64,000 nucleotides of DNA. Origin: a virus. A model generated the notes under the pieces. It was not told where the DNA came from. It did no database searches and was given only the letters and a program-made list of their open reading frames with translations. Numbering within the stretch: the first letter of the stretch is position 1; the number at the start of each line of letters is the position of its first letter. Made by a program: the position numbers and the translations under genes. Below are positions 1 to 64,000 of the stretch, piece by piece. The stretch is from IMG/VR virus record IMGVR_UViG_3300006931_000002, positions 1-64,000 of that record, one strand, 5' to 3'.

Positions 1-1
1 A

Positions 2-88
2 GTCGACCAGTCCGTGGGCACCGACATGGCCGTCTTCCAACAGTCCGCGCGGACCATCCTCGACCGGTACCGCCGGGTCGCGATCTGA
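2..88 (+). CDS. C-terminal end of probable head-tail adaptor (partial)
   Basis: Open frame ending ...ARTILDRYRRVAI*, directly upstream of the tail genes. Confidence 0.45.
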   Translation, partial: VDQSVGTDMAVFQQSARTILDRYRRVAI

Positions 89-112
89 CCTGCCCAGCAT
101 TCCGGAGGCGTC

Positions 113-655
113 ATGTCCCGGGCTGCGATCCGCGCCGCCACAGCCGCCTGGTTTGGCGGGCGACCGCAGCCGACCCGGCCGTCCATGTTCCGCGACTCCC
201 CCGTCCAGTTCCTGTCCACCCTGTGGACGTCCGGACCGCGTGAGGCGCAGGACGACGACTTCTGGCCACTTCCAGGCCAGATCTCCGGCGGTGTCGCCAC
301 CGTCCATCTGGTCCACTCGGCCGAAAAACGGGAAGCGTTCGGCGGCGGCGGCACGTTCGGTATCCCGCCTGCCGGCCAGAAACGGATCGACCACACGGTC
401 TACCTGGAGACCTATTTTCGGTCCCGCCAGCAACGCGTCGAGGATGCGATCGACGATTTCGACACCTTTCTCGACTCGCTGACCCAGCGGATACGCGCGG
501 ACCGCACCTGGGGTACGGGCGGCCGTGGTTTCGATGAGATCTGGCAGGCCGGTGAGGATGTCGAACTCACCCCCGGTGAGCCGGAGCTGAAAGACAACCG
601 GCTGTACGTCGAGGTTGCGGTTGTCACCACCGTCACCGAATGGGTTTTGTCCTAG
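113..655 (+). CDS. Probable tail terminator/completion protein
   Basis: GGAGG RBS; 180 aa; lies just before the tail tube gene; DFDTFLDSLTQRIRADRTWG resembles actinophage tail terminators. Confidence 0.55.
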   Translation: MSRAAIRAATAAWFGGRPQPTRPSMFRDSPVQFLSTLWTSGPREAQDDDFWPLPGQISGGVATVHLVHSAEKREAFGGGGTFGIPPAGQKRIDHTVYLETYFRSRQQRVEDAIDDFDTFLDSLTQRIRADRTWGTGGRGFDEIWQAGEDVELTPGEPELKDNRLYVEVAVVTTVTEWVLS

Positions 656-692
656 CCCACATTCTACCCGCCTTTCCGGCTGGGGGTTTTGC

Positions 693-884
693 ATGCCCGC
701 GTTTACTTTCTCCCCGGCCGACGGGCAGGCCCGCTACTACGCGGACCGGGCCGTCGAATTCCAGCCCGGCGACGTCGCCGACTGGGACGAGCCGCCCGAT
801 TCGCACTGGATGCCATCCGATTCCCCGCCCGTCACCACCGAGCCGGCCTCGGTGCGAAAGAAGTCAGGTGGTGACGCCCGATGA
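693..884 (+). CDS. Small hypothetical virion-module protein
   Basis: ATG at 693; stop overlaps the tube gene start (ATGA). Confidence 0.5.
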   Translation: MPAFTFSPADGQARYYADRAVEFQPGDVADWDEPPDSHWMPSDSPPVTTEPASVRKKSGGDAR

Positions 885-2104
885 CCGCCGCGCCGGCTCA
901 GGCAACCAATCTCTCCTATCTGGGTCTCGGCCTGGACAAGTACCGGGCGGTGTTGACCGCCAGCGCCTCGGCGTCGGCGACGTCGCTGACCGTCTCCGAC
1001 ACGACCTCATGGCCGGGCACCGGGTACATCACCATCTACGACGCCACGTCGGGTGGGACGACCACGGAGACGGTGGCCTACAGTGCCGCGTCCGGCGGGT
1101 CGATCACCTGCTCGGCGACCGCATCCGCCCACACGGCGGGCAATCTGGTTGTCGTCACCGCCGCCGCAGCGGCACCGACGGCGTACATCCCGGTGAAGAC
1201 CTTCGAGCCGTTCGACAACTTGACCATTTTGGAGGACACGGGCTACCGCGGCTCCGAGGTCACCCAGTACGGCGCGGTCGCGGGCGTCATTCACGGCGAA
1301 TACTCGACCTCGGGTGACGTGTTCCCCGAGTCGATCGGCTACTGGCTGGGCGCGATGCTCGGCGACTATGCGGTGACCGGCGGCAGCGCGCCGTACTCCC
1401 ACAAGTTCGCGATCAAGAACAATGCGGGGAACTACGGCGGAGGACAGCCCGAAAGCCTCACGATCGTCGACTTCTCCGGCCTCACCGGCACCTCGTCGAA
1501 CAAGGCGCGCGCCTACCCCGGCTGTGTCGTCTCCGAACTCACCATCACCTGGTCCAGCGAAGCGCTGCTCACCTACACGGCGAAGCTCACCGGCTGGCCG
1601 TCCGGCGTCATCGCCAAGCCCGCCTCGTCGTGGACCGGTGTTTCCGTTCCCACCCCCTCGTGGACCGGCACCACCTCCATCGGTGGCACCCCGGTTCTCT
1701 ACGTCGCCTCGGGCGAGTTGCAGCTCAAGCGCGACGTCAAGGTCCTGACCACCGTTGACGGTGTGCAGGTGCCCTACGGGGTGTGGCTCGGCCCGCTGAC
1801 CGCCACCGGCAAGATGACGTTCGTCGCTGCGGATGAAACCGAACTGCTGCGCTATTTGAACGTCACCAACCCGTCGTTGGCGGTCAATTTCGAGACCGGT
1901 TCGGGTGGCTCGCTCGTGGGCCTGGACATCGCCATGCATTCGGTCAACTACCACGGCACCAAGGTCACGCGCGGCCAGACCTACACCATGGTCGAAACCG
2001 ACTACACGGCGCTCGGAAACACCACAGATGTGGGCGCTTCGGGTGGATACGGCCTTGTGACCCTAACGGCGAAAAACAGCATCTCAAGCGCCACTTACCA
2101 GTGA
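881..2104 (+). CDS. Major tail tube protein
   Basis: 407 aa, T/S/G-rich; APTAYIPV and RAYPGCVVSELTITW motifs; precedes chaperone and tape measure. Confidence 0.8.
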   Translation: MTAAPAQATNLSYLGLGLDKYRAVLTASASASATSLTVSDTTSWPGTGYITIYDATSGGTTTETVAYSAASGGSITCSATASAHTAGNLVVVTAAAAAPTAYIPVKTFEPFDNLTILEDTGYRGSEVTQYGAVAGVIHGEYSTSGDVFPESIGYWLGAMLGDYAVTGGSAPYSHKFAIKNNAGNYGGGQPESLTIVDFSGLTGTSSNKARAYPGCVVSELTITWSSEALLTYTAKLTGWPSGVIAKPASSWTGVSVPTPSWTGTTSIGGTPVLYVASGELQLKRDVKVLTTVDGVQVPYGVWLGPLTATGKMTFVAADETELLRYLNVTNPSLAVNFETGSGGSLVGLDIAMHSVNYHGTKVTRGQTYTMVETDYTALGNTTDVGASGGYGLVTLTAKNSISSATYQ

Positions 2105-2117
2105 CCGTCCTCTGACT

Positions 2118-2153
2118 CCCGCCCCCGGTGTCGGCGGTCGCGCCGGGGGCGGG
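2118..2153 (+). terminator. GC-rich hairpin after the tube gene
   Basis: CCCGCCCCCGG ... CCGGGGGCGGG inverted repeat. Confidence 0.5.
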
Positions 2154-2181
2154 TCTCGACCGCCAGACCGCGAGGAGCCCC

Positions 2182-2616
2182 ATGTCCACCACCCCGAAAA
2201 CCCAGACCGTCCGCATAGACCTGCCCGACACTGACGACTACGGCCCCGGCCAGTGGGCCGAGATCCGCAACCCGACGAAGGTCACCAAGGGTGACCGGGA
2301 CGAGCTGCGGATCGCGAGCTTCAAGTCGATCGAACTCGACGACAACGGCAAGGTCGCCAACGTCGGTGTCGCGTCGGTCGCCTCGTTCGACGCGCTACTC
2401 CGCCACTGGGTGATCGCCTGGTCCCTGACCCGGCCCGACGGCACGCCACTCCCCGTCCCGGCCGATCTGCCCGAGGACGAGTTGGACGGCCTCGACATCG
2501 ACATCGTCGACGCGTTGGAAACCGCGCTGACCCCCGTACTCGACAAGATCAACGGCCGGCGGGATACCAAGCCGTCTGCCGACCCGCAGTCCCCTTCCGT
2601 GCCCTCAGCCGCCTGA
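2182..2616 (+). CDS. Tail assembly chaperone (G-like)
   Basis: GAGGAG RBS; HWVIAWSLTRPDGTPLPVP; between tube and tape measure genes. Confidence 0.75.
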   Translation: MSTTPKTQTVRIDLPDTDDYGPGQWAEIRNPTKVTKGDRDELRIASFKSIELDDNGKVANVGVASVASFDALLRHWVIAWSLTRPDGTPLPVPADLPEDELDGLDIDIVDALETALTPVLDKINGRRDTKPSADPQSPSVPSAA

Positions 2617-2861
2617 GTCAGATCGCTGAGGGCTACGAACTCCGCGACAGTCAGGCGCCGCTACCCGACTGGATCGCCGACGCCCAGCTCTATAGCTGGT
2701 ACGCGGAACGCTGGCACTGGCCCCCGGATGTCGTCGACGGGCTACCACTCCCTCTCGCCGATGACTGGCCGCTCATCATGAAGGCCGTCGACGACGGCCG
2801 GCAGCGCAGGCAGGACCGCGAGATCCGCGACGCGGAGCAGCGAGGCAAGGCGGGCCGGTAG
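2590..2861 (+). CDS. Tail assembly chaperone -1 frameshift extension (GT-like)
   Basis: The -1 frame reads FRALSRLSQ...YAERWHWPPDVVDGLP...GKAGR*; stop abuts next ATG at 2862; no suitable start of its own. Confidence 0.65.
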
Positions 2862-3290
2862 ATGGTCATCCGCTTCGAGATGGACATCGCCCTTCTCGTC
2901 GCCGCACTTGATGACCTGGCCGAACGGGGCCAAGCCGCGGCGCTGCTCGGCGCGCAGGCCGCCGCCGCGGTCGCCGAAACTTCCGTCAAACGGCAACTGT
3001 CGCTGTACAGCCACAAGAAGGGCACCCCGACACCGTCGCCCCGGGGATCACCTCCGGCGATCGTGTCAGGCACCCTGCGCCGGTCGGTCATCAAAGAGAC
3101 CGGCCCCGGCTATGTCGACGTCGGCCCGACGGCGGTCTACGCACGCATCCAGGAACTGGGCGGCGAGACCGGCCGGCGTGGAGCAACGACGCTGCCGCCG
3201 CGGCCCTATGTGCAGCCCGCCTATGAGATGTCGCTTCCCGCAATGCAGACGGCCGCGCTAGCGGCAATCAGGTATGCGCTCGGATTCTAA
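2862..3290 (+). CDS. HK97 gp10-like neck/tail-completion protein
   Basis: PPAIVSGTLRRS, VGPTAVYARIQELGG, LPPRPYVQPA motifs. Confidence 0.75.
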   Translation: MVIRFEMDIALLVAALDDLAERGQAAALLGAQAAAAVAETSVKRQLSLYSHKKGTPTPSPRGSPPAIVSGTLRRSVIKETGPGYVDVGPTAVYARIQELGGETGRRGATTLPPRPYVQPAYEMSLPAMQTAALAAIRYALGF

Positions 3291-3305
3291 CTTGCGGGGG
3301 CTGCG

Positions 3306-6300
3306 ATGGCTTCCGGCCTCCTACCGCCCGCAGTCATACGCCTCATAGCTGATGCGGCCGAGATGGCCGCTGGGCTGCGGGAAGCCACCACTCAGATCAA
3401 GGCGGCAGCCGAGCAGGGTGCCGCGGCGGTCAAGGCCGCAGACGACTCGATGGCCCTGTCCGGCGAAGAAGCGGCAGCCAAGTGGGGTGCGGCATGGAAT
3501 GCCGAATGGGCACGTCAGGGGGCCGCTGCTGAGAAGGCGGCGCTGTCCACGCAGGTCGCCCAGCAGCGGGCACTGACTGAGGGTACCGCCGAATATGACG
3601 CTGCGATGGCCGCCCGGGTCCGGGCGACCGAGGCGGCCGCCGAGAAGGAGAAGGCCGCGCAGAGAGCCGCCTTCTCCGACATGAACGACGCGGTGAGCGC
3701 GTTCGGCCGGAAAGCCGCAATTGGGTTGGCCGGCGTTGCCGCCGCCTCCATCTACATGGCGGCCAAGTTTGACGCCTCGATGGAGCAGGTTCACACCGCC
3801 GCTGGGGCATCACAGGGCGAGGTCGACAAGCTCAAGGGTTCTGTTCTCAACCTGGCCTCGCAGACCGGGCAGGGACCTGACGCGCTGGCCGCCGGCCTGT
3901 ACCACGTCGAGTCGGCCGGTTATCGCGGCGCGCAGGCGATGGACATCCTGTCGGCCGCGGCGAAGGTCGCGACGATCGGTAACGCGAACTTGGAGGACAC
4001 CGCCCAGGCAATGATCGCCACCGTTGCCTCGGGTATCGGCGGCGTGAGGGACATGAACGACGCCGCCGCGCTCCTCAACACCACCGTCGGTATCGGCGAC
4101 ATGCGGATGTCGCAGTTGGCCAAGGCCATGGCGACCGGCATCCTGCCGACCGCCGCGACCGCCGGCCTCAAGTTCACCGACGTCGCCGCAGCGCTGGCCA
4201 CGTTGACGGACAACGCCACACCAGCCGACCAGGTGGCCACCCACCTGCGGATGACGCTCACGTTGATGGCCGCGCCCACCGACAAGGCTGCGAAGGCGCT
4301 CGCCGGGATCGGCATGTCGCAGAACCAGTTGGCGATGGACATGCGGCAGCCCAACGGCCTACTTGTCGCCGTCGAAGACCTGCGAACCCATCTGGGGGCG
4401 ATGCAGACCGACGCGCAGAAGGCTGCCGCGATGCAAACCCTGGCGGACGCGTTCGGCGGTGGCAAGACCGCCGGCAGCATCATGACGCTGATCCAGGAAC
4501 TGCCGCGTCTTCAGGACAAGTACAAGGCGCTGGGCGACTCGACGTCACGGGCAGCCGGACTCCAGGAGTCATGGAGAGCCACCCAGGGCACCTTTAAGAA
4601 CTCGCTCGACCGGCTCAAGTCCAGTGCAGAAGTGCTCGGCATCGAACTCGGCAACAAGCTGATCCCACCCCTGGAAAAAGTCATCGAGTTTTTCGCGAAA
4701 CACAAGGCTGTCGCCGAGGGCCTCGTCATCACTCTTGGCGTGCTCATGGGCCTGTCGGTTGCGATGTGGATCGCCGGCATCGTCAGCGGGATCATCGCCG
4801 CCACGGCAGCGATGATCGGATTCGACGCTGCGGCCGACGCAAACCCGATCGGCGCGTTCGTGCTCCTCGCGGAAATCGCCATTGCCGCGCTCATCGCCGC
4901 ATTCTACGAGATCCGCAAGCACTGGAAGGGTATCTCCGAGGGCTTCATTACCGCCTGGCATGCGATCGAAATCGCCTGGTTCGCTACCTGGGATGCGCTG
5001 AAAACCGCGTGGTTCGCTGTCGTTGGCGCTCTCGAAACGGCGTGGCGTGCCGTGTCGGGTGCTTTCGTCACCGCCTGGGATGCGGTTGTCGGCGCGTTGA
5101 AGGCCGCGTGGGGTGGGATCGTCACTGCCTGGGATGCGGTTGGCTCGGCTCTGTCGACCGCGTGGCATGCGACCCTGTCGGCTTTGGAAACGGCGGCGCG
5201 GCCGTTCGTCGACGCCTGGCGGGCCACCGTCGGCGGGGTCGAAACATCCTGGCACGCCGTAACTCACGCTCTCGAAACCGCAGCCCGGGTCACCTGGAAC
5301 GCGATCAAGACGGCGGCGCTCGACGCCTGGCACTTCCTAGAGCCGATCCTCAAGGGCATCGCCACGGCGATCAACTATCTGCTGCTCCCGATCCGCCTTC
5401 AGGTACTTGCCTGGGAGATCGCCTACCGGGCCATCGAAAAGGCGGTCACATGGTTCTGGCACAGCGTCCTGGAGCCGTTCGGCAAGGGTGTTGCCTCGGT
5501 CGTCACCGGCACGATTGGAACGGCGATCCGCTGGCTCGAAACCGCTTGGCGAACCGTGTGGAATGCGCTCGGAACCGCGGTCAACTGGGTGTGGAACTCG
5601 GTGCTGCTGCCCGCCTTCCATGCGATTGTCTCAGGCGTCGAAACGTTCATCATCGGTAACCTTCGCCTAGCGCAGGCGATTTGGCACACGATCTGGTCGG
5701 CGCTCGGCACGGCCGTGTCGTTCGCGTGGAACTCGGTGCTGCTGCCGACGTTTCATGCGATTGCGACAGCGTTTGATGCGGTCATCGGCTTCGGGCTGCG
5801 TCTGCTTCAGGCGACCTGGAACGCTGTCTGGGGTGCTATCCGCACGGCTTTGTCCGCGATTTGGAATGGTTTCCTGTCGCCAACGTTTCATGCGATCGCC
5901 TCGGCGTTTGACGCTGTGATCGGGTTTGGGCTGCGCGCGTTGCAGGTTACCTGGAACACGATTTGGGGTGCGATCCACACGGCCGTGTCCACGGTGTGGA
6001 ACTCGTTCTTGTCGCCGACGTTCCATGCGATCAGCGGAGCGTTTGACGCGGTGATCGGCGCAGCGTTGCGCGGGCTGAAAACGACGTGGGACACGCTGTG
6101 GGGCGGGATCAAGTCGACGGTTACCACGATCTGGGGTGTCCTCAAGCCGATCTTCGATTCGATGGGCCGGGCGATCAAGGACATCACGGGTGGTATCACG
6201 GGTATCGCCAAGGGTGTCGGCGGGTTCGTCGGCAAACTGAACAAGATCGCCCCGTTCGCTGAGGGCGGTTCCCCACCAGTCGGCCAGGCCGTCCTTGTCG

Positions 6301-6575
6301 GTGAGCGTGGCCCCGAGCTGGCCGTGTTCGGCGCCCCGGCCTACATCCACCCTGCCAACGAGACCAAGTCGATCCTCGCGGGTGGGAAGGCGTCCGGCGG
6401 ATGGGTGGGGATGCAGCCGTCGGGCTCGTGGGGCGGCGGAGGGCAGACAACGATTGTCGTCGAGGTGCCGGTGAACCTCGACGGCCAGGTCCTGTTCAAG
6501 TCAACGCAGAAACAGGCCCTTCGGTACAACAGGCGGAATCCGAGTAATGGCCTGGCGCGTGTCGCTGGGCTCTGA
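3306..6575 (+). CDS. Tape measure protein (TP901-type core)
   Basis: 1089 aa, Ala-rich; TP901-like core; Trp-periodic repeats; FAEGG...VLVGERGPEL C-terminal motif. Confidence 0.95.
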   Translation: MASGLLPPAVIRLIADAAEMAAGLREATTQIKAAAEQGAAAVKAADDSMALSGEEAAAKWGAAWNAEWARQGAAAEKAALSTQVAQQRALTEGTAEYDAAMAARVRATEAAAEKEKAAQRAAFSDMNDAVSAFGRKAAIGLAGVAAASIYMAAKFDASMEQVHTAAGASQGEVDKLKGSVLNLASQTGQGPDALAAGLYHVESAGYRGAQAMDILSAAAKVATIGNANLEDTAQAMIATVASGIGGVRDMNDAAALLNTTVGIGDMRMSQLAKAMATGILPTAATAGLKFTDVAAALATLTDNATPADQVATHLRMTLTLMAAPTDKAAKALAGIGMSQNQLAMDMRQPNGLLVAVEDLRTHLGAMQTDAQKAAAMQTLADAFGGGKTAGSIMTLIQELPRLQDKYKALGDSTSRAAGLQESWRATQGTFKNSLDRLKSSAEVLGIELGNKLIPPLEKVIEFFAKHKAVAEGLVITLGVLMGLSVAMWIAGIVSGIIAATAAMIGFDAAADANPIGAFVLLAEIAIAALIAAFYEIRKHWKGISEGFITAWHAIEIAWFATWDALKTAWFAVVGALETAWRAVSGAFVTAWDAVVGALKAAWGGIVTAWDAVGSALSTAWHATLSALETAARPFVDAWRATVGGVETSWHAVTHALETAARVTWNAIKTAALDAWHFLEPILKGIATAINYLLLPIRLQVLAWEIAYRAIEKAVTWFWHSVLEPFGKGVASVVTGTIGTAIRWLETAWRTVWNALGTAVNWVWNSVLLPAFHAIVSGVETFIIGNLRLAQAIWHTIWSALGTAVSFAWNSVLLPTFHAIATAFDAVIGFGLRLLQATWNAVWGAIRTALSAIWNGFLSPTFHAIASAFDAVIGFGLRALQVTWNTIWGAIHTAVSTVWNSFLSPTFHAISGAFDAVIGAALRGLKTTWDTLWGGIKSTVTTIWGVLKPIFDSMGRAIKDITGGITGIAKGVGGFVGKLNKIAPFAEGGSPPVGQAVLVGERGPELAVFGAPAYIHPANETKSILAGGKASGGWVGMQPSGSWGGGGQTTIVVEVPVNLDGQVLFKSTQKQALRYNRRNPSNGLARVAGL
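5592..6130 (+). repeat. Four degenerate 135-bp (45-aa) tandem repeats within the tape measure gene
   Basis: WNxxLxPxFHAI units start at 5592, 5727, 5862 and 5997. Confidence 0.85.
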
Positions 6576-6613
6576 ACGACTCTGTGCAAGGCGCGTCGGG
6601 GGCGGTGGTCGTT

Positions 6614-9600
6614 GTGGCCGTCGCCCTCGACTCGTCCAGCCCGTCTGCGGTCAGCGTGGCGACCGGCTCGGCGGTGCCCGCGTCGTTCACCGCCCCCGCA
6701 GGTGCGGTGATCGTCGTTGTTGCGGCGATGGCGGGGACCTCGACGGCGGCGGCGGTGGGCTCGTATGTCTACGACACGGCCGGGTCGAGTTGGCTGCGGC
6801 TCGGCTACCAGCCGCCGACTGCGACGACCGCGGAGACGGTCATGTGGGCGACGATTGCCAGGTCGCGGACCGCGCGGACGGTCACGGTTGTCGGAGCCGC
6901 GGACAACTCGCACGCCAAGTTTGTGCAGGTTCTTGTCTTTACCGGCGCGGATTTGTCGGCGACGTTTCCGCAGGTGGTCACAGGGGTTGGCAACCCGTCG
7001 TCGACTACCACGACTACGACCACGACCACTAGTAGTAGTGTCGGCAACTACTATGGCGGCGACACGGACGTCAACAACACGACCGCCTACCCGAATTCGG
7101 TCATCATGCCGTCGGCGTTGCCGATCCCCGCTGGAGCGGTCCGTATCCCAGCCGGCTCGAACATCGCCTCTGCCGCGTCGAGCCACGGCGCCGGGACTGT
7201 GTTCGTGTTGGATGCGGGCACCTATTCGGGCGGCTACACGGTCGTCCCCAATCCTGGCCAGCAGTTTTACGGCCAGGGCGCCGGTAAAACGATCCTGTCG
7301 AACATTCAGATTCACCGGGGAAGCTCTGCCACCACGAACATTGGCATCTTCAACCTGACGTTGCGCGATGTGGGCCCAAACACCTCGCAGCGCGGTGCGA
7401 TCGACTCGTGTTTCTCGGAGAACCAGACTGCCAGCGGCTGGCACGTGGCCAACTGTGAGATCACGAATAACTACATTGGGATTCAGCTCGGCCCGAACTT
7501 CTTGCTGGAGAACTGCACCCTGCACCACAACGGTGGCAAGGCGATTGGTGACGGCGAGCAGGGCTCGGTCATCCGGTACAACCAGTTTTTCAACAATTTG
7601 ACACCCGGGGCCAACAATTACTACGATTCGGGCGCCGACGACTCTAACGTCAAGATGGCACTCCAGACCGGTGCGACGTGGATCGGCAATCTGATCAGCC
7701 ACGGCAACCCGTCAGGACTGTCCAGTCGCACCTACGGCGGCATCGGCGGACACGGCGTCTGGCAGGACGTGAGCTGCGGCATCAACCCTGCCGACAGGAC
7801 CGGCAGCTATCCGTCGTTCGGAAACGTGTACGACAGCAACATCATCTATTCCAACTGCTCCGCCGGCATTTGTGACGAGACCGGCGGCAACAATGTTTTC
7901 AAAAACAACCTGATCGTCGGCAACGCGCACGGCGTCACCCTCGACGGATTCCGGATCTGCGGCCTCGCCATCCAAAGCTCGAACCACGACACGGTCCAGA
8001 ACAACTACATCTGGAACAACGGCGGCAACTCCGTCATCATCTACATGGATCAGTACGGTGGTGACCGTTCGGACGCCAACCGGTCGAAGAACAACTCGGT
8101 CATCGGCAACACCATCGACGTCGCCCCCATACAGCAGACAGGTCAGTGGTCCGGCGGCTCGGGAAACAACACGATCTCCGGGAACACCGTCGTCCCTGGA
8201 TTCTCCGGAGTGAAAGTTCCGACCCTGCTCGCCGGTCCCCAGGCAACCACTGGCACAGGTACCGGCGGTGGGGGTGGCACCCCGTCGGGGCCGACGGCGC
8301 TGATGGCCCAGTCGATGACCTGCACCCGCACCGGCTCCCAAATGTGGGCTGTCTACGCGGACACAGCCGGAGGCGCAGCGCCAACCCTCGACAATGGGGC
8401 GCGGTATTCGGCGATTCCCGGTGGGATGACCGGCGCGGTCCTTGACCGGACCGGCCCGTTCACCGCCGGGAACACGATGGCTATCTCGACGACCGCACCC
8501 TACGGCAACATTTCCTGGCTTGCCTTCGAGATCGTCCCCGCGGTTTCGACCGGCGGAGGCGGCGGCGGTACGGGTGGTAGTGGGATCGGCGGCGGCGGCA
8601 TCGGCGTTGTTGGGTCTACGACGTGGCCGCAGGTTGTTGTCGAGGCCGGGTTCGGCTTGGACCCGACGTCGCCCCTGACCTATCCGCCGATCATCGGCGA
8701 TTCGGCGACGTTCGCCAGGTCGATTGGCAAGTGGAAGAACTCGTCCAACGCCTATCTGATTCTTGGCCAGAATTTCGCGCCGGCGCCCTACCGGAACTGT
8801 CTGCTGGTCACCGCGCAGGCCGACGGCGACGTGACCGTCAACATGGACACCGGTGCGGGCACCATTGTGCCCGGCGTCGAGTACACGATCACGCTGCGGC
8901 TACGGTCGGGGCTCACTCCACGGTCGGGTCTTGTCGAGGCCGACTGGAAGGATGCCACCGGCTCGACGCTGATCAACTACACGCAGGTGGCGTTCACCGA
9001 TTCGGCGACCGGTTGGACGACGGTCACGGTCACGTCGACACCGGGGTCCACCGCGTCGCGGCTGGTGCTGCTCGTCGCATGGTCGGGGATGGTCGCCGGA
9101 GAACAGCACGAGGTGGCGGGTATCGAATCGTCAACGGCCTACCGCTGGACTGATATTTCCCGCTATGTGCGCGGCTTGGACTTGGCCCGGTCGTCGCGGC
9201 AGTACGAACTGGGCAGGTTCGAGGCCGGCACGGCGTCGATCGTCGTCGACAACACCGGCGGCCGGTTCGACTCGAACAACCCGGACGGCCCCTACTACCC
9301 GGATCTGGAGCCGATCGTACCAATCCGGGTCAAGGCCTTGTGGCTAGGTTCGACCTATCCGCTGTGGTCCGGGTTCGTCGAAAGGTGGCCGCAGACGTGG
9401 TCAGATCCGGCCCTGTCCGAGCCAACGATTACCTGTGTCGATTCGCTGGCAGCGCTGTCGCAGGGCACGTTGAGGACAACCTACGAGCAGGAGGTTCTGC
9501 TTGACGGGCCGGTCAGCTTCTACCCGCTGAACGAGCCGCAGTCGGCCAGCGGCGGCGGCGATGTGATCTCTGCCGGGTCGCTGGCCGTGGTGCAGTCACC

Positions 9601-10981
9601 GACCGCAGGCGGCGGATTCTCCCACTTCGGCGGGCAGTCGATCATCTTCGACGGGGCGGCGGCGCTGTACCTCAACCCGACGCCGGGGACGAGCCCGCCG
9701 TACACCACGGACATTCTGAACCTGTCCGCAGCGAACGATGCGAACTTCCTCGGCGGCCCGTACAGTTTCGACCTGTTCTTCGGCCAGGACGGGACGACGA
9801 CACCGTCCAACGCGCCACTGTTCTGCCAGTTGGACGCCTCCGGCGCTAAGACGGGGATCGAAATCGTGGTGGGTCGGACCGTCGCCCAACAGTTGACCCT
9901 CTACGTGGGCGGAACGAAAGTCTACGAGTCGACAGGTGGGATTCTGCTCGGCGGCAACTTCGGCAACTACGTCTGCGTCACCGTGTCAGTGTTTGGTGTT
10001 GTCACCCTGTATGCAGGCAACTATGCGAACTGGCTGACCGACGGCACCCATAACTATCTGTGGCAGGGCGCGGTGTCTGGTTTCGGCAACCAGGTCGCCC
10101 ATACTGTCCTCGGCGGCGATTGGATTGGTACGACTGCGACCGGAAACTTTTACAACGGCTACGTCTCCCATGTGGCGTTCTACAACAAGGAGCTGACCTA
10201 CGACCGGGTGAACGCCCACTGGGCGGTCGGGGTCCACGGCGGATACCCGTTGGAGACGACCGGCTCCCGGGTGCAGCGGCTGCTGAACTACTGGGGTTGG
10301 CCGGCGAACTATCGGTCGGTCATGTCCGGTTGGACGTACGCCGGGTCGGCCGGCACCTATGGACTGTCTGGGCTTTCCGGCCAGTCGGCGTTGGACGCCT
10401 TGCAGGATCAGGGTGAGGCCGAACATGGCCAGGTGTACAGCCTGGCCGACGGTACCCCGGTCTTTGAGGATCGGAAATATCGGCCGTCACAGGTGCTGCC
10501 GGTGAACGTGTTCGATCCCTATGGTGATCTGCCGTACCAGTTGGACGGGTTGGAGGTCGACAACGATCCGACCTATATTTACAACCAGGTGACGATCACT
10601 CGGGATGGTGGCGCGGTCGCCTCCGTGTCGGATGCCACGTCTGTGCGGAAACATTTCCCCCGCACCTACTCGGCGACGATCAAAACCCAGTTTGATGAGG
10701 ATGCGGCAGATCGAGCGCAGCTCATTCTGCGGCAGTATTCGACGCCCCGGTCGAGGTTGGCTGCGTTTACCGTCGAACCGTCGGCGAATCCGAATGTTCT
10801 GTTCGCGCCGACGCTGGCGATGGACATTTCGGATCTGAACCGGGTGTGGGTTCGCCCGGTGGGCGCGCCGGCTTGGAGTTTTGACGGCTACGTCGACGCG
10901 CTGAGCCACAGCATTGTTGTGGAGCCGGGGAGTCAGTCGTGGACGGTGACCTGCCAGCTTTCCCCTGTCCTACCCGACTAG
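6614..10981 (+). CDS. Giant minor tail/tail-tip protein: right-handed beta-helix, CBM-like domain, LamG domain and tail-hub region
   Basis: Follows tape measure; Asn/Gly beta-helix repeats; WTDISRYVR/GRFEAGTASIVVDNTGGRFD; YPLNEP and GYVSHVAFYNKELT (LamG-like); IYNQVTITRDGG hub motif. Start could also be 6584. Confidence 0.8.
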   Translation: MAVALDSSSPSAVSVATGSAVPASFTAPAGAVIVVVAAMAGTSTAAAVGSYVYDTAGSSWLRLGYQPPTATTAETVMWATIARSRTARTVTVVGAADNSHAKFVQVLVFTGADLSATFPQVVTGVGNPSSTTTTTTTTTSSSVGNYYGGDTDVNNTTAYPNSVIMPSALPIPAGAVRIPAGSNIASAASSHGAGTVFVLDAGTYSGGYTVVPNPGQQFYGQGAGKTILSNIQIHRGSSATTNIGIFNLTLRDVGPNTSQRGAIDSCFSENQTASGWHVANCEITNNYIGIQLGPNFLLENCTLHHNGGKAIGDGEQGSVIRYNQFFNNLTPGANNYYDSGADDSNVKMALQTGATWIGNLISHGNPSGLSSRTYGGIGGHGVWQDVSCGINPADRTGSYPSFGNVYDSNIIYSNCSAGICDETGGNNVFKNNLIVGNAHGVTLDGFRICGLAIQSSNHDTVQNNYIWNNGGNSVIIYMDQYGGDRSDANRSKNNSVIGNTIDVAPIQQTGQWSGGSGNNTISGNTVVPGFSGVKVPTLLAGPQATTGTGTGGGGGTPSGPTALMAQSMTCTRTGSQMWAVYADTAGGAAPTLDNGARYSAIPGGMTGAVLDRTGPFTAGNTMAISTTAPYGNISWLAFEIVPAVSTGGGGGGTGGSGIGGGGIGVVGSTTWPQVVVEAGFGLDPTSPLTYPPIIGDSATFARSIGKWKNSSNAYLILGQNFAPAPYRNCLLVTAQADGDVTVNMDTGAGTIVPGVEYTITLRLRSGLTPRSGLVEADWKDATGSTLINYTQVAFTDSATGWTTVTVTSTPGSTASRLVLLVAWSGMVAGEQHEVAGIESSTAYRWTDISRYVRGLDLARSSRQYELGRFEAGTASIVVDNTGGRFDSNNPDGPYYPDLEPIVPIRVKALWLGSTYPLWSGFVERWPQTWSDPALSEPTITCVDSLAALSQGTLRTTYEQEVLLDGPVSFYPLNEPQSASGGGDVISAGSLAVVQSPTAGGGFSHFGGQSIIFDGAAALYLNPTPGTSPPYTTDILNLSAANDANFLGGPYSFDLFFGQDGTTTPSNAPLFCQLDASGAKTGIEIVVGRTVAQQLTLYVGGTKVYESTGGILLGGNFGNYVCVTVSVFGVVTLYAGNYANWLTDGTHNYLWQGAVSGFGNQVAHTVLGGDWIGTTATGNFYNGYVSHVAFYNKELTYDRVNAHWAVGVHGGYPLETTGSRVQRLLNYWGWPANYRSVMSGWTYAGSAGTYGLSGLSGQSALDALQDQGEAEHGQVYSLADGTPVFEDRKYRPSQVLPVNVFDPYGDLPYQLDGLEVDNDPTYIYNQVTITRDGGAVASVSDATSVRKHFPRTYSATIKTQFDEDAADRAQLILRQYSTPRSRLAAFTVEPSANPNVLFAPTLAMDISDLNRVWVRPVGAPAWSFDGYVDALSHSIVVEPGSQSWTVTCQLSPVLPD

Positions 10982-10999
10982 CGTCCGGATCGGCTGCCC

Positions 11000-11401
11000 A
11001 TGATTGCCGTCCTCGCCGCTGCGGCTGTGGCTGCGGACAGTCCTCCCGCGGATGTGCTGTCCCAGATTTTGGGCTACGGCGTTCTGGGGATCGTGGTTGT
11101 GCTGCTGCTGACGCGGATGCTGGTGCCCGGCTGGGTGGTGTCCCGGGAGGACTCCGCCCATCGGGACGAGTTGGACGCCCGCGACACGGCGCATCAGCGT
11201 GAGGTTGCGGCGCTCCAGCAGACGATCGCCCAGCAGGACTCGGAGATCGCCGCGCTGCGGTCAGGGCTTGACACCACGTCGGCGTTTGTACGCGACCAGG
11301 TTGTTCCCGCGCTGACCAGATCCACGGATGCGCTTGTCCGCTCCAACGATCTGGCCCGGGAGCATCTGCACGAGTTGGCGAGGCGGGCGGGCACCTCGTG
11401 A
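11000..11401 (+). CDS. Membrane/coiled-coil protein, holin-like
   Basis: TM segment ILGYGVLGIVVVLLL followed by a coiled coil. Confidence 0.5.
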   Translation: MIAVLAAAAVAADSPPADVLSQILGYGVLGIVVVLLLTRMLVPGWVVSREDSAHRDELDARDTAHQREVAALQQTIAQQDSEIAALRSGLDTTSAFVRDQVVPALTRSTDALVRSNDLAREHLHELARRAGTS

Positions 11402-11598
11402 GCGATGAGGCGGTGCGGATGCCGACAGCCGTGCTTCCGCCCGCCTCCGCACGCCGTTTGAGGGCGATTTCGTCGCTTTTGTCGGATGCCGGGGAGGTCT
11501 ACGAGGACCTTCTCGATCAGCTCGCGCTCCACGAGTCGGTGATCAGGGAACTGGTCGCCCGTGTCCATCCGGAGGGGGCGGACGATGCCGCAGGTTGA
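11398..11598 (+). CDS. Hypothetical protein
   Basis: GTGA overlap with the upstream gene. Confidence 0.5.
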   Translation: MSDEAVRMPTAVLPPASARRLRAISSLLSDAGEVYEDLLDQLALHESVIRELVARVHPEGADDAAG

Positions 11599-12157
11599 GG
11601 CGACACGGCAGCTCACTGCGGCGGTCGACCGGTTGTCCTCCGGGCAGCATGAGATCACCGAAACGCTGCGTGGGGTTCGGGCCGCGACGGAGGAACTGTC
11701 CCGCGAGGTGGCGGCGGACCGGGAGGAATACACCCGGCGGCTGTCGGAGGCGGCGCAGCGGACCGAGGTGGCCACACAGGTTCGGGGTACCCGTCGGCGG
11801 ATTGTCGCCGTGCTGGTGGTGCTGCTGGTCGTCCTTGGCGGTGTGGCGTCGACGGGCTATGTGCTGGTGACGCGGGCTCGGGATGCGGCGGCGACCCGCG
11901 CGCAGTTTGATGCGCTGGCCCGGGAGCGGGCCGCGAACTGCCAGGTGTCGCAGGCGCGTACCGCGGATGAGGTTGCGTTTGTGCGGGGTGAGCTTGCCGC
12001 TGATCAGGCGGCGTTGGCGTTGCTGACGGGCCCGGCGGCGTCGGACAACGCGAGGTCGTTTGCGCACACCGTGTTCGACGGGCGTATCGGCGCCGAGCAG
12101 ACGTTTCTGCGGACCTATCCGGCCGCGCCGCTGACCTGCACCGTTCCCACCCGATGA
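11585..12157 (+). CDS. Single-pass membrane protein with coiled coils
   Basis: GGAGGG RBS; RRRIVAVLVVLLVVLGG TM segment. Confidence 0.55.
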   Translation: MPQVEATRQLTAAVDRLSSGQHEITETLRGVRAATEELSREVAADREEYTRRLSEAAQRTEVATQVRGTRRRIVAVLVVLLVVLGGVASTGYVLVTRARDAAATRAQFDALARERAANCQVSQARTADEVAFVRGELAADQAALALLTGPAASDNARSFAHTVFDGRIGAEQTFLRTYPAAPLTCTVPTR

Positions 12158-12221
12158 TCTTTTCTCTCGCCCCGGCCGACCGCGCCGGGGTGTTTTGACG
12201 TGCCCAAAACCGGAGGGCTCG

Positions 12222-13700
12222 ATGACCGTCTTTCAAGGAACCGTTGCCGCTGTTGACAGTCAGGGTCGGCCGTCGGTGCAGCTCGGCCCGCTGACCGCGG
12301 TCGCCGCTGCGTCTGGGGTCACTCCTACTGTCGGCGATCTGGTGTGGGTGCTGATGGATGGGACATCGGTGTCGTGGCTGCCTGGGCCGCAGCCGGCGCC
12401 CACGAACCCTGGTCAGGGTGGCGGTTCAGGTGGGACCACTGATCCGGGCGGGTCGGGGGGGTCGGGTGGGACGGGCGGGTCGACGCCGCCGGCGGATGGC
12501 GTCTACTGGGGTGGCACCACCAACTTGGCGGACACGTCGGCGTGGCCGGATCGGGTGCTGATGCCCGCGCCGCTGGCGATCCCGTCGGGCGCTGTGCCGA
12601 TCCCCGCCGGGGCGAACATCAACAGCTACGCGCAGGGCAACCCTGCGGGGACTGTGTTCGCCTTGGCCGCAGGCACCTACACGGGCCCGTATGTGGTGTA
12701 CCCGAAGGCCGGGCAGCAGTTCTACGGCGCGGGCGCGGGCGTGACGATCACGAACAACGTGTGGTGGACGAACCCGGACTCGTCCGCCACTGGCGTCGGC
12801 ATCTTCAACATGACCATCGCGAACTGCTCCGGTAAGAGCCCGGTCGGCTACTACTACTCGGCCATCGAGACCAACGGCCGCGGCGCCCGCCCAGGCGCGT
12901 CCGGTTGGCATGTCGCGAACTGTGAGCTGACCGGGAGCTACACCGGTTTCGGGCTGGGCGACCGGTCGCTGATCGAGCACTCGACAGTGCATCACAACCA
13001 GGCCCACGGGATCATGGGCGGCGGCGCCGGGTCTGTCGTCCGCTACAACCAGTTCTACGCCAACTTCACTTCCGCGGCGGTCGACACCGGTCCCGGTGAC
13101 AATGGCGGGATCAAGATGGCGCTGATGACCGGCGCCACCTGGACCGGGAATCTGATCCACAAGGCGAACCCGGCCGGAATCTCGTATGGCGGTATCGGCG
13201 GCCCGGGGCTGTGGATGGATGTGTCCTGCGGGCTGACCGGCGACCATGTGTCCGCGTCTCCGGCCAGCGGGAACACGTTCACCGGGAACCTGATCTACTC
13301 GAACTACGGCTCGGGGATCTGCGACGAGACCGGCGGCAACAACACGTTCGTCGGGAACCTGATCGCCGGCAACGGCAAGGGCGCCAGGTTGGACCCGTGG
13401 CGGGCCGCCGGGCTCGTCATCCAGTCCAGCAACCACGACAGTGCGACGGGTAACTACCTCTGGGGCAACCCAGCTAGCGTGACGATCTACCTGGATCAGA
13501 ACGGCGGCGACAGGTCGGACGCGCGGCGGTCGATGTTCAACACCATCACCGGCAACTGGTGCGACGTCGCGCCCGGACAGCTCACCGGCACATGGTCCGG
13601 AGGGTCCGGGAACAACACCATCTCGGGCAACACGGTTACGGCCGGGCTTGCTGGGGTGACGATCCCGAAGGTCAAGGCGGGCCCGCAGACGCTCGCCTAA
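12222..13700 (+). CDS. Right-handed beta-helix protein (tailspike/depolymerase-like), paralog of the N-terminal domain of 6614-10981
   Basis: GGAGGG RBS; shared motifs GICDETGGNN, IQSSNHD, WSGGSGNNTISGNTV. Confidence 0.75.
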   Translation: MTVFQGTVAAVDSQGRPSVQLGPLTAVAAASGVTPTVGDLVWVLMDGTSVSWLPGPQPAPTNPGQGGGSGGTTDPGGSGGSGGTGGSTPPADGVYWGGTTNLADTSAWPDRVLMPAPLAIPSGAVPIPAGANINSYAQGNPAGTVFALAAGTYTGPYVVYPKAGQQFYGAGAGVTITNNVWWTNPDSSATGVGIFNMTIANCSGKSPVGYYYSAIETNGRGARPGASGWHVANCELTGSYTGFGLGDRSLIEHSTVHHNQAHGIMGGGAGSVVRYNQFYANFTSAAVDTGPGDNGGIKMALMTGATWTGNLIHKANPAGISYGGIGGPGLWMDVSCGLTGDHVSASPASGNTFTGNLIYSNYGSGICDETGGNNTFVGNLIAGNGKGARLDPWRAAGLVIQSSNHDSATGNYLWGNPASVTIYLDQNGGDRSDARRSMFNTITGNWCDVAPGQLTGTWSGGSGNNTISGNTVTAGLAGVTIPKVKAGPQTLA

Positions 13701-13714
13701 TCTAGTGGCCGACG

Positions 13715-13748
13715 AAAGGCCGGACCATCTTCGGATGGTCCGGCCTTT
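13715..13748. terminator. Bidirectional intrinsic terminator
   Basis: AAAGGCCGGACCATC-TTCG-GATGGTCCGGCCTTTT between convergent genes; cUUCGg loop. Confidence 0.9.
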
Positions 13749-13761
13749 TGCGTGCTTGTGG

Positions 13762-14307
13762 TCAGACCGACGCAGCCGTTAGTGGGCCGTCCCCCTCGGT
13801 CGGGTCAAGTACCAGCGCAACGTCGAGCAGTCGTCGGATGGCTTCGGCCCGGGTGACGCCGTACTTCGCCGCCTGTGCGTCGACCTGCGCAAGCCTCTCC
13901 TCGCCGAGCGCGGTCGTGACCCGGCCGCCGATCTCGGGCCGACCGATGACGGCCGGGCCAGCCTCCTCCTCATGCTCGCCGAAGAAGCGCGCTAGCTCCT
14001 CCTCCGACTCGTTTCGCATCAGCCAGTCGCGGGCCGCCTCGTCGGCGATGAACTCGTAGGTCTCGGCGACACCCTGCCACTGCGACCAGTGGTTGAGCAC
14101 CCACCGGCCCTTGGCGGTGCGGAACAGCGCCTCATGCTCGAACTTGCCTGTTACCAAGCTGACCATGTTGTTGCCGTCCCACCGCTCGTTCTCCACGATG
14201 CGGACGGCCTTGGAGTCGTCGAACCAGCCGGCCAGGCGCGGCTTCGCGTCACGGTCGAGGTCGTAGTCCTGTTCGGTGACGGGCTCGTAGACGTTGATGC
14301 GGGCCAT
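13762..14307 (-). CDS. Moron-like protein with C-terminal ribbon-helix-helix domain
   Basis: VTTALGEERLAQVDAQAAKYGVTRAEAIRRLL (CopG-like); own promoter and terminator. Confidence 0.7.
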   Translation of the reverse strand: MARINVYEPVTEQDYDLDRDAKPRLAGWFDDSKAVRIVENERWDGNNMVSLVTGKFEHEALFRTAKGRWVLNHWSQWQGVAETYEFIADEAARDWLMRNESEEELARFFGEHEEEAGPAVIGRPEIGGRVTTALGEERLAQVDAQAAKYGVTRAEAIRRLLDVALVLDPTEGDGPLTAASV

Positions 14308-14333
14308 CTTGATCCCCCCTAAGTTGGTATTTC

Positions 14334-14374
14334 CGACATCGTCAATACTAAGCGATGTCGTCTCCGCGGGTCAA
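14334..14374 (-). promoter_or_regulatory. Housekeeping-type promoter with operator palindrome
   Basis: TTGACC-N18-TAGTAT on the minus strand; CGACATCG-N11-CGATGTCG straddles the -10. Confidence 0.7.
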
Positions 14375-14385
14375 GGGGGCGCGAC

Positions 14386-15480
14386 TTGCCTCCCGACTTT
14401 GCTGACATAGCCAGCTACCAGGCTGGCGCCAACCTCGCCACCTACAGGGCGTCAGGCCCGGACCGCATCCTCATCAAGGCGTCGCAGGGTGTCAGCGGCA
14501 CGCCGAACCCCTACTTCCCCGACTGGTGGAACACGGCAGGCAGCGTCGGACTGGTCCGAGGTGCCTACCACTTCGCCACCACCGGCCACACCCCAGCCGA
14601 CGAGGCGTCCAACTTCCTCGCCAAGGTCCAAGCCGCGGGCGGTGTCGGCCCTACCGACTGGCTGTGTATCGACGCCGAGTCGCCGAGCAACCCGACGTTT
14701 GCCCACGGCGCCTACATCGCCGCCATCGTCACAGCCCTAGTCAGTGCTGGCCACACATCCGGGGTCATCTACTCCGGCACTTGGTGGCTACGCCCGGCCG
14801 GGCTCACCGCGGCGATGCTGCCCCCCGGCTGGCGCCAGCTTCACATCGCCGACTACTCAACGACCCCTGACGGTTCGATCGGCCTGCCGCCCGGGTGGAC
14901 GCGGGATCAGATCGTGGCCCGCCAGTACACGTCGGCCGCCACCCAGCCGGGGATTCCCGGCCCCTCGGACCGATCTCGCGTCCTGCACGAATGGCTACCC
15001 GTCTTTGGAGGTCTCGTGCTCGACGACCCCACGGCCAACCAGCTTGTCGGCCTCGTCCAGAAGGCGCTCAACACCGGCACTGGCGTCGGACAGCAGGACT
15101 GGGCGTCAACCAACCGGATGCTGCTGTCGCTGGCCCAGTCGCTGTTCAACCAGAACAACATGCTGATGCAGGCGCTGGGCTGGAACAAGGGCGACCTGTC
15201 ATTGGCCGCCCGGTCGGATGCGCTCGCCTCCGAACTCGGCCAGGTCGTCGACTACCTCGGCCCGACCGGTGAGGTAGTGACTGCGCTGAACGCGATCGCC
15301 CAGCAGCTTGTCGCCGTTCTGGGCGCCATCAAGGCGCTGCCCGTGTCGACCGCGGGTGGGGTGGACCTGACGCCTGTGCTGTCGCGTCTGGACGCGCTGG
15401 CGGGCGCGCTGACTGGGCTGACGTTGCGGGCCGTTCTGCCACCCGCGACCGCGACCGCGCTGGTTCGGCCGCAGGTCTGA
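14386..15480 (+). CDS. Endolysin, GH25 muramidase
   Basis: DIASYQ, IKASQG, RGAYHF, catalytic DxE (IDAE), RQYTS. Confidence 0.9.
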   Translation: MPPDFADIASYQAGANLATYRASGPDRILIKASQGVSGTPNPYFPDWWNTAGSVGLVRGAYHFATTGHTPADEASNFLAKVQAAGGVGPTDWLCIDAESPSNPTFAHGAYIAAIVTALVSAGHTSGVIYSGTWWLRPAGLTAAMLPPGWRQLHIADYSTTPDGSIGLPPGWTRDQIVARQYTSAATQPGIPGPSDRSRVLHEWLPVFGGLVLDDPTANQLVGLVQKALNTGTGVGQQDWASTNRMLLSLAQSLFNQNNMLMQALGWNKGDLSLAARSDALASELGQVVDYLGPTGEVVTALNAIAQQLVAVLGAIKALPVSTAGGVDLTPVLSRLDALAGALTGLTLRAVLPPATATALVRPQV

Positions 15481-15492
15481 CCCGTCTCTTTC

Positions 15493-15520
15493 AGCCCTCG
15501 GTCTCCGGCCGGGGGCTTTC
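15493..15520 (+). terminator. Hairpin after the lysin gene
   Basis: AGCCCTCGG...CCGGGGGCTTT. Confidence 0.55.
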
Positions 15521-15548
15521 TCATGTGCTCTCACGGAGGCCGCAACCC

Positions 15549-16820
15549 ATGACCGCTCGCACGCCCTACCTCCGCCGCCCCCGCGCGTCCGCGTCTCCGC
15601 AGCCGCTGACCTTCGCCCAAGTTGCGAAGGCGTACCGGTTTCCGACCGTCAGGGCCGACGGTTCGCCGCTGACCGGCGCCGGGCAGAAGGTGGCGATCGT
15701 CGAACTCGGCGGCGCCTACTCGCCGACCGACCTGGCCGCGTTCTGCCGGGCGAACGGCATCCCGATACCGAAGGTGACTGCCACCGCGGTCGGCGGGGCG
15801 TCGATCGTTTCCGATCCGGGTGGCGCCAACGTCGAAGTGATGCTCGACGTCGAGGCGGTCGCCGCGGTCGCTCCTGGCGCCGAGATTCTGATCTTCTTCG
15901 GTGACAACTCCGATGCCGGGTTCCTCGCCGCGTTCAAGGCGGCGATCCAGTCGGGTGCCATCGCCGTGTCCTGCTCGTGGGGTGGTCCCGCCTCCCAGTG
16001 GGACCCGGCGACGATGCGGCAGTACGACGCCCTGTTCGCCCAGGCGCTGGCCGCGGGGACGATTGTCTGCTGCGCTGCGGGCGACGCCGGCATGGACGAC
16101 GGCACCAGTTCGCCGGTCGCCGACTTCCCCGCCGCGAGCCCTCATGTGCTGGCCTGCGGAGGGACCCGGCTGACGGTCAACCGGGATGGCACCCGCGCGT
16201 CTGAGACCGTGTGGGATGACGCGGCGAACGACGCGACCGGCGGCGGCGTGTCCACCCTGTTCCCCGCGCCTGCCTGGCAAACCGGCACTGGCACCACGAT
16301 GCGGGCGATCCCCGACGTGGCGGGCAACGCCGACCCCCAGTCCGGCTTCGAGATTGTCGCCGACGGCCAGTCGACCACGGTTGGTGGTACGAGCGGTGTC
16401 GCACCGATCTACGCCGCACTGTTCGCCCTGTTCGGCGAGCTGGGTGTCAGCGCTTCGGTGCTCGCCGAGTTCTTCGCGATCCTGTATGGCAACACGCGGG
16501 CGCTCACCGACATCACCGCGGGCGGTCAGGGCGATGTGTACCCGCCGTCGACCGGATACGACGAGTCGACCGGGCTTGGTGTGGTCATCGGGACGGCGCT
16601 CGCCGCGGTGCTTCTCGGCAGCACAACCCCGCCACCGGTTACCCCTCCGGCTCCAGTTCCCCCACCGGCTCCGGTGCCGCCGGCCGATGACGCCGATGTG
16701 GTGCTGTGGCGGCAGGTCCACACGTGGGCGCATGAACACCATGTCGGCCAGACCGCGGCTGTCGCCCATGCGCTGCGGACGTGGGCGGCTGTCCGGGGCT
16801 ACCACCGGGCCGCAGCCTGA
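15549..16820 (+). CDS. S53 (sedolisin/kumamolisin-like) peptidase lacking a prodomain
   Basis: GGAGG RBS; EVMLD (catalytic E/D), AAGDAG (oxyanion D), GGTS (catalytic S), DITAG/GYDESTGLG Ca-site region. Confidence 0.9.
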   Translation: MTARTPYLRRPRASASPQPLTFAQVAKAYRFPTVRADGSPLTGAGQKVAIVELGGAYSPTDLAAFCRANGIPIPKVTATAVGGASIVSDPGGANVEVMLDVEAVAAVAPGAEILIFFGDNSDAGFLAAFKAAIQSGAIAVSCSWGGPASQWDPATMRQYDALFAQALAAGTIVCCAAGDAGMDDGTSSPVADFPAASPHVLACGGTRLTVNRDGTRASETVWDDAANDATGGGVSTLFPAPAWQTGTGTTMRAIPDVAGNADPQSGFEIVADGQSTTVGGTSGVAPIYAALFALFGELGVSASVLAEFFAILYGNTRALTDITAGGQGDVYPPSTGYDESTGLGVVIGTALAAVLLGSTTPPPVTPPAPVPPPAPVPPADDADVVLWRQVHTWAHEHHVGQTAAVAHALRTWAAVRGYHRAAA

Positions 16821-17479
16821 TGGGCCGGCGGCTCGGGGTGCTTCTGGCCTGCGTACTGCTGGCCGTGCTCGCGGTCGGCTGTGGCAGCTCGCCGCAGCCG
16901 TCGGCGCTGCCCGTCCGGCCGATCCGTAGCCCGACCGCAACCCCGGCACCCTCCCCAACTGCCCCATCCGGGTCGATTCCGGTCGCCGGGCCGATCCCGG
17001 CCGAAGGGCCAGGTGGCTGGCAGGTCACCTATCCGGCGCACTGTGTTGCCCGTGACAGCGACGAGCTGCCCGATCCGGCCTGTACACCGGGTGCGATCAA
17101 CCCGGATGTCACCCAGGCCAACATCCACCAGACGATCTGCGTGTCCGGGTGGACGGCGACAGTCCGCCCACCGCTGGCCTACACGTCGAAGGTCAAGGGC
17201 CTCGCGATCAGGGCGTACGGCTCCTACGCCGGCTCGTCGTTCGGCGCCTACGAACTCGACCACCTCGTGCCCCTCGAACTCGGCGGGGCGCCATGGGACA
17301 TCCGAAACCTGTGGGCGTCCACCCCGGCGTCGCCAAATCAGAAGGACTCGGTCGAATACGCGGCCCGGCAGGCCGTCTGCGCCGGGCGGATGACACTCGT
17401 CGCCGCCCAGCAGGCCATCGCCGTCAACTGGGTCGCGTTGGGCCACCGGCTCGGCGTCGCCGGCATTCCCGCTTCCTGA
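16820..17479 (+). CDS. Lipoprotein with HNH-like domain
   Basis: Lipobox LAVGC; LPDPACTPGA; YELDHLVPLELGG...NLW. Confidence 0.7.
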   Translation: MGRRLGVLLACVLLAVLAVGCGSSPQPSALPVRPIRSPTATPAPSPTAPSGSIPVAGPIPAEGPGGWQVTYPAHCVARDSDELPDPACTPGAINPDVTQANIHQTICVSGWTATVRPPLAYTSKVKGLAIRAYGSYAGSSFGAYELDHLVPLELGGAPWDIRNLWASTPASPNQKDSVEYAARQAVCAGRMTLVAAQQAIAVNWVALGHRLGVAGIPAS

Positions 17480-17516
17480 CCTTCACCACGACCGCCCCGG
17501 AAAGGGGATCATCATC

Positions 17517-17777
17517 ATGTCCAAGACGTTCCTCGTCGACCTTGCCGAACGTGTCGCCTCCACGTTCGGCGTCGCGTTCTTCGGCCTGCTCGTCTCGTCG
17601 GGCTTCTTCTCGCTGCCGCACATCACCGACGTGTCGATCGTCGAGAAGGCGGCGATGGCCGGCGTCGCCGCCGTCCTGTCCCTGTTGAAGGGGCTCGTCG
17701 CCAAGTGGGTGTCGTCCCCGACGCTGGCGTCGTTCGCCGGCAAGACGATCAGCCTGGAACTGCGGAAGATGCAGTAG
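17517..17777 (+). CDS. Holin, r1t-like
   Basis: FLVDLAERVASTF N-terminus; two TM segments; 86 aa. Confidence 0.8.
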   Translation: MSKTFLVDLAERVASTFGVAFFGLLVSSGFFSLPHITDVSIVEKAAMAGVAAVLSLLKGLVAKWVSSPTLASFAGKTISLELRKMQ

Positions 17778-17820
17778 TCCGACCGGCGAGGCATTCCGCC
17801 TCAGACCTCAGCACTCACCG

Positions 17821-17871
17821 AACCGGCCCGCCACCTTCCCGCACTCTCGCGGCTGGGTGGCGGGCCGGTTT
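17821..17871. terminator. Hairpin ending the late operon
   Basis: AACCGGCCCGCCACC ... GGTGGCGGGCCGGTT, 15-bp stem. Confidence 0.75.
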
Positions 17872-17890
17872 CGTCATGCCCGAAAGTGGG

Positions 17891-18034
17891 TCAACGGCTG
17901 AGCATGCCCGGCCGGTAGGGGAAGGCGAAGTCTGCGGCCCAGAACGCCAGACCCAGCCAGACCAGGTTCACATCCCCGGCGTGGACGTTGAGTGCGGCGA
18001 GTAGGAAGCAGACTGCGGCGAAAACAGCGAACAT
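17891..18034 (-). CDS. 47-aa two-TM membrane protein (not in ORF track)
   Basis: MFAVFAAVCFLLAALNVHAGDVNLVWLGLAFWAADFAFPYRPGMLSR*. Confidence 0.65.
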   Translation of the reverse strand: MFAVFAAVCFLLAALNVHAGDVNLVWLGLAFWAADFAFPYRPGMLSR

Positions 18035-18089
18035 GCTGCCGGTCTACCCGGCTGGCCAGGCTGGCAATCTTGGTCCACACTGCCGGACC

Positions 18090-18326
18090 ATGCCCGAGAA
18101 CACCGCTGACGTGCCGTCCGAGGTTCGCGCCCAAGTCGAAGCAGATGTGCGCCGCATGCTGGTGGAGATGACCGCCGGTCCAAACCGCCGTCCGGAAGAC
18201 TCCCCGCTCGACGTGCCGGTTGACGTGCTGGTCGACGCGGAACTTCGTCTGCGGCGCCTTGCCGGGCGTCGGCTCACCGCGGCCGAAGCTGAAGCGATCG
18301 ACGGGCCGCCCTACGACGAGACCTGA
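18090..18326 (+). CDS. Hypothetical protein
   Basis: CACACT -10 shortly before the ATG (leaderless-type). Confidence 0.45.
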   Translation: MPENTADVPSEVRAQVEADVRRMLVEMTAGPNRRPEDSPLDVPVDVLVDAELRLRRLAGRRLTAAEAEAIDGPPYDET

Positions 18327-18835
18327 GCGGCGAACACCTCCGGGTGGGCGGCCTTCCACACCTCCCACTCCGAGTTGGGCTGCGGCTTGTCCAGCGAGCT
18401 GTAGCCGCAGATCACCACGTCGAGCAGGGTCAGCAGGTCGACCTTCCGGCCGTTGCCGCTGGACGGCTGGGGGAAGAACCTAGGCCCCCTTGTGAAGGTG
18501 TTGCGCCGGTACGCCCAGTCGTCGTCGGCGCGCTTCAGGAATGTGACCGTGTTGTGGCCGGCGATCACCGGGTAGGGCTTCGCCTCTTCCGGTGTCCACC
18601 GGTCGACGAAGTCGTCGAACGAGTCGCGGCCGTAGAAGCCGGTGCAGACGAACTCGATGTAGCTGCGGATCATGTCGGCTTCGTGGGCGGTCAGCGGCGC
18701 CGAGTTCCACAGCGACCAGCCCTTGGCCTCGATGTCCTCGTCGTCGGAGCAGACCGAAGCGATGTACATCCAGCGAGGATGGGACGACGTTACTGGGATC
18801 TGCCGGGCCTCGCACAGTTCACGGGTCGACGGCAT
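18311..18835 (-). CDS. Hypothetical protein
   Basis: 174 aa, protein-like composition, GAGG RBS. Confidence 0.7.
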   Translation of the reverse strand: MPSTRELCEARQIPVTSSHPRWMYIASVCSDDEDIEAKGWSLWNSAPLTAHEADMIRSYIEFVCTGFYGRDSFDDFVDRWTPEEAKPYPVIAGHNTVTFLKRADDDWAYRRNTFTRGPRFFPQPSSGNGRKVDLLTLLDVVICGYSSLDKPQPNSEWEVWKAAHPEVFAAQVSS

Positions 18836-18836
18836 G

Positions 18837-19037
18837 TCAGTCCTCTGTCCGGAGCAGTTGGAAGTTGCGGACGATCACGTTCCGGATGCCGACGTTCCGG
18901 CCGATCACGTCGGCCAGCGTCTTCACCTCGGCCATTGTGCTGATCTCCGCTGGGCAGAGCATGTCGACCATGCCCTCATACCCGCCACCCTGCGGAGTCG
19001 TCCCCTTGTAGTTGACGAAGTACACGTAGCGGGCCAT
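18837..19037 (-). CDS. Hypothetical protein
   Basis: Part of the tightly packed leftward operon. Confidence 0.65.
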   Translation of the reverse strand: MARYVYFVNYKGTTPQGGGYEGMVDMLCPAEISTMAEVKTLADVIGRNVGIRNVIVRNFQLLRTED

Positions 19038-19152
19038 CAGTTCTTCTCCCCCAGCGCCCGGTCAACTTCGGAGGCGACCGCGGCGAGCGCCAGAGCAGCA
19101 AGCGCGATGTTGATCGCGTGGTAGCTGGTGGCGGACAGGACGCGGCGGATGG

Positions 19153-19401
19153 TCATCGGTTTGTCTCCTTCTCGGGGTGGGCTTCCAGCCAGGCACGGCC
19201 GGCGTCGGTGAGATGGACTGCGCGCCAACCGCCGGAGTCGTCGTTGCCGACCCACAGCAGCCCTTCCGCCTCGGCTGCCTCAGCCTCGGGGGTCACATCA
19301 ACATCGATGCGTGGATAGCAGTCCTTCTCGAAGCCGTGGCCGTATCGGCGGACACGGCCACGCTGGACGGCCAGAAGCAGGCTCCGGGTCGTGGCGGTCA
19401 C
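19153..19401 (-). CDS. Small winged-helix-like protein
   Basis: EGLLWV...VHLTDAGRAWL wing motif. Confidence 0.6.
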   Translation of the reverse strand: MTATTRSLLLAVQRGRVRRYGHGFEKDCYPRIDVDVTPEAEAAEAEGLLWVGNDDSGGWRAVHLTDAGRAWLEAHPEKETNR

Positions 19402-19835
19402 GGCTTCTCCGTTCCGAGGATGTCCAGGAGGGCGCGGCCAGACGGGGTGACGGTGACGTCTCGGCGCAGCGCCTTCCGCCCGTCGGCCAGCATCTCCCCA
19501 CCCACCGTGACAAGGTCAAACTCGGCGATCGTGTCGTAGGGACGTCCGGCCAGTGGCTGCCACTGGCCGTCGACCATCCAGCGCCAGGGAATGCCCGGAG
19601 ACGAGTACAGGTGGACCCCGCCCGAGGCAACCATGCGTAGAGCGCGTTCCTGCGCCTCGGTCAGCCGGACGGCTTCGACCTCATCCCTGGCGATGAACTG
19701 CATCGGGTCGCGGCCGTCCGCGAACCGGAGGCGCACAAAGCCAGGTGTGTTCTCGGGGATGACCCCTCCTACAAGCCACCAGCCGGCGCCTGTCGGGCGG
19801 ACCAGCATCCCGGGCTTCACACGGTCAGCCCTCAT
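19398..19835 (-). CDS. Hypothetical protein with C-terminal winged-helix-like domain
   Basis: LTEAQERALR...VTVTPSGRALL. Confidence 0.6.
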   Translation of the reverse strand: MRADRVKPGMLVRPTGAGWWLVGGVIPENTPGFVRLRFADGRDPMQFIARDEVEAVRLTEAQERALRMVASGGVHLYSSPGIPWRWMVDGQWQPLAGRPYDTIAEFDLVTVGGEMLADGRKALRRDVTVTPSGRALLDILGTEKP

Positions 19836-20005
19836 CGCACAGACCTTCTGATCGCCTCATGGTCGAGCCGTACACCGGCCGTCGCGCTGGCGATGCGCTG
19901 GATCATCTCGGCCTTGGTGGCAGCGCTGAGCACCGTCACCCGGTTGGTTGCAACCCAGTCCCGGAGCTGGCGGACGGTCAGGATGTCGAGCATCGAATCG
20001 GCCAC
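19832..20005 (-). CDS. 57-aa protein with Rho-N/SAP-like helix-extension-helix (not in ORF track)
   Basis: LTVRQLRDWVATNRVTVLSAATKAEMIQRI; fills the operon gap with an ATGA overlap. Confidence 0.55.
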   Translation of the reverse strand: MADSMLDILTVRQLRDWVATNRVTVLSAATKAEMIQRIASATAGVRLDHEAIRRSVR

Positions 20006-20008
20006 CGG

Positions 20009-20263
20009 TCAGCCCTCCCCGGAAAGCTCTCGGAGTGCCACCGCGCGGACCGCGTCGCCGCACTCCTTCGCCAGCCGCGCCTCCTGACCCGACGAGCCGA
20101 ACTCGCCACGTCCGCACTCCCAGTCCCACGTCAACAGCAGCACCTGGGCCAGTGCGCGGCGCATCCGGAGGAAGTCTTCGTTGCCCTCGACAGCTGGGAT
20201 CGCCTTCTCAACTCGACGGGCCGCGATGACGGCCGCGTCAATCGTCTCGTGATACTCGGCCAC
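20009..20263 (-). CDS. Hypothetical protein
   Basis: Leftward operon; shared junction motif. Confidence 0.65.
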   Translation of the reverse strand: MAEYHETIDAAVIAARRVEKAIPAVEGNEDFLRMRRALAQVLLLTWDWECGRGEFGSSGQEARLAKECGDAVRAVALRELSGEG

Positions 20264-20267
20264 TGGG

Positions 20268-20507
20268 TCAGCCTTCCCATCCGAGTGCGGTCCGGATGTC
20301 CTCGGCGGTGTACAACGTCCTGGCCTTCGACGAGCCAGACCACATCCGACCCTCGATCAGCGTTCCGTCAGCCTCGTAGAAGACTTCCACCTTGCGGCCG
20401 TCGCGGGTACGGGACGCCTGCCAGCCCGGATGGGCGGTTGTCGGCTGGACCTGCCACCCGTGCTTTCGGGCGTCGGCCTGCAACCCGTCGCGGATGTCAG
20501 TGGGCAT
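20268..20507 (-). CDS. Hypothetical protein
   Basis: Leftward operon; shared junction motif. Confidence 0.65.
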   Translation of the reverse strand: MPTDIRDGLQADARKHGWQVQPTTAHPGWQASRTRDGRKVEVFYEADGTLIEGRMWSGSSKARTLYTAEDIRTALGWEG

Positions 20508-20510
20508 CGG

Positions 20511-20711
20511 TCAGCCCTCTCTTTCGATGCCGAGCTTGTCAGCGATGACGTTCCGGACCGCCTGGGCCTGCACCATCCGACCGGCAGCGTGGACGGCGAC
20601 CGCCTTGTTGTCGCAGTGCCACAGCACGGCCAACAGCGCGTCTCGGAGCTTCAGCGGATCGTCGTCGACCATCCGATCGACAGCGTTCGCGAGTGAGGCA
20701 TCGGTGGTCAT
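20511..20711 (-). CDS. Hypothetical protein
   Basis: Leftward operon; shared junction motif. Confidence 0.65.
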   Translation of the reverse strand: MTTDASLANAVDRMVDDDPLKLRDALLAVLWHCDNKAVAVHAAGRMVQAQAVRNVIADKLGIEREG

Positions 20712-20714
20712 CGG

Positions 20715-21071
20715 TCAGTCCTCTGCTGGTCGGACCCAGAACAGCGGCTCGCTGTGCGACATCGACAGCAGGCCGCCCCTCGACACCGACCAGCGGCCCC
20801 GAGACAGCCGCACCGGTCTCCCGAGCACGCTGGCCGCCCGCTCGGCGAGGACCTTGACTGCGGTGTGCCGGCTGCCATCCCAATCCCACCCGTCCTGCGG
20901 CGAGCCGCCCGCGCGGAACATGTCGACGGTCAGCAGTTCCCACCAGCCCGGCCGGGTCAGCCGATCCTTCACGTTCCCGTAGAGCGACGGCGGAAGGAAC
21001 ACGAGAACATGCGTCGTTCCGGCGGGAATCTTCTTGGCGTCCAACAGGGCGCCATCTGCACGGTCCGGCAC
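20715..21071 (-). CDS. Hypothetical protein
   Basis: Leftward operon; shared junction motif. Confidence 0.65.
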   Translation of the reverse strand: MPDRADGALLDAKKIPAGTTHVLVFLPPSLYGNVKDRLTRPGWWELLTVDMFRAGGSPQDGWDWDGSRHTAVKVLAERAASVLGRPVRLSRGRWSVSRGGLLSMSHSEPLFWVRPAED

Positions 21072-21074
21072 CGG

Positions 21075-21269
21075 TCAGCCCTCCACGATTTCGGTGTCGA
21101 TGTCGACGATCTCCCGGCGGTACGCCTCAACCGCCGTGTCGATCTCCGCGTGCCGCTCGTCGTCGGACATGTCGTCCCAGTCCTCACGGTCGATGTGGAG
21201 ATCCACGGTTCGGGTGGCCGAGAACCGGACGGAGGCTGGCGACGACGCCGTCAGCTTGACCTTCATCAC
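21075..21269 (-). CDS. Hypothetical protein
   Basis: GGGGGAG RBS; acidic 64 aa. Confidence 0.65.
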   Translation of the reverse strand: MMKVKLTASSPASVRFSATRTVDLHIDREDWDDMSDDERHAEIDTAVEAYRREIVDIDTEIVEG

Positions 21270-21354
21270 TCCCCCTTAGTCGTTCCTGTTGTCTACGTGC
21301 CTCTGCCTGCCTTCGCGGCGTACACCCAGACCTCGGTGCGGCAGAGACTTCCGG

Positions 21355-21615
21355 TCAGGCCGGCCAGATGGTGATGGCGTTCGCTTCGCTGTCGTCATCC
21401 AGCGCCGACACGTCGACGAAGTCACCGGTGAACCCGGACCTGTGAGCCGTCCACCGGCCTTCGGTTACCCGGTAGGACACGTCTGCCGACATGGGTCGGA
21501 ACTTGCTGCCCTCGGCGTCCGAGGCGAGGATCACCAGGGCGTCCTGGGGCAGTTCAGCCAGCCGGGCGATCAACTGGTTCACGGTGATCGGCCGGGGCTT
21601 CTCGTATTCGATCAT
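21355..21615 (-). CDS. Hypothetical protein
   Basis: AAGGAA RBS; TVNQLIARLAELPQDALVILASDAEG is a common phage small-protein pattern. Confidence 0.7.
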   Translation of the reverse strand: MIEYEKPRPITVNQLIARLAELPQDALVILASDAEGSKFRPMSADVSYRVTEGRWTAHRSGFTGDFVDVSALDDDSEANAITIWPA

Positions 21616-21708
21616 TACATTCCTTGATCTTCATGTGTTGCGGACCTGTTCCGCGCGCCTTCGCCGGGTTTCACACCCCACGCTCACGGCGGGGCGAAGG
21701 CTCCTTGC

Positions 21709-22098
21709 TCAGAACGGAGCTTCGGCGTTCGGGTCGACAACGACCTCGGCGCCGCATTCCTTGCACTCGAAGGACTGGACGCCATCCCGTTCGCCGATGA
21801 GGCGCAACGTGTGGTCGTAGGAGATCCCACAGCCCTCATCCCATCCGGGCGTGCCAACCGGCGGCTCGTCGATCCCCGGGCCGGACGTCGGCTCGTCGTC
21901 GGCGTCCGGCTCATCCAGGCCCGTGTACGGCCCCGAGGTGACCTCGTCGCCCGCGTACTCGTCACCGGCGAAGAACATGCCCTCCCCCATCTGGTCGTCT
22001 ACTGCTTGCCGTGTCTGTGCGGCCCGGGACGCCAACCGGCCACGGAACCTGCTGGCCGAGTAGTCGGAGACGTCGCCGATACGGCCGCCACGCTGCAT
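21709..22098 (-). CDS. Acidic hypothetical protein with CxxC
   Basis: FECKECGAE; start uncertain. Confidence 0.55.
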   Translation of the reverse strand: MQRGGRIGDVSDYSASRFRGRLASRAAQTRQAVDDQMGEGMFFAGDEYAGDEVTSGPYTGLDEPDADDEPTSGPGIDEPPVGTPGWDEGCGISYDHTLRLIGERDGVQSFECKECGAEVVVDPNAEAPF

Positions 22099-22424
22099 CA
22101 GCGCTTCAGCCTTTCCAGAACCGCTCGAGCCGCCCCCGGGTCAAGCAGGACACCATCTGCCGACGCGGTGATGCCAACGCTGCGCAGATCATCGCCCAGG
22201 CTGTCCTTCAACTGGGCGGCAAGCCGCCGGGCGTCCGCTGATGCGGTGAAGCGGGCCTCTATGTCGGCCTTGATCCGGGCATCGGTGGCGTCGCGCCGCT
22301 TCTTGGCCGCAAGGTGCCGGCCGCAAAGACTGGCGTCCCGCTGCTCGTCGGTCTTGAATGGACGCCCGCAGACGCTTCGACTCCAGGTGTCCCCAGTGCT
22401 CTCCTGGCAGGTCTTCTCGGCCAT
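22098..22424 (-). CDS. Hypothetical Cys-containing protein
   Basis: AAGGAG RBS; CGRPFK...LCGRH. Confidence 0.6.
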   Translation of the reverse strand: MAEKTCQESTGDTWSRSVCGRPFKTDEQRDASLCGRHLAAKKRRDATDARIKADIEARFTASADARRLAAQLKDSLGDDLRSVGITASADGVLLDPGAARAVLERLKR

Positions 22425-22425
22425 C

Positions 22426-22695
22426 TCAGCTCTCCTTCGGGTTGGCGTCCAACCAGTCCCGGCCCGCCGGAGTGAGGGTGACCGGCACCCGGTATGCCGG
22501 CTCGCTGGTGTCATAGGACACCAGGCCGACGCGGACTAGCCAGTCGACTTGCGCGGTGCAGGTCTTCCACTGGCTCCTGACGCCACTGTCGACCCACGAG
22601 ATGTGGGTCAGGCTCAGGTTGTCATGGAAGACCCGGCCCCGGTCGACCTCACGGAGCACGTTCTCCCGTGTCGCGGTCAGCTTTATGACTGTCAC
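22426..22695 (-). CDS. Small winged-helix-like protein
   Basis: WLVRVGLV...VTLTPAGRDWL. Confidence 0.6.
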   Translation of the reverse strand: MTVIKLTATRENVLREVDRGRVFHDNLSLTHISWVDSGVRSQWKTCTAQVDWLVRVGLVSYDTSEPAYRVPVTLTPAGRDWLDANPKES

Positions 22696-22773
22696 CGCTC
22701 CCCCTTTCTCGGCGCGACCTCGTCGAGGCGCACCCTGCCGCCTCCCCGGATGCCGGTGCTCGCCCATGCGTCC

Positions 22774-22820
22774 ACTCTACCGCAAGGCAAGCCGATTTGC
22801 CTAGTCGGTTCCGCTATCAT
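22774..22820. promoter_or_regulatory. Divergent promoters with inverted-repeat operator
   Basis: Minus-strand TAGAGT and plus-strand TATCAT -10 boxes; AGGCAA-N6-TTGCCT at 22785-22802. Confidence 0.55.
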
Positions 22821-22827
22821 TGAGAAT

Positions 22828-23067
22828 GTGACGACCACTCCCCCGCCGGACCCGAAGACAGCGACCCGCGAACGCCTCCAACGCATCGCGGAAACCCGGG
22901 CACGTCTCGACGCCGAACAGACCGAAGCCGTCCTTGATGCCGTCCGGGCAGGTTGGCTGCACCGCGAGGTTGCCAGCTTCCTGGGGGTGAGCCGGCAACG
23001 TGTCGGCCAGATCGTCACTGATGCACACGAGGCCATGGCGCCTCCCGACGTTGACCACGGAGCGTGA
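22828..23067 (+). CDS. Small HTH DNA-binding protein
   Basis: AVRAGWLHREVASFLGVSRQRVGQI; leaderless GTG. Confidence 0.75.
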   Translation: MTTTPPPDPKTATRERLQRIAETRARLDAEQTEAVLDAVRAGWLHREVASFLGVSRQRVGQIVTDAHEAMAPPDVDHGA

Positions 23068-23222
23068 CGAACAGCCCCTTCCGTGATCTGCCGCTGCCAT
23101 GCTGCCGTGGTGCTGCCGCACGCCCCCGTACGCGCGCGCGTGCGCGAGACGGTAGATCAACGGCAGCATCGCGGCAGAAGCACGCAGCGTCACACCCCTC
23201 CCGGTGGGGGAGGGGACGACGA

Positions 23223-25154
23223 TCATGCCGAGGGGAGGGCTGCGGTCCACACATAGCGCGTATCCCGACCCTGCCCAACCGACTCGGCCAGGCCGGCGCG
23301 CATCCACGGATGAACCAGGTCCTTCATCACCTTCGACCGGCCCCAGCCGGTCATTTCCTCCAACGCCTGCCGGGCCATACCCCCAGAAGGTGCTGCCTTT
23401 CGCATTGCCTCGCGGCACACTTCCTCCGCACGACTACCGGACAGCACAGGGCCCTTCGGAGCGTCCGGTACGACCACCGGCAGGATGATCCCCGGCCGTA
23501 CCGTCGGCAGGTCACGAACCTGCGCGATTTCGCCCTCAACGGTGGTATCCGAGACCATTGTTGGCGTAGGGTGGGCGATGGCCGCCTTCTGCTGGTCGAG
23601 GGCCTTTTCGGCTTCCGCCCATTCGGCATCCGGCCGGGCGTTGCACTCGGCCATCGCCTCGGCGATCACTGGCCTGTTGTCCTTCTCGACCCGGCGAGAT
23701 ACGACCGGTATTCCGCGCCGATGGCCGGGGGTTTCCGCGACGAACTGGCCCTTGTCGTCCATCGTCAGGAGTTCCACGCCGCCGCCGTTCAGCACCGATT
23801 CGGCGGCGCCCTCGCCCATCGCGAACTGGATACGGTCCTGAAGCATGCGGCGGAACCGCCACGACCACACCCCAGGGCCGTTCGTCACCTGCGCGATCAG
23901 AATTATTTTGATGCCCGCGGCGCCGGTCCGTAGCGCCATCTTCTGCAACCATTCGCCCAGTTCCTCGCCCTGGTTCGACGAGGCGAAGCGGGGGCCTTCC
24001 TCGATGAGCAGCACATACACTGGTTCGTCGGCGGACGGCTCCCACACCTGCCAGTCCCGGTCGGCCATCAGCCGTTCGCGGCGTAGCAGCAGATGCCAGA
24101 ACGTTTCCAGAAGACGCAGGAAGTCGGCTGGCTGGTCGATGTAGCGGAATACCGAGCCGGAGAAGAACCGGAAGTCGCGGCCCTGGGCGCCGTCAGCAAC
24201 AAGCCAGGCCAGGTCGGGGGCCTGCTGGTACAGCTCCATCAGGCGAAGCATCAGCTCGGACTTTCCGATCCGGGAAGCGCCCGCGACCAGCAGGTTTGTC
24301 GCCCCAACCTCCTGGTCATACATGACCAGGCCGTAAGGTTCGCTGTCCCGGTAGGGGCCGACCTTGCCCGGTTCACAGATCGACTCTGCGGGCTGCTGGG
24401 CGAGCAGGTCGAACGCCTTTCGGGGGTCCATTTCCTGGACGTGGAGTTCCCCGAGCCACAGGTAGCCGTCAGGGTCTGCGGTGAAGGTGACTTCGCCGGC
24501 TCGCCGTTCGAGCCGTGACGTCAGGTTGTTGAGCTGCTGGCTATCGAGGTTGAGCGTGTACCCGTGGGGGACTCGCAGACGGTAGGTGTGGCCGACTCCG
24601 CGGTCGTCGCGGATCGCATAGCAGTCGACATGAGGCATGCCCTGGGCCTCGGCCACCGCAGGCCATGCCGCCTTCCTTGCGGAGAGGAAGGCCTCCCGCT
24701 CCGCAGCCCTGCGGAGGTCGTCGCGGCGGGTCCGCAACGCCGGATGCGTAGCCAGGCGTACCGTGCCGGCGGCTGCGGCGACCGCGGTAAGCAGGCCCAC
24801 GCCTGCGAAGCCGAGTGCGGAGCCGGCTGCGGAGGCTGCTGCGAAGGCCGCCCAGATGACCAGCTCATTGCGGAGGGGGCTGTTGCGGACCGCAAAGTCG
24901 ACCGCAACCCAGCCCGCAACCGCAAGGAGGATCGCAACCCACCACAGTCCGGCGATGCGGAGCACCGCACCGCCCGCAACCGTGGTCACCGCAATCGCTG
25001 CGGGGATCGCAAAGGGCTTGCGGGACGGTGCGGAAGGGTTGCGGAGTGCGGTGCGGGGTTGCGGAGTGCGGTGCGGGGTTGCGGAGCCCGTCGCGGAGCT
25101 GGGTGCGGAGATGCGGACCAGCTCCGCACGTCCAGTCGAGCGGGCGGCGGCCAT
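23223..25154 (-). CDS. traB: TraB-like FtsK/SpoIIIE conjugative DNA translocase
   Basis: N-terminal TM segments; Walker A GASRIGKS; Walker B LLIEE; GAAGIKIILIAQ; C-terminal winged helix (RQALEEMTGWGRSKVMK...RAGLAE); AAAGGA RBS. Confidence 0.8.
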   Translation of the reverse strand: MAAARSTGRAELVRISAPSSATGSATPHRTPQPRTALRNPSAPSRKPFAIPAAIAVTTVAGGAVLRIAGLWWVAILLAVAGWVAVDFAVRNSPLRNELVIWAAFAAASAAGSALGFAGVGLLTAVAAAAGTVRLATHPALRTRRDDLRRAAEREAFLSARKAAWPAVAEAQGMPHVDCYAIRDDRGVGHTYRLRVPHGYTLNLDSQQLNNLTSRLERRAGEVTFTADPDGYLWLGELHVQEMDPRKAFDLLAQQPAESICEPGKVGPYRDSEPYGLVMYDQEVGATNLLVAGASRIGKSELMLRLMELYQQAPDLAWLVADGAQGRDFRFFSGSVFRYIDQPADFLRLLETFWHLLLRRERLMADRDWQVWEPSADEPVYVLLIEEGPRFASSNQGEELGEWLQKMALRTGAAGIKIILIAQVTNGPGVWSWRFRRMLQDRIQFAMGEGAAESVLNGGGVELLTMDDKGQFVAETPGHRRGIPVVSRRVEKDNRPVIAEAMAECNARPDAEWAEAEKALDQQKAAIAHPTPTMVSDTTVEGEIAQVRDLPTVRPGIILPVVVPDAPKGPVLSGSRAEEVCREAMRKAAPSGGMARQALEEMTGWGRSKVMKDLVHPWMRAGLAESVGQGRDTRYVWTAALPSA

Positions 25155-26332
25155 GGGGGTCCTTTCGTTACGGAGTGCGGAGGGGTGCGGACCGGCAGTG
25201 CGGAGGTTGCGGACCCTGTTGCGAGGTCAGGTGCCGATCCGCTGGGTGTCCTTCGAAAGGTCGGTGGTGAAGAACGTGTCGTGCAGCTCGAACAGGTTCT
25301 TCTCGGCGCGAAGGGCACTGGTGGCTGCGTTGGTGATCAGGTCGGCGCTCAGGCTGACCGCGCTGTGAACAGGCTTGGCGAGCCCGCGGCGGGCCGCTTC
25401 ATCGGCCGCGTATCCGATGCCGTCGGCGACCACGGTCAGAAACTCGGTGGTCCACATGTAGAGGGCGGCGACCTTCTCGCCCTTCGACAGGTCGACGTCT
25501 TGGATGCCCTTGGCTGCCTTGAGTAGCGCCTCGAAGCCGGGGTCCTGGAGGTGTTCACGCCAGTTCAGGTTGTAGGGGTGTGCGACGGCCATTGCGGTGC
25601 TCCTTGCGGGGTTCGATGCGGGCTGCGGACTGGTTGCGGAGGTGGTTGCGGACCCTGCTGCGGGATGCGGTGCGGAGGGCGCGGAGTCCGCAACCGGTGC
25701 GGAGGGGGGCGGTGCGTACGCATGCGGACGGCCCCACGTTGCGGAGCCTGTTGCGGAGTGCGGTGCGGAGGGCTCCGCAACGATGCGGGGCGTTGCGGAG
25801 CCGAACAGCCGGGTCCGCAGCATCCGCAGCAGGTCCGCAATCACGGCGACCGCCTCGACGGTGAACGGCGCTGCGGATGCGGGCGTCGGCCCGGTGGGGC
25901 GGCTGTACGTTGCGGACCCGGTTGCGGAGCCTGCGGGCTTGACGAATCTCAGTGCGGACCCGGGTGCGGGCCTGCGTCGGTTGCGTGCGGATACCGCAAC
26001 GGTGGTGCGGACGAACGCGGTCCCGCGGCGGGTGTTGCGGATGTTCGCACGGGCACGTCGCAGCGACGGCCGGGCCCGGTCCGCATGCCGCTCCGCAGCC
26101 TGCACGGTGGGCCGTAGCCGTGCGGAGCCGGCGACCTTGCTGCGGACCGCGGTTGCGGCCCTGCGACTCCGGCTGCGGACCCTTGCGGTCCACGCGGTGT
26201 AGATGGCGGGAGCAAACAGGCGGAGCAGCCACAAACCGAGGGCGACGGTTGCGGCGCCGACCGCGAGATCATGCACCCAGTCGGTGGGGGTGCGCGGCAG
26301 CGCGGGGATTGCGACGACGTCCACGGCTGCGG
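24656..26332. repeat. Dense TGCGG(A)/CCGCA repeat field, candidate clt/TRS locus
   Basis: About 55-60 TGCGG on plus and about 20 on minus (manual count); 20-bp tandem GGGTTGCGGAGTGCGGTGCG at 25036, 25056 and 25076 (partial). Confidence 0.9.
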
Positions 26333-27242
26333 CGGCGATCTGGGTGCTGATCGGCGGGGCAGGTGCCGGGGCTGGGTGCAGGTCGATGTGACTGTCGCGG
26401 AGGGCAGCGGAGGCGAGGATGTTGCGGACGTAGTTCTGTGTCTCCGGGAAGGGCGGGACGCCGTGATACCGGTTGACCGCCCCCTGTCCGGCGTTGTAGC
26501 CGGCCAACGCCAGGCCGATGTCGCCGCCGTTGGCACGGATCAGGTCGGCGATCATGTCGGCCATGGCGGGGATCGCGTCCGCCGGGTCGAGTGGATCTTT
26601 CCGCCCGTCGTTGTCGCCGTCCTCGCCGCGGGTTGCCCACGTCGTCGGCATGAACTGGGCGATGCCCACAGCGCCAGCAGGGGAGCTGATCGTCGGATCG
26701 AAACCCGACTCCTGCCATAGCAGGGCGCGCAGCAGATCCCGGGGGACACCGGTCCGCGTCGCCGCACGGTCGATGTAGTCGTTGACGCCGGGCGTGCCGG
26801 GGCGGATCGCCGTCTGGGCATGCCACTGGGCGAGCGGGGTGACGATCGTGCCCCAGGCGGCGCCTTTCGCCTCGACGACCTGCCCGCCGCCGACATACAT
26901 GCCGACGTGGCCCGGCTTCTCAGCTTCCGACCCGGAACGGAACACAAGATCGCCCGGTTGGAGGGCGGACGGAGACACCCAGCCGGCGGCGCCGATCTGG
27001 TCGGTGGTGACCCTCGGCAAGGCGATGCCCGCAGCCGCGTAGGCGTGCTGGACGAGGCTGGAGCAGTCCCACGAACTGGGTCCATTCGACCCGTATATGT
27101 AGGGTTTGCCGACCTGCGCCTGCGCGAACGCGACCACAGGTGCAACGTTCGGCGTGCCTGCGGAGGCGGGCGGCGTACATATGCCGGCAGTGGCGGTGGC
27201 CGCAACGACCACCGCCACCATGCGGGCGGGCAGACGGCTCAC
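25227..27242 (-). CDS. NlpC/P60 peptidase, SLT lytic transglycosylase, TM segment, repeat linker and TraA-like C-terminal domain
   Basis: Signal-like N-terminus; GKPYIYG, WDCSSLV, GHVGMY (NlpC/P60); WQESGF, GAVGIAQFMPTTW, LAGYNAG, ETQNYV (SLT); internal AAGGAG plus in-frame ATG at 25592. Confidence 0.85.
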   Translation of the reverse strand: MSRLPARMVAVVVAATATAGICTPPASAGTPNVAPVVAFAQAQVGKPYIYGSNGPSSWDCSSLVQHAYAAAGIALPRVTTDQIGAAGWVSPSALQPGDLVFRSGSEAEKPGHVGMYVGGGQVVEAKGAAWGTIVTPLAQWHAQTAIRPGTPGVNDYIDRAATRTGVPRDLLRALLWQESGFDPTISSPAGAVGIAQFMPTTWATRGEDGDNDGRKDPLDPADAIPAMADMIADLIRANGGDIGLALAGYNAGQGAVNRYHGVPPFPETQNYVRNILASAALRDSHIDLHPAPAPAPPISTQIAAAAVDVVAIPALPRTPTDWVHDLAVGAATVALGLWLLRLFAPAIYTAWTARVRSRSRRAATAVRSKVAGSARLRPTVQAAERHADRARPSLRRARANIRNTRRGTAFVRTTVAVSARNRRRPAPGSALRFVKPAGSATGSATYSRPTGPTPASAAPFTVEAVAVIADLLRMLRTRLFGSATPRIVAEPSAPHSATGSATWGRPHAYAPPPSAPVADSAPSAPHPAAGSATTSATSPQPASNPARSTAMAVAHPYNLNWREHLQDPGFEALLKAAKGIQDVDLSKGEKVAALYMWTTEFLTVVADGIGYAADEAARRGLAKPVHSAVSLSADLITNAATSALRAEKNLFELHDTFFTTDLSKDTQRIGT

Positions 27243-28312
27243 CCTGCCAGCTCCCGCGCTGCCTGTTCCATTTCCTCGCGGACTTCACGCTTCCGGCTGT
27301 CGATCGTCCGCGGCGACACCCCAAGCGCCTCAGCGGCGCGTTTGGTGAAACCTGGCTCCGACAGCGACCGGCCGGAGTTGACTTCCCGGCGAATCCACTC
27401 CCGCTGCGCTTCCCGTCGCACCTCGTCCGGGTCCTCTTTGACTGGGCCGGAGGCCAGTGGCGCGGGCACCTCCGCCGGGAGGGGTTCCAGCGCGGCGATC
27501 TGCGGCTGAGATTCGACTGCCCTCAGCGGGGTTGGGGCTGGAACCTCCTGTGGTGTTGAGGGCTGCGGCTCATCGAGGTCGACAGTCGCCCGGATGGGTG
27601 CCGTCGGCGCTGTGACCGCGTCCAGGGGTGGAAGGCCAGCAGTCGGCGCCGTCTTCTCGGCCACGCCTCCGAACAGTTCCGTGCCGGCCGGGGGTCTCCG
27701 CGACGCCTCCAACGCGAGCAACTGTACGGTCGCCTGATCCTCAACCCGGGCGACCTGACGGCGGACCGCGGCAACGGCCAACTGCGCGGACGCCCTCGAC
27801 GTCTCGGCCTCAACCCACTGGGCGTCCTCCGGGGACAGGGTTGGGCGGATCGCCCGGTTCAACGTCCACCACAGGGTTTTCGCGACGATCGAAACTGTTG
27901 ACCCGACGATGGCCATCGCCACACCGCCGACGCGGAGCCCTTCCAGGAGGATCGCGGTGACGGTGACGGCGAGCAGCGCCCAGCCGACACAGTCGACAAC
28001 CAGGCGCCGATTAGGCCGGTACCGGACGATGAACGACATGCCGAGCACAGCCAGCCAGGCAAGATCGAACACCGCGCCAGCGAGGTAGGCCGTCCATGTG
28101 CTTTCCAGCAGGTGCGCGATCGACACGGTCGACCAAGTGACCGAGATGAGAGTGAGGACCAGTACGAGGCCGCCCACCCCCTGGACTGCAATCGCGTCCA
28201 CGTCGCGGGGCAGCTTCGGAACAGCCACCTTGCGGACGCGGGTGATCGGGGCGGTGACCCCGTCGACCGTGTGAGTGGACTCGTACTTTTCGGTCTGGAT
28301 GCGGAACTTCAC
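27239..28312 (-). CDS. SpdB-like four-TM protein with coiled coil and C-terminal HTH
   Basis: Four hydrophobic segments (AGAVFDLAWL); RAAEALGVSPRTI HTH; adjacent to the traB block. Confidence 0.65.
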   Translation of the reverse strand: MKFRIQTEKYESTHTVDGVTAPITRVRKVAVPKLPRDVDAIAVQGVGGLVLVLTLISVTWSTVSIAHLLESTWTAYLAGAVFDLAWLAVLGMSFIVRYRPNRRLVVDCVGWALLAVTVTAILLEGLRVGGVAMAIVGSTVSIVAKTLWWTLNRAIRPTLSPEDAQWVEAETSRASAQLAVAAVRRQVARVEDQATVQLLALEASRRPPAGTELFGGVAEKTAPTAGLPPLDAVTAPTAPIRATVDLDEPQPSTPQEVPAPTPLRAVESQPQIAALEPLPAEVPAPLASGPVKEDPDEVRREAQREWIRREVNSGRSLSEPGFTKRAAEALGVSPRTIDSRKREVREEMEQAARELAG

Positions 28313-28530
28313 CGTCCACCATCCGAACCGGCCTGACGGCTCTCCTGGTCAGCCCAGTGGTTGAGCTGCCCCTTCCAAGTGTCGAGATGGCCATCGGCGC
28401 CGACCGCCATACAGAAGAAGGTGCCGGCAAGCGCGCAGGCGATCATCCACCGCAGGCCGACCCTGCGGGCGGCGAAGGCGAGGATGGCCACAGAACCGAC
28501 GGCGATCACGCCCACGATCAGCAGGGCCAT
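28309..28530 (-). CDS. Small two-TM membrane protein (Spd-like)
   Basis: GAGAGGAG RBS; hydrophobic. Confidence 0.6.
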   Translation of the reverse strand: MALLIVGVIAVGSVAILAFAARRVGLRWMIACALAGTFFCMAVGADGHLDTWKGQLNHWADQESRQAGSDGGR

Positions 28531-28546
28531 GGCTGGGTCTCCTCTC

Positions 28547-29062
28547 TCAGTGCAGGTGGGGGGCGACGACGTGGGTGAGGACAAACCAGAAGCCGGTTCC
28601 GGTTGTCGCCGTGCCGATGGCGACGGCTAGCAGGTGCTTCCACGAGTGCGACGCGGCGAGCGCGACATGCCCTGCGGTCCACAGGGCCAGAAGCAACGTG
28701 AACAGCGGCAGCGCTGCGACCAGCGCGACAATCAGGAAGATCGCCCACGCACCGAGGTGCGCGGGGACCTCGCCGGATGGCGCCTTCCACGGTGCCGGCG
28801 GTGGGGTAGCGAACTCCGGCCATGCCGGTGGGACGCTGTTCGCGACACTGCGGGACATCACCCGCAGTACCAAGTCACCTGGTTCGCGGCCACGTTCGAC
28901 GGTGACCGACAGGTCAACCGGGTAGACGGGTCGCGGGGCGACCGTCGTGGACGACTTCTTTCCCGCCGGGGCCTTGTCGCCCTTGCCGCTCGGGGTGGGT
29001 GCGGGCGGCGCCGACGGTCCCCGCATTCCAGGGATTACCACGGTGTCCGTGTCCGAGGCCAT
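28547..29062 (-). CDS. Membrane protein (Spd-like)
   Basis: Pro-rich N-terminus, C-terminal TM segments. Confidence 0.6.
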   Translation of the reverse strand: MASDTDTVVIPGMRGPSAPPAPTPSGKGDKAPAGKKSSTTVAPRPVYPVDLSVTVERGREPGDLVLRVMSRSVANSVPPAWPEFATPPPAPWKAPSGEVPAHLGAWAIFLIVALVAALPLFTLLLALWTAGHVALAASHSWKHLLAVAIGTATTGTGFWFVLTHVVAPHLH

Positions 29063-29346
29063 CAGCCGAGCACCCCCGCGGTGACGAACGCGGCGACGAA
29101 CAGGCCGAACGCAAGCACCGTCTGGCGCTTCCACCAGCCGGCGGGCTTGTCGCGGCGGAATCCGAGCGCGACAAGGCGGACGGTCGCCCAGCCTGCGGCG
29201 ATGAGCAGCAGGGAGACGAACATGCCGCCGTGGAGACGGTGGAAGACGGTCGCCAGGCCGATGACGGTCAGCGCGGCGGCGAACGCGAGAACGGACGGAG
29301 ACAGCCTGCGAGGGGTCGTGTTGGGGACGTTCGACGGCGGCTTCAT
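29062..29346 (-). CDS. Three-TM membrane protein
   Basis: Three hydrophobic segments; overlap coupling. Confidence 0.6.
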   Translation of the reverse strand: MKPPSNVPNTTPRRLSPSVLAFAAALTVIGLATVFHRLHGGMFVSLLLIAAGWATVRLVALGFRRDKPAGWWKRQTVLAFGLFVAAFVTAGVLG

Positions 29347-29759
29347 CGGGCGACCACCAGGACGGTGAGAAGCAGCATGGCCAGCGCTCCGGCGAGCGGC
29401 CGGGCGAACCAGAACCGGCCGACCCGCTGGGCCTTGACGAGCTGGACGCCGTAGAGAACGGCGGTCAGGGCGAGGCCGGCAGCGACGCCACGGTGCAAAC
29501 CCCAGTGGGCCATGGCGAACAGAAGGGCGAAGGCGAGGACGATCCGCGGCGTCCACCCCTCGACAGTGGCGCCGTGGAAACGGGCGACCACCCTGTCCTT
29601 CACGGTGCTGGTCGTGGACTGCGGTTCGACCGGGATGCCGTAGGGCGGGGTGCGGTCGGAGTCGGTGTAGGACGACATGCGGCCAGCGGGGTTGGTGCAG
29701 GCCGGCTCGTCGACGTAGTCGGAGCCGTCCCACACGTCGGGGTCAGCGGGAATGGACAT
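29343..29759 (-). CDS. Three-TM membrane protein
   Basis: Three hydrophobic segments; similar layout to 29062-29346. Confidence 0.6.
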   Translation of the reverse strand: MSIPADPDVWDGSDYVDEPACTNPAGRMSSYTDSDRTPPYGIPVEPQSTTSTVKDRVVARFHGATVEGWTPRIVLAFALLFAMAHWGLHRGVAAGLALTAVLYGVQLVKAQRVGRFWFARPLAGALAMLLLTVLVVAR

Positions 29760-29881
29760 CAACGCACCTTGAGGTAGATGAGGATCGCGACAGCGAGCGC
29801 GACGAGAACGGCGATGACGAGGTGGAAGGCCCAGCCATGAGGCTGTGGCTGGCGGGGATAGCCGTTCTGAGCGCTGGTCAC
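29759..29881 (-). CDS. 40-aa single-TM peptide (not in ORF track)
   Basis: MTSAQNG...FHLVIAVLVALAVAILIYLKVR*; overlaps both neighbours. Confidence 0.5.
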   Translation of the reverse strand: MTSAQNGYPRQPQPHGWAFHLVIAVLVALAVAILIYLKVR

Positions 29882-29960
29882 GAGCCGCCACCCTTAGAGC
29901 AGATCGAGTCGTGGTCGCCGAGAATCCGGCCACACTCGGAGCAGGCAAGATCGTCGTGGT

Positions 29961-30194
29961 TCATGGGGCGCCGTCCCGGCCGAAGTACTGGTCCGGGGTG
30001 ATCAGCTCGAACGGCTTGACGTGCCACGCCTCGCCGCTCTGACCGGTCACCTTGACGGTCTTCCGGTAGCGGGTACTGCCTTCGGGTTCGCACCGCCAGC
30101 AGTGGCATGCCGTGATGGTCAGCGGTCCGCCGATCGACGGGTTCCGGCCGTCGTAGTAGACCGTCTCGGCGACGGTGAGCGCGGGGCCGGTCAT
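29961..30194 (-). CDS. Hypothetical protein
   Basis: CHCWRC motif; ATGA overlap with the whiB-like gene. Confidence 0.55.
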   Translation of the reverse strand: MTGPALTVAETVYYDGRNPSIGGPLTITACHCWRCEPEGSTRYRKTVKVTGQSGEAWHVKPFELITPDQYFGRDGAP

Positions 30195-30562
30195 GCTGCT
30201 ACCGCCGTCCGGGGAGACGGCTGGTGCTCGCGGAGCAGGGCGCTGCGTTCCCGGTAGGTCAACCCGCCATAGACGCCCCGCTTCTCACCGGTTCTCAGCG
30301 CCCATCTCAGGCAGGGCAGCCGAACCGGGCAGCCATAGCAGACAGCTTTGGCGCGGCGGCTCTCGGCGGCCGAGCCGGATCGGGCGGGGACCATGTTGAC
30401 GGCATCGGCGACCTGGCAGGCGGCACGCTGCCGCCAGTGCGGGTCGAACGGCCGTTCGGACACGGTCAACGTTCGGACTCTGGGCGCACTGACGGCGCCC
30501 ATCTTCGAGGCTGCGGCCTCGTCGGGCGCGCGCAACGGCGCGCCCGGTGGCACGATCGCCAC
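30191..30562 (-). CDS. whiB: WhiB-family Fe-S transcription factor
   Basis: WRQRAAC...AKAVCYGCPVRLPCL...GVYGGLTYRER; AGGAGG RBS. Confidence 0.92.
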   Translation of the reverse strand: MAIVPPGAPLRAPDEAAASKMGAVSAPRVRTLTVSERPFDPHWRQRAACQVADAVNMVPARSGSAAESRRAKAVCYGCPVRLPCLRWALRTGEKRGVYGGLTYRERSALLREHQPSPRTAVAA

Positions 30563-30685
30563 TGGGTCTACCTCCTGCTAGCTCAGGGGGTTGGGCCAAG
30601 TCCTCTCGGGCATGGCTGGCAGGCCGTGTCCGAGGGGCACCCACCTGGCAGGGCGGGTGTGACCCGTATTTGGTTGTCGACCCTC

Positions 30686-30713
30686 ACAATAGCCGGGAAA
30701 TCCCTGCTGTCAA
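30686..30713 (-). promoter_or_regulatory. Consensus-like promoter for the whiB/transfer operon
   Basis: TTGACA-N16-TATTGT. Confidence 0.6.
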
Positions 30714-30825
30714 AACACATTTCACCCGACACGCCGTAGCACCCTGTTTTCCCAGCTAGACTCGCGTGATCACTATCCCCACTGTTTCGCCACACACACC
30801 ACCCACCACACCGGAAGGGCAGGGC

Positions 30826-31131
30826 ATGGCCCGAGGCAAGCACCACGTCTACGTCGACGACACCGCCTGGGACGGCGCCAAGGCCCGAGACCGGGAGGAC
30901 GGCCTGTCGCTGTCCCGCGCCGTGGAGACGTGGATCTGGGCCCGATGGAAGGCCCCCAAGGGGCTGTTCCGCCGGCTGCAACGCCAAGCCGAAGATGAGG
31001 GCTGCCATCCCGGGGAGGTGGTGCTACGGGCGTTGCGCCGCGAACTCGGCGACCCGCGGCCGGTCGCCGCGGAACCAGGGCCGGAACGTGGAGAAGCCGC
31101 CGACCCGAAGGCCGACGGCTCAGACGTGTAG
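30826..31131 (+). CDS. Tandem ribbon-helix-helix-like regulator
   Basis: HHVYVDDTAWDGAKARDREDGLSLSRAV, then RRLQRQAEDEGCHPGEVVLRAL. Confidence 0.65.
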   Translation: MARGKHHVYVDDTAWDGAKARDREDGLSLSRAVETWIWARWKAPKGLFRRLQRQAEDEGCHPGEVVLRALRRELGDPRPVAAEPGPERGEAADPKADGSDV

Positions 31132-31134
31132 GAG

Positions 31135-31527
31135 TCAGAACGCGGCGACTACTGCTTTGGCCGCGTCTTCAAGCGACGACCCGTCGTAGAGGAAACTCCC
31201 GTCCTCGCCTTGGACAACCCAGCGGCTATGGTCCGCGCTGACGATCACCCGGATCGTGTCGACCTCGAAGACGCCCATCCGGGGCTGGCCGATCAGATGG
31301 TCGTTGTCCGGGTTCCATCCGGCCGCGTGCAGCGCTGCGACGAGCTGGGCGTGGAGGGCGAGGTCAGCGGTCCGCCAGGCGTCGGCGACGGCGAGCCGGC
31401 GGAGGTGGAACGGGATAGTTGACCCGCAGTCTGGGTGGCTGCACTCCCACTTCACCATCGACGGCAGCGAGCCAGACTTCTTCACAGTCCAGCCGGGCGG
31501 AGGGTTACGGCGAGGGTCGGCGGCCAC
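31135..31527 (-). CDS. Hypothetical protein
   Basis: AAGGAG RBS; protein-like composition. Confidence 0.55.
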   Translation of the reverse strand: MAADPRRNPPPGWTVKKSGSLPSMVKWECSHPDCGSTIPFHLRRLAVADAWRTADLALHAQLVAALHAAGWNPDNDHLIGQPRMGVFEVDTIRVIVSADHSRWVVQGEDGSFLYDGSSLEDAAKAVVAAF

Positions 31528-31529
31528 GT

Positions 31530-32783
31530 CTACTCCTTCGTCTCGGTGGTGGCGGGCTGGTCGGGGGTAGCTGGGCCGCGCAGTACGTAGGAGATCAGGC
31601 CGTGGTCGATCACCCACCGGTCTCCGTGGTCGATGAGCCGGGCGTCGCGGTCACGGTCGTACAGGGCCCATGCTTCGGCCGGGTCGCAGGGTTTCGGCTC
31701 TTGCCGCAGGTGGTGGTGCTGTTCGCAGGTGGCGGTGGCGGCGCGGAGTTCGGCGGCTCGTTTGGTGCCCCGGCGGATTGCCTTCGGCCCAGTGGTGGCA
31801 ACCTTCCGTCCGCCGGAGGGACGGAGGATGGCTGTGGTTTCGTCTGGGGCGCGGCGGCCGGTCACCTCGCCATAGGGCAGGGTGCGGGTCGACCCGGGCA
31901 GGTTGCCGACGGCCATCTCGATGGCCTTGGCCATACCAGAATTGCGGATGTTGATCGGGCAGGGCACCGTCAGCGTCTTCGCGTTGACCCGGAGGACGGG
32001 CATCCAGCCAAGGCCGCCGCCCACCCAGTCGCCCGGGGTGAAATCGTCCGGTCCCCACACCTTCACGCCGCTGGCCTTGGCCGCTTCGATCTGGCCGCGC
32101 CAGTAGCCGATCTGGTCGTCGAGTTGTGCGGCCATGCCGGTCAGCCGGTCGTGGTAGTCGCCGCCTTCGCTGGCGCCGGCCAGACGGCGGCCGATGTCGC
32201 GGCGTTCCGCTTCGAGGCGTTCGACACGCCGAATCGTGGTGTGCAGGTTTTCGCGGTGCGACTGGGTAGCTTCTGCGGCGTGGGCCCGGTTCTGCCAATG
32301 CTCGGCTTTGCGCACTTCGGTGGCCGACCGGTCGAGGGCGGCGCTGAGGCGTTCCCGGTCGCGTCGGGCGCGCCGCTCCGAATGGTGTCCGACGAGGATG
32401 GGCTGCCCGAACGGGATGCCGTCGCTGATGAGCTGGGCCCGGTTGTAGGCCGCATCGGCACGGGTCGCAGCGTTGGTGGCGTAACCCTCGTACCGGTCGG
32501 CCCGGTCGGCGGCGCGTTCGGCGCGTTCGGCCTCGACGGTGGCGGTGTCGCGGGGCGTGTCGTCGATGATGACTGTGACGTCGAAACCGGCGGCGCGTAG
32601 CGCGTCGGCGGCCTGGTTGATGATGTGCCGGTCGGCCATCCGGTCGCGTGAGCCGCGGATACGCCACGCGCCGTAGCGCCAGGTGAACCGGTGGGCTTTG
32701 AGAATGTCACCCGATCCGTCGCCCTTGCGGGTGCCGGCTACTTCCGTGCCGTCGGCATGCGTGTGGGTGATCGTGAGCGTCAT
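31530..32783 (-). CDS. DUF3560 domain protein
   Basis: IPFGQPILVGHHSERRARR signature; AAAGGAG RBS. Confidence 0.9.
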   Translation of the reverse strand: MTLTITHTHADGTEVAGTRKGDGSGDILKAHRFTWRYGAWRIRGSRDRMADRHIINQAADALRAAGFDVTVIIDDTPRDTATVEAERAERAADRADRYEGYATNAATRADAAYNRAQLISDGIPFGQPILVGHHSERRARRDRERLSAALDRSATEVRKAEHWQNRAHAAEATQSHRENLHTTIRRVERLEAERRDIGRRLAGASEGGDYHDRLTGMAAQLDDQIGYWRGQIEAAKASGVKVWGPDDFTPGDWVGGGLGWMPVLRVNAKTLTVPCPINIRNSGMAKAIEMAVGNLPGSTRTLPYGEVTGRRAPDETTAILRPSGGRKVATTGPKAIRRGTKRAAELRAATATCEQHHHLRQEPKPCDPAEAWALYDRDRDARLIDHGDRWVIDHGLISYVLRGPATPDQPATTETKE

Positions 32784-32835
32784 GGCGCTCCTTTCGGGTG
32801 GTGCTGGCCCGGGTCGGGGGGCCGGCGACGGAGAG

Positions 32836-33099
32836 TCAGATCGGGCGGCGGATACGCGCGTCATAGCCGTGCCACCAGACCTCGCGGGCGGGCAACGAGG
32901 TGACGTGCGAGACGAGTCGCATGAGCGGGGCGCCACCGTGGAGCCGAGTCCCGGTTGGCTCTGACGCGACCGTGGCGACGGTGACGCCGTTGCGGGTGCG
33001 CTCGGCGTCACGGCCGGCGGTGAACCGCTGGCCGTCCGGGGTGAGGGAGAAGACCGTGCCGCACACGATTTCGCGGGCCGGCATCTTGCTGTGGGTCAT
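32836..33099 (-). CDS. Hypothetical protein
   Basis: GAAGGG RBS. Confidence 0.55.
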   Translation of the reverse strand: MTHSKMPAREIVCGTVFSLTPDGQRFTAGRDAERTRNGVTVATVASEPTGTRLHGGAPLMRLVSHVTSLPAREVWWHGYDARIRRPI

Positions 33100-33123
33100 G
33101 ACGATTCCCTTCTGGTGGACTGG

Positions 33124-33624
33124 TCAGGCGGCGACAGCGAACACGCCCGGGAGGGCAATGGCGGTCCGGGTGGTCGACTCGACACCGGCAACCAAGGTCA
33201 CGGCCGCCGAGTGGAAGCACGGCTTCCCGGCGAGTCCGCGGGCGCAGTTGCAGGTGCGGGTGGTGGTCCGGTAGGTGTCGCCGCGGTGGCCGACGGTCAG
33301 GAACACCTGTCCGCGCAGGTGGATGACGCCGCCGTCCTCGACCAGCTCGACCGCGTCGTCGATCTGGCGGTCGGTGTAGTCGGCGGTCAGTGCGGCGAGC
33401 CGGGCGCGGCGGTGGGCCTTGCGCCAGCAGCCAGCGCCGTAGCCGCGGGCGATCGCCTTCGCGGAACGGACGGGCCGGTCGCAGCCGATGCAGCGGACGA
33501 CTGGGGCGGGCTCGACGGGGGCGGGGATTCCGGCCGCGGCCTGGAAGTCAGCCCACATGCGGTCGCCGTCCTCGACTTCGTTGCCGAAGATCGCGAACGG
33601 GTCGTAGTCGGTTGTCGTGGTCAT
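33124..33624 (-). CDS. DUF6011-like plus SWIM zinc-finger protein
   Basis: CIGCDRPV...ARGYGAGCW; CNC...PCFH. Confidence 0.75.
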   Translation of the reverse strand: MTTTTDYDPFAIFGNEVEDGDRMWADFQAAAGIPAPVEPAPVVRCIGCDRPVRSAKAIARGYGAGCWRKAHRRARLAALTADYTDRQIDDAVELVEDGGVIHLRGQVFLTVGHRGDTYRTTTRTCNCARGLAGKPCFHSAAVTLVAGVESTTRTAIALPGVFAVAA

Positions 33625-33657
33625 TCTGGTTGCCCCCTCGCCTTGCCCCATGTCCAT

Positions 33658-33731
33658 ACTGTACCCACACTGTGGGAACAGAGCAAGGGGTGGACGCGGA
33701 CGGGTGGCTAGCGGGGACCTGTAGGTACAGT
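33658..33731. promoter_or_regulatory. Divergent promoters with palindromic operator
   Basis: Minus strand TTGCTC-N17-TACAGT; TGTACCCACA-C-TGTGGGAACA in the spacer; plus-strand TACAGT 7 nt before ATG 33739. Confidence 0.7.
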
Positions 33732-33738
33732 GGGGCCC

Positions 33739-33915
33739 ATGGCAGAGACCCCGCTTCGCCGGTTCCGCGCCGACGACGAGCTGTGGAACGCATTCAAGGC
33801 CGCCGTAGAGCACAGCCCAGACCCAGAGGCCAACACCAACGCCGTCATCCGGCAGATGCTCCGCTGGTACGTCCGCCAACCAGGCGCGAAGCTCCCCGAA
33901 CGCCCACCGGCATGA
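33739..33915 (+). CDS. Ribbon-helix-helix regulator
   Basis: TPLRRFRADDELWNAF...NAVIRQMLRWYVRQPGAKLPERP. Confidence 0.75.
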   Translation: MAETPLRRFRADDELWNAFKAAVEHSPDPEANTNAVIRQMLRWYVRQPGAKLPERPPA

Positions 33916-33924
33916 CCTTCGCCG

Positions 33925-34278
33925 TCACAGGGCATTCGCTCTCGCTGCGAGCACATCCCCGTGGCAGGCAAGCGGCGCGCAGTAACAGCCGAGTGCCTTG
34001 CCGCGTAGTTCGGGGAGAGCTGCCAGCAGGTTGGGACGGCTGTCGAGGTACCGCTCGAAGGCGGCGATGACCTGGGCCCGGTCGAACTCGTCGGCGCTCG
34101 GGGGAAGCGGGAACGGGTTGCCCCACGGTCCTGGGCGGGAGACGCGGACGAGTAGACCGCGGCGCTTCAAGTCCCGCAGGAACGGGGTGTAGGGCTTACG
34201 GAACGGGGGCAGGCGGACGACGACGGCAAGGCCGGAGTCGAGCTGGGCCAGGATCTCCGCCTCGTTCAACGACTCCAT
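33925..34278 (-). CDS. DUF4326 domain protein
   Basis: RPGPWGNPF; LRGKALGCYCAPLACHGDVL. Confidence 0.9.
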   Translation of the reverse strand: MESLNEAEILAQLDSGLAVVVRLPPFRKPYTPFLRDLKRRGLLVRVSRPGPWGNPFPLPPSADEFDRAQVIAAFERYLDSRPNLLAALPELRGKALGCYCAPLACHGDVLAARANAL

Positions 34279-34490
34279 GACGAACCCCTTCGGTGCCCGA
34301 CGTGGAACGCCGAGCACCTGTCGCAGCGGTACGCGGACCATAGGCCCGCCGCGGCACCCATCCGTCGATGCCAGCGGACCACTGCCAGCGCCTCAGCCTT
34401 CGTCTGCTTCTTCTTCCGCTCGCACTTCTGCTTGGCGGTGTGCTTCTCCCGGGGCATCTTGTGCTGACGGGAGCGAGTACGACGGCTCAT
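34266..34490 (-). CDS. Small basic zinc-finger protein
   Basis: AYRCDRCSAFHVGH. Confidence 0.65.
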   Translation of the reverse strand: MSRRTRSRQHKMPREKHTAKQKCERKKKQTKAEALAVVRWHRRMGAAAGLWSAYRCDRCSAFHVGHRRGSSWSR

Positions 34491-34807
34491 CAGTCGTCGT
34501 CGTGTTCGTTGGCCGGGTGGTCGCAGCCCGCACAGTCGTCGCCGCGCTGCCCGCCTTCGGGGATCTCGTAGTCCGAGTATCGGGAGCAGCAGCCGCACAG
34601 TTTGACCCCGTGGTCGGCGAACGCGGCGACGATCGCCGGGTCGTCTTTGAACCGGTCGAGTGAGTCCCGGGCCGTGTCCCAGTCTTCTTCCAACAGGCGG
34701 CCGACCAGACCGCCGAGCACCGTTTCCTTCATCTCGTCCGGCGCGCCGCAGTCGATCAAGGCCTGTGCGATCGGGTCGAAGATGTCGCCGGCAGAGGCCC
34801 AGCCCAT
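34490..34807 (-). CDS. Hypothetical protein, paralog of 35217-35522
   Basis: MGWxSA..FDP.A.A.I..GAP...DWDT. Confidence 0.7.
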   Translation of the reverse strand: MGWASAGDIFDPIAQALIDCGAPDEMKETVLGGLVGRLLEEDWDTARDSLDRFKDDPAIVAAFADHGVKLCGCCSRYSDYEIPEGGQRGDDCAGCDHPANEHDDD

Positions 34808-35217
34808 CAGACAGCCTCTCCGCCGAAGTCGCCATGCGCCCAGTCCCACAGACACTCCGGAGCAGTATCACCGGATTCGATGCACTCCCACAGATCCACG
34901 GCGATCTCCTGGAGCTTTTGCGGCGCCACGACCTTGGCCAGTTCGAGCAGCAGGAAGATCGTGGAGAACTCGCCGATGAAGCCGACCACGCGGGAGTGGT
35001 AGAGCGGCCAGCGGGGATCGTCCTTGTCCGGCTCACCCTTGAGAAGGTCGTCGATCAGTTCCTGGCTTCGACCGACCCGTTCGCTGCCAGTTTTCGCCAG
35101 CCGGGCGATGAGACGGTCCGCAGTGACGTGCTCCCTGTAGTGGGGCCAGTCGCCGGGCTCGTAGGGCGGGGGTGCCCACGGCATCCCTGGCAGGGCTTCC
35201 TGGTCGAGGGTCGTCAT
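34807..35217 (-). CDS. Hypothetical protein
   Basis: TGATG coupling on both sides. Confidence 0.65.
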   Translation of the reverse strand: MTTLDQEALPGMPWAPPPYEPGDWPHYREHVTADRLIARLAKTGSERVGRSQELIDDLLKGEPDKDDPRWPLYHSRVVGFIGEFSTIFLLLELAKVVAPQKLQEIAVDLWECIESGDTAPECLWDWAHGDFGGEAV

Positions 35218-35522
35218 CAGGAGTCGCTCCCGTCGTGGTTCGCAAGCGTGTGCCCGCAGTTCTCGCACCCACCCGCGTCGTCCTCGGGCTGCTCATAGTC
35301 GTTCCAGATGTGGCAGCACCTACAGGCGGCCCTGAACGCGGCCACAACGGCCGGGTGGTCCTTGTACTTCTCCTCGGACTCGTCTTCCGTATCCCAGTCG
35401 CCGTCCATCAACGCTCGGATTAGAACCGTCAGGACCGGCGTGACGATCTCAGCGGGCGCGCCCAGATTGATGAAGGCGTCCGCCACCGGGTCGAAGTACT
35501 CGTTGGCAGAGTTCCAGCCCAT
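35217..35522 (-). CDS. Hypothetical protein, paralog of 34490-34807
   Basis: MGWNSANEYFDPVADAFINLGAP...DWDT. Confidence 0.7.
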   Translation of the reverse strand: MGWNSANEYFDPVADAFINLGAPAEIVTPVLTVLIRALMDGDWDTEDESEEKYKDHPAVVAAFRAACRCCHIWNDYEQPEDDAGGCENCGHTLANHDGSDS

Positions 35523-35875
35523 CAGTCGCCATCCTCCGTGATCAGGACCAGGTGGGTGCCGTCGGGAACCTCAACGACCAGTTCAGCGCTGTAACTTGTC
35601 GCGGCACACTGGCGGATACTCACAGCCCAGCCCGGCCACGGGAACGTCTCGTCCGCGCCGAGGGGAACGTCGTAGAGGGGGCGCCAGGCCGGTGATGCGC
35701 CGACCGCCCAGGCGCCGTCATGCGTAGCCCAGACCCTGAGTCTTGCGCCGTCGGGTGCGTGGAGTTCGGCCGTCCACGGGCTGTTGCCGTAGTGGTCGTG
35801 TTCGTCTTCGACGCCGCCGAGATTGGTTTCGATCAGGTCGTCGGAGGCGCCTGACAGGGTGAAGGTGATGGGCAT
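35522..35875 (-). CDS. Hypothetical protein
   Basis: GASDDLIE motif; YSAELVVEVPDG. Confidence 0.7.
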   Translation of the reverse strand: MPITFTLSGASDDLIETNLGGVEDEHDHYGNSPWTAELHAPDGARLRVWATHDGAWAVGASPAWRPLYDVPLGADETFPWPGWAVSIRQCAATSYSAELVVEVPDGTHLVLITEDGD

Positions 35876-35903
35876 CAGACACCGGCCTTACGGATCTCGT
35901 GAC

Positions 35904-36260
35904 TCATCGGGTGACCTTCTCGATTCGCCGGGGCAACTGGTTGCGTGAGAAGTAACGGCGGTAGAGCTTGTCCGCCGTCGCAACTACGGCGATGAACGGC
36001 GTGTCGGTTGTCGAGTCCGGGAGGAACCAGTACCGCTCGCCGCCGGGCTCGTCGGCGTCTCGATAGGCGGCGCCGATCTCGAAGATCGGGTCATCGTCTG
36101 GCGGTATCCAGGAGACCAGCATCGTCGGCACGGTGTAGGTGACGTGGTCGTCGCCGTCGAGGACCGTGACCACAAGGTTCGACGACCTTACGGTGCCGGA
36201 CACGCTGGCCTCGTAGATGGCGGCCCGGCCGCCGGGCTGGAGTTCACGGTGGTCAGACAT
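35904..36260 (-). CDS. Hypothetical protein
   Basis: GAGGA RBS. Confidence 0.6.
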   Translation of the reverse strand: MSDHRELQPGGRAAIYEASVSGTVRSSNLVVTVLDGDDHVTYTVPTMLVSWIPPDDDPIFEIGAAYRDADEPGGERYWFLPDSTTDTPFIAVVATADKLYRRYFSRNQLPRRIEKVTR

Positions 36261-36498
36261 CGACATCCTCAAGGGCTGCGGTCGCAGGGACGATCTGGAC
36301 TCGAACTTCGCCGCCGGCAGCGATGTGCAGCGCGGTCCCCAGGTCGCGGTGAAGCCGCTCCGCCCGGCGCGGGTCGCAGAGTGCCATGAGCGTCAGCGCA
36401 TGCTCGATACCGACTGCATCACCCGCGCTGAGGGCCGCATGGAAGATGCGCTCCAGGGTGTCGGCGTCGGCCGCCCAGGCAGGAAGCGCGGTCGTCAC
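36253..36498 (-). CDS. Hypothetical protein
   Basis: GTGA overlap with the IS-interrupted gene. Confidence 0.55.
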   Translation of the reverse strand: MTTALPAWAADADTLERIFHAALSAGDAVGIEHALTLMALCDPRRAERLHRDLGTALHIAAGGEVRVQIVPATAALEDVDV

Positions 36499-36687
36499 CG
36501 CTCTCCGACCTTCAGGGCGATGGCATCCGCAGCGTCCTCGAAGTCGTCTGCGGTCTCCGTCACGGTCTGCACCGTGACGTCGTCGACGCACGCCACCCGC
36601 AGCAGATTCTGAATGAACGCGATCAGGCCGAGTCGGCTGACCGTGTGGTCCTCCGGGCAGTCGTGCTGGATGTTCAAGCTGCCGACC

Positions 36688-36900
36688 ATCATGCCGTCGT
36701 GGCGGACTTGACATCCTCTCCGCCCTGAAGGGCGAAGATTCCCGCCTGCTACGCCGCTGTCGGCGTCAGCTTCGGGTGGGTTCCCGCTTCGCCGCGCTGT
36801 GCCGGCACGGATGCCGGTCTTACCTGCGCTCCACGGGCAGACACCGCCAGTCCGGCGGCCAAAGCGACGTTGACCGCCGCGTTCACATCCCGGTCGTGCA
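36688..36900 (-). ncRNA. Predicted TnpB omega-RNA (reRNA) with flank-derived guide
   Basis: Expected from TnpB biology: overlaps tnpB 3' end and right end; guide GUCCGCCACGACGGCAUG; boundaries approximate. Confidence 0.6.
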
Positions 36901-37948
36901 CCGACCCGCAGGCCGCACACGTCCACTCGCGGACGGCCAGCGGTTTCGGACCGTCCTTCACCCCGCAGGCCGAACAGGTCTGCGAGGTCGGCTCGAACCG
37001 GCCGATCTTCACGAAACGGCGCCCATACAACGCCGCCTTGTACTCCAACATGGCGACGAACGCTGACCATCCGGCGTCGTGCACTGACTTGGCCAGCCGG
37101 GTACGCGCGAGCCCCTTCACCGCCAGATCCTCCACAGCGACCGCTTGGTTCTCGCGGATCAGCCTCGTGGACAACTGGTGATGAAACTCGCGCCGCGCGT
37201 CGGCGACCTTGGCGTGCGCACGGGCCACCTTCACCCGAGCCTTGGCCCGGTTCGCCGAGCCCTTCTGTTTGCGGGACAGGTCCCGCTGTGCCTTCTTGAG
37301 CTTCTTCTCCGCTCGGCGTAGGAACTTCGGCGACTCGACCTTCGTGCCGTCTGACAGGACCGCGAAGTGCGTCAGCCCCAGGTCGATACCCACCTCGGAT
37401 GCGGCCGCCGGCAACGCCTCCGGGTCGGTCTCCACGACGAAGCTCGCGAAGTACCGACCCGCACTGTCCTTGACCACCGTCACCGATGACGGGACCGACG
37501 GCAGGCGCCGCGACCAGCGCACCTCCACATAGCCGATCTTCGGCAGGCGCAGTTTTCCATCCCTGACCGACCATCCGGCGTTCGCCGTGAACCGGACCGC
37601 CTGTCGCGTGTCCCGCTTCGACTTGAACCGGGGAGCGCCCATCCGGGGCCGCTTCCCCTTCAGTCCGTCGAAGAAGTTCCGGTAGGCCACATCCAAATCC
37701 CGGAGCGACTGTTGCAGCACCACCGCTGACACGTCGCCGAGCCAGGCTCGCTCGGGCGTCTTCTTCGCCTCGGTGATGACCAGCTTCGACAGGTCGCCGG
37801 ACTTCGGAAACGGCAGCCCATCCGCGCGGGCGGTCTCGCGGACGCGAAGCGCGTCGTTGTAGACCACCCGCGCACACCCGAACGTCCGGGCCAACGCCTT
37901 CTGCTGGCCGACGGTCGGGTACAGGCGGAAGCTGTACCGAAGCTGCAC
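36749..37948 (-). CDS. tnpB: TnpB RNA-guided endonuclease
   Basis: YSFRLYPT, FGCARVVYN; RuvC GIDLG / VEDL / DRDVNAA; CSACG...CAACG zinc finger. Confidence 0.97.
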   Translation of the reverse strand: MQLRYSFRLYPTVGQQKALARTFGCARVVYNDALRVRETARADGLPFPKSGDLSKLVITEAKKTPERAWLGDVSAVVLQQSLRDLDVAYRNFFDGLKGKRPRMGAPRFKSKRDTRQAVRFTANAGWSVRDGKLRLPKIGYVEVRWSRRLPSVPSSVTVVKDSAGRYFASFVVETDPEALPAAASEVGIDLGLTHFAVLSDGTKVESPKFLRRAEKKLKKAQRDLSRKQKGSANRAKARVKVARAHAKVADARREFHHQLSTRLIRENQAVAVEDLAVKGLARTRLAKSVHDAGWSAFVAMLEYKAALYGRRFVKIGRFEPTSQTCSACGVKDGPKPLAVREWTCAACGSVHDRDVNAAVNVALAAGLAVSARGAQVRPASVPAQRGEAGTHPKLTPTAA

Positions 37949-37970
37949 GATCACAGTCTAGCATTGGCTT

Positions 37971-38387
37971 ATGGCCAAAGATCCCGACATTCGCACTGGC
38001 AGGCACTGCGTTTTCGCGCTGCACGCGCACTTGGTCTTCGTCACCAAGTACCGGCACCGCATCTTCGACGACCAGCACCTGACCCGCCTGGAAGAAATCA
38101 TGCAGGCGGTGTGCGCCGACTTCGAGGCCGAGTTGATCGAGTTCAACGGCGAACGCGACCACGTCCATCTGCTGGTCAACTTCCCGCCAAAGGTCGCACT
38201 GTCCCGACTGGTCAACAGCCTGAAAGGCGTCTCCTCCCGACGGCTGCGCCAGGAGTACCCCGAGCTGGTCCGGCACTACTGGCGCACCCAGCGACTCTGG
38301 GCCGGGTCCTACTTCGCGGGCTCTGTTGGTGGCGCCCCGCTTGACGTCCTCCGCCGGTACATCGAGGAGCAGACCCGTCCGGTCTAG
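37971..38387 (+). CDS. tnpA: TnpA Y1 HUH transposase
   Basis: HLVFVTKYR, DHVHLL (HUH), LKGVSSR, YIEEQ. Confidence 0.97.
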   Translation: MAKDPDIRTGRHCVFALHAHLVFVTKYRHRIFDDQHLTRLEEIMQAVCADFEAELIEFNGERDHVHLLVNFPPKVALSRLVNSLKGVSSRRLRQEYPELVRHYWRTQRLWAGSYFAGSVGGAPLDVLRRYIEEQTRPV

Positions 38388-38546
38388 AGCACGCTCGGGC
38401 CTGGCGGCCCTCCCGCGCGGGCCTTCACCCCCGGCCTGAAGGCCGGAGCACTGGCCCGCACCTTGGTAGACGTTCTCGATGTCGCCGTCGGCGTTGGTCG
38501 CATGGGTAATCGTGAAGGTCATCTCTCTCCTTGATCGGGGGGGCCG

Positions 38547-38831
38547 TTACCGTTGGTCGACCGGGCAGACGACGACCGCTGACGAACCGAGGCCGTAGGC
38601 GTAGCCCAGCCAGGCGCCCGCGGATACCAAGGCGGCCAGGAACACGACTGCCGACAGGGTGAGGCAGACAGCTCCGAACGTCCGGCGTAGACGTGAACGG
38701 GTGGGCGCCAGGACGACGGGCTCCGTCTCCGGCTCGGCGACCGAGGTGAGCCGGCGGAGTGCCAGCGTGTCCGGTTCGATGCGGTGCAGGTCCGTGGTCG
38801 TCTCGAACCGGCGGGCGGCATGACGGCTCAT
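38547..38831 (-). CDS. Small membrane protein
   Basis: C-terminal TM segment; ATGA overlap. Confidence 0.5.
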   Translation of the reverse strand: MSRHAARRFETTTDLHRIEPDTLALRRLTSVAEPETEPVVLAPTRSRLRRTFGAVCLTLSAVVFLAALVSAGAWLGYAYGLGSSAVVVCPVDQR

Positions 38832-38954
38832 GCGGCCGCCTCCGGGTTGGGCTCTCCCCGAGCCGCGGAGTCCCGGTCGCACGGCTCGGGGAGAGGTGTA
38901 GCCCCGTCGACGACGGAAGGGGGGCCGCCGCCGACGGGGAGCTTGAGACGAGGG

Positions 38955-39386
38955 TCAGCCATCACGGACCCCCAAGTGGGAAAGCTGTTCGGCCGCCTGG
39001 TCGAGGGCGCCCGCCAGGTGGCCTGCAAGGGAGATGGCGTCGATCAGCTCGGCGGCTGCCCATTGCGCGCAGCCCGCCCCGGCGCCCGGTGTTTCAGGAA
39101 GCCGGTCGTCGTACAGGCCACCTCGGGTCGACGTTGTTTCGGCGATCCGGGCGAACTGGCGGAGCGCCTGGGGCAGCTTGTGGGCCATCGCAGCGAGGCT
39201 GCGTACGGCCCGTTCCAGGTCGGATGGCCAGGTGATGCCGCCGTCGCCGGCGATCGTTGCATGGTTGATCTGGCGGATGAGCTGGTCGGCTCCGGCGGCG
39301 AGACGCACCACTTCGGGGGTGTCGTCAGCCACGACGGCCCTCGCCGAGCAAGTCCAGGAGGGCGTCGAGAGAATCAACTCCGCCAT
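38955..39386 (-). CDS. Hypothetical helical protein
   Basis: LIRQINHATI...LPQALRQ; start may be GTG 39332. Confidence 0.55.
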   Translation of the reverse strand: MAELILSTPSWTCSARAVVADDTPEVVRLAAGADQLIRQINHATIAGDGGITWPSDLERAVRSLAAMAHKLPQALRQFARIAETTSTRGGLYDDRLPETPGAGAGCAQWAAAELIDAISLAGHLAGALDQAAEQLSHLGVRDG

Positions 39387-39648
39387 AGACCCGGATCGTG
39401 TTGTCGCCCTTGCGGATGTCCTCCAACACCCAGGCGGCGAAGGGCTTGCCTTCCGGACAGCGGGCGCGGATGAAGTGGCTCTCGCCGTGCTGTTCGGCGC
39501 TGGCCTCCCAGCGGGGGGCGCAGCAGGGGCCGAGGGCTTTCGACTGGAACAGGATGCCGCCGGTGTCCGGGCTGGCGGTGTAGTCCTTCGAGCAGTCGTC
39601 GCAGAGAACAGCGGCACCGAAGTCGTAGGTTTCGATCGGCTCGGACAT
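39325..39648 (-). CDS. Hypothetical Cys-rich protein
   Basis: LCDDCSKDYT, GGILFQSKALGPCC. Confidence 0.65.
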   Translation of the reverse strand: MSEPIETYDFGAAVLCDDCSKDYTASPDTGGILFQSKALGPCCAPRWEASAEQHGESHFIRARCPEGKPFAAWVLEDIRKGDNTIRVYGGVDSLDALLDLLGEGRRG

Positions 39649-39757
39649 CAGTGGTTGCCTTTCGGCTGGCCGCACAAGGCGCAGGTGTCAGGTGATGGCC
39701 TGTCCGGGTTGACCGGGTCGACGGCCCATTCAGGGTCGAAGTCGTGGTCGACGGCCA

Positions 39758-40249
39758 TCAACGGTTCGCCTCCAATGCGACCGCTTCGGCCAGCGATGGC
39801 CGCTGGGTGAGCACGGCTGGTACGACCAGTGCGATGCCGCAGGATTCCGGGTCGACGTCGCACAGCGACATCTGCCGTGTTGCAGGGGCCACCGCCTCGG
39901 CGGGGCGGGTCGACGGGCCGGCATCCGCATGTGGCAGGTGCAGGAATACTGGGCCGACCGCGGCGGCCAGGCCCACGGTGAGGACGACGCCGAACAGGAT
40001 GCCGCCGCCGTCGGCACGCCTGGCCGGATGCCGGGCGGCAAGCGGCTCGTCGTCGACGTCGGGCTCCGGGTCGGTGTTCTCGTCGGGCTCGTCGCCATCC
40101 GGCAGGTCGGGCACGGGTCGCAGCGCCGACACGGTGACTACGGGCGGGGCGAGTGGGGGCAGGAGCGGAAACGCGACGATCTGTTTCGAGCTGAGGACCA
40201 CCGTTCTGTCGAGGTCCGGGCCGGTGTAGCGGACAGCGGTAACCGTCAT
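39758..40249 (-). CDS. Hypothetical membrane protein
   Basis: TM segment GGILFGVVLTVGLAAAV. Confidence 0.5.
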   Translation of the reverse strand: MTVTAVRYTGPDLDRTVVLSSKQIVAFPLLPPLAPPVVTVSALRPVPDLPDGDEPDENTDPEPDVDDEPLAARHPARRADGGGILFGVVLTVGLAAAVGPVFLHLPHADAGPSTRPAEAVAPATRQMSLCDVDPESCGIALVVPAVLTQRPSLAEAVALEANR

Positions 40250-40752
40250 CGGGCGGTCTCCCTGTAGACGTGAAGCTCTAGGCCGGCGCCCACCGCACGG
40301 GTGATGCAGTCATGGGTGCCGTGGGTGAAATGGCCCGGTGGAAGTAGGCGGCCGTCGTGACGGCAGGGGCCGGGCTTGGTGCAGCAGTGGGCGAACGCCA
40401 AAACCACGTCCTCACCCGGCACCATCAGCGTGACCATTTCGCCGTTGCGGATTTGGCCAGCGCCCGGGTTGAACCTGCCCCTGCCGTCTGGCCCGTTCCA
40501 GGCTGCGGGATGGGGATCGTGTACTACATCCCGCCGCGGATTCGGGCCGTAGATCAGAGCCATCGCCCAGTTGCGGGCGATCCGGTCGGCGCCCGGGGTG
40601 CCGTCCTTGCGGGGCGGGCAGTCGCCGTGGACCACGACCAGTTCGGACGTGCGGTTGGCGACGGCGAGCGGGCCGGGCAGATAGTCACCGAGCCGGGCGG
40701 AGATCAGAGCGAGGTTGGTCCACGAACGGCTGCCGGTCACTAGCACCCTCAT
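40246..40752 (-). CDS. SLOG-superfamily (DUF2493/YspA-like) protein
   Basis: MRVLVTGSR, VVHGDC, GADRIA, AGQIRNGEMV, HGTHDC. Confidence 0.85.
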   Translation of the reverse strand: MRVLVTGSRSWTNLALISARLGDYLPGPLAVANRTSELVVVHGDCPPRKDGTPGADRIARNWAMALIYGPNPRRDVVHDPHPAAWNGPDGRGRFNPGAGQIRNGEMVTLMVPGEDVVLAFAHCCTKPGPCRHDGRLLPPGHFTHGTHDCITRAVGAGLELHVYRETAR

Positions 40753-41081
40753 GCCGCACCACCGATCATGACGACAGGCAGCCAGCGGGTGTCATCCGGC
40801 GACACGAACCCGTGATGTGCCTGCGGCTGGTAGGTCTTACCGGCTGGCGGCCACACCTCGAAACCGTCGTCGGCGCGCCGAACACGCATCCCGACAGTTC
40901 CGCCGGGCATCCGCTTTGCCGGGTAGTCCGGGTGCAGCCAGCACAGCCGGTCACTGTCACACCACATGGCCCAGGGCAGGGTCCAAGCTTCTTCGCCTGG
41001 CAGCATGCCGGCCAACGTGCGGGGCTCCAGCGTTTCCGGAAGCCGCTGCCGGGTCCGCGGCTGCCTTGTGAACAGGCTCAT
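40749..41081 (-). CDS. Hypothetical protein
   Basis: ATGA coupling; WTLPWAMWCDSDRLCWLHPDY. Confidence 0.65.
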   Translation of the reverse strand: MSLFTRQPRTRQRLPETLEPRTLAGMLPGEEAWTLPWAMWCDSDRLCWLHPDYPAKRMPGGTVGMRVRRADDGFEVWPPAGKTYQPQAHHGFVSPDDTRWLPVVMIGGAA

Positions 41082-41431
41082 GCCGCCACCGGCTCTCGGA
41101 GCGTGGCGACCTGCACCCATGGCATCCAGATCGGCACCGCGTTGGCGTCCAGCTTCCAGGCGATATCCCACAAACCCGGTGTCAAGGCGCCGGCCGTGTA
41201 GCCGTCGGCTAGCCAGTCACCCGGCGGATCGGACCACCAGTGGTCGAACGCGCACCATGACGCCGGGTCCAACGTGGAACGCAACAGTCCGCCGTAGGTC
41301 TGTGGCACCCGGCACCACGGCGTTGCCCCGTCGGCAAGTCCCGGGCAGTACGGGGTGATCTCCAGGTCGCCGTGCGGGTCCTCGGCGACAAGGACCCTGT
41401 GATCGTCGAACTGCCAGGCGAACAGGCTCAT
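41078..41431 (-). CDS. Hypothetical protein
   Basis: ATGA coupling. Confidence 0.6.
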   Translation of the reverse strand: MSLFAWQFDDHRVLVAEDPHGDLEITPYCPGLADGATPWCRVPQTYGGLLRSTLDPASWCAFDHWWSDPPGDWLADGYTAGALTPGLWDIAWKLDANAVPIWMPWVQVATLREPVAA

Positions 41432-41664
41432 GCGGCCACCGCCGTCTCGATGACGAAGCGGGCCACCGTCCGCCTGCCTGAGACCACCCGGCCTGTGCCG
41501 GTGACGGGGTCGAGTAGCACCTCAATGTCGCCGAGCACCGACGGCCAGACGTGGTTGCGGATCGCGTCCTCAATCTCGCGCGGGCTGTCTCCAATCGAGA
41601 CCATCAGCGGGAGGATCGGACGGCGGGAACCGGTGAACGTCACCATCGCGGGGTAGGCGCCCAT
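41428..41664 (-). CDS. Hypothetical protein
   Basis: Coupled overlaps. Confidence 0.6.
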   Translation of the reverse strand: MGAYPAMVTFTGSRRPILPLMVSIGDSPREIEDAIRNHVWPSVLGDIEVLLDPVTGTGRVVSGRRTVARFVIETAVAA

Positions 41665-41851
41665 CAGGCACTCCGCCGGGCGTCGTCGAGTTCGCAGGCC
41701 CTGACCCACAGGGCTGTGGCCCGGTCGCCGCCGGCCTCGTCGAACAGGGCATCACACAGGTCGTCGCGCAGTGTGCCGGGGCTCATCGCCGCGAAGTCGA
41801 CGGCCAGCGCGGCGACGATCGCCTCATCGGACAGCCGCTCCAGGAAGGCGC

Positions 41852-42271
41852 TCACGCCGCCACCGCCCCACGGCGCAGCAGGCAGGAGTCCTCCAGATGC
41901 CACCGCCACACGAGGTCGGCCTTCTCCCGGCTCCAGCCGCGCGAGAACGCGCCACAGGGACAGACGACCATCCACAGGCCGTCCGAGTCGGGCAGCAGAC
42001 CGCCGGTCGACTCCTCGATGACCCGTTCGTGCCGGTGGCCCCGTCCCCACGCCTCAACCTGCTGACGGTCAGCCGCGACTGGGGTCAGCGCACCGCAGGC
42101 GCAGCGGGCCTGCCACAGAGATGACGGCTGTTCGTACACGTCGATGATTCGGCCTGAGTCCGGGTCGATCTCGATGCCGACCTTGACCGGGGCCGCTTCC
42201 AACGGCCAGTAGTGAAACCGGTGGGCGCGGCGAACCTCGTCTGGTGTGGGGGCGACGACGGTGGCGCCCAT
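41852..42271 (-). CDS. Hypothetical protein with two CxCG repeats
   Basis: WQARCACG and WMVVCPCG. Confidence 0.6.
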   Translation of the reverse strand: MGATVVAPTPDEVRRAHRFHYWPLEAAPVKVGIEIDPDSGRIIDVYEQPSSLWQARCACGALTPVAADRQQVEAWGRGHRHERVIEESTGGLLPDSDGLWMVVCPCGAFSRGWSREKADLVWRWHLEDSCLLRRGAVAA

Positions 42272-42615
42272 CAGGCCACCCCCGCCGGGTCGCTGTCGAG
42301 CCGCCCGCCGGGCGCAGCATTCCGGGCCTCGGTCTCTGCGCACAGCAGCGGCCAGTTGTGCGCGAGCCCCAGCATGTTGATGCTGTCCGCTTTCCAGTAG
42401 GCAGCCATCAGCAGCGCGCTGGCCGTCGCCTCGGGCATCGACGCGGCCTCCCGGTGGTCGAACCCGTAATCGTCTGGGAACTCGAAGAAGCGGTGCCACG
42501 TCTCGTCGATGCGGTCCGCGTCGTCGGCGTGGGAACGCTGGTGAGCGGCGATGATCAGACTGGCGAAGGATTCGTTACGCAACGCCTTCGACGCCTGGAA
42601 GTCGGCGAGGCTCAC
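42271..42615 (-). CDS. Hypothetical protein
   Basis: ALLMAAYWKADSIN...ARNAAPGGRL; internal duplication. Confidence 0.65.
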   Translation of the reverse strand: MSLADFQASKALRNESFASLIIAAHQRSHADDADRIDETWHRFFEFPDDYGFDHREAASMPEATASALLMAAYWKADSINMLGLAHNWPLLCAETEARNAAPGGRLDSDPAGVA

Positions 42616-42938
42616 CGGGCCACCTCGACGGGCTCGTAGTCCTCGGTGACCCCGTACGGGGCGATCGGGAACACGTCCTCAGCCGGGGCCGGCGGCCAGA
42701 ACACGACGGTCAGCCGATCGATGACGGCCAGCAACTCGTCGTTGCCGTGAGCCAGGTCCCGGGCCCGTTCCGGCAGATCCCAGCGGTAGCCGTCCAAGTC
42801 CACGCCGTCCGGGCAGGTCGCCTCGGTGTAGATCGCGAACGGGTCGACCCCGCCCGAGATGACGGCGATCAGCGCCGCGTCGTGCGGGTCAACGGCGGCC
42901 AGGCCGGCGAGTGCTGGTTGGTCGGTGGTGACGGTCAC
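42612..42938 (-). CDS. Hypothetical protein, first gene of the leftward arm
   Basis: GAGGGG RBS. Confidence 0.6.
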   Translation of the reverse strand: MTVTTDQPALAGLAAVDPHDAALIAVISGGVDPFAIYTEATCPDGVDLDGYRWDLPERARDLAHGNDELLAVIDRLTVVFWPPAPAEDVFPIAPYGVTEDYEPVEVAR

Positions 42939-42978
42939 AAAGCCCCCCTCTGCTCACGGCCCGTTCGGTCCGGGCCAT

Positions 42979-43084
42979 GGCAGCATGTTCCCATACATTC
43001 CTTGATCGATCAAGTCAGCTCTAGGTAGCGGCCCGTCCGTGTGGCATGCTTGCCATACTGTAGGAACATAGAGGAACATGCCGC
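42979..43084. promoter_or_regulatory. Divergence point of the early arms, with palindrome and repeats
   Basis: Perfect CTTGATCGATCAAG at 43001-43014; GGAACAT three times (one inverted); CATACT -10. Confidence 0.55.
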
Positions 43085-43620
43085 AGCGAGAGGGGGAAGC
43101 GATGGCACTCCAGCGACGCACCCCCATGCCTCGCGGCGGCCCACTACGGCAGATCTCCGCCAGGCGCGAGGCACAGCACGACGGGCCGCTCTGGTCGACG
43201 CTCACCCGGTCCGAACTGCACCGATGCGCCGAACCTAGGCGCCTCACGGCACCTAGGTGGAAGACCGCCAAGCCCACGCCCGACCCGGTCACCACCGACG
43301 TGCGGGCCATCGTCCGCCGCCGCTCAGGTGGCCGCTGCGAACTGTGCGGAACCGTCCTACAGCCCGGCCACAGTTCGATACAGCACCGGCAGCGCCGAGG
43401 CCATGGCGACCACACCGTCACGAACCTGCTCGACGTCTGCGGCAGGGATGCGGGCGAAGGCTGCCACGCACTTTGTGATCGTTCGCCGCGTCGTTTCGAC
43501 GAGGGCTGGTCGGTCCGCTCGTGGCTGGACCCGGCCTCACAGCCTGTGCTGCTCGTGGGTGGCCGGCGGGTGCTGCTGACCACGGACGGCGGCTACGAGG
43601 CGGTGTCGATGCCGCCCTGA
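43078..43620 (+). CDS. HNH-like endonuclease
   Basis: RSGGRCELCG, QHRQRRGHG, NLLDVC...GCH; GWSVRS. Confidence 0.75.
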   Translation: MPQREGEAMALQRRTPMPRGGPLRQISARREAQHDGPLWSTLTRSELHRCAEPRRLTAPRWKTAKPTPDPVTTDVRAIVRRRSGGRCELCGTVLQPGHSSIQHRQRRGHGDHTVTNLLDVCGRDAGEGCHALCDRSPRRFDEGWSVRSWLDPASQPVLLVGGRRVLLTTDGGYEAVSMPP

Positions 43621-43626
43621 ACAGCA

Positions 43627-43664
43627 AGAAGCCCGGCCACTCGGGGGGAAGCGGCCGGGCTTCT
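43627..43664 (+). terminator. Hairpin
   Basis: AGAAGCCCGGCC ... GGCCGGGCTTCT. Confidence 0.55.
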
Positions 43665-43723
43665 GCGGGACGTCAACCCGGTTCCCGCCGGGCCAACTAC
43701 TCACACGCTATGGAGACAATACC

Positions 43724-44158
43724 ATGGCACGACCCGATTTGGGCCCAGAAAGCTGGGATCCGCCATCACGCCGCGACGCCGAGAAGGTTGCCGCAGCCCT
43801 GCACAGGTGGCGTGAGCGCGAGAAGTCCTTCTCGCGCAGCGCAGAAGAAATCCTCCACATCTGGGAGTCCGCCGACCTCATCGGGAACGACCTAGACCGC
43901 TATCGCGCACGGCCGTGGGAAGTGCTCGACGACCGCGGCGGAGAGTTCTGGCCGCCACTTCCGGACGATGACCGCGCCCACTCGATCATCTGGGGTTGGT
44001 TGCGAGCGGGCCTCGACGAAGACTTCCTCAAGCGAATCATGCTGCCACTCCGTAAGTCGACGGAGATCGACGACGCAGACAAGTGGGCCCACTACACCAC
44101 CGTTGTCGAGTCCGCCCTTTCCGCCTTTCGGCAGGAAGCGGCCGGCGAGGACCGGTGA
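43724..44158 (+). CDS. Hypothetical protein
   Basis: GGAG RBS; coupled to the initiator gene. Confidence 0.65.
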   Translation: MARPDLGPESWDPPSRRDAEKVAAALHRWREREKSFSRSAEEILHIWESADLIGNDLDRYRARPWEVLDDRGGEFWPPLPDDDRAHSIIWGWLRAGLDEDFLKRIMLPLRKSTEIDDADKWAHYTTVVESALSAFRQEAAGEDR

Positions 44159-45312
44159 GCGAGTGGAAATGGGTGATCGAGCGGGCGGTGACCTGCCGCC
44201 CGAACCGCGAGGACCCGCCACTTCCCGAGCCGCTTCCCAGCACGTGTCGGCTAGTGATGCTCGCGCTGTTGTCGCTCACTGTTTCTGATGCCGTGATCCG
44301 CGAGGACCGTCAGCCGTCACTGGGCGAGCTGGCAGGCATGGTGGGGATGAGTAAGGACGCCGTCAGCAGTGCCCTGAACTACTTGGAGGGCCGGCGCCCG
44401 CGGAAGGACGAGAAGGGTCGGCAGCGATGGACCGACACGGCCGGCAGGTCGATGCCAGTTGTCGCTGGCATGGACGTGTGGATCGTGCGGCATCGGCCTG
44501 CTACGGCAAAGTCGCTCGGCGAAGGGGAGACGACCCGCTACGAGCTTCTGCACCCGTGCGCCAAGTCTCCTGCCGGCACGGTCAGTAGTCCGGGAGCCGG
44601 ACAGGGTGTAGTCTGGGAGCCGGACAGGGTTGCCGACCCGGCAGTAGCCCGGGAGCCGGACACCCCTAGTCCGATTCCCGGACAGGGTGAACGGTCCAAC
44701 ACCCCGTCCGGTTCCCCGGTGCCCCTAGTCCGGGGAACGGACACCCCTAGTCCGGGAAACGGACACATTCCTTATCCAGACTGTAAAGACCTTCTAGACC
44801 AGGACAGCGCGACTTCGCGCGCCCCCATCCCGGCAGATGATCAGAATCAAGAAGCGCAGGCCACACTGCCCTTCGGACTGGCCGCCGTCGCCGCCACGGC
44901 TCAGACGCCACCCGCGTCCAAGACGGCAGCGCCGAGGAAGAAGTCTGGATCAAGGTCCGCGAAACCCCTCAGCGAACAAGGTTTGATCGCCAAGGGCATC
45001 GTGGACGAGTGGTGGGCTCGCCAGAGTCCGCGACCGGCATCACAGAAGTTCTGGCCAATCCTGAGAATCGTTGAAGGTCATCTCAAGGCGGGATGGACGG
45101 CCGAACAGACTTCACGGGCTCTCGACGACTGCATCACCGCCGGCTTTGCGATCACCATCAACACTTTCGAGCGTGCCCTACGGCAGCCCGGCAAGGTCAT
45201 CCAGATGCCGGCTCGTAACGCGGCTGGCTACCAGCCGTACCGCGACCCCGAAGACGAGTCGATCTACAACTACAGCTCGACGCCTGCTACCCGGGAGGCG
45301 AGCGGCCAGTGA
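44155..45312 (+). CDS. Phage replication initiator (lambda O-like, N-terminal HTH)
   Basis: RLVMLALL...PSLGELAGMVGMSKDAVSSALNYLE; internal iterons; precedes loader and helicase. Confidence 0.75.
   Translation: MSEWKWVIERAVTCRPNREDPPLPEPLPSTCRLVMLALLSLTVSDAVIREDRQPSLGELAGMVGMSKDAVSSALNYLEGRRPRKDEKGRQRWTDTAGRSMPVVAGMDVWIVRHRPATAKSLGEGETTRYELLHPCAKSPAGTVSSPGAGQGVVWEPDRVADPAVAREPDTPSPIPGQGERSNTPSGSPVPLVRGTDTPSPGNGHIPYPDCKDLLDQDSATSRAPIPADDQNQEAQATLPFGLAAVAATAQTPPASKTAAPRKKSGSRSAKPLSEQGLIAKGIVDEWWARQSPRPASQKFWPILRIVEGHLKAGWTAEQTSRALDDCITAGFAITINTFERALRQPGKVIQMPARNAAGYQPYRDPEDESIYNYSSTPATREASGQ
44586..44800 (+). repeat. Six 18-bp iterons TAGTCCG-N5-CGGACA plus an AT-richer tract (probable origin)
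   Basis: Copies at 44586, 44609, 44645, 44667, 44726 and 44748. Confidence 0.8.
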
Positions 45313-45983
45313 ACACCTCCGACGCTCTCACCGCGGCCCTTGGTGCCCTGCCTGCTGGCATCACCGTCCCGGACGTCGCCGACTCGGCGCGGCTCGTCGA
45401 CCCGGCCGAGATCCGCGCCGACCAGATCGCCGAACGCCTCTCCGAACTGATCCCGCCGCTGTGGACGGACGCCACAGCCAGCCACCCAGACATTGCCGCA
45501 TGGGCCGATCGTGTGGCCGCCGGTGACACCTGCTCGCTGCTGCTCGTCGGGCTCGTGGGTCGCGGTAAGAGCCACCAGGCGTATGGAGCGCTTCGCCGAA
45601 TCGTGGAGCGGTCATGGCCCCGCTCCTTGTCGATCGTCGCCGGCCCAGCGCCGGATCTTCTCGACGATGCCCGCCCGTCTCCGGGTGTAGATGGCCGCGA
45701 GGTGATCCGCCGCTACCGGGAAGCCGACGTTCTGATGTTGGACGACGTCGGCGCCGAGAAGGGCTCCGACTGGGTTGGCGAACAACTCTACCGGATCTTG
45801 GACTACCGGTATCGCTACCTGCGGCCCACGCTCGTCGTGTCGAACCTTCCCCCGGAGGCACCCCGGGAAGCGAACATCCACACGCTGGCGGCTCATCTCG
45901 GCGACCGGCTGTTCTCGCGGCTCTGCCAGATGTGTCAGACGGTCGTCATCACCGGCCCAGACCGCCGCCGGGCGGCCCGGTGA
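45309..45983 (+). CDS. DnaC/IstB-like AAA+ helicase loader
   Basis: GLVGRGKS, LMLDDVGAEK, LYRILDYRY, DRLFSRL, GPDRR. Confidence 0.9.
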   Translation: MNTSDALTAALGALPAGITVPDVADSARLVDPAEIRADQIAERLSELIPPLWTDATASHPDIAAWADRVAAGDTCSLLLVGLVGRGKSHQAYGALRRIVERSWPRSLSIVAGPAPDLLDDARPSPGVDGREVIRRYREADVLMLDDVGAEKGSDWVGEQLYRILDYRYRYLRPTLVVSNLPPEAPREANIHTLAAHLGDRLFSRLCQMCQTVVITGPDRRRAAR

Positions 45984-47299
45984 CTGACACGCTGCCGCAC
46001 GACATTCCCGCGGAACAGGCCCTACTCGGCGGCATGCTGGCGTTCCCTGCTGCGATGGCTGATGCGGTTGAGCTGGTCAAGGGCGAGCACTTCTACCGGC
46101 CGGCACACCAGACCGTGTTCGACGTCCTCGTCGACATGTTCACCGAAGGGCAGCCGACCGGCACAGTTGCCGCCGCCGCTGAACTGGCCACCCGGGATTT
46201 GCTCGGCAAGGTCGGCGGCCATGACTACCTCCACACCTTGGAAGCATCGGCAACGACCGCGGCGAACACCACGCACTTCGCGCGAATCGTCGTCGACCGG
46301 GCAACCCGTCGACGCCTCGCCGAGGCCGGTGTCGCCGTCCAACAACTCGCCCTCGGCCCCGGCGCGGACGCCGACGAACTAGTCGACCGCGCGCAGACGG
46401 CCGTCTTCGCCGTCTCAGAAAGCCGTCAGGACGAGACAGCCCGGACGGTGGGGGATCTGCTTCCTGACACGCTGGCGGCGCTGGAAACGCCGCTTGACGG
46501 GCCGCAGGGTGTCATGACGGGCATCGCCGACTTGGACGAGGCCACGCAGGGTCTGCGCCCCGGGCAGGTCTGGGTGATCGGCGCGCGGCCGTCGGTCGGG
46601 AAGTCAACACTGGCACTCGGCATCGCTGCGCATGCGGCCATCCGCCAGAAGATCCCCACCGTCTACTTCTCGCTGGAGATGCCCGCCGCGGACCTCATGC
46701 AACGCCTACTGGCAGCCGAGGCCGGCGTGTCGCTGACTGCTTTGCAGAAGCACACCCTGTCAGAAGCCGACTGGGATCGGGTCGCCCACCGGATCGGCCC
46801 CATCACCCAGGCGCCGCTTGTCATCGACGATGCGAGCGCGGTCACGGTCGCCGAGATTCGGGCGAAGGCCCGGCGGATGTGCCAGCGCGACGGGCTCGGT
46901 CTGCTGGTCCTCGACTACCTCCAACTGGTCACGCCCGATGGCAGGTCGGAGAACCGGCAGCAGGCGGTAGCGGCGATGTCGATCGCCATGAGGACTCTGG
47001 CGAAGGATCTCGGCATCGTCGTGGTCGAGGTGGTCCAGTTGAACCGGGCCGTCGAGGGTCGTGCTGAGCGTCACCCGCAGTCGTCGGACATCCGGGAGAC
47101 GGGGCAGATCGAACAGGATGCCTACGGGATTGTGCTGCTGCATCGCGAGGACATGCACAATTCGATGTCGCCGCGGGCCGGGGAAATCGACCTGATCGTC
47201 GACAAGAACCGTGGCGGTGTCCGGGGAACCGTGTCGGCGGTCTATCAGGGTCACTATGCGCGGATTGTTGGAATGGCCCCCGATTGGGCGGATGGTTAG
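45980..47299 (+). CDS. dnaB: Replicative DNA helicase
   Basis: PHDIPAEQALLG, GARPSVGKST, FSLEM, LDYLQL, QLNR, IEQDA. Confidence 0.95.
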   Translation: MTDTLPHDIPAEQALLGGMLAFPAAMADAVELVKGEHFYRPAHQTVFDVLVDMFTEGQPTGTVAAAAELATRDLLGKVGGHDYLHTLEASATTAANTTHFARIVVDRATRRRLAEAGVAVQQLALGPGADADELVDRAQTAVFAVSESRQDETARTVGDLLPDTLAALETPLDGPQGVMTGIADLDEATQGLRPGQVWVIGARPSVGKSTLALGIAAHAAIRQKIPTVYFSLEMPAADLMQRLLAAEAGVSLTALQKHTLSEADWDRVAHRIGPITQAPLVIDDASAVTVAEIRAKARRMCQRDGLGLLVLDYLQLVTPDGRSENRQQAVAAMSIAMRTLAKDLGIVVVEVVQLNRAVEGRAERHPQSSDIRETGQIEQDAYGIVLLHREDMHNSMSPRAGEIDLIVDKNRGGVRGTVSAVYQGHYARIVGMAPDWADG

Positions 47300-47313
47300 A
47301 TATGATAGGGACT

Positions 47314-48960
47314 ATGGGGGCCACGCTTTTCGGGTCCGAAGGCTGGGGTGAGTCGTCCAGCCTCCTGGCGCTGAGGGACTACCAAGAGGCGGCGATCGAC
47401 GCCGTCACGTCCACATGGGATCGGGGCGTGCTGCGGCCCGCGGTTGTGCTTGCCACCGGTGGAGGCAAGACCGTAATTTTCTCCCATCTGACGGCACGGC
47501 AGCCGGAGCGGACGCTTATCCTTGCGCACCGCCAGGAGTTGGTGTTCCAAGCCGCAGGGAAGCTCTCCGATGTCGCGCCGCATATGCATGTGGGCGTGGA
47601 GATGGCGGAGAGTAGCGCCCACGGCGCCCATGCTGTTGTGGCCTCGGTGCAGACGTTGGCGTCGGAGAAGCGCCGTGCGGCATGGTCGCGGAACGCCTTC
47701 GGCCAGGTGATTGTCGACGAAGCGCACCATGCCGTGGCGCCGACGTATCGGCAGGTGCTCGACTACTTCGGTTGCTTTGACCGCACTCGGGCGGTGGGGT
47801 TCACGGCGACGCTGGCGCGTGGTGATGGCGCCGGGCTTGGCGAGGTGTGGCAGGAGGTTGCCTTCGAGCGCGGCATCGAACCGATGATCGCCGATGGCTG
47901 GCTTGTCCGGCCATGCGGCAAGGTGATTCCGCTCGAAGGTCTCGATTTCTCGAAGGTCACACAGTCCCGCGGGGATCTGGCAGCTGGTTCGCTCGGCGAC
48001 CATCTGATGGAGATCGGGTTTGCGGAGCATGTAGCAGCGGCTTACCGGGAGCACGGTGGCGAGCGGCAGGGCATCGTCTTTACTCCGACCGTTGCGACTG
48101 CGCAGGCGGCGGCTGGCGCGCTGAACGCGGCTGGCGTCACCGCCGAGGCGGTGTGGGGCGAGATGGACCCGGATGACCGGCGTCGGGTCATCGCCAAGTT
48201 CAAGGCGGGAGACCTCCAGACTCTGGTCAATTGCATGATCTTGACCGAGGGCTTCGACGCGCCGCAGGCGTCATGCTTGGTAGTGGCCCGGCCAACCAAG
48301 TCTGCGCCGCTCTACCAGCAGATGCTGGGAAGGGTCCTTCGCCCGTCTCCGGGTAAGACTGATGCGCTGGTCCTTGACATCGTTGGCATCTCGAAGAACA
48401 TCAAGATTCGCACGCTCAAGGACCTGTCGTTGCGCCCGGCGAAGAAGTTTGGGGAAGTCGGCGAACGGGGCGAAGGTGGCGGCGCGGAGGCCGAAGACGT
48501 CGAGACGCTGACCCATGGCGTTGTCGAGGAAGTCTCGCTGTTCGAGGAATCGAACCGGCTCTGGCTGCGGACGAAGGGCGGCCACTGGTTCATCCCTGCC
48601 GGCGGCGGGTTCGTCTTCCTGCGCCCGTGGCCGAACGGGGCGGGCTATTCGGTGGGCTGGTTCGGCCGGTACGACGACCAGCCGAAGCTGATCCAGAAGG
48701 TGACCGACTTGGGCTATGCGATGGCCCGCGGCGAGTCGGCGGCCGAGGAAGCGGACCGCATGTCGGGTCAGTTCCGGTCGTCGATGCGGGATGCCCGGTG
48801 GCGGGGCGAGTTGGCGCCGTCGAACAGGCAGTTGGAGACGGCGGCGAAGATGCGGATCAAGGTTCCGCGCGGCGCGACGGCGGGTCAGGTCTCGGATCTG
48901 ATCACGGTGAAGCTCGCTTCGTCGCGGGTGGATGGCTATTTCAGAACGCGCGCGGCGTGA
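47314..48960 (+). CDS. SF2 DEAH-box helicase
   Basis: LRDYQ, ATGGGKT, VDEAHH, TAT, LTEGFD, QMLGRVLR. Confidence 0.92.
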   Translation: MGATLFGSEGWGESSSLLALRDYQEAAIDAVTSTWDRGVLRPAVVLATGGGKTVIFSHLTARQPERTLILAHRQELVFQAAGKLSDVAPHMHVGVEMAESSAHGAHAVVASVQTLASEKRRAAWSRNAFGQVIVDEAHHAVAPTYRQVLDYFGCFDRTRAVGFTATLARGDGAGLGEVWQEVAFERGIEPMIADGWLVRPCGKVIPLEGLDFSKVTQSRGDLAAGSLGDHLMEIGFAEHVAAAYREHGGERQGIVFTPTVATAQAAAGALNAAGVTAEAVWGEMDPDDRRRVIAKFKAGDLQTLVNCMILTEGFDAPQASCLVVARPTKSAPLYQQMLGRVLRPSPGKTDALVLDIVGISKNIKIRTLKDLSLRPAKKFGEVGERGEGGGAEAEDVETLTHGVVEEVSLFEESNRLWLRTKGGHWFIPAGGGFVFLRPWPNGAGYSVGWFGRYDDQPKLIQKVTDLGYAMARGESAAEEADRMSGQFRSSMRDARWRGELAPSNRQLETAAKMRIKVPRGATAGQVSDLITVKLASSRVDGYFRTRAA

Positions 48961-49003
48961 GTTCTGCGTCGGCCAGACGAGTAGACGAGAAGGGTAGTGG
49001 ACG

Positions 49004-49531
49004 ATGGCCGGAGAAACGAGCATCACTGTGGTTGGCACGCTAACCGCCGATCCGGAGGTTCGGTTTCTGCCGAACGGAAACGCGGTGTGCAACTTCACGA
49101 TCGCGTCGAACGCGCGGACGTTCGACCGACAGGCGAACCAGTGGAAGGACGAGCCTCCGCTGTTCCTTCGCTGCTCGGTATGGCGTGACCTTGCCGAACA
49201 CTGCGCGGAGAGCTTGGCCAAGGGCGTTCGTGTGATCGCGCAGGGGAATTTGAAGATGCGCCCGTACGAGAAGGACGGGCAGAAGCGGTCGTCGACCGAG
49301 TTGGATGTGCAGGCGATCGGTCCTGAGCTTCGGTTTGCGACGGCGCGGGTACAGAAGGCGGACCGTGGCGGTCCGGGGCAGAACTCGGGCTACGACGGGC
49401 AGGCGCCGCAGCAGGGTTATGGCCAGCAGTCGCAGCGTCCGGCGCAGGGCTACGGCCAGCAGGGTCCGGCACCCGCGGACGACCCGTGGTCGCAGCCTGC
49501 GGGCGGCTATTCTGATCAGCCTCCCTTCTAG
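49004..49531 (+). CDS. ssb: Single-stranded DNA-binding protein
   Basis: [29 protein letters not shown]-terminal DQPPF. Confidence 0.97.
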
Positions 49532-49539
49532 GTCAGCCC

Positions 49540-49866
49540 ATGGCCGAGAACATCGAAATCCCCATCTACCATCGGGGCGAGTGGTCTGGATCTACAACGA
49601 TCACCAGCCTCGGCTTCCGTAGCGGAGCGGAGACACCCCACTCGCTCGACTGGGATCTGGTCCTGTTTTTGGACAGCGAGCACAATGGAATGTGCCTGTC
49701 GATTTACGGTCGAAGCGGCTCCCCGGAGTACGTCATCACCCTTGGCGACTCCGGGGAGCGTGCGAACGAAAGTGCGACACCTGTTGCAGCAGGTGTGGAT
49801 ATGGCCGACGCGCTTGACCTGATCGTCCGGTGGGCGCCAGCCGTTCCCCCGGGTGGGAGGTCATGA
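49540..49866 (+). CDS. Hypothetical protein
   Basis: Rightward operon. Confidence 0.55.
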   Translation: MAENIEIPIYHRGEWSGSTTITSLGFRSGAETPHSLDWDLVLFLDSEHNGMCLSIYGRSGSPEYVITLGDSGERANESATPVAAGVDMADALDLIVRWAPAVPPGGRS

Positions 49867-50306
49867 TGGCTGGGGTCACGCCACGCATCTGCCTAGACTG
49901 TGGCGTGGACAAGCCGTACGACGAATTCTGGATCGCGCACCCATTGCCAGGCGGACCGGAGTTTTGGGAACGGTGCCGTGACTGCCGCCAAAAGGTGTGG
50001 TTCGCGTCCAGTTTGGCCTATGTACTCGCACACCGCTGCCCGGCCTGCCATGCCGAGCCCGGCAACGACTGCCACTCGCCAGGCAAGCGGGCGAGGCAAC
50101 GCAGACTGGCGGAACTGCTTGCCCACGCGGGTCGTGAGTTTCACGAAGACCCGGACGTGGTCCGGATGGGCCTACAGCACGCGAGCCGGCAAAGCGCGGG
50201 AGGCAGACACCACAATCGCGACGTGATGGCCGCCCCGTGGCCGGAGCAGCGCGACCCGGACCGGTGCTACAGCACGATTGATCTGGCGATTGGTGATGCC
50301 CGGTGA
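49863..50306 (+). CDS. Zinc-finger hypothetical protein
   Basis: CLDCGVDK, CRDC, CPACHAEPGNDC. Confidence 0.6.
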   Translation: MMAGVTPRICLDCGVDKPYDEFWIAHPLPGGPEFWERCRDCRQKVWFASSLAYVLAHRCPACHAEPGNDCHSPGKRARQRRLAELLAHAGREFHEDPDVVRMGLQHASRQSAGGRHHNRDVMAAPWPEQRDPDRCYSTIDLAIGDAR

Positions 50307-50526
50307 GAACTCCCGAGCCTTTCAGGCGAGAGCACTACTGCCCGATGACTGAGGTTGCTCCGCCTAGGGAACTTCGGTTGCGGCATCACGAGCACTGTGC
50401 CGTGTTTACCGCTCCGACCGGGCTGAAGATCACTGTTATTGCCGAAGGCGGCTCCGGCTCCGGCAAGTCGGTGACTCTCGGCGCGATCACCGACCTGCTG
50501 ACCTCACTCCCAGAAGGTTTCTTCCT

Positions 50527-50796
50527 ATGACCGTCGAACCCGAACGCGCGTCGGAGCGGAGCGCACCGATCTCCAGCGGCCTACGCGACATCCTCGCCGC
50601 GTCAGTAGGCCAGAAGATTCCCGGCGGTTGCGAAACCTGCGACGCCTACCAGCGGATGGAAGGCGTCGACGGAGTATGGCTCCTCCGCGTCTACCACGAC
50701 GACTGGTGCTCGGAGCTTGCCCGGCGCGAGTCGTCTACCTGTGCAGGGAACCGCTCGGGTGACCCGCGTAAGCGCCACCCGAAGGGCCCCCGATGA
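50527..50796 (+). CDS. Hypothetical protein
   Basis: IPGGCETCDAYQ...HDDWC. Confidence 0.65.
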   Translation: MTVEPERASERSAPISSGLRDILAASVGQKIPGGCETCDAYQRMEGVDGVWLLRVYHDDWCSELARRESSTCAGNRSGDPRKRHPKGPR

Positions 50797-51290
50797 CCTG
50801 GCATGGGGTGGAGCCGCCCCGTCCGGGCGAGCGCCGGACCATTCACCACGGGGCGATCCGAGTAGACGGGCTACCCCGGAAGTACACGGGTCACGATCGC
50901 ATCGTGTCTCACGGCTACGTGGCCAGCGTCTCCGCAGTCGGCGGCGACATCTGCATGTTCTTCAACGACCTCGAAACCGCCCTCGTGTTCGGACGCGCTG
51001 CCCGCATGTCGCCTGACTGTTCAGCGGGGTACGGGGTCTATCGGGGCGCGCGGGAACAGCGCGACTCGTACGGGCGTCCGCCGATCGACGTCCTCTACGT
51101 CACTGGTCCGAGCCTCGATCGTGAACCCGGCGAGCGGGAGCACTTGCAACGCTGGGTTGACGGCGTTACGCCGATCAGCTCGCATTGGCACCACCCGGAC
51201 TGCATCGCTCACAAGGTCGATCCCTCGATCGCCAAGGGCGTCCCCTGCACATGCGAGAAGGTCCGCCGCCGCGCGGCTGGTGTCCGATGA
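50793..51290 (+). CDS. Hypothetical protein
   Basis: ATGA overlaps. Confidence 0.6.
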   Translation: MTWHGVEPPRPGERRTIHHGAIRVDGLPRKYTGHDRIVSHGYVASVSAVGGDICMFFNDLETALVFGRAARMSPDCSAGYGVYRGAREQRDSYGRPPIDVLYVTGPSLDREPGEREHLQRWVDGVTPISSHWHHPDCIAHKVDPSIAKGVPCTCEKVRRRAAGVR

Positions 51291-51652
51291 ACGACTGCGC
51301 GCCATGCGCTCGGGGCAAGCGTCCCGCTTTCCACTGCGGCGCGTGTGGGCGGCATATCGCCATCGGAAGCTCCCACTGGCTGCTGTTTGCCGACGAGTCC
51401 AGGGAGCCGTACGGCCATGTTCGGGGCGGTAGCGGTGGGAGTGCCCAGCGGCATGCCGCCGAGATGGCTTCCCATCTCACCACACAGGACGTCATCTGCG
51501 CCCACTGCACGATCGACACAAGGTCGTTGCACGCCAAGTACTACCCCGGCTGCGATGTCAGGTGGCATGACCTGCACGACCACCGCATGTCTTCGGCGAC
51601 CCACGCCGCGGCGGTGCGCATTCTCCGCGCTGCAAGGGTGGCGGCTCGGTGA
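51287..51652 (+). CDS. Cys/His-rich hypothetical protein
   Basis: CAPC, CGACG, CAHC. Confidence 0.55.
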   Translation: MNDCAPCARGKRPAFHCGACGRHIAIGSSHWLLFADESREPYGHVRGGSGGSAQRHAAEMASHLTTQDVICAHCTIDTRSLHAKYYPGCDVRWHDLHDHRMSSATHAAAVRILRAARVAAR

Positions 51653-51674
51653 ACCACTCCCGAAAGGATCAGCG

Positions 51675-52583
51675 TTGAGTACGGCCAATGCAACCCAACC
51701 CCTCTTCCCCGTCAACGGGGACATCACCCTCAGCCCGGTTCCCCAGGTCCACATCGTCGACGTCACCCCGGCGATGGCGGCCGAGTGGCTGACGAACCGT
51801 AACAACCACAACCGGAAAATGTCCGCGAGCCGGGTCGCAACCTACATCGCCGAGATGCGGCGCGGCGACTGGCAGTACAACGGCGATCCGATCCGCTTCG
51901 ACATCAACGGAACTCTCCTTGACGGCCAGCACCGGCTGTCCGCAGTAGTCGGTGCTGCGGTCACCGCCCGGTTCGTGCTCGCGACCGGCCTGCCGACCGA
52001 GTCCCAGGACACGATGGACCAGGGCGGCAAGCGCAACGTGAACAACATGCTCGACCTGCGGGGCGTTGCAAACCCGAACCATGTCGCAGCAGTCGGCCAG
52101 ATGTGCTGGGGCTACGCGAACGACCGGCTATCTGGTGCCGCAACGTGGAAACGCGGCACACCCGCGCAGGTGCTCCCGTTCATCGAGGAGCATTTGGAGT
52201 CGTTGCGGGCGGCGGTCGGACAGTCACGGTCACTCCGGAGGATGGTCACAACGAGCCTGGCGGCGGCGGGTACCGCCTACTGGGTATTTGCCCGGGCCGA
52301 TGCGGACGCTGCGCGAGAATTCTGGAGTCCTCTGCTCGATGGGGTTGGGCTGGCCGAGTCGTCGCCGATTCTGCTGCTACGTTCGCGGCTGATCCGGGAG
52401 GCGGGCGCGTCCCGCAAGCTCCCCGCTAGAGATCTTCTCGCCGTGTACATCAAGGCGTGGAACGCTTGGTTGGCGGACCAGACGATTTCACTGCTGGTGT
52501 GGAAGGACAGTCAGCCTTTCCCGAAGGCGATGACTCCGGCAGCAGCTGCCGCACTCGCTGCCGCCTTGAACGAGGACAACTAA
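51675..52583 (+). CDS. ParB-like (DGQHR) domain protein
   Basis: VTPAMAAEWL, NR, GDWQYNGDPIRF, LLDGQHRL, DTMDQGGKR. Confidence 0.8.
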   Translation: MSTANATQPLFPVNGDITLSPVPQVHIVDVTPAMAAEWLTNRNNHNRKMSASRVATYIAEMRRGDWQYNGDPIRFDINGTLLDGQHRLSAVVGAAVTARFVLATGLPTESQDTMDQGGKRNVNNMLDLRGVANPNHVAAVGQMCWGYANDRLSGAATWKRGTPAQVLPFIEEHLESLRAAVGQSRSLRRMVTTSLAAAGTAYWVFARADADAAREFWSPLLDGVGLAESSPILLLRSRLIREAGASRKLPARDLLAVYIKAWNAWLADQTISLLVWKDSQPFPKAMTPAAAAALAAALNEDN

Positions 52584-52612
52584 GTCAAGGTAGGAGAGAA
52601 AAGGAGACCCCC

Positions 52613-53062
52613 ATGACTGATCACCCTGACGTGACCCGCTCTGCGGAACTGCTCCGCATGAAGGCCGGCCTCGTCGCCACTCTGATCGGTGAGATCGGCG
52701 ACCTGGCCGGCACGATCAGCGAAGCGTCCCGCACGCCGGCCTCCGAGGACCCGGTGTTGGACGACCGGATCGGCCACCTTGTTGCCGGTCTGCGGAAGCT
52801 GAACGCCGAGCGGGCGAAGCAGATCATCGACTCGGTGCTCCGTGACATCGACATCACGGGGACCGTTGACATTGCCCGCCAGGCGAAGGTCGAGATGCAG
52901 TCGTCCGGTTCGAAGGTGAACCAGACGACGTTGACCGATGAGCTTCGCCGCCGCGGGGTCGAGTTGGGGAACTACAAGGCCGGCGTGTTGTGGGATGCGG
53001 TCAAGGCCGACCCGGTGCCGTCGTTGAACGGCCGCCGCCCGCTGTCGGCGCTACCGCTCTGA
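52613..53062 (+). CDS. Hypothetical protein
   Basis: AAGGAG RBS. Confidence 0.6.
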   Translation: MTDHPDVTRSAELLRMKAGLVATLIGEIGDLAGTISEASRTPASEDPVLDDRIGHLVAGLRKLNAERAKQIIDSVLRDIDITGTVDIARQAKVEMQSSGSKVNQTTLTDELRRRGVELGNYKAGVLWDAVKADPVPSLNGRRPLSALPL

Positions 53063-53532
53063 TGACCGCCAAGGAAGCTCCGGACTACTTCGCCATTCCG
53101 GACCCGCTCGACGAGTCGAAGGTGTCCTACTGGTATCGGCCGAAGAACAGTGCCACGTTGAAGCCGTGGCCGCCGCGCCGCTCGAAGTGGGGGGTGCTCT
53201 GGTCGAAGGATGTTCCGTCCGATCTGCGGAAGGGCACGCCGGAGCGTCGGGCGTTTGTCAACGCCCACTACGCCCGGGTGGCGGCAGCGCGGCGGACGGC
53301 GAATGAGGTCATCCGTGCCGATCCCGCGCGGGCTGCTGCCCGATTCGCCGGGCTGGCCATTCGCTGCGCCTTCTGCGGCAAAGCGTTGACCGACGAACGG
53401 AGCAAGACATATGGCGTCGGACCCGAGTGTCGCAGTGGCACGCCGCGTGAAGTGGTCGACGCGATTGCCGAGCTGGTGCGCGAGGTCTACGGCGAGGGTC
53501 TGACCCGCAACAGTTCGGAGGTGGCATGCTGA
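53062..53532 (+). CDS. DUF6011-like zinc-finger protein
   Basis: CAFCGKALTDERSKTYGVGPEC. Confidence 0.8.
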   Translation: MTAKEAPDYFAIPDPLDESKVSYWYRPKNSATLKPWPPRRSKWGVLWSKDVPSDLRKGTPERRAFVNAHYARVAAARRTANEVIRADPARAAARFAGLAIRCAFCGKALTDERSKTYGVGPECRSGTPREVVDAIAELVREVYGEGLTRNSSEVAC

Positions 53533-54125
53533 TGGCTGAGGTCGCGCGATCGGATGCGGCCGAGTTTTACGGCAACGGCAACCCGAAGACTGACGCAGAT
53601 GGCAACAGGCTCTGTCCCCATGGCGCCGGCGCAGATCCGGAGCGCTTCCGTTCATCAACATGTAACGACTGCCAGATCGCGGAGGAAACCCGGAAGAAGT
53701 GGCAGCGCGAGCACGGCGACCCCCGCGAGCGCCGCCGTCGTACAGCCGATGCAAAAGCTAGGGCCAGAGCCGAGGGCACTGTCTACATCGCAGAGAACGT
53801 GACACACGGATCTGTGAGCTCCGCGAGGTTTGGATGCGAATGCGAACCCTGCGCGAAGCTCCGGACATACATCAAGAGGTTCCGAAGAAAGGGACTCACG
53901 GCGTCAATGGCGGCAGCCGAATGGCGGCGTGCTGAGGCCGCGCTGGCTTTGGCTCAGCGCGAGTACCAGCGAACGAGGACTGAAACTGCCGCCCGCATGG
54001 TGGCGAACCGCTTGGCGGAACTTCGGGCACTCGACTTTCTGATGCGTCAAGCGCCCGGGGCATCAGGGTCGATGCACTCCGGCCGGGGATCGGTTCGCAA
54101 TCCAATCAAGGGGAAGGTCCTGTGA
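53532..54125 (+). CDS. Hypothetical zinc-binding protein
   Basis: THGSVS...GCECEPC. Confidence 0.6.
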   Translation: MAEVARSDAAEFYGNGNPKTDADGNRLCPHGAGADPERFRSSTCNDCQIAEETRKKWQREHGDPRERRRRTADAKARARAEGTVYIAENVTHGSVSSARFGCECEPCAKLRTYIKRFRRKGLTASMAAAEWRRAEAALALAQREYQRTRTETAARMVANRLAELRALDFLMRQAPGASGSMHSGRGSVRNPIKGKVL

Positions 54126-54171
54126 AGGGTCCTGAGGACAAGCCGCTCAAGCTCACGGAGAAGGTGTACTC

Positions 54172-54432
54172 ATGGCAGCGTTGAGCAACGGGCCAGTCGG
54201 CGAGATGGCGCCGATTGACGTTGACGCGATTGCCCGGGGGCCCGTGCGCAAGACTGCACCGCCCGTCAGGCCGATCGGCCCGAAGCTGCTGACCCACAAC
54301 TTCCCGATCCGCCCGGATTTGGTGGTGCCGTTGACACTGCCCGCCGAACTGACGGCGGCGGACGCCCACAGGATCGCCGAGTTCGTGGCCGCCCTCGCAT
54401 TCCCGGAGAGGCCGGCGACGTCCGGTGTCTGA
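54172..54432 (+). CDS. Hypothetical protein
   Basis: FPIRPDLVVPLTLPAELTAADAHRIAEFV. Confidence 0.65.
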   Translation: MAALSNGPVGEMAPIDVDAIARGPVRKTAPPVRPIGPKLLTHNFPIRPDLVVPLTLPAELTAADAHRIAEFVAALAFPERPATSGV

Positions 54433-54718
54433 CCGTCTGTCGGCGTCGATCCGCCGCACCCACACCGTGTTCGAGGTGGGACGTCGGATCGGTCGTCTGA
54501 TCGTCGCTTCGGTGCGTCTTGGCTGGCGTGCCGAGAAAGGTTCGACGGTGACCGGGGTGACGGTCGTCGCGTCGTCGTCGCAGGCGGAGACGCTTCTCTA
54601 CAGCCTGGACTTGGCGCCGCGGCCGATTTCCAGGGCTGTGGAGATCGAGACTGAACGCGGCTGGGAAATGATCGGCCTGGACGCCCCGGACACGGCCGAC
54701 GGGGTGTGGGATGTCTGA
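54425..54718 (+). CDS. Hypothetical protein
   Basis: Overlap coupling. Confidence 0.5.
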   Translation: MSDRLSASIRRTHTVFEVGRRIGRLIVASVRLGWRAEKGSTVTGVTVVASSSQAETLLYSLDLAPRPISRAVEIETERGWEMIGLDAPDTADGVWDV

Positions 54719-54935
54719 CGGCCCGCGCATCGAGTGGGGTCACCGTCTCGCCGCGGACTTCCCGGGCCGGGAGCGGATGCGGGACCGCGACCGGATTCAC
54801 GCCTGCCTCGACGAGCATGGCCGTCCGAATCGAGTGCCGTGCGCCAACCCGGATGTGATGGGCTATCCCATGGATCATGTCTGGCGTCTGGTCACCGGCT
54901 GGCAGACCGGGCCGGTTCCGGAATGGAGACCCTGA
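54711..54935 (+). CDS. Hypothetical protein, paralogous to the N-terminus of the next gene
   Basis: IEWGHR...C...HVWR. Confidence 0.6.
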   Translation: MSDGPRIEWGHRLAADFPGRERMRDRDRIHACLDEHGRPNRVPCANPDVMGYPMDHVWRLVTGWQTGPVPEWRP

Positions 54936-55348
54936 TGGCCGAGTGGGAGCCGAGTCCGGTGGACCGTGTCGAGTGGGGTCATCGGAACCCGGACGGGTCG
55001 GTGTCGGGCTGCTGGTCCTACCACGCCAACGGCGCGGCTTTTCTGTCCAGCGAGCCATGTGGCCGGCCGATGTGGAACGGCGCGCCGACAGTGCATGTCT
55101 GGCGCCGCCGCCAGATCGGCGAGTGGAAGGCCGAAGGCTTCGTCGACCCGGACACCGTTGCCGGAACACCGGAGAACCTTCGGGCGCTCGCCCGGTTCCT
55201 GGCTCCGTACCGCTGCTGCGGGAATGTCGATCCCGCCGGCTGCGACTCCCGGTGCGGGTGGGACCGTCTGGGGCTGTCTTGGGATCTGTCGGTGATGGAA
55301 CGCCGCGTCCGCGAGGAACTGGAGCGGCTGGAGAAGGTCGATGGCTGA
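54935..55348 (+). CDS. Hypothetical protein
   Basis: VEWGHR...C...HVWR; TGATG overlap. Confidence 0.6.
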   Translation: MAEWEPSPVDRVEWGHRNPDGSVSGCWSYHANGAAFLSSEPCGRPMWNGAPTVHVWRRRQIGEWKAEGFVDPDTVAGTPENLRALARFLAPYRCCGNVDPAGCDSRCGWDRLGLSWDLSVMERRVREELERLEKVDG

Positions 55349-55565
55349 CCCCCGCCTGAGTGCGAACAGGCAGGCGGTGACGATGGCGCCATCGGAGTCG
55401 GCTCTCCGCTCGGAACTGATCGCCCTTGTCGAGGCTCTTGAAACCGAAGCGTCGGAGGCCCGCGGCACGTCGAATCTGGCCATGGCCATGGAGGCGTCTG
55501 GCCGGCTGGTGGCCGCCTACCGGCTGCGCCGCGTCTTGAACGGGGAGGACTGGCGCGATGGATGA
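55341..55565 (+). CDS. Hypothetical protein
   Basis: Overlap coupling. Confidence 0.55.
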   Translation: MADPRLSANRQAVTMAPSESALRSELIALVEALETEASEARGTSNLAMAMEASGRLVAAYRLRRVLNGEDWRDG

Positions 55566-56154
55566 TCCTCGCCGCCGGGTGCTGGCCCGTGTCGAAACCG
55601 AGCCGATCCCGGCTGGCCTGTGGGACTCGTTGTCGGACGCGCTGATGGAGACGGCCGCCGGCTTCGGGGTGATGTGCGGCGGCCACGTCGTCGACTGCGC
55701 GGAGGACGGCTGGGAGCCGGCGCCGAGCGTCGAACCTGAGTCGTGGCGTCCGACCGGCGAGATCGAGCGGCTGCGCGCCGCGCTGGCCGAGACTGAAGGC
55801 GACCTTCTTCGACTCGTGCGGTCGATGACTGTTCCGTGGGAGCGGATACCGGAGGCCCGCAGGGAGAAGATCCGCCAGCGGTGCCGCCAGCTTGAAGCGG
55901 AGATCGCGGCCGGGGACCGTCCGGAGCCGATCGGCATGGAAGACCTGACGGTTTGGCTGTGGAAGTTGCTCGCCGCGGTCTTTCCGAACGCGCCAGCGAA
56001 GCCGATCAGCGCCGAGACGATCGCGACCGCTGTGGAGCATCTTGCGGTGCTGCATGATCTAGCCCGGGAGGCCGACCGGCCGTCCACGTTCAAGGAAGAC
56101 GGGCAAACCTTGAACGCAGACGGCGGCCGTTCAACTTTCGACCGTCAAGGTTGA
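55558..56154 (+). CDS. Hypothetical protein
   Basis: GGAGGA RBS. Confidence 0.55.
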   Translation: MDDPRRRVLARVETEPIPAGLWDSLSDALMETAAGFGVMCGGHVVDCAEDGWEPAPSVEPESWRPTGEIERLRAALAETEGDLLRLVRSMTVPWERIPEARREKIRQRCRQLEAEIAAGDRPEPIGMEDLTVWLWKLLAAVFPNAPAKPISAETIATAVEHLAVLHDLAREADRPSTFKEDGQTLNADGGRSTFDRQG

Positions 56155-56157
56155 ACG

Positions 56158-56589
56158 TCAGGCCGCGTACCGGGTGATGTCCCCAACCCGGCAGGTGTAG
56201 GGGCCGTTCGCGGTTTGCAGGCTGGAGGCGTCCTGCGGGGAGGATGCCTGTCCGGGTGCGAGGCCGTTGACGGAGACGAGTCCGGTGCCGATCTGGGTTT
56301 TGCCGTCGGGCGATTCCATCACGATGTTGACGATGTAGTTCGACGCCTTCGACGAGTGGTTGGTGACGACCACCTTTGCCGCCGCGAACCCTGCATCGTC
56401 GGGCGCGCAGGCGGTGATGGCGACGTCCTCCGAGTGCGCCGGTCCGGCGCTGGCCTTCGCGGTCGCCCCACCGGTTGAGGTGGAGGCGCTGGCCCCGGTG
56501 GAGGTCTTGCAGGCTGCGAGACTGGCAGCGGCGAGCCCGGCGGCGGCGAGCATCACCCAGCGTCTGTGGTCGTTGCGTGGCATGTGCAT
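56158..56589 (-). CDS. Lipoprotein (FxLYD-like Ig fold)
   Basis: Lipobox LAAC; VTNHSSKASNYIV; NGLAPGQ. Confidence 0.75.
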   Translation of the reverse strand: MHMPRNDHRRWVMLAAAGLAAASLAACKTSTGASASTSTGGATAKASAGPAHSEDVAITACAPDDAGFAAAKVVVTNHSSKASNYIVNIVMESPDGKTQIGTGLVSVNGLAPGQASSPQDASSLQTANGPYTCRVGDITRYAA

Positions 56590-56904
56590 TCCCCCTTGCG
56601 ATGTTGGCGGGGGGACGGTAGCGCACGTTTGCTCACAAGACAGCCACCGGGGGTGACCGATCGAACACAGGTTCGATGGAGGCGGGTGAACGCCCTCCAT
56701 CCGGAGGACGCTAGACGTGCGAGCCGGTCCCCGGGCAGGTCCGCCGGGTCTTCGGATGCTGGTGATCTGAAATGACCCCAGCAGTTGCCCACACCGTCGA
56801 ATCGCATGCGCCACACGTCGCCCACTGACCCTTGGCGCGTCCATCGTCATACTCCGGATCGGCATCATCCTGATCTGGCTGCCTACCCCACTTGGCCAAG
56901 ACGA

Positions 56905-57417
56905 TCAGATCCTTTCCGTGGTGATGTACTCGCGATCTGCCCGTAGAGGCTGACCCGCAGACAGCGTATAGACGAAAAGCAGGCAAATCTCCGCACCCGA
57001 GTGGAAATCCACGCTGATGCCAGGCCGCCGGACCGAGGTCTTCCCTTCACCGAGCGAGTGGCGGCGCACCCGTGCGATCTCCCGAGAGCCGCCATTGGTG
57101 ACAACCGCGGCGAGCCAGCCTTCAAAGGCCGCCACATCGACCTTGCCTGACGTCACGTCGAGGCGGGGCAGCGTCACAGGGGGCAACGCGGCGGCACCTT
57201 CGACGATCCGCTCGCCACCCACATCGCCGCCGGGCGGGCTGGCCCGCACGGTCTGAACGTAGATCTGCGCCCCTGTTGTGAACCGGAACCGGACCCCAGC
57301 AGGCTTGTCGTGGAACTGGTCGGTGTCGTCGGCGAACGTGACCGCCAGGTCGATTGCCGGGTCAGCGGCCTCGGCGATCTGCCCCATCAGGTAGGTGGTG
57401 AAGCGTGGCAATCGCAT
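56905..57417 (-). CDS. Hypothetical protein
   Basis: GGAGGA RBS; two similar halves (GVRFRFTTGAQIYV / GISVDFHSGAEICL). Confidence 0.65.
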   Translation of the reverse strand: MRLPRFTTYLMGQIAEAADPAIDLAVTFADDTDQFHDKPAGVRFRFTTGAQIYVQTVRASPPGGDVGGERIVEGAAALPPVTLPRLDVTSGKVDVAAFEGWLAAVVTNGGSREIARVRRHSLGEGKTSVRRPGISVDFHSGAEICLLFVYTLSAGQPLRADREYITTERI

Positions 57418-57495
57418 GCGTCCTCCGGGTTGCTGGTTGTCCCTGACGGTAGGGCGGGCAACCCGGAACAACACAAACCGAAAGTGCGTGTCGCG

Positions 57496-57756
57496 TCACG
57501 AGATGTCCGTGTTGTCCCGTTCCGCACGCCACCCGGGTCTGTTGCGGTCGAGCCATGGCTCCACATCTCGCCGGCGCCATACCCTCACGCGCCCGTCCAC
57601 GGACGTCCACCACGGCGCCGGGAAGTCCCGATAGCGCGAGAAGTGGTAGGCGCGGGTCTTCGCCACGCCCAGCCACAGCCGAATCTCGGCAATGGTGATC
57701 AGCTCGCCTGGGGCTGCCCGGCCGTCGTCTGCCCCCTGCCCGTCGGTGCTGTCCAC
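57496..57756 (-). CDS. AlpA/excisionase-like HTH protein
   Basis: LITIAEIRLWLGVAKTRAY...DFPAP...RVWRRRDVEPW. Confidence 0.85.
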   Translation of the reverse strand: MDSTDGQGADDGRAAPGELITIAEIRLWLGVAKTRAYHFSRYRDFPAPWWTSVDGRVRVWRRRDVEPWLDRNRPGWRAERDNTDIS

Positions 57757-57933
57757 AGGTTCACACGCTGGGGCTGACCGTGCGGTTCCCCCGTACGTAC
57801 TTCCGACATGGTCCTCGACGCGCTAACCTGACGTCCCAGTCGCGCGCCGCAACGGTCGCGTTGCTTTGAGACAGAAAAGCCCCGGGCAGGCTGGCGGGCC
57901 GACCCGGGGCACGACGCCATCGGAGGGCGCCGT

Positions 57934-58362
57934 ATGTCCACATCATCCCCGACGGACCCTGCGCCGGACCAGTCCACGCCCAGACCACAGCGAACGTCCC
58001 GCGACGGCGGATTCTCGATCTGGCACAGCCACGTGACCGATGGCTGGGAAGCCCGAATCGCGATCGGCACATCAGTGTTGGACCTGGTCCGCGGCCTGTC
58101 CATGTACCTACCCGGCGGGGTGCGGCTCGTCGACACCCGACCTGATGACGGCTCTGGAATGGCGCTACTGGTGTTTGAGCCGGACGAGCCGGACGGCGTC
58201 GTTGACCGGATGCTCGCCGCGGACCGCGCGGAGCTGGGTGCAGACCTGGCCACGCTGAACCTTGAGGCCGGGCTCGCCGCGATCGTCGGCACACAGCCGG
58301 ATGGCGAGACGACGCCGGACGCTGCCGGCTCACAGCCGGACCTGCATGGGGCGTCGTCGTGA
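57934..58362 (+). CDS. Hypothetical protein, paralog of the next gene
   Basis: GGAGG RBS; DGWEARI...GL...LPGG. Confidence 0.65.
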   Translation: MSTSSPTDPAPDQSTPRPQRTSRDGGFSIWHSHVTDGWEARIAIGTSVLDLVRGLSMYLPGGVRLVDTRPDDGSGMALLVFEPDEPDGVVDRMLAADRAELGADLATLNLEAGLAAIVGTQPDGETTPDAAGSQPDLHGASS

Positions 58363-58583
58363 ACGGCCCGTCGGTCGTCGTCATAACCCACACCGCCGGC
58401 TCCGACGACTGGGAGGTCCGTGTCCCCGTCCGTATCCCGTCGGCTGCGCTGATCTGGGGTCTTCGGACGCTTCCGTCCGGGCTGGGGCTGAACACTGCCG
58501 GCCCGGACGTCGAGGACGAAGAGGCGTTGCTGTTCCAGTTCACCCGGCTCAACCCGGCCACTGCCCGCGATTCCAAGGACTAG
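58359..58583 (+). CDS. Hypothetical protein
   Basis: DDWEVRV...GL..LPSG; GTGA overlap. Confidence 0.6.
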   Translation: MNGPSVVVITHTAGSDDWEVRVPVRIPSAALIWGLRTLPSGLGLNTAGPDVEDEEALLFQFTRLNPATARDSKD

Positions 58584-58653
58584 CGTCCCGCCGATCCCAC
58601 ACGCTTCACGGGGAGACACACGTGTGCCACCGTCCGCCCGCACCGGACAGGAG

Positions 58654-59610
58654 ATGTCCTTGGACCACACCGACCGCCGCCGCATCCTCACCGCTGGGAT
58701 TCTCCTCCCGGTGGGCCTCTTGACCGCCGGAGGAACAGTCGGCGCCAGCACGACCAGCGTCCGCACCGACATCGACACGGGTGTTGCCGGCATAGTCGCC
58801 CGCTGGGAGTCGACGAACCTCGTCGACGTCCTCAACGCCACCCACCACTGGGCGTACCTGTGCCGCCAGCTCGGCAGCAGGGGCCGAGACTGGCAGTTGA
58901 CCACAGGGCGGGTGGCGCTGCTCTCAGCCCGCGCACATGCCGACCTGGGCGAAACAACCATGGCGCTTGCCGAAGCGCAGAAAGCCCGGGTTTTGGGCCG
59001 GGCCTGCGGCGACACGGCCACCGAAGCCGAAGCGACACTCGTCGCAGCAGAGGTTCATGACGCGGCCACCCCAACGTCGGCGATCCCCCTACAGATGACA
59101 CGGGCCGCACGGCGCCGCGCCGGCACATCGTGGCTGGGTGTAGCCGCCGCGTCGATCGAAGCGGCGATCCTCGCACGGGGAGGACCGGGCTCCGCATCCG
59201 ACGTGATCGACGTGCTGCGGGACGCGGACACAGCAGCCCGGCTGCTGCCCGAACCGCGACCCGGCGAGTTCAGCCCCGGCCAGCTTGCCGCGTTCGGCGG
59301 CTGTGCTCTGATCCGAGCGGGAAGGCCTGACGAGGCGACGGACCGTCTCTCTGACGCCGTGTTCGACGAGCACGCTGCTCCGGGGATGGCGTCGGCGGTG
59401 CTTGTCTACCGGGCTTCGGCGGCGGTCGCCGGCCGCCGGTTCGATGAGGGTGCGGCGCTTGCCGGGCGGGCGTTGGACGTGTCCGCCCAGAGGCCCACTG
59501 CATGGCTGGCCGCGTCGGTACGGGGTCAGGCGCAGACGGCAGGCGGTAAGGGCGGGTATGACGCCCTGGTCGGCCGACTCGGTGGTTGGCCTGCGGCGGC
59601 AACGGTCTGA
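58654..59610 (+). CDS. Helical TPR-like protein resembling the sensor half of actinomycete XRE-TPR regulators
   Basis: DRRRILTAG start; Ala-rich helices; FSPGQLAAFGGCAL; no HTH seen. Confidence 0.55.
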   Translation: MSLDHTDRRRILTAGILLPVGLLTAGGTVGASTTSVRTDIDTGVAGIVARWESTNLVDVLNATHHWAYLCRQLGSRGRDWQLTTGRVALLSARAHADLGETTMALAEAQKARVLGRACGDTATEAEATLVAAEVHDAATPTSAIPLQMTRAARRRAGTSWLGVAAASIEAAILARGGPGSASDVIDVLRDADTAARLLPEPRPGEFSPGQLAAFGGCALIRAGRPDEATDRLSDAVFDEHAAPGMASAVLVYRASAAVAGRRFDEGAALAGRALDVSAQRPTAWLAASVRGQAQTAGGKGGYDALVGRLGGWPAAATV

Positions 59611-59966
59611 GGGGGCGGCGGATGGTCAACTCCTGCGGGACCTGCACTGGGCGGCAGAATTGAGTGCCTACGGCGAGCCGTCACCACCCAGACAGCCGTG
59701 CATCCGGTTCGCCGCGATCCCCTGTCCGACCTGTCGGGTGGAGCGGGAAGCGGTCGCGAAGGAACAGGCGGCAGGCACGTTCGTCGCCACCCGCTCCCGG
59801 CCGGGGGCGAAGAACAACCTGCGGCCCCTAGGTGCGCGGCCTGCGGGCTGCACCTGTCGGACCGTCTGGAAGGCGGGTGAGGGGCCGGAGGCCGCCCGGG
59901 AGCGGCAGGGGTGGGGCGAGACCCGACCGTCGACACCCCAGGACGCCGGACCGCCTGTTTGAGCGC

Positions 59967-60911
59967 TCACGCGGCTTTGGTCGGGTAGACCGAGCCGGTG
60001 CGTTCCAAACGTTCCAGCCGCGTGAGTACCACGGCGGCAGGGTCGGTGACGCACGCCAACATGCCGGCGAACGCCGGATCGAGGAACAGATCGTTGAGGA
60101 TGTCGAACCAGCCGTAGCGACACATCCGCGCCAACCGTTCGAGCAATGATCGGCGGGTGCGCGAGTCGCATTCGGGGATGTCGAGATCGGCAGGCCAAAG
60201 CAGGTCGAGTAGCCAGTCGGCGTCGTCGTACGAGTCGTCCCGGTCGGCCGCGGGCAGCGGTGGGGTGGCCTCTTCGGTGCGCTGTTCGCCTCGGGTCGCG
60301 GGTGGTGGGGTGGCCTCGCGCGCACGCGCCCGCGCGGTCTGTGGTTGCGCTGGTTCAACTGCGGCGTGCTCCTTCGTCGCCCGCGACGCGAGGGGATCAT
60401 CGTTGGCGTCGCCGCCGACGAAGGAGGTGGCCGCAGTTCCCGCGCTGGCAACTGCTACGTGGTCGCCTTCGGCTCCCCATATCTCTTCTGAGTGCGCAAC
60501 CAACTTGCCGACAACTTCGGCCATTTTGTCGGTTGCTGGTTGCCGACAACTCTGCGGGACGGTGGGCAGCCGGTTGCCTGCTACCTCCGGCACGGACGCC
60601 CGGTAGAGCGCCTTCCGGCCGTTGCCTCCGCGCCGAACATGGACTAGCCATCCGGTCTTGACCAGTTGCGCCTTGTGATAGCCAACGGTCCGGTCGGGCA
60701 TGCCGGTGGCGGAAGCGATCGCGGCGTTCGACGCGGAGAGGACGCCGTCTGGCGTCATCAGTTCGGCGAGGTCGCGGGCGGTTGCTCGGAACACGCGGGC
60801 GGACGCTGGCCACTCGGCGGCACGGATGGCCCGTAGCCAGCCTGAGCGGTCTGTGGTGGGCGTGGTCTCAGTCGCCGCATGTGAGGGCTCGGAACAGCTA
60901 GAATTGGGCAC
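59967..60911 (-). CDS. Second Rep-like protein with N-terminal winged HTH
   Basis: SNAAIASATGMPDRTVGYHKAQLVKTGWLVHVRRG; internal direct repeat TTGCCGACAACT at 60505 and 60540. Confidence 0.6.
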   Translation of the reverse strand: MPNSSCSEPSHAATETTPTTDRSGWLRAIRAAEWPASARVFRATARDLAELMTPDGVLSASNAAIASATGMPDRTVGYHKAQLVKTGWLVHVRRGGNGRKALYRASVPEVAGNRLPTVPQSCRQPATDKMAEVVGKLVAHSEEIWGAEGDHVAVASAGTAATSFVGGDANDDPLASRATKEHAAVEPAQPQTARARAREATPPPATRGEQRTEEATPPLPAADRDDSYDDADWLLDLLWPADLDIPECDSRTRRSLLERLARMCRYGWFDILNDLFLDPAFAGMLACVTDPAAVVLTRLERLERTGSVYPTKAA

Positions 60912-61076
60912 GTCGGCCTCGTAGTCCTCTTCGTCGGTGGTGCAGGTCGGCCCGACCCCGGCAGGCGCGCCAACGCCTCCGGGGTCATACTTTTGTCCCG
61001 ATTCTACTGGTAGCCGAACAGATGTGCGGTTCGCCTACCTGGGCGGGGTCACTCCTTTCCGCCGCCAGGTGACAGT

Positions 61077-61197
61077 CACGTTTCGAACGCATGTACGTGA
61101 TCACGACGTGCCGCTACGTGACGTGTCCGTGAGAACACCTACTGACCGCTCCAGGCGGCTAGGCTGGGGGCACTGTACCGGTAAACCCGTTAACGGG
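61077..61197. promoter_or_regulatory. Intergenic control region between rep-like and gntR genes
   Basis: Clustered ACGTG/CACGT; palindromes CGTGATCACG and CCCGTTAACGGG. Confidence 0.45.
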
Positions 61198-61208
61198 AGG
61201 ACCACATC

Positions 61209-61967
61209 GTGATCAGCCGCCAAGACTCCCGCCCGGCCTACCTTCAGATCGCGGACGACCTCCGCGAGGACATCGAGTCGCGCCGACTGGCAGCCGGCGC
61301 GCAACTGCCTACCATCGCCGAGCTTGTCGAGCGGTACGACGTCGGCACGAACACTGTCGTGCGCGCCATTGGCCATCTCCGCTCGCTCGGCCTAGTGGAA
61401 TCCCGCCAGGGGATGGGCAGCTACGTGCGCGAGGTTCAGCCCTGGATCGCGATCTCGTCGGAGTGGTGGTCGCCTCCCGGCAACGGAGAGTCGGACCACT
61501 GGACGCGGGTCAACCGGGAGCACGGCCACACGGGCTCCCAGGACGTCATCTTCGTTGGCACCCGCGTGCCGCCCGAGCGGATTCGCGACGAGATGGGCCT
61601 TGGCGACGATGGCACGGCGGTTCTTCGGGACAGGGTCCTGTTCCAGGACGGCTTGCCGATGCAGCTCGCCCGTAGCTGGTTCCCGCACGCGGTGGCCGAT
61701 GGAACCCCGCTTGCCGAAAGCCGGAAGATCAAGGGTGGGACGCCGCGGATTCTCGCCGAGCTGGCCGAGCCCCCAGTGGAAGTGCGGAAGGAGACTGTCG
61801 CCCGACCGCCGACGCAGGCCGAGCGTACGGCCCTCAACCTCCCGGAGGGCATCCCGGTCCTGGACATATTGATGACCGTGGTCAACGGGTCGGGCGAGGT
61901 GATCGAGGTCGGGGAGGTCGTCGCCCGTGGCGACCGACACCGACTTCGGGATCGCCATCCCGCCTGA
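61209..61967 (+). CDS. GntR/HutC-family regulator with UTRA domain (KorSA/TraR-like)
   Basis: PAYLQIADDLR, LPTIAELVERYDV, GLVESRQGMGSYV; ARPPTQAERTALNLPEG. Confidence 0.93.
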   Translation: MISRQDSRPAYLQIADDLREDIESRRLAAGAQLPTIAELVERYDVGTNTVVRAIGHLRSLGLVESRQGMGSYVREVQPWIAISSEWWSPPGNGESDHWTRVNREHGHTGSQDVIFVGTRVPPERIRDEMGLGDDGTAVLRDRVLFQDGLPMQLARSWFPHAVADGTPLAESRKIKGGTPRILAELAEPPVEVRKETVARPPTQAERTALNLPEGIPVLDILMTVVNGSGEVIEVGEVVARGDRHRLRDRHPA

Positions 61968-62057
61968 GCCGGAGTCGGCTGCGCGGAGCGCAACTGGCTC
62001 GTATGGGGTCTTGTGGCTTTGTGGGGTAACGGGGTAAAGTCGCGATCACGGCCTAGC

Positions 62058-62099
62058 GGACCCTCGGCGTCAGCCGGCAAGCATCAACGCCGAGGGTCC
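62058..62099. terminator. 13-bp-stem hairpin
   Basis: GGACCCTCGGCGT ... ACGCCGAGGGTCC. Confidence 0.5.
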
Positions 62100-62725
62100 T
62101 AGGTCGGCCCGTTCCTGCTGTCACAGGAGGCCCGACCCGTGTCCCATCATCCCCTTTCCTTCGTCCCCAACCCGCCGTCCGGTCCCGCGTCCGATCCGTC
62201 CAGCCCCGACGAGGAGGCCGCCGCCGCGACCCTCGCCGAGATGCTTGGCACCGCCGAGGACACCGACCAGTGAGCGCCGACAAGAAGGCGACCACCCCGC
62301 CCCCCGACCCGAACACGCTTCTCCGCGAGCTGGACACCGACGGCCGGATGGGCCAGCAGGTCCGCGACCGCTTCTTCGGCCAGTCGCTCCGCGGCGGGGA
62401 AGGCGGCACCCGGTGAGCGGCCTCGAAGGCTCGGTGGGCACCTGCTCCAACGACGGCTGCAACGGCACCGTCTGGATCGGCCCGTCGGGCTCGGAGGTTC
62501 ACGCCAACAACCAGCCCTGCCCGGCGACCGGCCAGTGGGCTGTCAACCCGAAGCTCACCGCAGCACAGGCGGCGGGCCGGTGACCGTCAACGACGACAAC
62601 TCACGTGAGGCTGTCGACCTCGACCCGCGGGTTCAGGTCGAAACACTGAAGGAACGGCTTGACCCGCTGGCGGCCATCCAGGAGCGGGTCGCCGAGGGTG
62701 AGAAGCGCGGGAAGGGCGGCAAGCG

Positions 62726-63046
62726 GTGACCGCCGTCTTCCCCGAGGCGGGTACCGGCTGGGACCCGTGGGCCGACTTCGACGCCTTCGAGGAACTGTTG
62801 ACCGCCACTTCCGATCCCGTCCCACCGATGCGCACCGTCGACGTTGACGGGGTGCCGATGGTCCCAGCAGCCCGGCTGGAGGCGGCGTACGCGATGGTCG
62901 CCCGGCTGGCCGACGAGAACCGCCGCCGCGTCGGTGATCTGACCATCGCCAGGTCCACGCGGCTGGTCGACGTCGAGGCCGACGCGATGGTCCTCGCGCT
63001 GGACCTGATCCGCGGGTATCTAGCCGAACCCGATGGCGACTCGTAG
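62726..63046 (+). CDS. Hypothetical protein, last of a run of tiny GTGA-coupled ORFs starting near 62140
   Basis: Overlap coupling; AGGAGG RBS at the start of the run. Confidence 0.55.
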   Translation: MTAVFPEAGTGWDPWADFDAFEELLTATSDPVPPMRTVDVDGVPMVPAARLEAAYAMVARLADENRRRVGDLTIARSTRLVDVEADAMVLALDLIRGYLAEPDGDS

Positions 63047-63383
63047 TAGGGCGACGAAAGAGCGGATGATCGCTCAGGCTGGCGGGCTGTGCTCCTACTG
63101 TCGAGTGCAGCCCGCCGACCATCTTGACCACATCGTCCCCAGGTCCCGGGGTGGGTCGAACGCGATGTCGAACCTGACCCCGGCGTGCCACGAGTGCGGC
63201 CAGTCGAAGGCTGATCTGACCGTCCACGACTGGGCGCTGGTCCTGGCCGCTGAGATCGTCGCGGCAAGGCCGCCGACACGGCCCGCCTGGCGCTGGAACC
63301 CGCGGCGACTACGACATCTGCGGGCAAGCCACCGTGCAGCGAACCTGTCAGTGCAATCTTCGGCAAGACGAAGATGGATCTAA
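63033..63383 (+). CDS. HNH endonuclease
   Basis: CSYC, DHIVPRSRGG, NLTPACHECGQSK. Confidence 0.88.
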   Translation: MATRSRATKERMIAQAGGLCSYCRVQPADHLDHIVPRSRGGSNAMSNLTPACHECGQSKADLTVHDWALVLAAEIVAARPPTRPAWRWNPRRLRHLRASHRAANLSVQSSARRRWI

Positions 63384-63412
63384 CAGGTTGGGGCGCGGCA
63401 TGATGTAGGGCC

Positions 63413-64000
63413 GTGCAGCCCAAGACCAACCGCGCCCTGAAACGCATCGTCATCTACTGCCGCATCTCCCAGGACCGCACAGGCGCGGGACTGGGCGTCG
63501 AACGGCAAGACGCCGCATGCAGGGAACTGCTCGCCCGGCTCGGCTTCACAGAGGCAGAGATCGCCGCCGCCGTGGTACTCATCGACAACGACATGTCTGC
63601 GACCAGGCGTCGCAAACCCCGGCCTGGCTATCGGCGCCTGCTCGAAGGGCTGCGGCAGCGCCAGTGGGATGTCCTCGCCACCTTGCACAACGACCGGCTG
63701 CTTCGGAACAACCGGGAGCTGGAAGACTTCATCGCCGTCGTCGAAGCGAACCCGCTGCGGATCGTCACCGTCCTTGCCGGCGAGTATGACCTGGCGACGG
63801 CGACGGGCAGGATGACAGCCCGCATCGTGGGCGCGGTCGCACAGAAGGAAGCCGAGCAGGAAGCCGAACGGCTTCGGGAGCAGAGAAGGCAGGCAGCCGA
63901 GATGGGGCGGCTACATGGCGGCCGGCGACCGTTCGGCTGGGGTGCAGAAGTCGGCAAAGGTACAGACGGGGCGCCGCTGATTGACCGGTCGCGGCCACAT
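63413..64000 (+). CDS. Large serine integrase (partial; not in ORF track)
   Basis: IYCRISQDRTGAGLGVERQ, DNDMSA, RPGY, DRLLRN, DLATATGRMTARIVGAVAQKE, GGRRPFGW. Confidence 0.95.
   Translation, partial: MQPKTNRALKRIVIYCRISQDRTGAGLGVERQDAACRELLARLGFTEAEIAAAVVLIDNDMSATRRRKPRPGYRRLLEGLRQRQWDVLATLHNDRLLRNNRELEDFIAVVEANPLRIVTVLAGEYDLATATGRMTARIVGAVAQKEAEQEAERLREQRRQAAEMGRLHGGRRPFGWGAEVGKGTDGAPLIDRSRPH

What the first reader, a model, noticed from the sequence alone, without database searches (positions are those of the whole stretch)
23223..30713. Candidate conjugative phage: a TraB-type transfer operon inside a tailed, integrating phage
Seen: one leftward operon running from a promoter through whiB-like, five small membrane genes, an SpdB-like 4TM-coil-HTH gene and a wall-hydrolase/TraA-like fusion to a TM + FtsK ATPase + winged-helix gene, with a cis repeat field. 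It is flanked on both sides by ordinary phage early genes, with no integrase, relaxase or T4SS genes at its borders. Established: in mycelial actinomycetes one FtsK-like TraB moves double-stranded plasmid or AICE DNA by binding 8-bp clt repeats, helped by Spd proteins. The Streptomyces plasmid-phage pZL12 is a partial precedent. Inference: this integrase-bearing phage can spread by virions and also cell to cell or through hyphal cross-walls, bypassing receptors.
Basis: partly seen in the sequence, partly recalled or inferred. Interest (0 to 1): 0.9.

Follow-up and report, generated by a model that had tools for sequence, protein, structure and literature searches.

The report
Phage-borne TraB-type DNA pump module
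A complete 115-kb tailed phage from rhizosphere soil, probably of Frankia-like filamentous actinomycetes, carries as an old part of its genome the kind of DNA pump, membrane partner and docking-repeat array that Streptomyces plasmids use to push double-stranded DNA between hyphae, so it may also spread without virus particles, which is untested.

Summary
One leftward operon (30713 to 23223) runs from a sigma-70-like promoter through whiB, six small genes (five with membrane segments), a 4TM+HTH protein, a secreted NlpC/P60+SLT wall hydrolase with a membrane anchor, and a 4TM + FtsK-motor + winged-helix ATPase.

The ATPase family is rare (10 clusters in 1.8 billion proteins). It branches among plasmid TraB proteins, not with chromosomal FtsK or EccC.

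An 8-mer, (C/G)TCCGCA(A/C)C, occurs 48 times in 24678-26428. It is the strongest k-mer cluster in the genome. A collinear sister phage has an unrelated 8-mer (CACCACAC) at the same place, beside an ATPase only 31% identical. That pump/site co-variation is what TraB-clt systems show.

The 4TM+HTH protein matches pIJ101 SpdB by profile comparison. "TraA-like" is not supported. "Integrating" rests only on two tyrosine recombinases.

Transfer itself is untested. The block is syntenic in the sister phage and has no att repeats, relaxase, VirB4 or Par genes.

Precedents exist: the conjugative plasmid-phage pZL12, SpdB2 homologues in phiC31 and VWB, and "FtsK-like" genes in many Streptomyces phages. 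This scan has noted similar modules on other DNA (160 notes, at least 130 genomes). It is a new variant of a known kind.

The parts
30686..30713 (-). sigma-70-like promoter TTGACA-16-TATTGT at the head of the operon
   Evidence: It is the only promoter-like match in 22700-31300. This is a consensus match only.
30191..30562 (-). WhiB-like transcription factor, 123 aa, first gene
   Evidence: Pfam Whib 1.2e-19 and phrog_14459 2e-20. An AGGAGG-type site lies before the GTG start.
29961..30194 (-). 77-aa Cys-rich soluble protein; its start overlaps the whiB stop
   Evidence: Codon-position GC frame. No hydrophobic segment. No family hit.
29759..29881 (-). 40-aa single-pass membrane peptide
   Evidence: Frame plot and a hydrophobic segment at residues 14-40.
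29343..29762 (-). about 138-aa protein with two C-terminal membrane segments
   Evidence: Frame plot. The start at 29759/29762 has an upstream AAGG. TM segments at 89-107 and 113-135.
29062..29346 (-). 94-aa protein with about three membrane segments
   Evidence: Frame plot. The ATG at 29346 overlaps the upstream stop.
28547..29062 (-). about 171-aa protein, Pro/Arg-rich N-terminus and C-terminal membrane segment(s)
   Evidence: Frame plot. ATG at 29062. TM at about residues 121-162 of the longer reading.
28309..28584 (-). 73-91-aa protein with two membrane segments
   Evidence: Frame plot. Alternative start at 28530 with a GAGGAG site.
27239..28312 (-). SpdB-like 357-aa protein: four membrane segments, helical middle, C-terminal HTH-like tail
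   Evidence: The family profile against pIJ101 SpdB gives hhalign probability 92.8%, E 3.9e-7 over 108 columns. phrog_35187 4e-31. Homologues are mostly in Frankia, Parafrankia and Streptomyces. Pfam DUF2637 is not matched.
25227..27242 (-). 671-aa wall hydrolase: signal-like N-terminus, NlpC/P60, SLT, one membrane anchor, Arg/Ala/Pro-rich linker that carries the DNA repeats, 120-aa helical C-terminal domain of unknown family
   Evidence: Pfam NlpC_P60 1.9e-19 and SLT 1.6e-21. TM at 325-347. The linker loses the codon GC pattern. 47% identical to the syntenic gene of the sister phage. An internal ATG at 25592 with AAGGAG could give the C-terminal domain on its own.
24678..26428 (.). clt-like repeat field: 48 copies of TCCGCA, consensus (C/G)TCCGCA(A/C)C, 38 in gene sense and 10 inverted. 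It has two blocks, the hydrolase linker and the intergenic spacer plus ATPase 5' end, with a perfect 20-bp tandem at 25036-25086.
   Evidence: It is the top k-mer cluster of the genome. The sister phage has CACCACAC at the same place.
23223..25154 (-). TraB-type DNA translocase, 643 aa: four membrane helices, FtsK-motor fold (Walker A GASRIGKS, Walker B LLIEE), C-terminal winged helix
   Evidence: AlphaFold model and Foldseek: FtsK motor 8e-15. Winged-helix hits for residues 565-643. Family profile against PDB FtsK 3.7e-10. Tree. NCBIfam TraB hits in relatives.

Best explanation
The operon is a TraB-clt-Spd type double-stranded-DNA translocation module that belongs to this phage lineage.

Proposed working, with the status of each step:
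1. Shown by sequence and model: the 643-aa protein is a membrane-anchored FtsK-type motor with a C-terminal winged helix.
2. Inferred from co-variation: the winged helix docks the motor on the roughly 48 polar copies of (C/G)TCCGCA(A/C)C that flank its own start codon.
3. Inferred: the motor then pumps the phage's double-stranded genome through a membrane and wall passage.
4. Homology shown, role inferred: the SpdB-like 4TM+HTH protein and the five small membrane proteins form or line that passage.
5. Domains shown, role inferred: the membrane-anchored NlpC/P60+SLT hydrolase opens the peptidoglycan locally. Its cytoplasmic tail sits next to the pump.

The most likely outcome is movement of phage DNA across hyphal cross-walls into neighbouring compartments, and possibly into touching hyphae, without virions. 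Septal spreading is more likely than true mating.
For: Pump identity:
- The FtsK-motor fold is the best PDB match (8e-15). The C-terminal 79 residues match only winged-helix DNA binders.
- In an ML tree the family (100% support) lies in a clade with four PGAP-named Streptomyces plasmid TraB proteins, including pWTY27. Chromosomal FtsK is split off by a 100% branch and EccC lies outside.
- NCBIfam TraB is the leading hit for 4 of 11 family members and 51 of 53 nearest neighbours.

Cis site:
- It is the strongest k-mer cluster in the genome (47 of 131 TCCGCA within 1.5 kb). None of 100 shuffles reach the window count.
- It is polar, 38 to 10.
- It is written over a gene segment that has lost its codon GC pattern in both phages.
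- In the collinear sister phage the same position holds 16 of 19 genome copies of the unrelated CACCACAC, next to an ATPase only 31% identical, while structural genes are 60-95% identical.
- A third phage (G002) has ACGGGGAA clustered at the 3' end of its ATPase gene.
- Published clt loci are such repeats: pJV1 nine 9-bp repeats, pWTY27 four 7-bp repeats, and pSVH1 8-bp repeats read by helix alpha-3 of the winged helix (PMC3583192).

Partners:
- The SpdB profile match is 92.8%. DUF2637 (SpdB2-type) proteins with an HTH tail lie just upstream in the two other phages.
- Overlapping stops and starts resemble spd operons (PMC4447253).

Precedent:
- pZL12 is both phage and conjugative plasmid (cited in PMC3583192 and PMC4487206).
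- Spd homologues in phiC31 and VWB were proposed to spread phage DNA (PMC4447253).
Against: - No functional data exist. Neither DNA binding nor transfer was tested.
- P0001 itself does not reach NCBIfam TraB at E 0.01, and the curated cut-off of 800 bits is far away.
- Clade support with plasmid TraB is moderate (SH-aLRT 85, quick LG+G4 search), and the sister relation is unresolved.
- Most neighbour proteins come from metagenomes of unknown context, so 'TraB-like' neighbours may themselves be phage genes.
- The field has about 48 copies over 1.7 kb, inside genes and at the 5' end. That is far larger and differently placed than plasmid clt loci (4-9 copies, 3' of tra).
- A wall hydrolase is not part of classical TraB systems.
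- The host is only inferred from homologue names (Frankia, Protofrankia).
- A lytic phage gains little from moving naked DNA unless recipients are alive. The phage's lifestyle is unknown.
Confidence: 0.5

Rival explanations
1. Segregation device. The pump and its polar repeat array act like FtsK-KOPS or SpoIIIE-SRS. They clear or load replicating phage or prophage DNA at closing septa, so that each hyphal compartment or spore keeps a copy. There is no transfer to other cells.
For: The motor fold is FtsK. The repeats are polar, 38:10 and 23:5, as KOPS are. No ParA or ParB is encoded, so an extrachromosomal prophage would need another way to be inherited. Family members lie on separate contigs of about 100 kb in Frankia isolate assemblies.
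Against: KOPS-type guides are spread over a replicon, not piled into 1.7 kb. The family groups with plasmid TraB, not chromosomal FtsK. The Spd-like partner and the wall hydrolase point to passage through a wall, which segregation at an open septum does not need.
Confidence: 0.2
2. Envelope remodelling or exclusion module. The membrane proteins, hydrolase and ATPase change the host envelope, for example for superinfection exclusion, a block to rival plasmids or phages, or host takeover. The repeat field is an operator array for the WhiB or HTH proteins of the operon.
For: The operon opens with a WhiB regulator and holds an HTH-tailed membrane protein. PHROGs files phage FtsK-like proteins under 'moron / host takeover'. 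The module is the most divergent part between sister phages, as expected for conflict genes.
Against: An operator array of 48 sites inside two coding regions, downstream of most of the operon, has no regulatory logic. The motif changes together with the winged-helix ATPase. The HTH-tailed partner is also replaced, by a different family, in the sister phage. So the data cannot yet say which protein reads the array, but a motor with a DNA-binding domain is the simplest reader.
Confidence: 0.13
3. Passenger element. The block is a plasmid- or AICE-derived cassette that landed in this phage recently and serves its own spread, not the phage's.
For: All its recognisable parts have plasmid or AICE relatives. 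An Intrasporangium chromosome has FtsK-like, WhiB-like and NlpC/P60 genes together.
Against: The hydrolase-ATPase pair sits at the same place in a collinear sister phage with conserved flanks. There are no border direct repeats beyond chance. No integrase, Rep, relaxase or VirB4 lies in or beside it. GC is 0.687 against 0.671 for the genome. No deletion form was seen in four metagenome runs; contig data only.
Confidence: 0.05
4. Entry aid. After a first part of the 115-kb genome is injected, the early-made pump binds the array and pulls in the rest, a T5-like second-step transfer.
For: The genome is large, the operon is early-looking, and a sequence-specific motor sits in the membrane.
Against: The module lies about 45-50 kb from the terminase/portal region where genome ends usually lie, so it would not enter first. 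Nothing comparable is known for siphophages of actinomycetes. Spd-like partners and the hydrolase are not explained.
Confidence: 0.04

Closest known systems
TraB-clt-Spd transfer and spreading regions of Streptomyces plasmids (pSVH1, pJV1, pWTY27; pIJ101 Tra/SpdB)
   Same: A single membrane-anchored FtsK-type motor with a C-terminal winged helix. A nearby cluster of 7-9-bp repeats whose sequence is specific to each element. A polytopic Spd membrane protein and small membrane proteins in a translationally coupled operon. No relaxase or T4SS (PMC4447253, PMC3583192).
   Different: The ATPase is far below the NCBIfam TraB cut-off. The array is about 48 copies over 1.7 kb, overprinted on two genes at the 5' side, not 4-9 copies 3' of tra. 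There is no TraA homologue and no GntR-type TraR/Kor; a WhiB gene leads instead. A secreted NlpC/P60+SLT hydrolase is built in. The replicon is a 115-kb tailed phage.
Streptomyces plasmid-phage pZL12 / phiZL12 (Zhong et al. 2010, J Bacteriol 192:3747, as cited in PMC3583192 and PMC4487206)
   Same: One replicon that makes tailed virions and also has a tra gene. [quoted passage not shown]
   Different: pZL12 is a ParA/ParB plasmid prophage (PMC4487206). This phage and its two relatives have no ParA or ParB but carry tyrosine recombinases. The ATPase had no tblastn match in the phage or plasmid collections at 1e-5. I could not read the pZL12 paper or sequence here.
'FtsK-like DNA translocase' genes of cultured Streptomyces phages (cluster BG/Woodruffvirus YDN12, TP1604, Geonosis; 186-kb Satis group)
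   Same: TraB/Tra-type pumps inside tailed actinophage genomes. YDN12 gp71 is 43% identical to pIJ101 Tra over 82% of its length, has a winged helix, and is preceded by an HTH-tailed protein.
   Different: They belong to the pIJ101-Tra clade, which is separate from this family in the tree. There is no hydrolase fusion. The papers I could read treat them only as FtsK-like, possibly used in replication (PMC11536984; bioRxiv 10.1101/2024.02.16.580700). A possible CCGTTCC cluster before the YDN12 gene was seen only in a 9-kb locus.
Peptidoglycan hydrolases of Gram-positive conjugation systems (bifunctional, membrane-anchored; from my own knowledge: CwlT of ICEBs1, PrgK of pCF10)
   Same: Two wall-cutting domains (glycosidase plus NlpC/P60 or CHAP peptidase) on one membrane-tethered protein, encoded inside a DNA-transfer operon.
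   Different: Those serve relaxase/T4SS single-strand transfer, which is absent here. The cytoplasmic linker with DNA repeats and the C-terminal domain have no counterpart.

Membership tests
TraB (actinomycete plasmid transfer protein, NCBIfam NF041214) | FtsK/HerA-type P-loop motor domain | tested here: met
   The family profile hits the PDB FtsK motor at 3.7e-10. The Foldseek top hits are FtsK motor structures at 8e-15. Walker A and B are conserved.
TraB (actinomycete plasmid transfer protein, NCBIfam NF041214) | N-terminal membrane anchor | tested here: met
   Four hydrophobic helices at residues 49-136 in the model and the hydropathy scan.
TraB (actinomycete plasmid transfer protein, NCBIfam NF041214) | [quoted passage not shown] | tested here: met
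   The fold only was tested. H-H-H-beta-beta with pLDDT 85-90. All top Foldseek hits are winged-helix regulators, best E 3e-3, TM 0.6-0.69. DNA reading was not tested.
TraB (actinomycete plasmid transfer protein, NCBIfam NF041214) | Score over the curated model cut-off (800 bits) | tested here: not met
   P0001 has no hit at E 0.01, and none in the six-frame genome search at E 10. Four of 11 relatives hit weakly, best 9.7e-14.
TraB (actinomycete plasmid transfer protein, NCBIfam NF041214) | Branches with plasmid TraB rather than chromosomal FtsK or T7SS EccC | tested here: met
   ML tree of 70 proteins. The family plus four named TraB proteins lie in one clade (SH-aLRT 85). FtsK is separated by a 100% branch. 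This was a quick search and the deep order is unresolved.
TraB (actinomycete plasmid transfer protein, NCBIfam NF041214) | Required for conjugal transfer of its replicon | not testable with these tools
   Needs matings with deletion mutants.
[quoted passage not shown] | Local cluster of short direct (and some inverted) repeats next to the tra gene | tested here: met
   48 TCCGCA sites in 24678-26428, with 24 of the window's 30 TGCGGASC sites lying there. No shuffle reaches the count.
[quoted passage not shown] | Repeat sequence specific to the cognate pump | tested here: met
   In silico only. The sister phage has CACCACAC at the same place beside a 31%-identical ATPase. A third phage has ACGGGGAA at its ATPase's 3' end.
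[quoted passage not shown] | Needed in cis for transfer; bound by the pump | not testable with these tools
   Needs EMSA or footprinting and mobilisation assays.
SpdB / SpdB2 spread proteins | Polytopic membrane protein homologous to pIJ101 SpdB or to DUF2637 (SpdB2 type) | tested here: inconclusive
   hhalign against pIJ101 SpdB gives 92.8%, E 3.9e-7 over the membrane part. Against the pWTY27 DUF2637 protein it gives only 29%, and Pfam DUF2637 is not matched. The equivalent genes of the other two phages do match DUF2637 (8e-4 and 4e-8).
TraA (plasmid transfer protein TraA, gene before traB in pWTY27-type plasmids) | Sequence similarity of the hydrolase C-terminal domain to TraA | tested here: not met
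   No NCBIfam hit at E 0.1. BLASTP against pWTY27 TraA gives E 16. No stand-alone homologues of 66-212 aa. Only the position before the pump gene is alike.
Chromosomal FtsK/SpoIIIE | Groups with cellular FtsK; matches the FtsK equivalog model | tested here: not met
   PRK10263 hits 1 of 11 family members at 0.0017. Pfam FtsK_SpoIIIE is not matched by P0001. It lies on the other side of a 100% branch.
Relaxase/T4SS conjugation | Relaxase and VirB4-type ATPase present | tested here: not met
   Pfam Relaxase PF03432 and AAA_10 PF12846 give no match in the six-frame genome search. Other relaxase families were not searched.
Plasmid-prophage (pZL12, P1/N15 style) | ParA/ParB partition genes | tested here: not met
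   No ParB_N or AAA_31 match in this phage or its two relatives.

The most novel reading that the evidence does not exclude
A whole lineage of roughly 100-115-kb tailed phages of Frankia-like root and soil actinomycetes, for which I know of no isolated phage, routinely moves its genome between hyphal compartments or cells as naked double-stranded DNA. It uses its own TraB-type pump, a wall hydrolase tethered to the pump, and a 48-copy docking array overprinted on the pump's neighbouring genes. Pump and array co-evolve fast enough to isolate sister phages from each other. Virions and conjugation-like spread would then be two regular transmission routes of one virus.
Probability: 0.3. Interest if true: 0.85.

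Novelty: new variant of a known kind. Interest (0 to 1): 0.62.

Why it matters
If the pump moves phage DNA, infection of filamentous actinomycetes would not be limited by receptors or by cross-walls. Plaque spread, lysogen spread and gene flow in soil and root-nodule bacteria would need a second, virion-free term.

The pump/array motif swap between sister phages gives a direct handle on how TraB-type motors choose their DNA. Two natural pump-site pairs are available for swap experiments.

The hydrolase with a cytoplasmic tail beside the pump suggests how the still unknown wall passage of Streptomyces-type conjugation could be opened.

The field also shows a DNA signal being written over coding sequence, which reshapes a protein linker.

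On the practical side, the many 'FtsK-like DNA translocase' annotations in actinophages deserve a second look.

Tried and rejected
Searches that found nothing:
- tblastn of the ATPase against the phage and plasmid collections at 1e-5.
- blastn of the block against phages.
- tblastn of the 357-aa protein against phages.
- phmmer of the ATPase against PDB.

Other attempts:
So the Frankia isolate contigs that carry family members could not be read, and integrated versus free state stays unknown.
- The genome-contig scan gave only one distant Intrasporangium locus.
- The metagenome scan gave 27 distant loci at 22-28% identity. Their k-mer clusters were too weak on short contigs to use.
- The first tree run with the mixture model did not finish. 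The LG+G4 quick tree was used instead.
- TraA likeness was rejected.
- The sister phage's 301-aa protein does not match the SpdB-like profile. It is DUF2637-like instead.
- SCP2 and the pZL12 paper were not held.
- Sequencing runs: no RNA holder is listed. All runs laid were contigs, so nothing can be said on expression. Parts without cover in runs X2-X4 are not evidence.
- Considered and dropped: a type VII secretion ATPase (single motor domain, winged helix, DNA array) and the lysis endolysin (the real lysis cassette is at 14386-17479).

Full report
WHAT THE DNA IS.
The window is the first 64 kb of a 115,477-bp IMG/VR virus record. Its ends overlap by 110 bp, so it is a circular assembly or a short terminal repeat.

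It is a real tailed phage:
- tail tube (881-2104), tape measure (3306-6575) and beta-helix tail proteins
- a GH25 lysin (14386-15480)
- DnaB and a second helicase
- outside the window, a portal (92872-95004), Rad52 and endonuclease VII

Two tyrosine recombinases lie at about 81-83.5 kb. No ParA, ParB, VirB4-type ATPase or MobP relaxase is encoded.

The same DNA occurs in rhizosphere, soil and root metagenomes of several studies.

Homologues of the module's proteins carry names from Frankia, Protofrankia, Parafrankia and Streptomyces. Some lie on contigs of 101-108 kb in Frankia isolate assemblies. A Frankia-like filamentous host is therefore an inference, not a finding.

THE OBSERVATION.
Codon-position GC and start-site inspection give one tightly packed leftward operon:
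- a promoter-like site TTGACA-16-TATTGT at 30713-30686, the only one in 8.6 kb
- WhiB
- a 77-aa soluble Cys-rich protein
- five small proteins with one to three hydrophobic segments each
- a 357-aa protein with four membrane segments and an HTH-like tail
- a 671-aa protein with a signal-like N-terminus, NlpC/P60 and SLT domains, one membrane anchor, a 200-residue Arg/Ala/Pro/Ser linker and a 120-residue helical C-terminal domain
- a 643-aa ATPase

Most stops overlap the next start, as in plasmid spd operons (PMC4447253).

THE ATPASE.
Sequence searches were at first nearly blank. Pfam gave only AAA_22 at 0.006, phrog_1358 'FtsK/SpoIIIE-like' scored 1.4e-8, and nothing matched in PDB, phages or plasmids.

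An exhaustive HMMER search of 1.84 billion representatives found only ten close clusters. After those came weak hits from 5e-11 downwards.

A profile of the family hits the FtsK motor in PDB at 3.7e-10 and TcpA at 0.004. The AlphaFold model (mean pLDDT 74, motor 85-94) shows four N-terminal membrane helices, a motor whose best Foldseek matches are FtsK structures (8e-15, then TcpA and EccC), and a C-terminal three-helix plus hairpin unit. Folded alone, that unit matches only winged-helix DNA binders such as IscR, CymR, RsrR, ArsR and MarR (TM 0.6-0.69, best E 3e-3).

NCBIfam's TraB model is the leading family for 4 of 11 members (best 1e-13) and 51 of 53 nearest neighbours (best 1e-91). The FtsK model hits 1 of 11. 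The query itself hits nothing, and all scores are far below the 800-bit cut-off.

I built a maximum-likelihood tree of 70 proteins. The family is monophyletic (100) and lies in a clade (85) with four PGAP-named Streptomyces plasmid TraB proteins, among them that of the experimentally studied pWTY27. E. coli and Intrasporangium FtsK sit behind a 100% branch, and EccC domain 1 lies outside. pIJ101 Tra groups separately with phage YDN12 gp71 and Satis gp143.

The protein is nevertheless not a member of TraB in the narrow, model-defined sense.

THE REPEAT FIELD.
TCCGCA (TGCGGA on the plus strand) occurs 131 times in the genome, and 47 of these lie within 1.5 kb from 24678. It is the highest-scoring local k-mer cluster of the whole genome at k = 6, 7 and 8.

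TGCGGASC occurs 30 times in the window against 10.6 +/- 3.0 in shuffles, and 24 of the 30 lie in 24698-26181.

The consensus in gene sense is (C/G)TCCGCA(A/C)C. Thirty-eight sites are in gene sense and ten are inverted.

The field has two blocks. One fills the linker of the hydrolase gene. The other covers the intergenic spacer and the first 150 codons of the ATPase. The hydrolase's conserved C-terminal domain lies between them and is free of sites.

In the linker the usual GC pattern of codon positions is lost (GC2 0.75 against GC3 0.78, compared with 0.43-0.57 against 0.84-0.87 in the flanking domains). The frame still stays open. The DNA signal therefore dominates the sequence and shows up in the protein as GSAT-type repeats.

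THE COMPARATIVE TEST.
A second complete IMG/VR genome (G001, 115,125 bp) is collinear with this one. Sixty-five of 163 ORFs match, with structural proteins 60-95% identical.

The hydrolase-ATPase pair is at the syntenic place but is only 47% and 31% identical.

The strongest k-mer cluster of G001's whole genome is CACCACAC. Sixteen of its 19 copies lie in the hydrolase linker, the spacer and the ATPase 5' end. That is the same two-block layout, again polar (23:5), but with an unrelated word.

A third, more distant phage (G002, 103 kb) has ACGGGGAA clustered (8 of 13 copies) at the 3' end of its ATPase gene, the classical clt position.

In a 27-kb contig of a further relative seen in one metagenome, the flanks and the hydrolase N-terminus align but the ATPase region does not.

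A site that stays in place while its word changes with the adjoining DNA-binding motor is the behaviour described for TraB and its recognition repeats. Published examples are pSVH1 (8-bp repeats read by helix alpha-3 of the winged helix), pJV1 (nine 9-bp repeats) and pWTY27 (four 7-bp repeats) (PMC3583192). This is the main new support. It remains correlation: the HTH-tailed membrane protein upstream is also replaced between the phages.

THE PARTNERS.
The 357-aa family aligns with pIJ101 SpdB at 92.8% probability (E 3.9e-7) over the membrane part. It aligns only weakly with the DUF2637 protein of pWTY27.

The equivalent genes of G001 and G002 are different proteins with the same build, a membrane domain plus an HTH tail. 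Both match DUF2637, the SpdB2-type family, at 8e-4 and 4e-8.

The hydrolase's C-terminal domain has no detectable likeness to plasmid TraA or to anything else. It shares only TraA's position before the pump gene.

IS IT A SEPARATE ELEMENT?
- It is syntenic in G001.
- Border repeats are no more than chance.
- Its GC is similar to the genome's.
- No recombinase, Rep or relaxase lies at its borders.

All of these speak against a recent insertion.

WHAT IS KNOWN.
[quoted passage not shown] It has ParA and ParB (PMC4487206).
- tblastn with pIJ101 Tra finds 43-45% identical proteins over 80% of its length in cluster BG Streptomyces phages, and weaker ones in 186-kb phages. All are annotated 'FtsK-like DNA translocase'.
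- The phage papers I could read mention these only in passing (PMC11536984; bioRxiv 10.1101/2024.02.16.580700).
- This scan has itself logged about 160 notes of TraB/clt-like modules in phage genomes from at least 130 genomes. Those are unchecked AI notes, but they show the theme recurs.

VERDICT.
The module is best read as a TraB-clt-Spd type DNA translocation system that is part of the phage. About 0.8 for that identity in the working-like sense.

That it moves the phage genome between compartments or cells is plausible and has a precedent, but it is untested. About 0.5.

New here are:
- a rare, divergent pump family in large Frankia-associated phages
- a built-in tethered wall hydrolase
- the size and overprinted position of the array
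- the clean motif swap between sister phages

It is a new variant of a known kind.

Noticed in passing
window 36749-37954 (-), with 37971-38387 (+): A TnpB/IS605 OrfB-type gene (OrfB_IS605 1.5e-31, Cas12f1-like TNB 2e-24) sits among the early genes. It has no counterpart in the sister phage G001.
   Followed up: no
window 25036-25086: A perfect 2.5-copy 20-bp tandem (GGGTTGCGGAGTGCGGTGCG) lies inside the repeat field. The public Logan contigs of the source run break exactly here, so assemblies of such phages may fragment at their arrays.
   Followed up: partly
window about 25700-25760 and G001 about 31240-31300: A short peptide GRPHAYAPPP(S/N) is conserved in the otherwise unalignable, repeat-laden hydrolase linkers of both phages. 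It may be a docking peptide.
   Followed up: no
L019 (Streptomyces phage YDN12, 47520-56528): gp71 'FtsK-like DNA translocase' is 43% identical to pIJ101 Tra. A MutT/Nudix gene and an HTH-tailed 346-aa protein lie upstream, as in AICEs. All six CCGTTCC copies in the 9-kb locus lie just before or at the gene start.
   Followed up: partly
G002 (IMGVR_UViG_3300044693_000261) 83870-85900: The strongest k-mer cluster of this third phage (CTGTCCGC / CGCGGACA, about 10 of 22 copies) lies far from its ATPase. Its role is unknown; it could be an origin or an operator array.
   Followed up: no
window 31530-33011 (-): A 493-aa protein with DUF3560 (3e-31) lies directly upstream of the operon's divergent region. 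DUF6011, DUF4326 and SLOG-like genes follow. All are unexplained early genes.
   Followed up: no
L069 (plasmid pWTY27) 10642-12102: The conjugative plasmid pWTY27 carries a 'phage major capsid protein' gene two genes after traB. Its authors already remarked on this. It is further sign of traffic between TraB plasmids and phages.
   Followed up: no
window 15525-16820 (+): A subtilase/S8-like protease (weak Pfam hit, 2e-7) sits between the lysin and the putative holin genes. It is 62% identical in the sister phage.
   Followed up: no
L005 (Intrasporangium zincisolvens NZ_JAWIIL010000010.1, 105840-126367): A chromosomal region holds an FtsK-like 506-aa gene, a WhiB-like gene and an NlpC/P60 gene together. 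It is probably an integrated conjugative element with the same three ingredients as the phage operon.
   Followed up: partly
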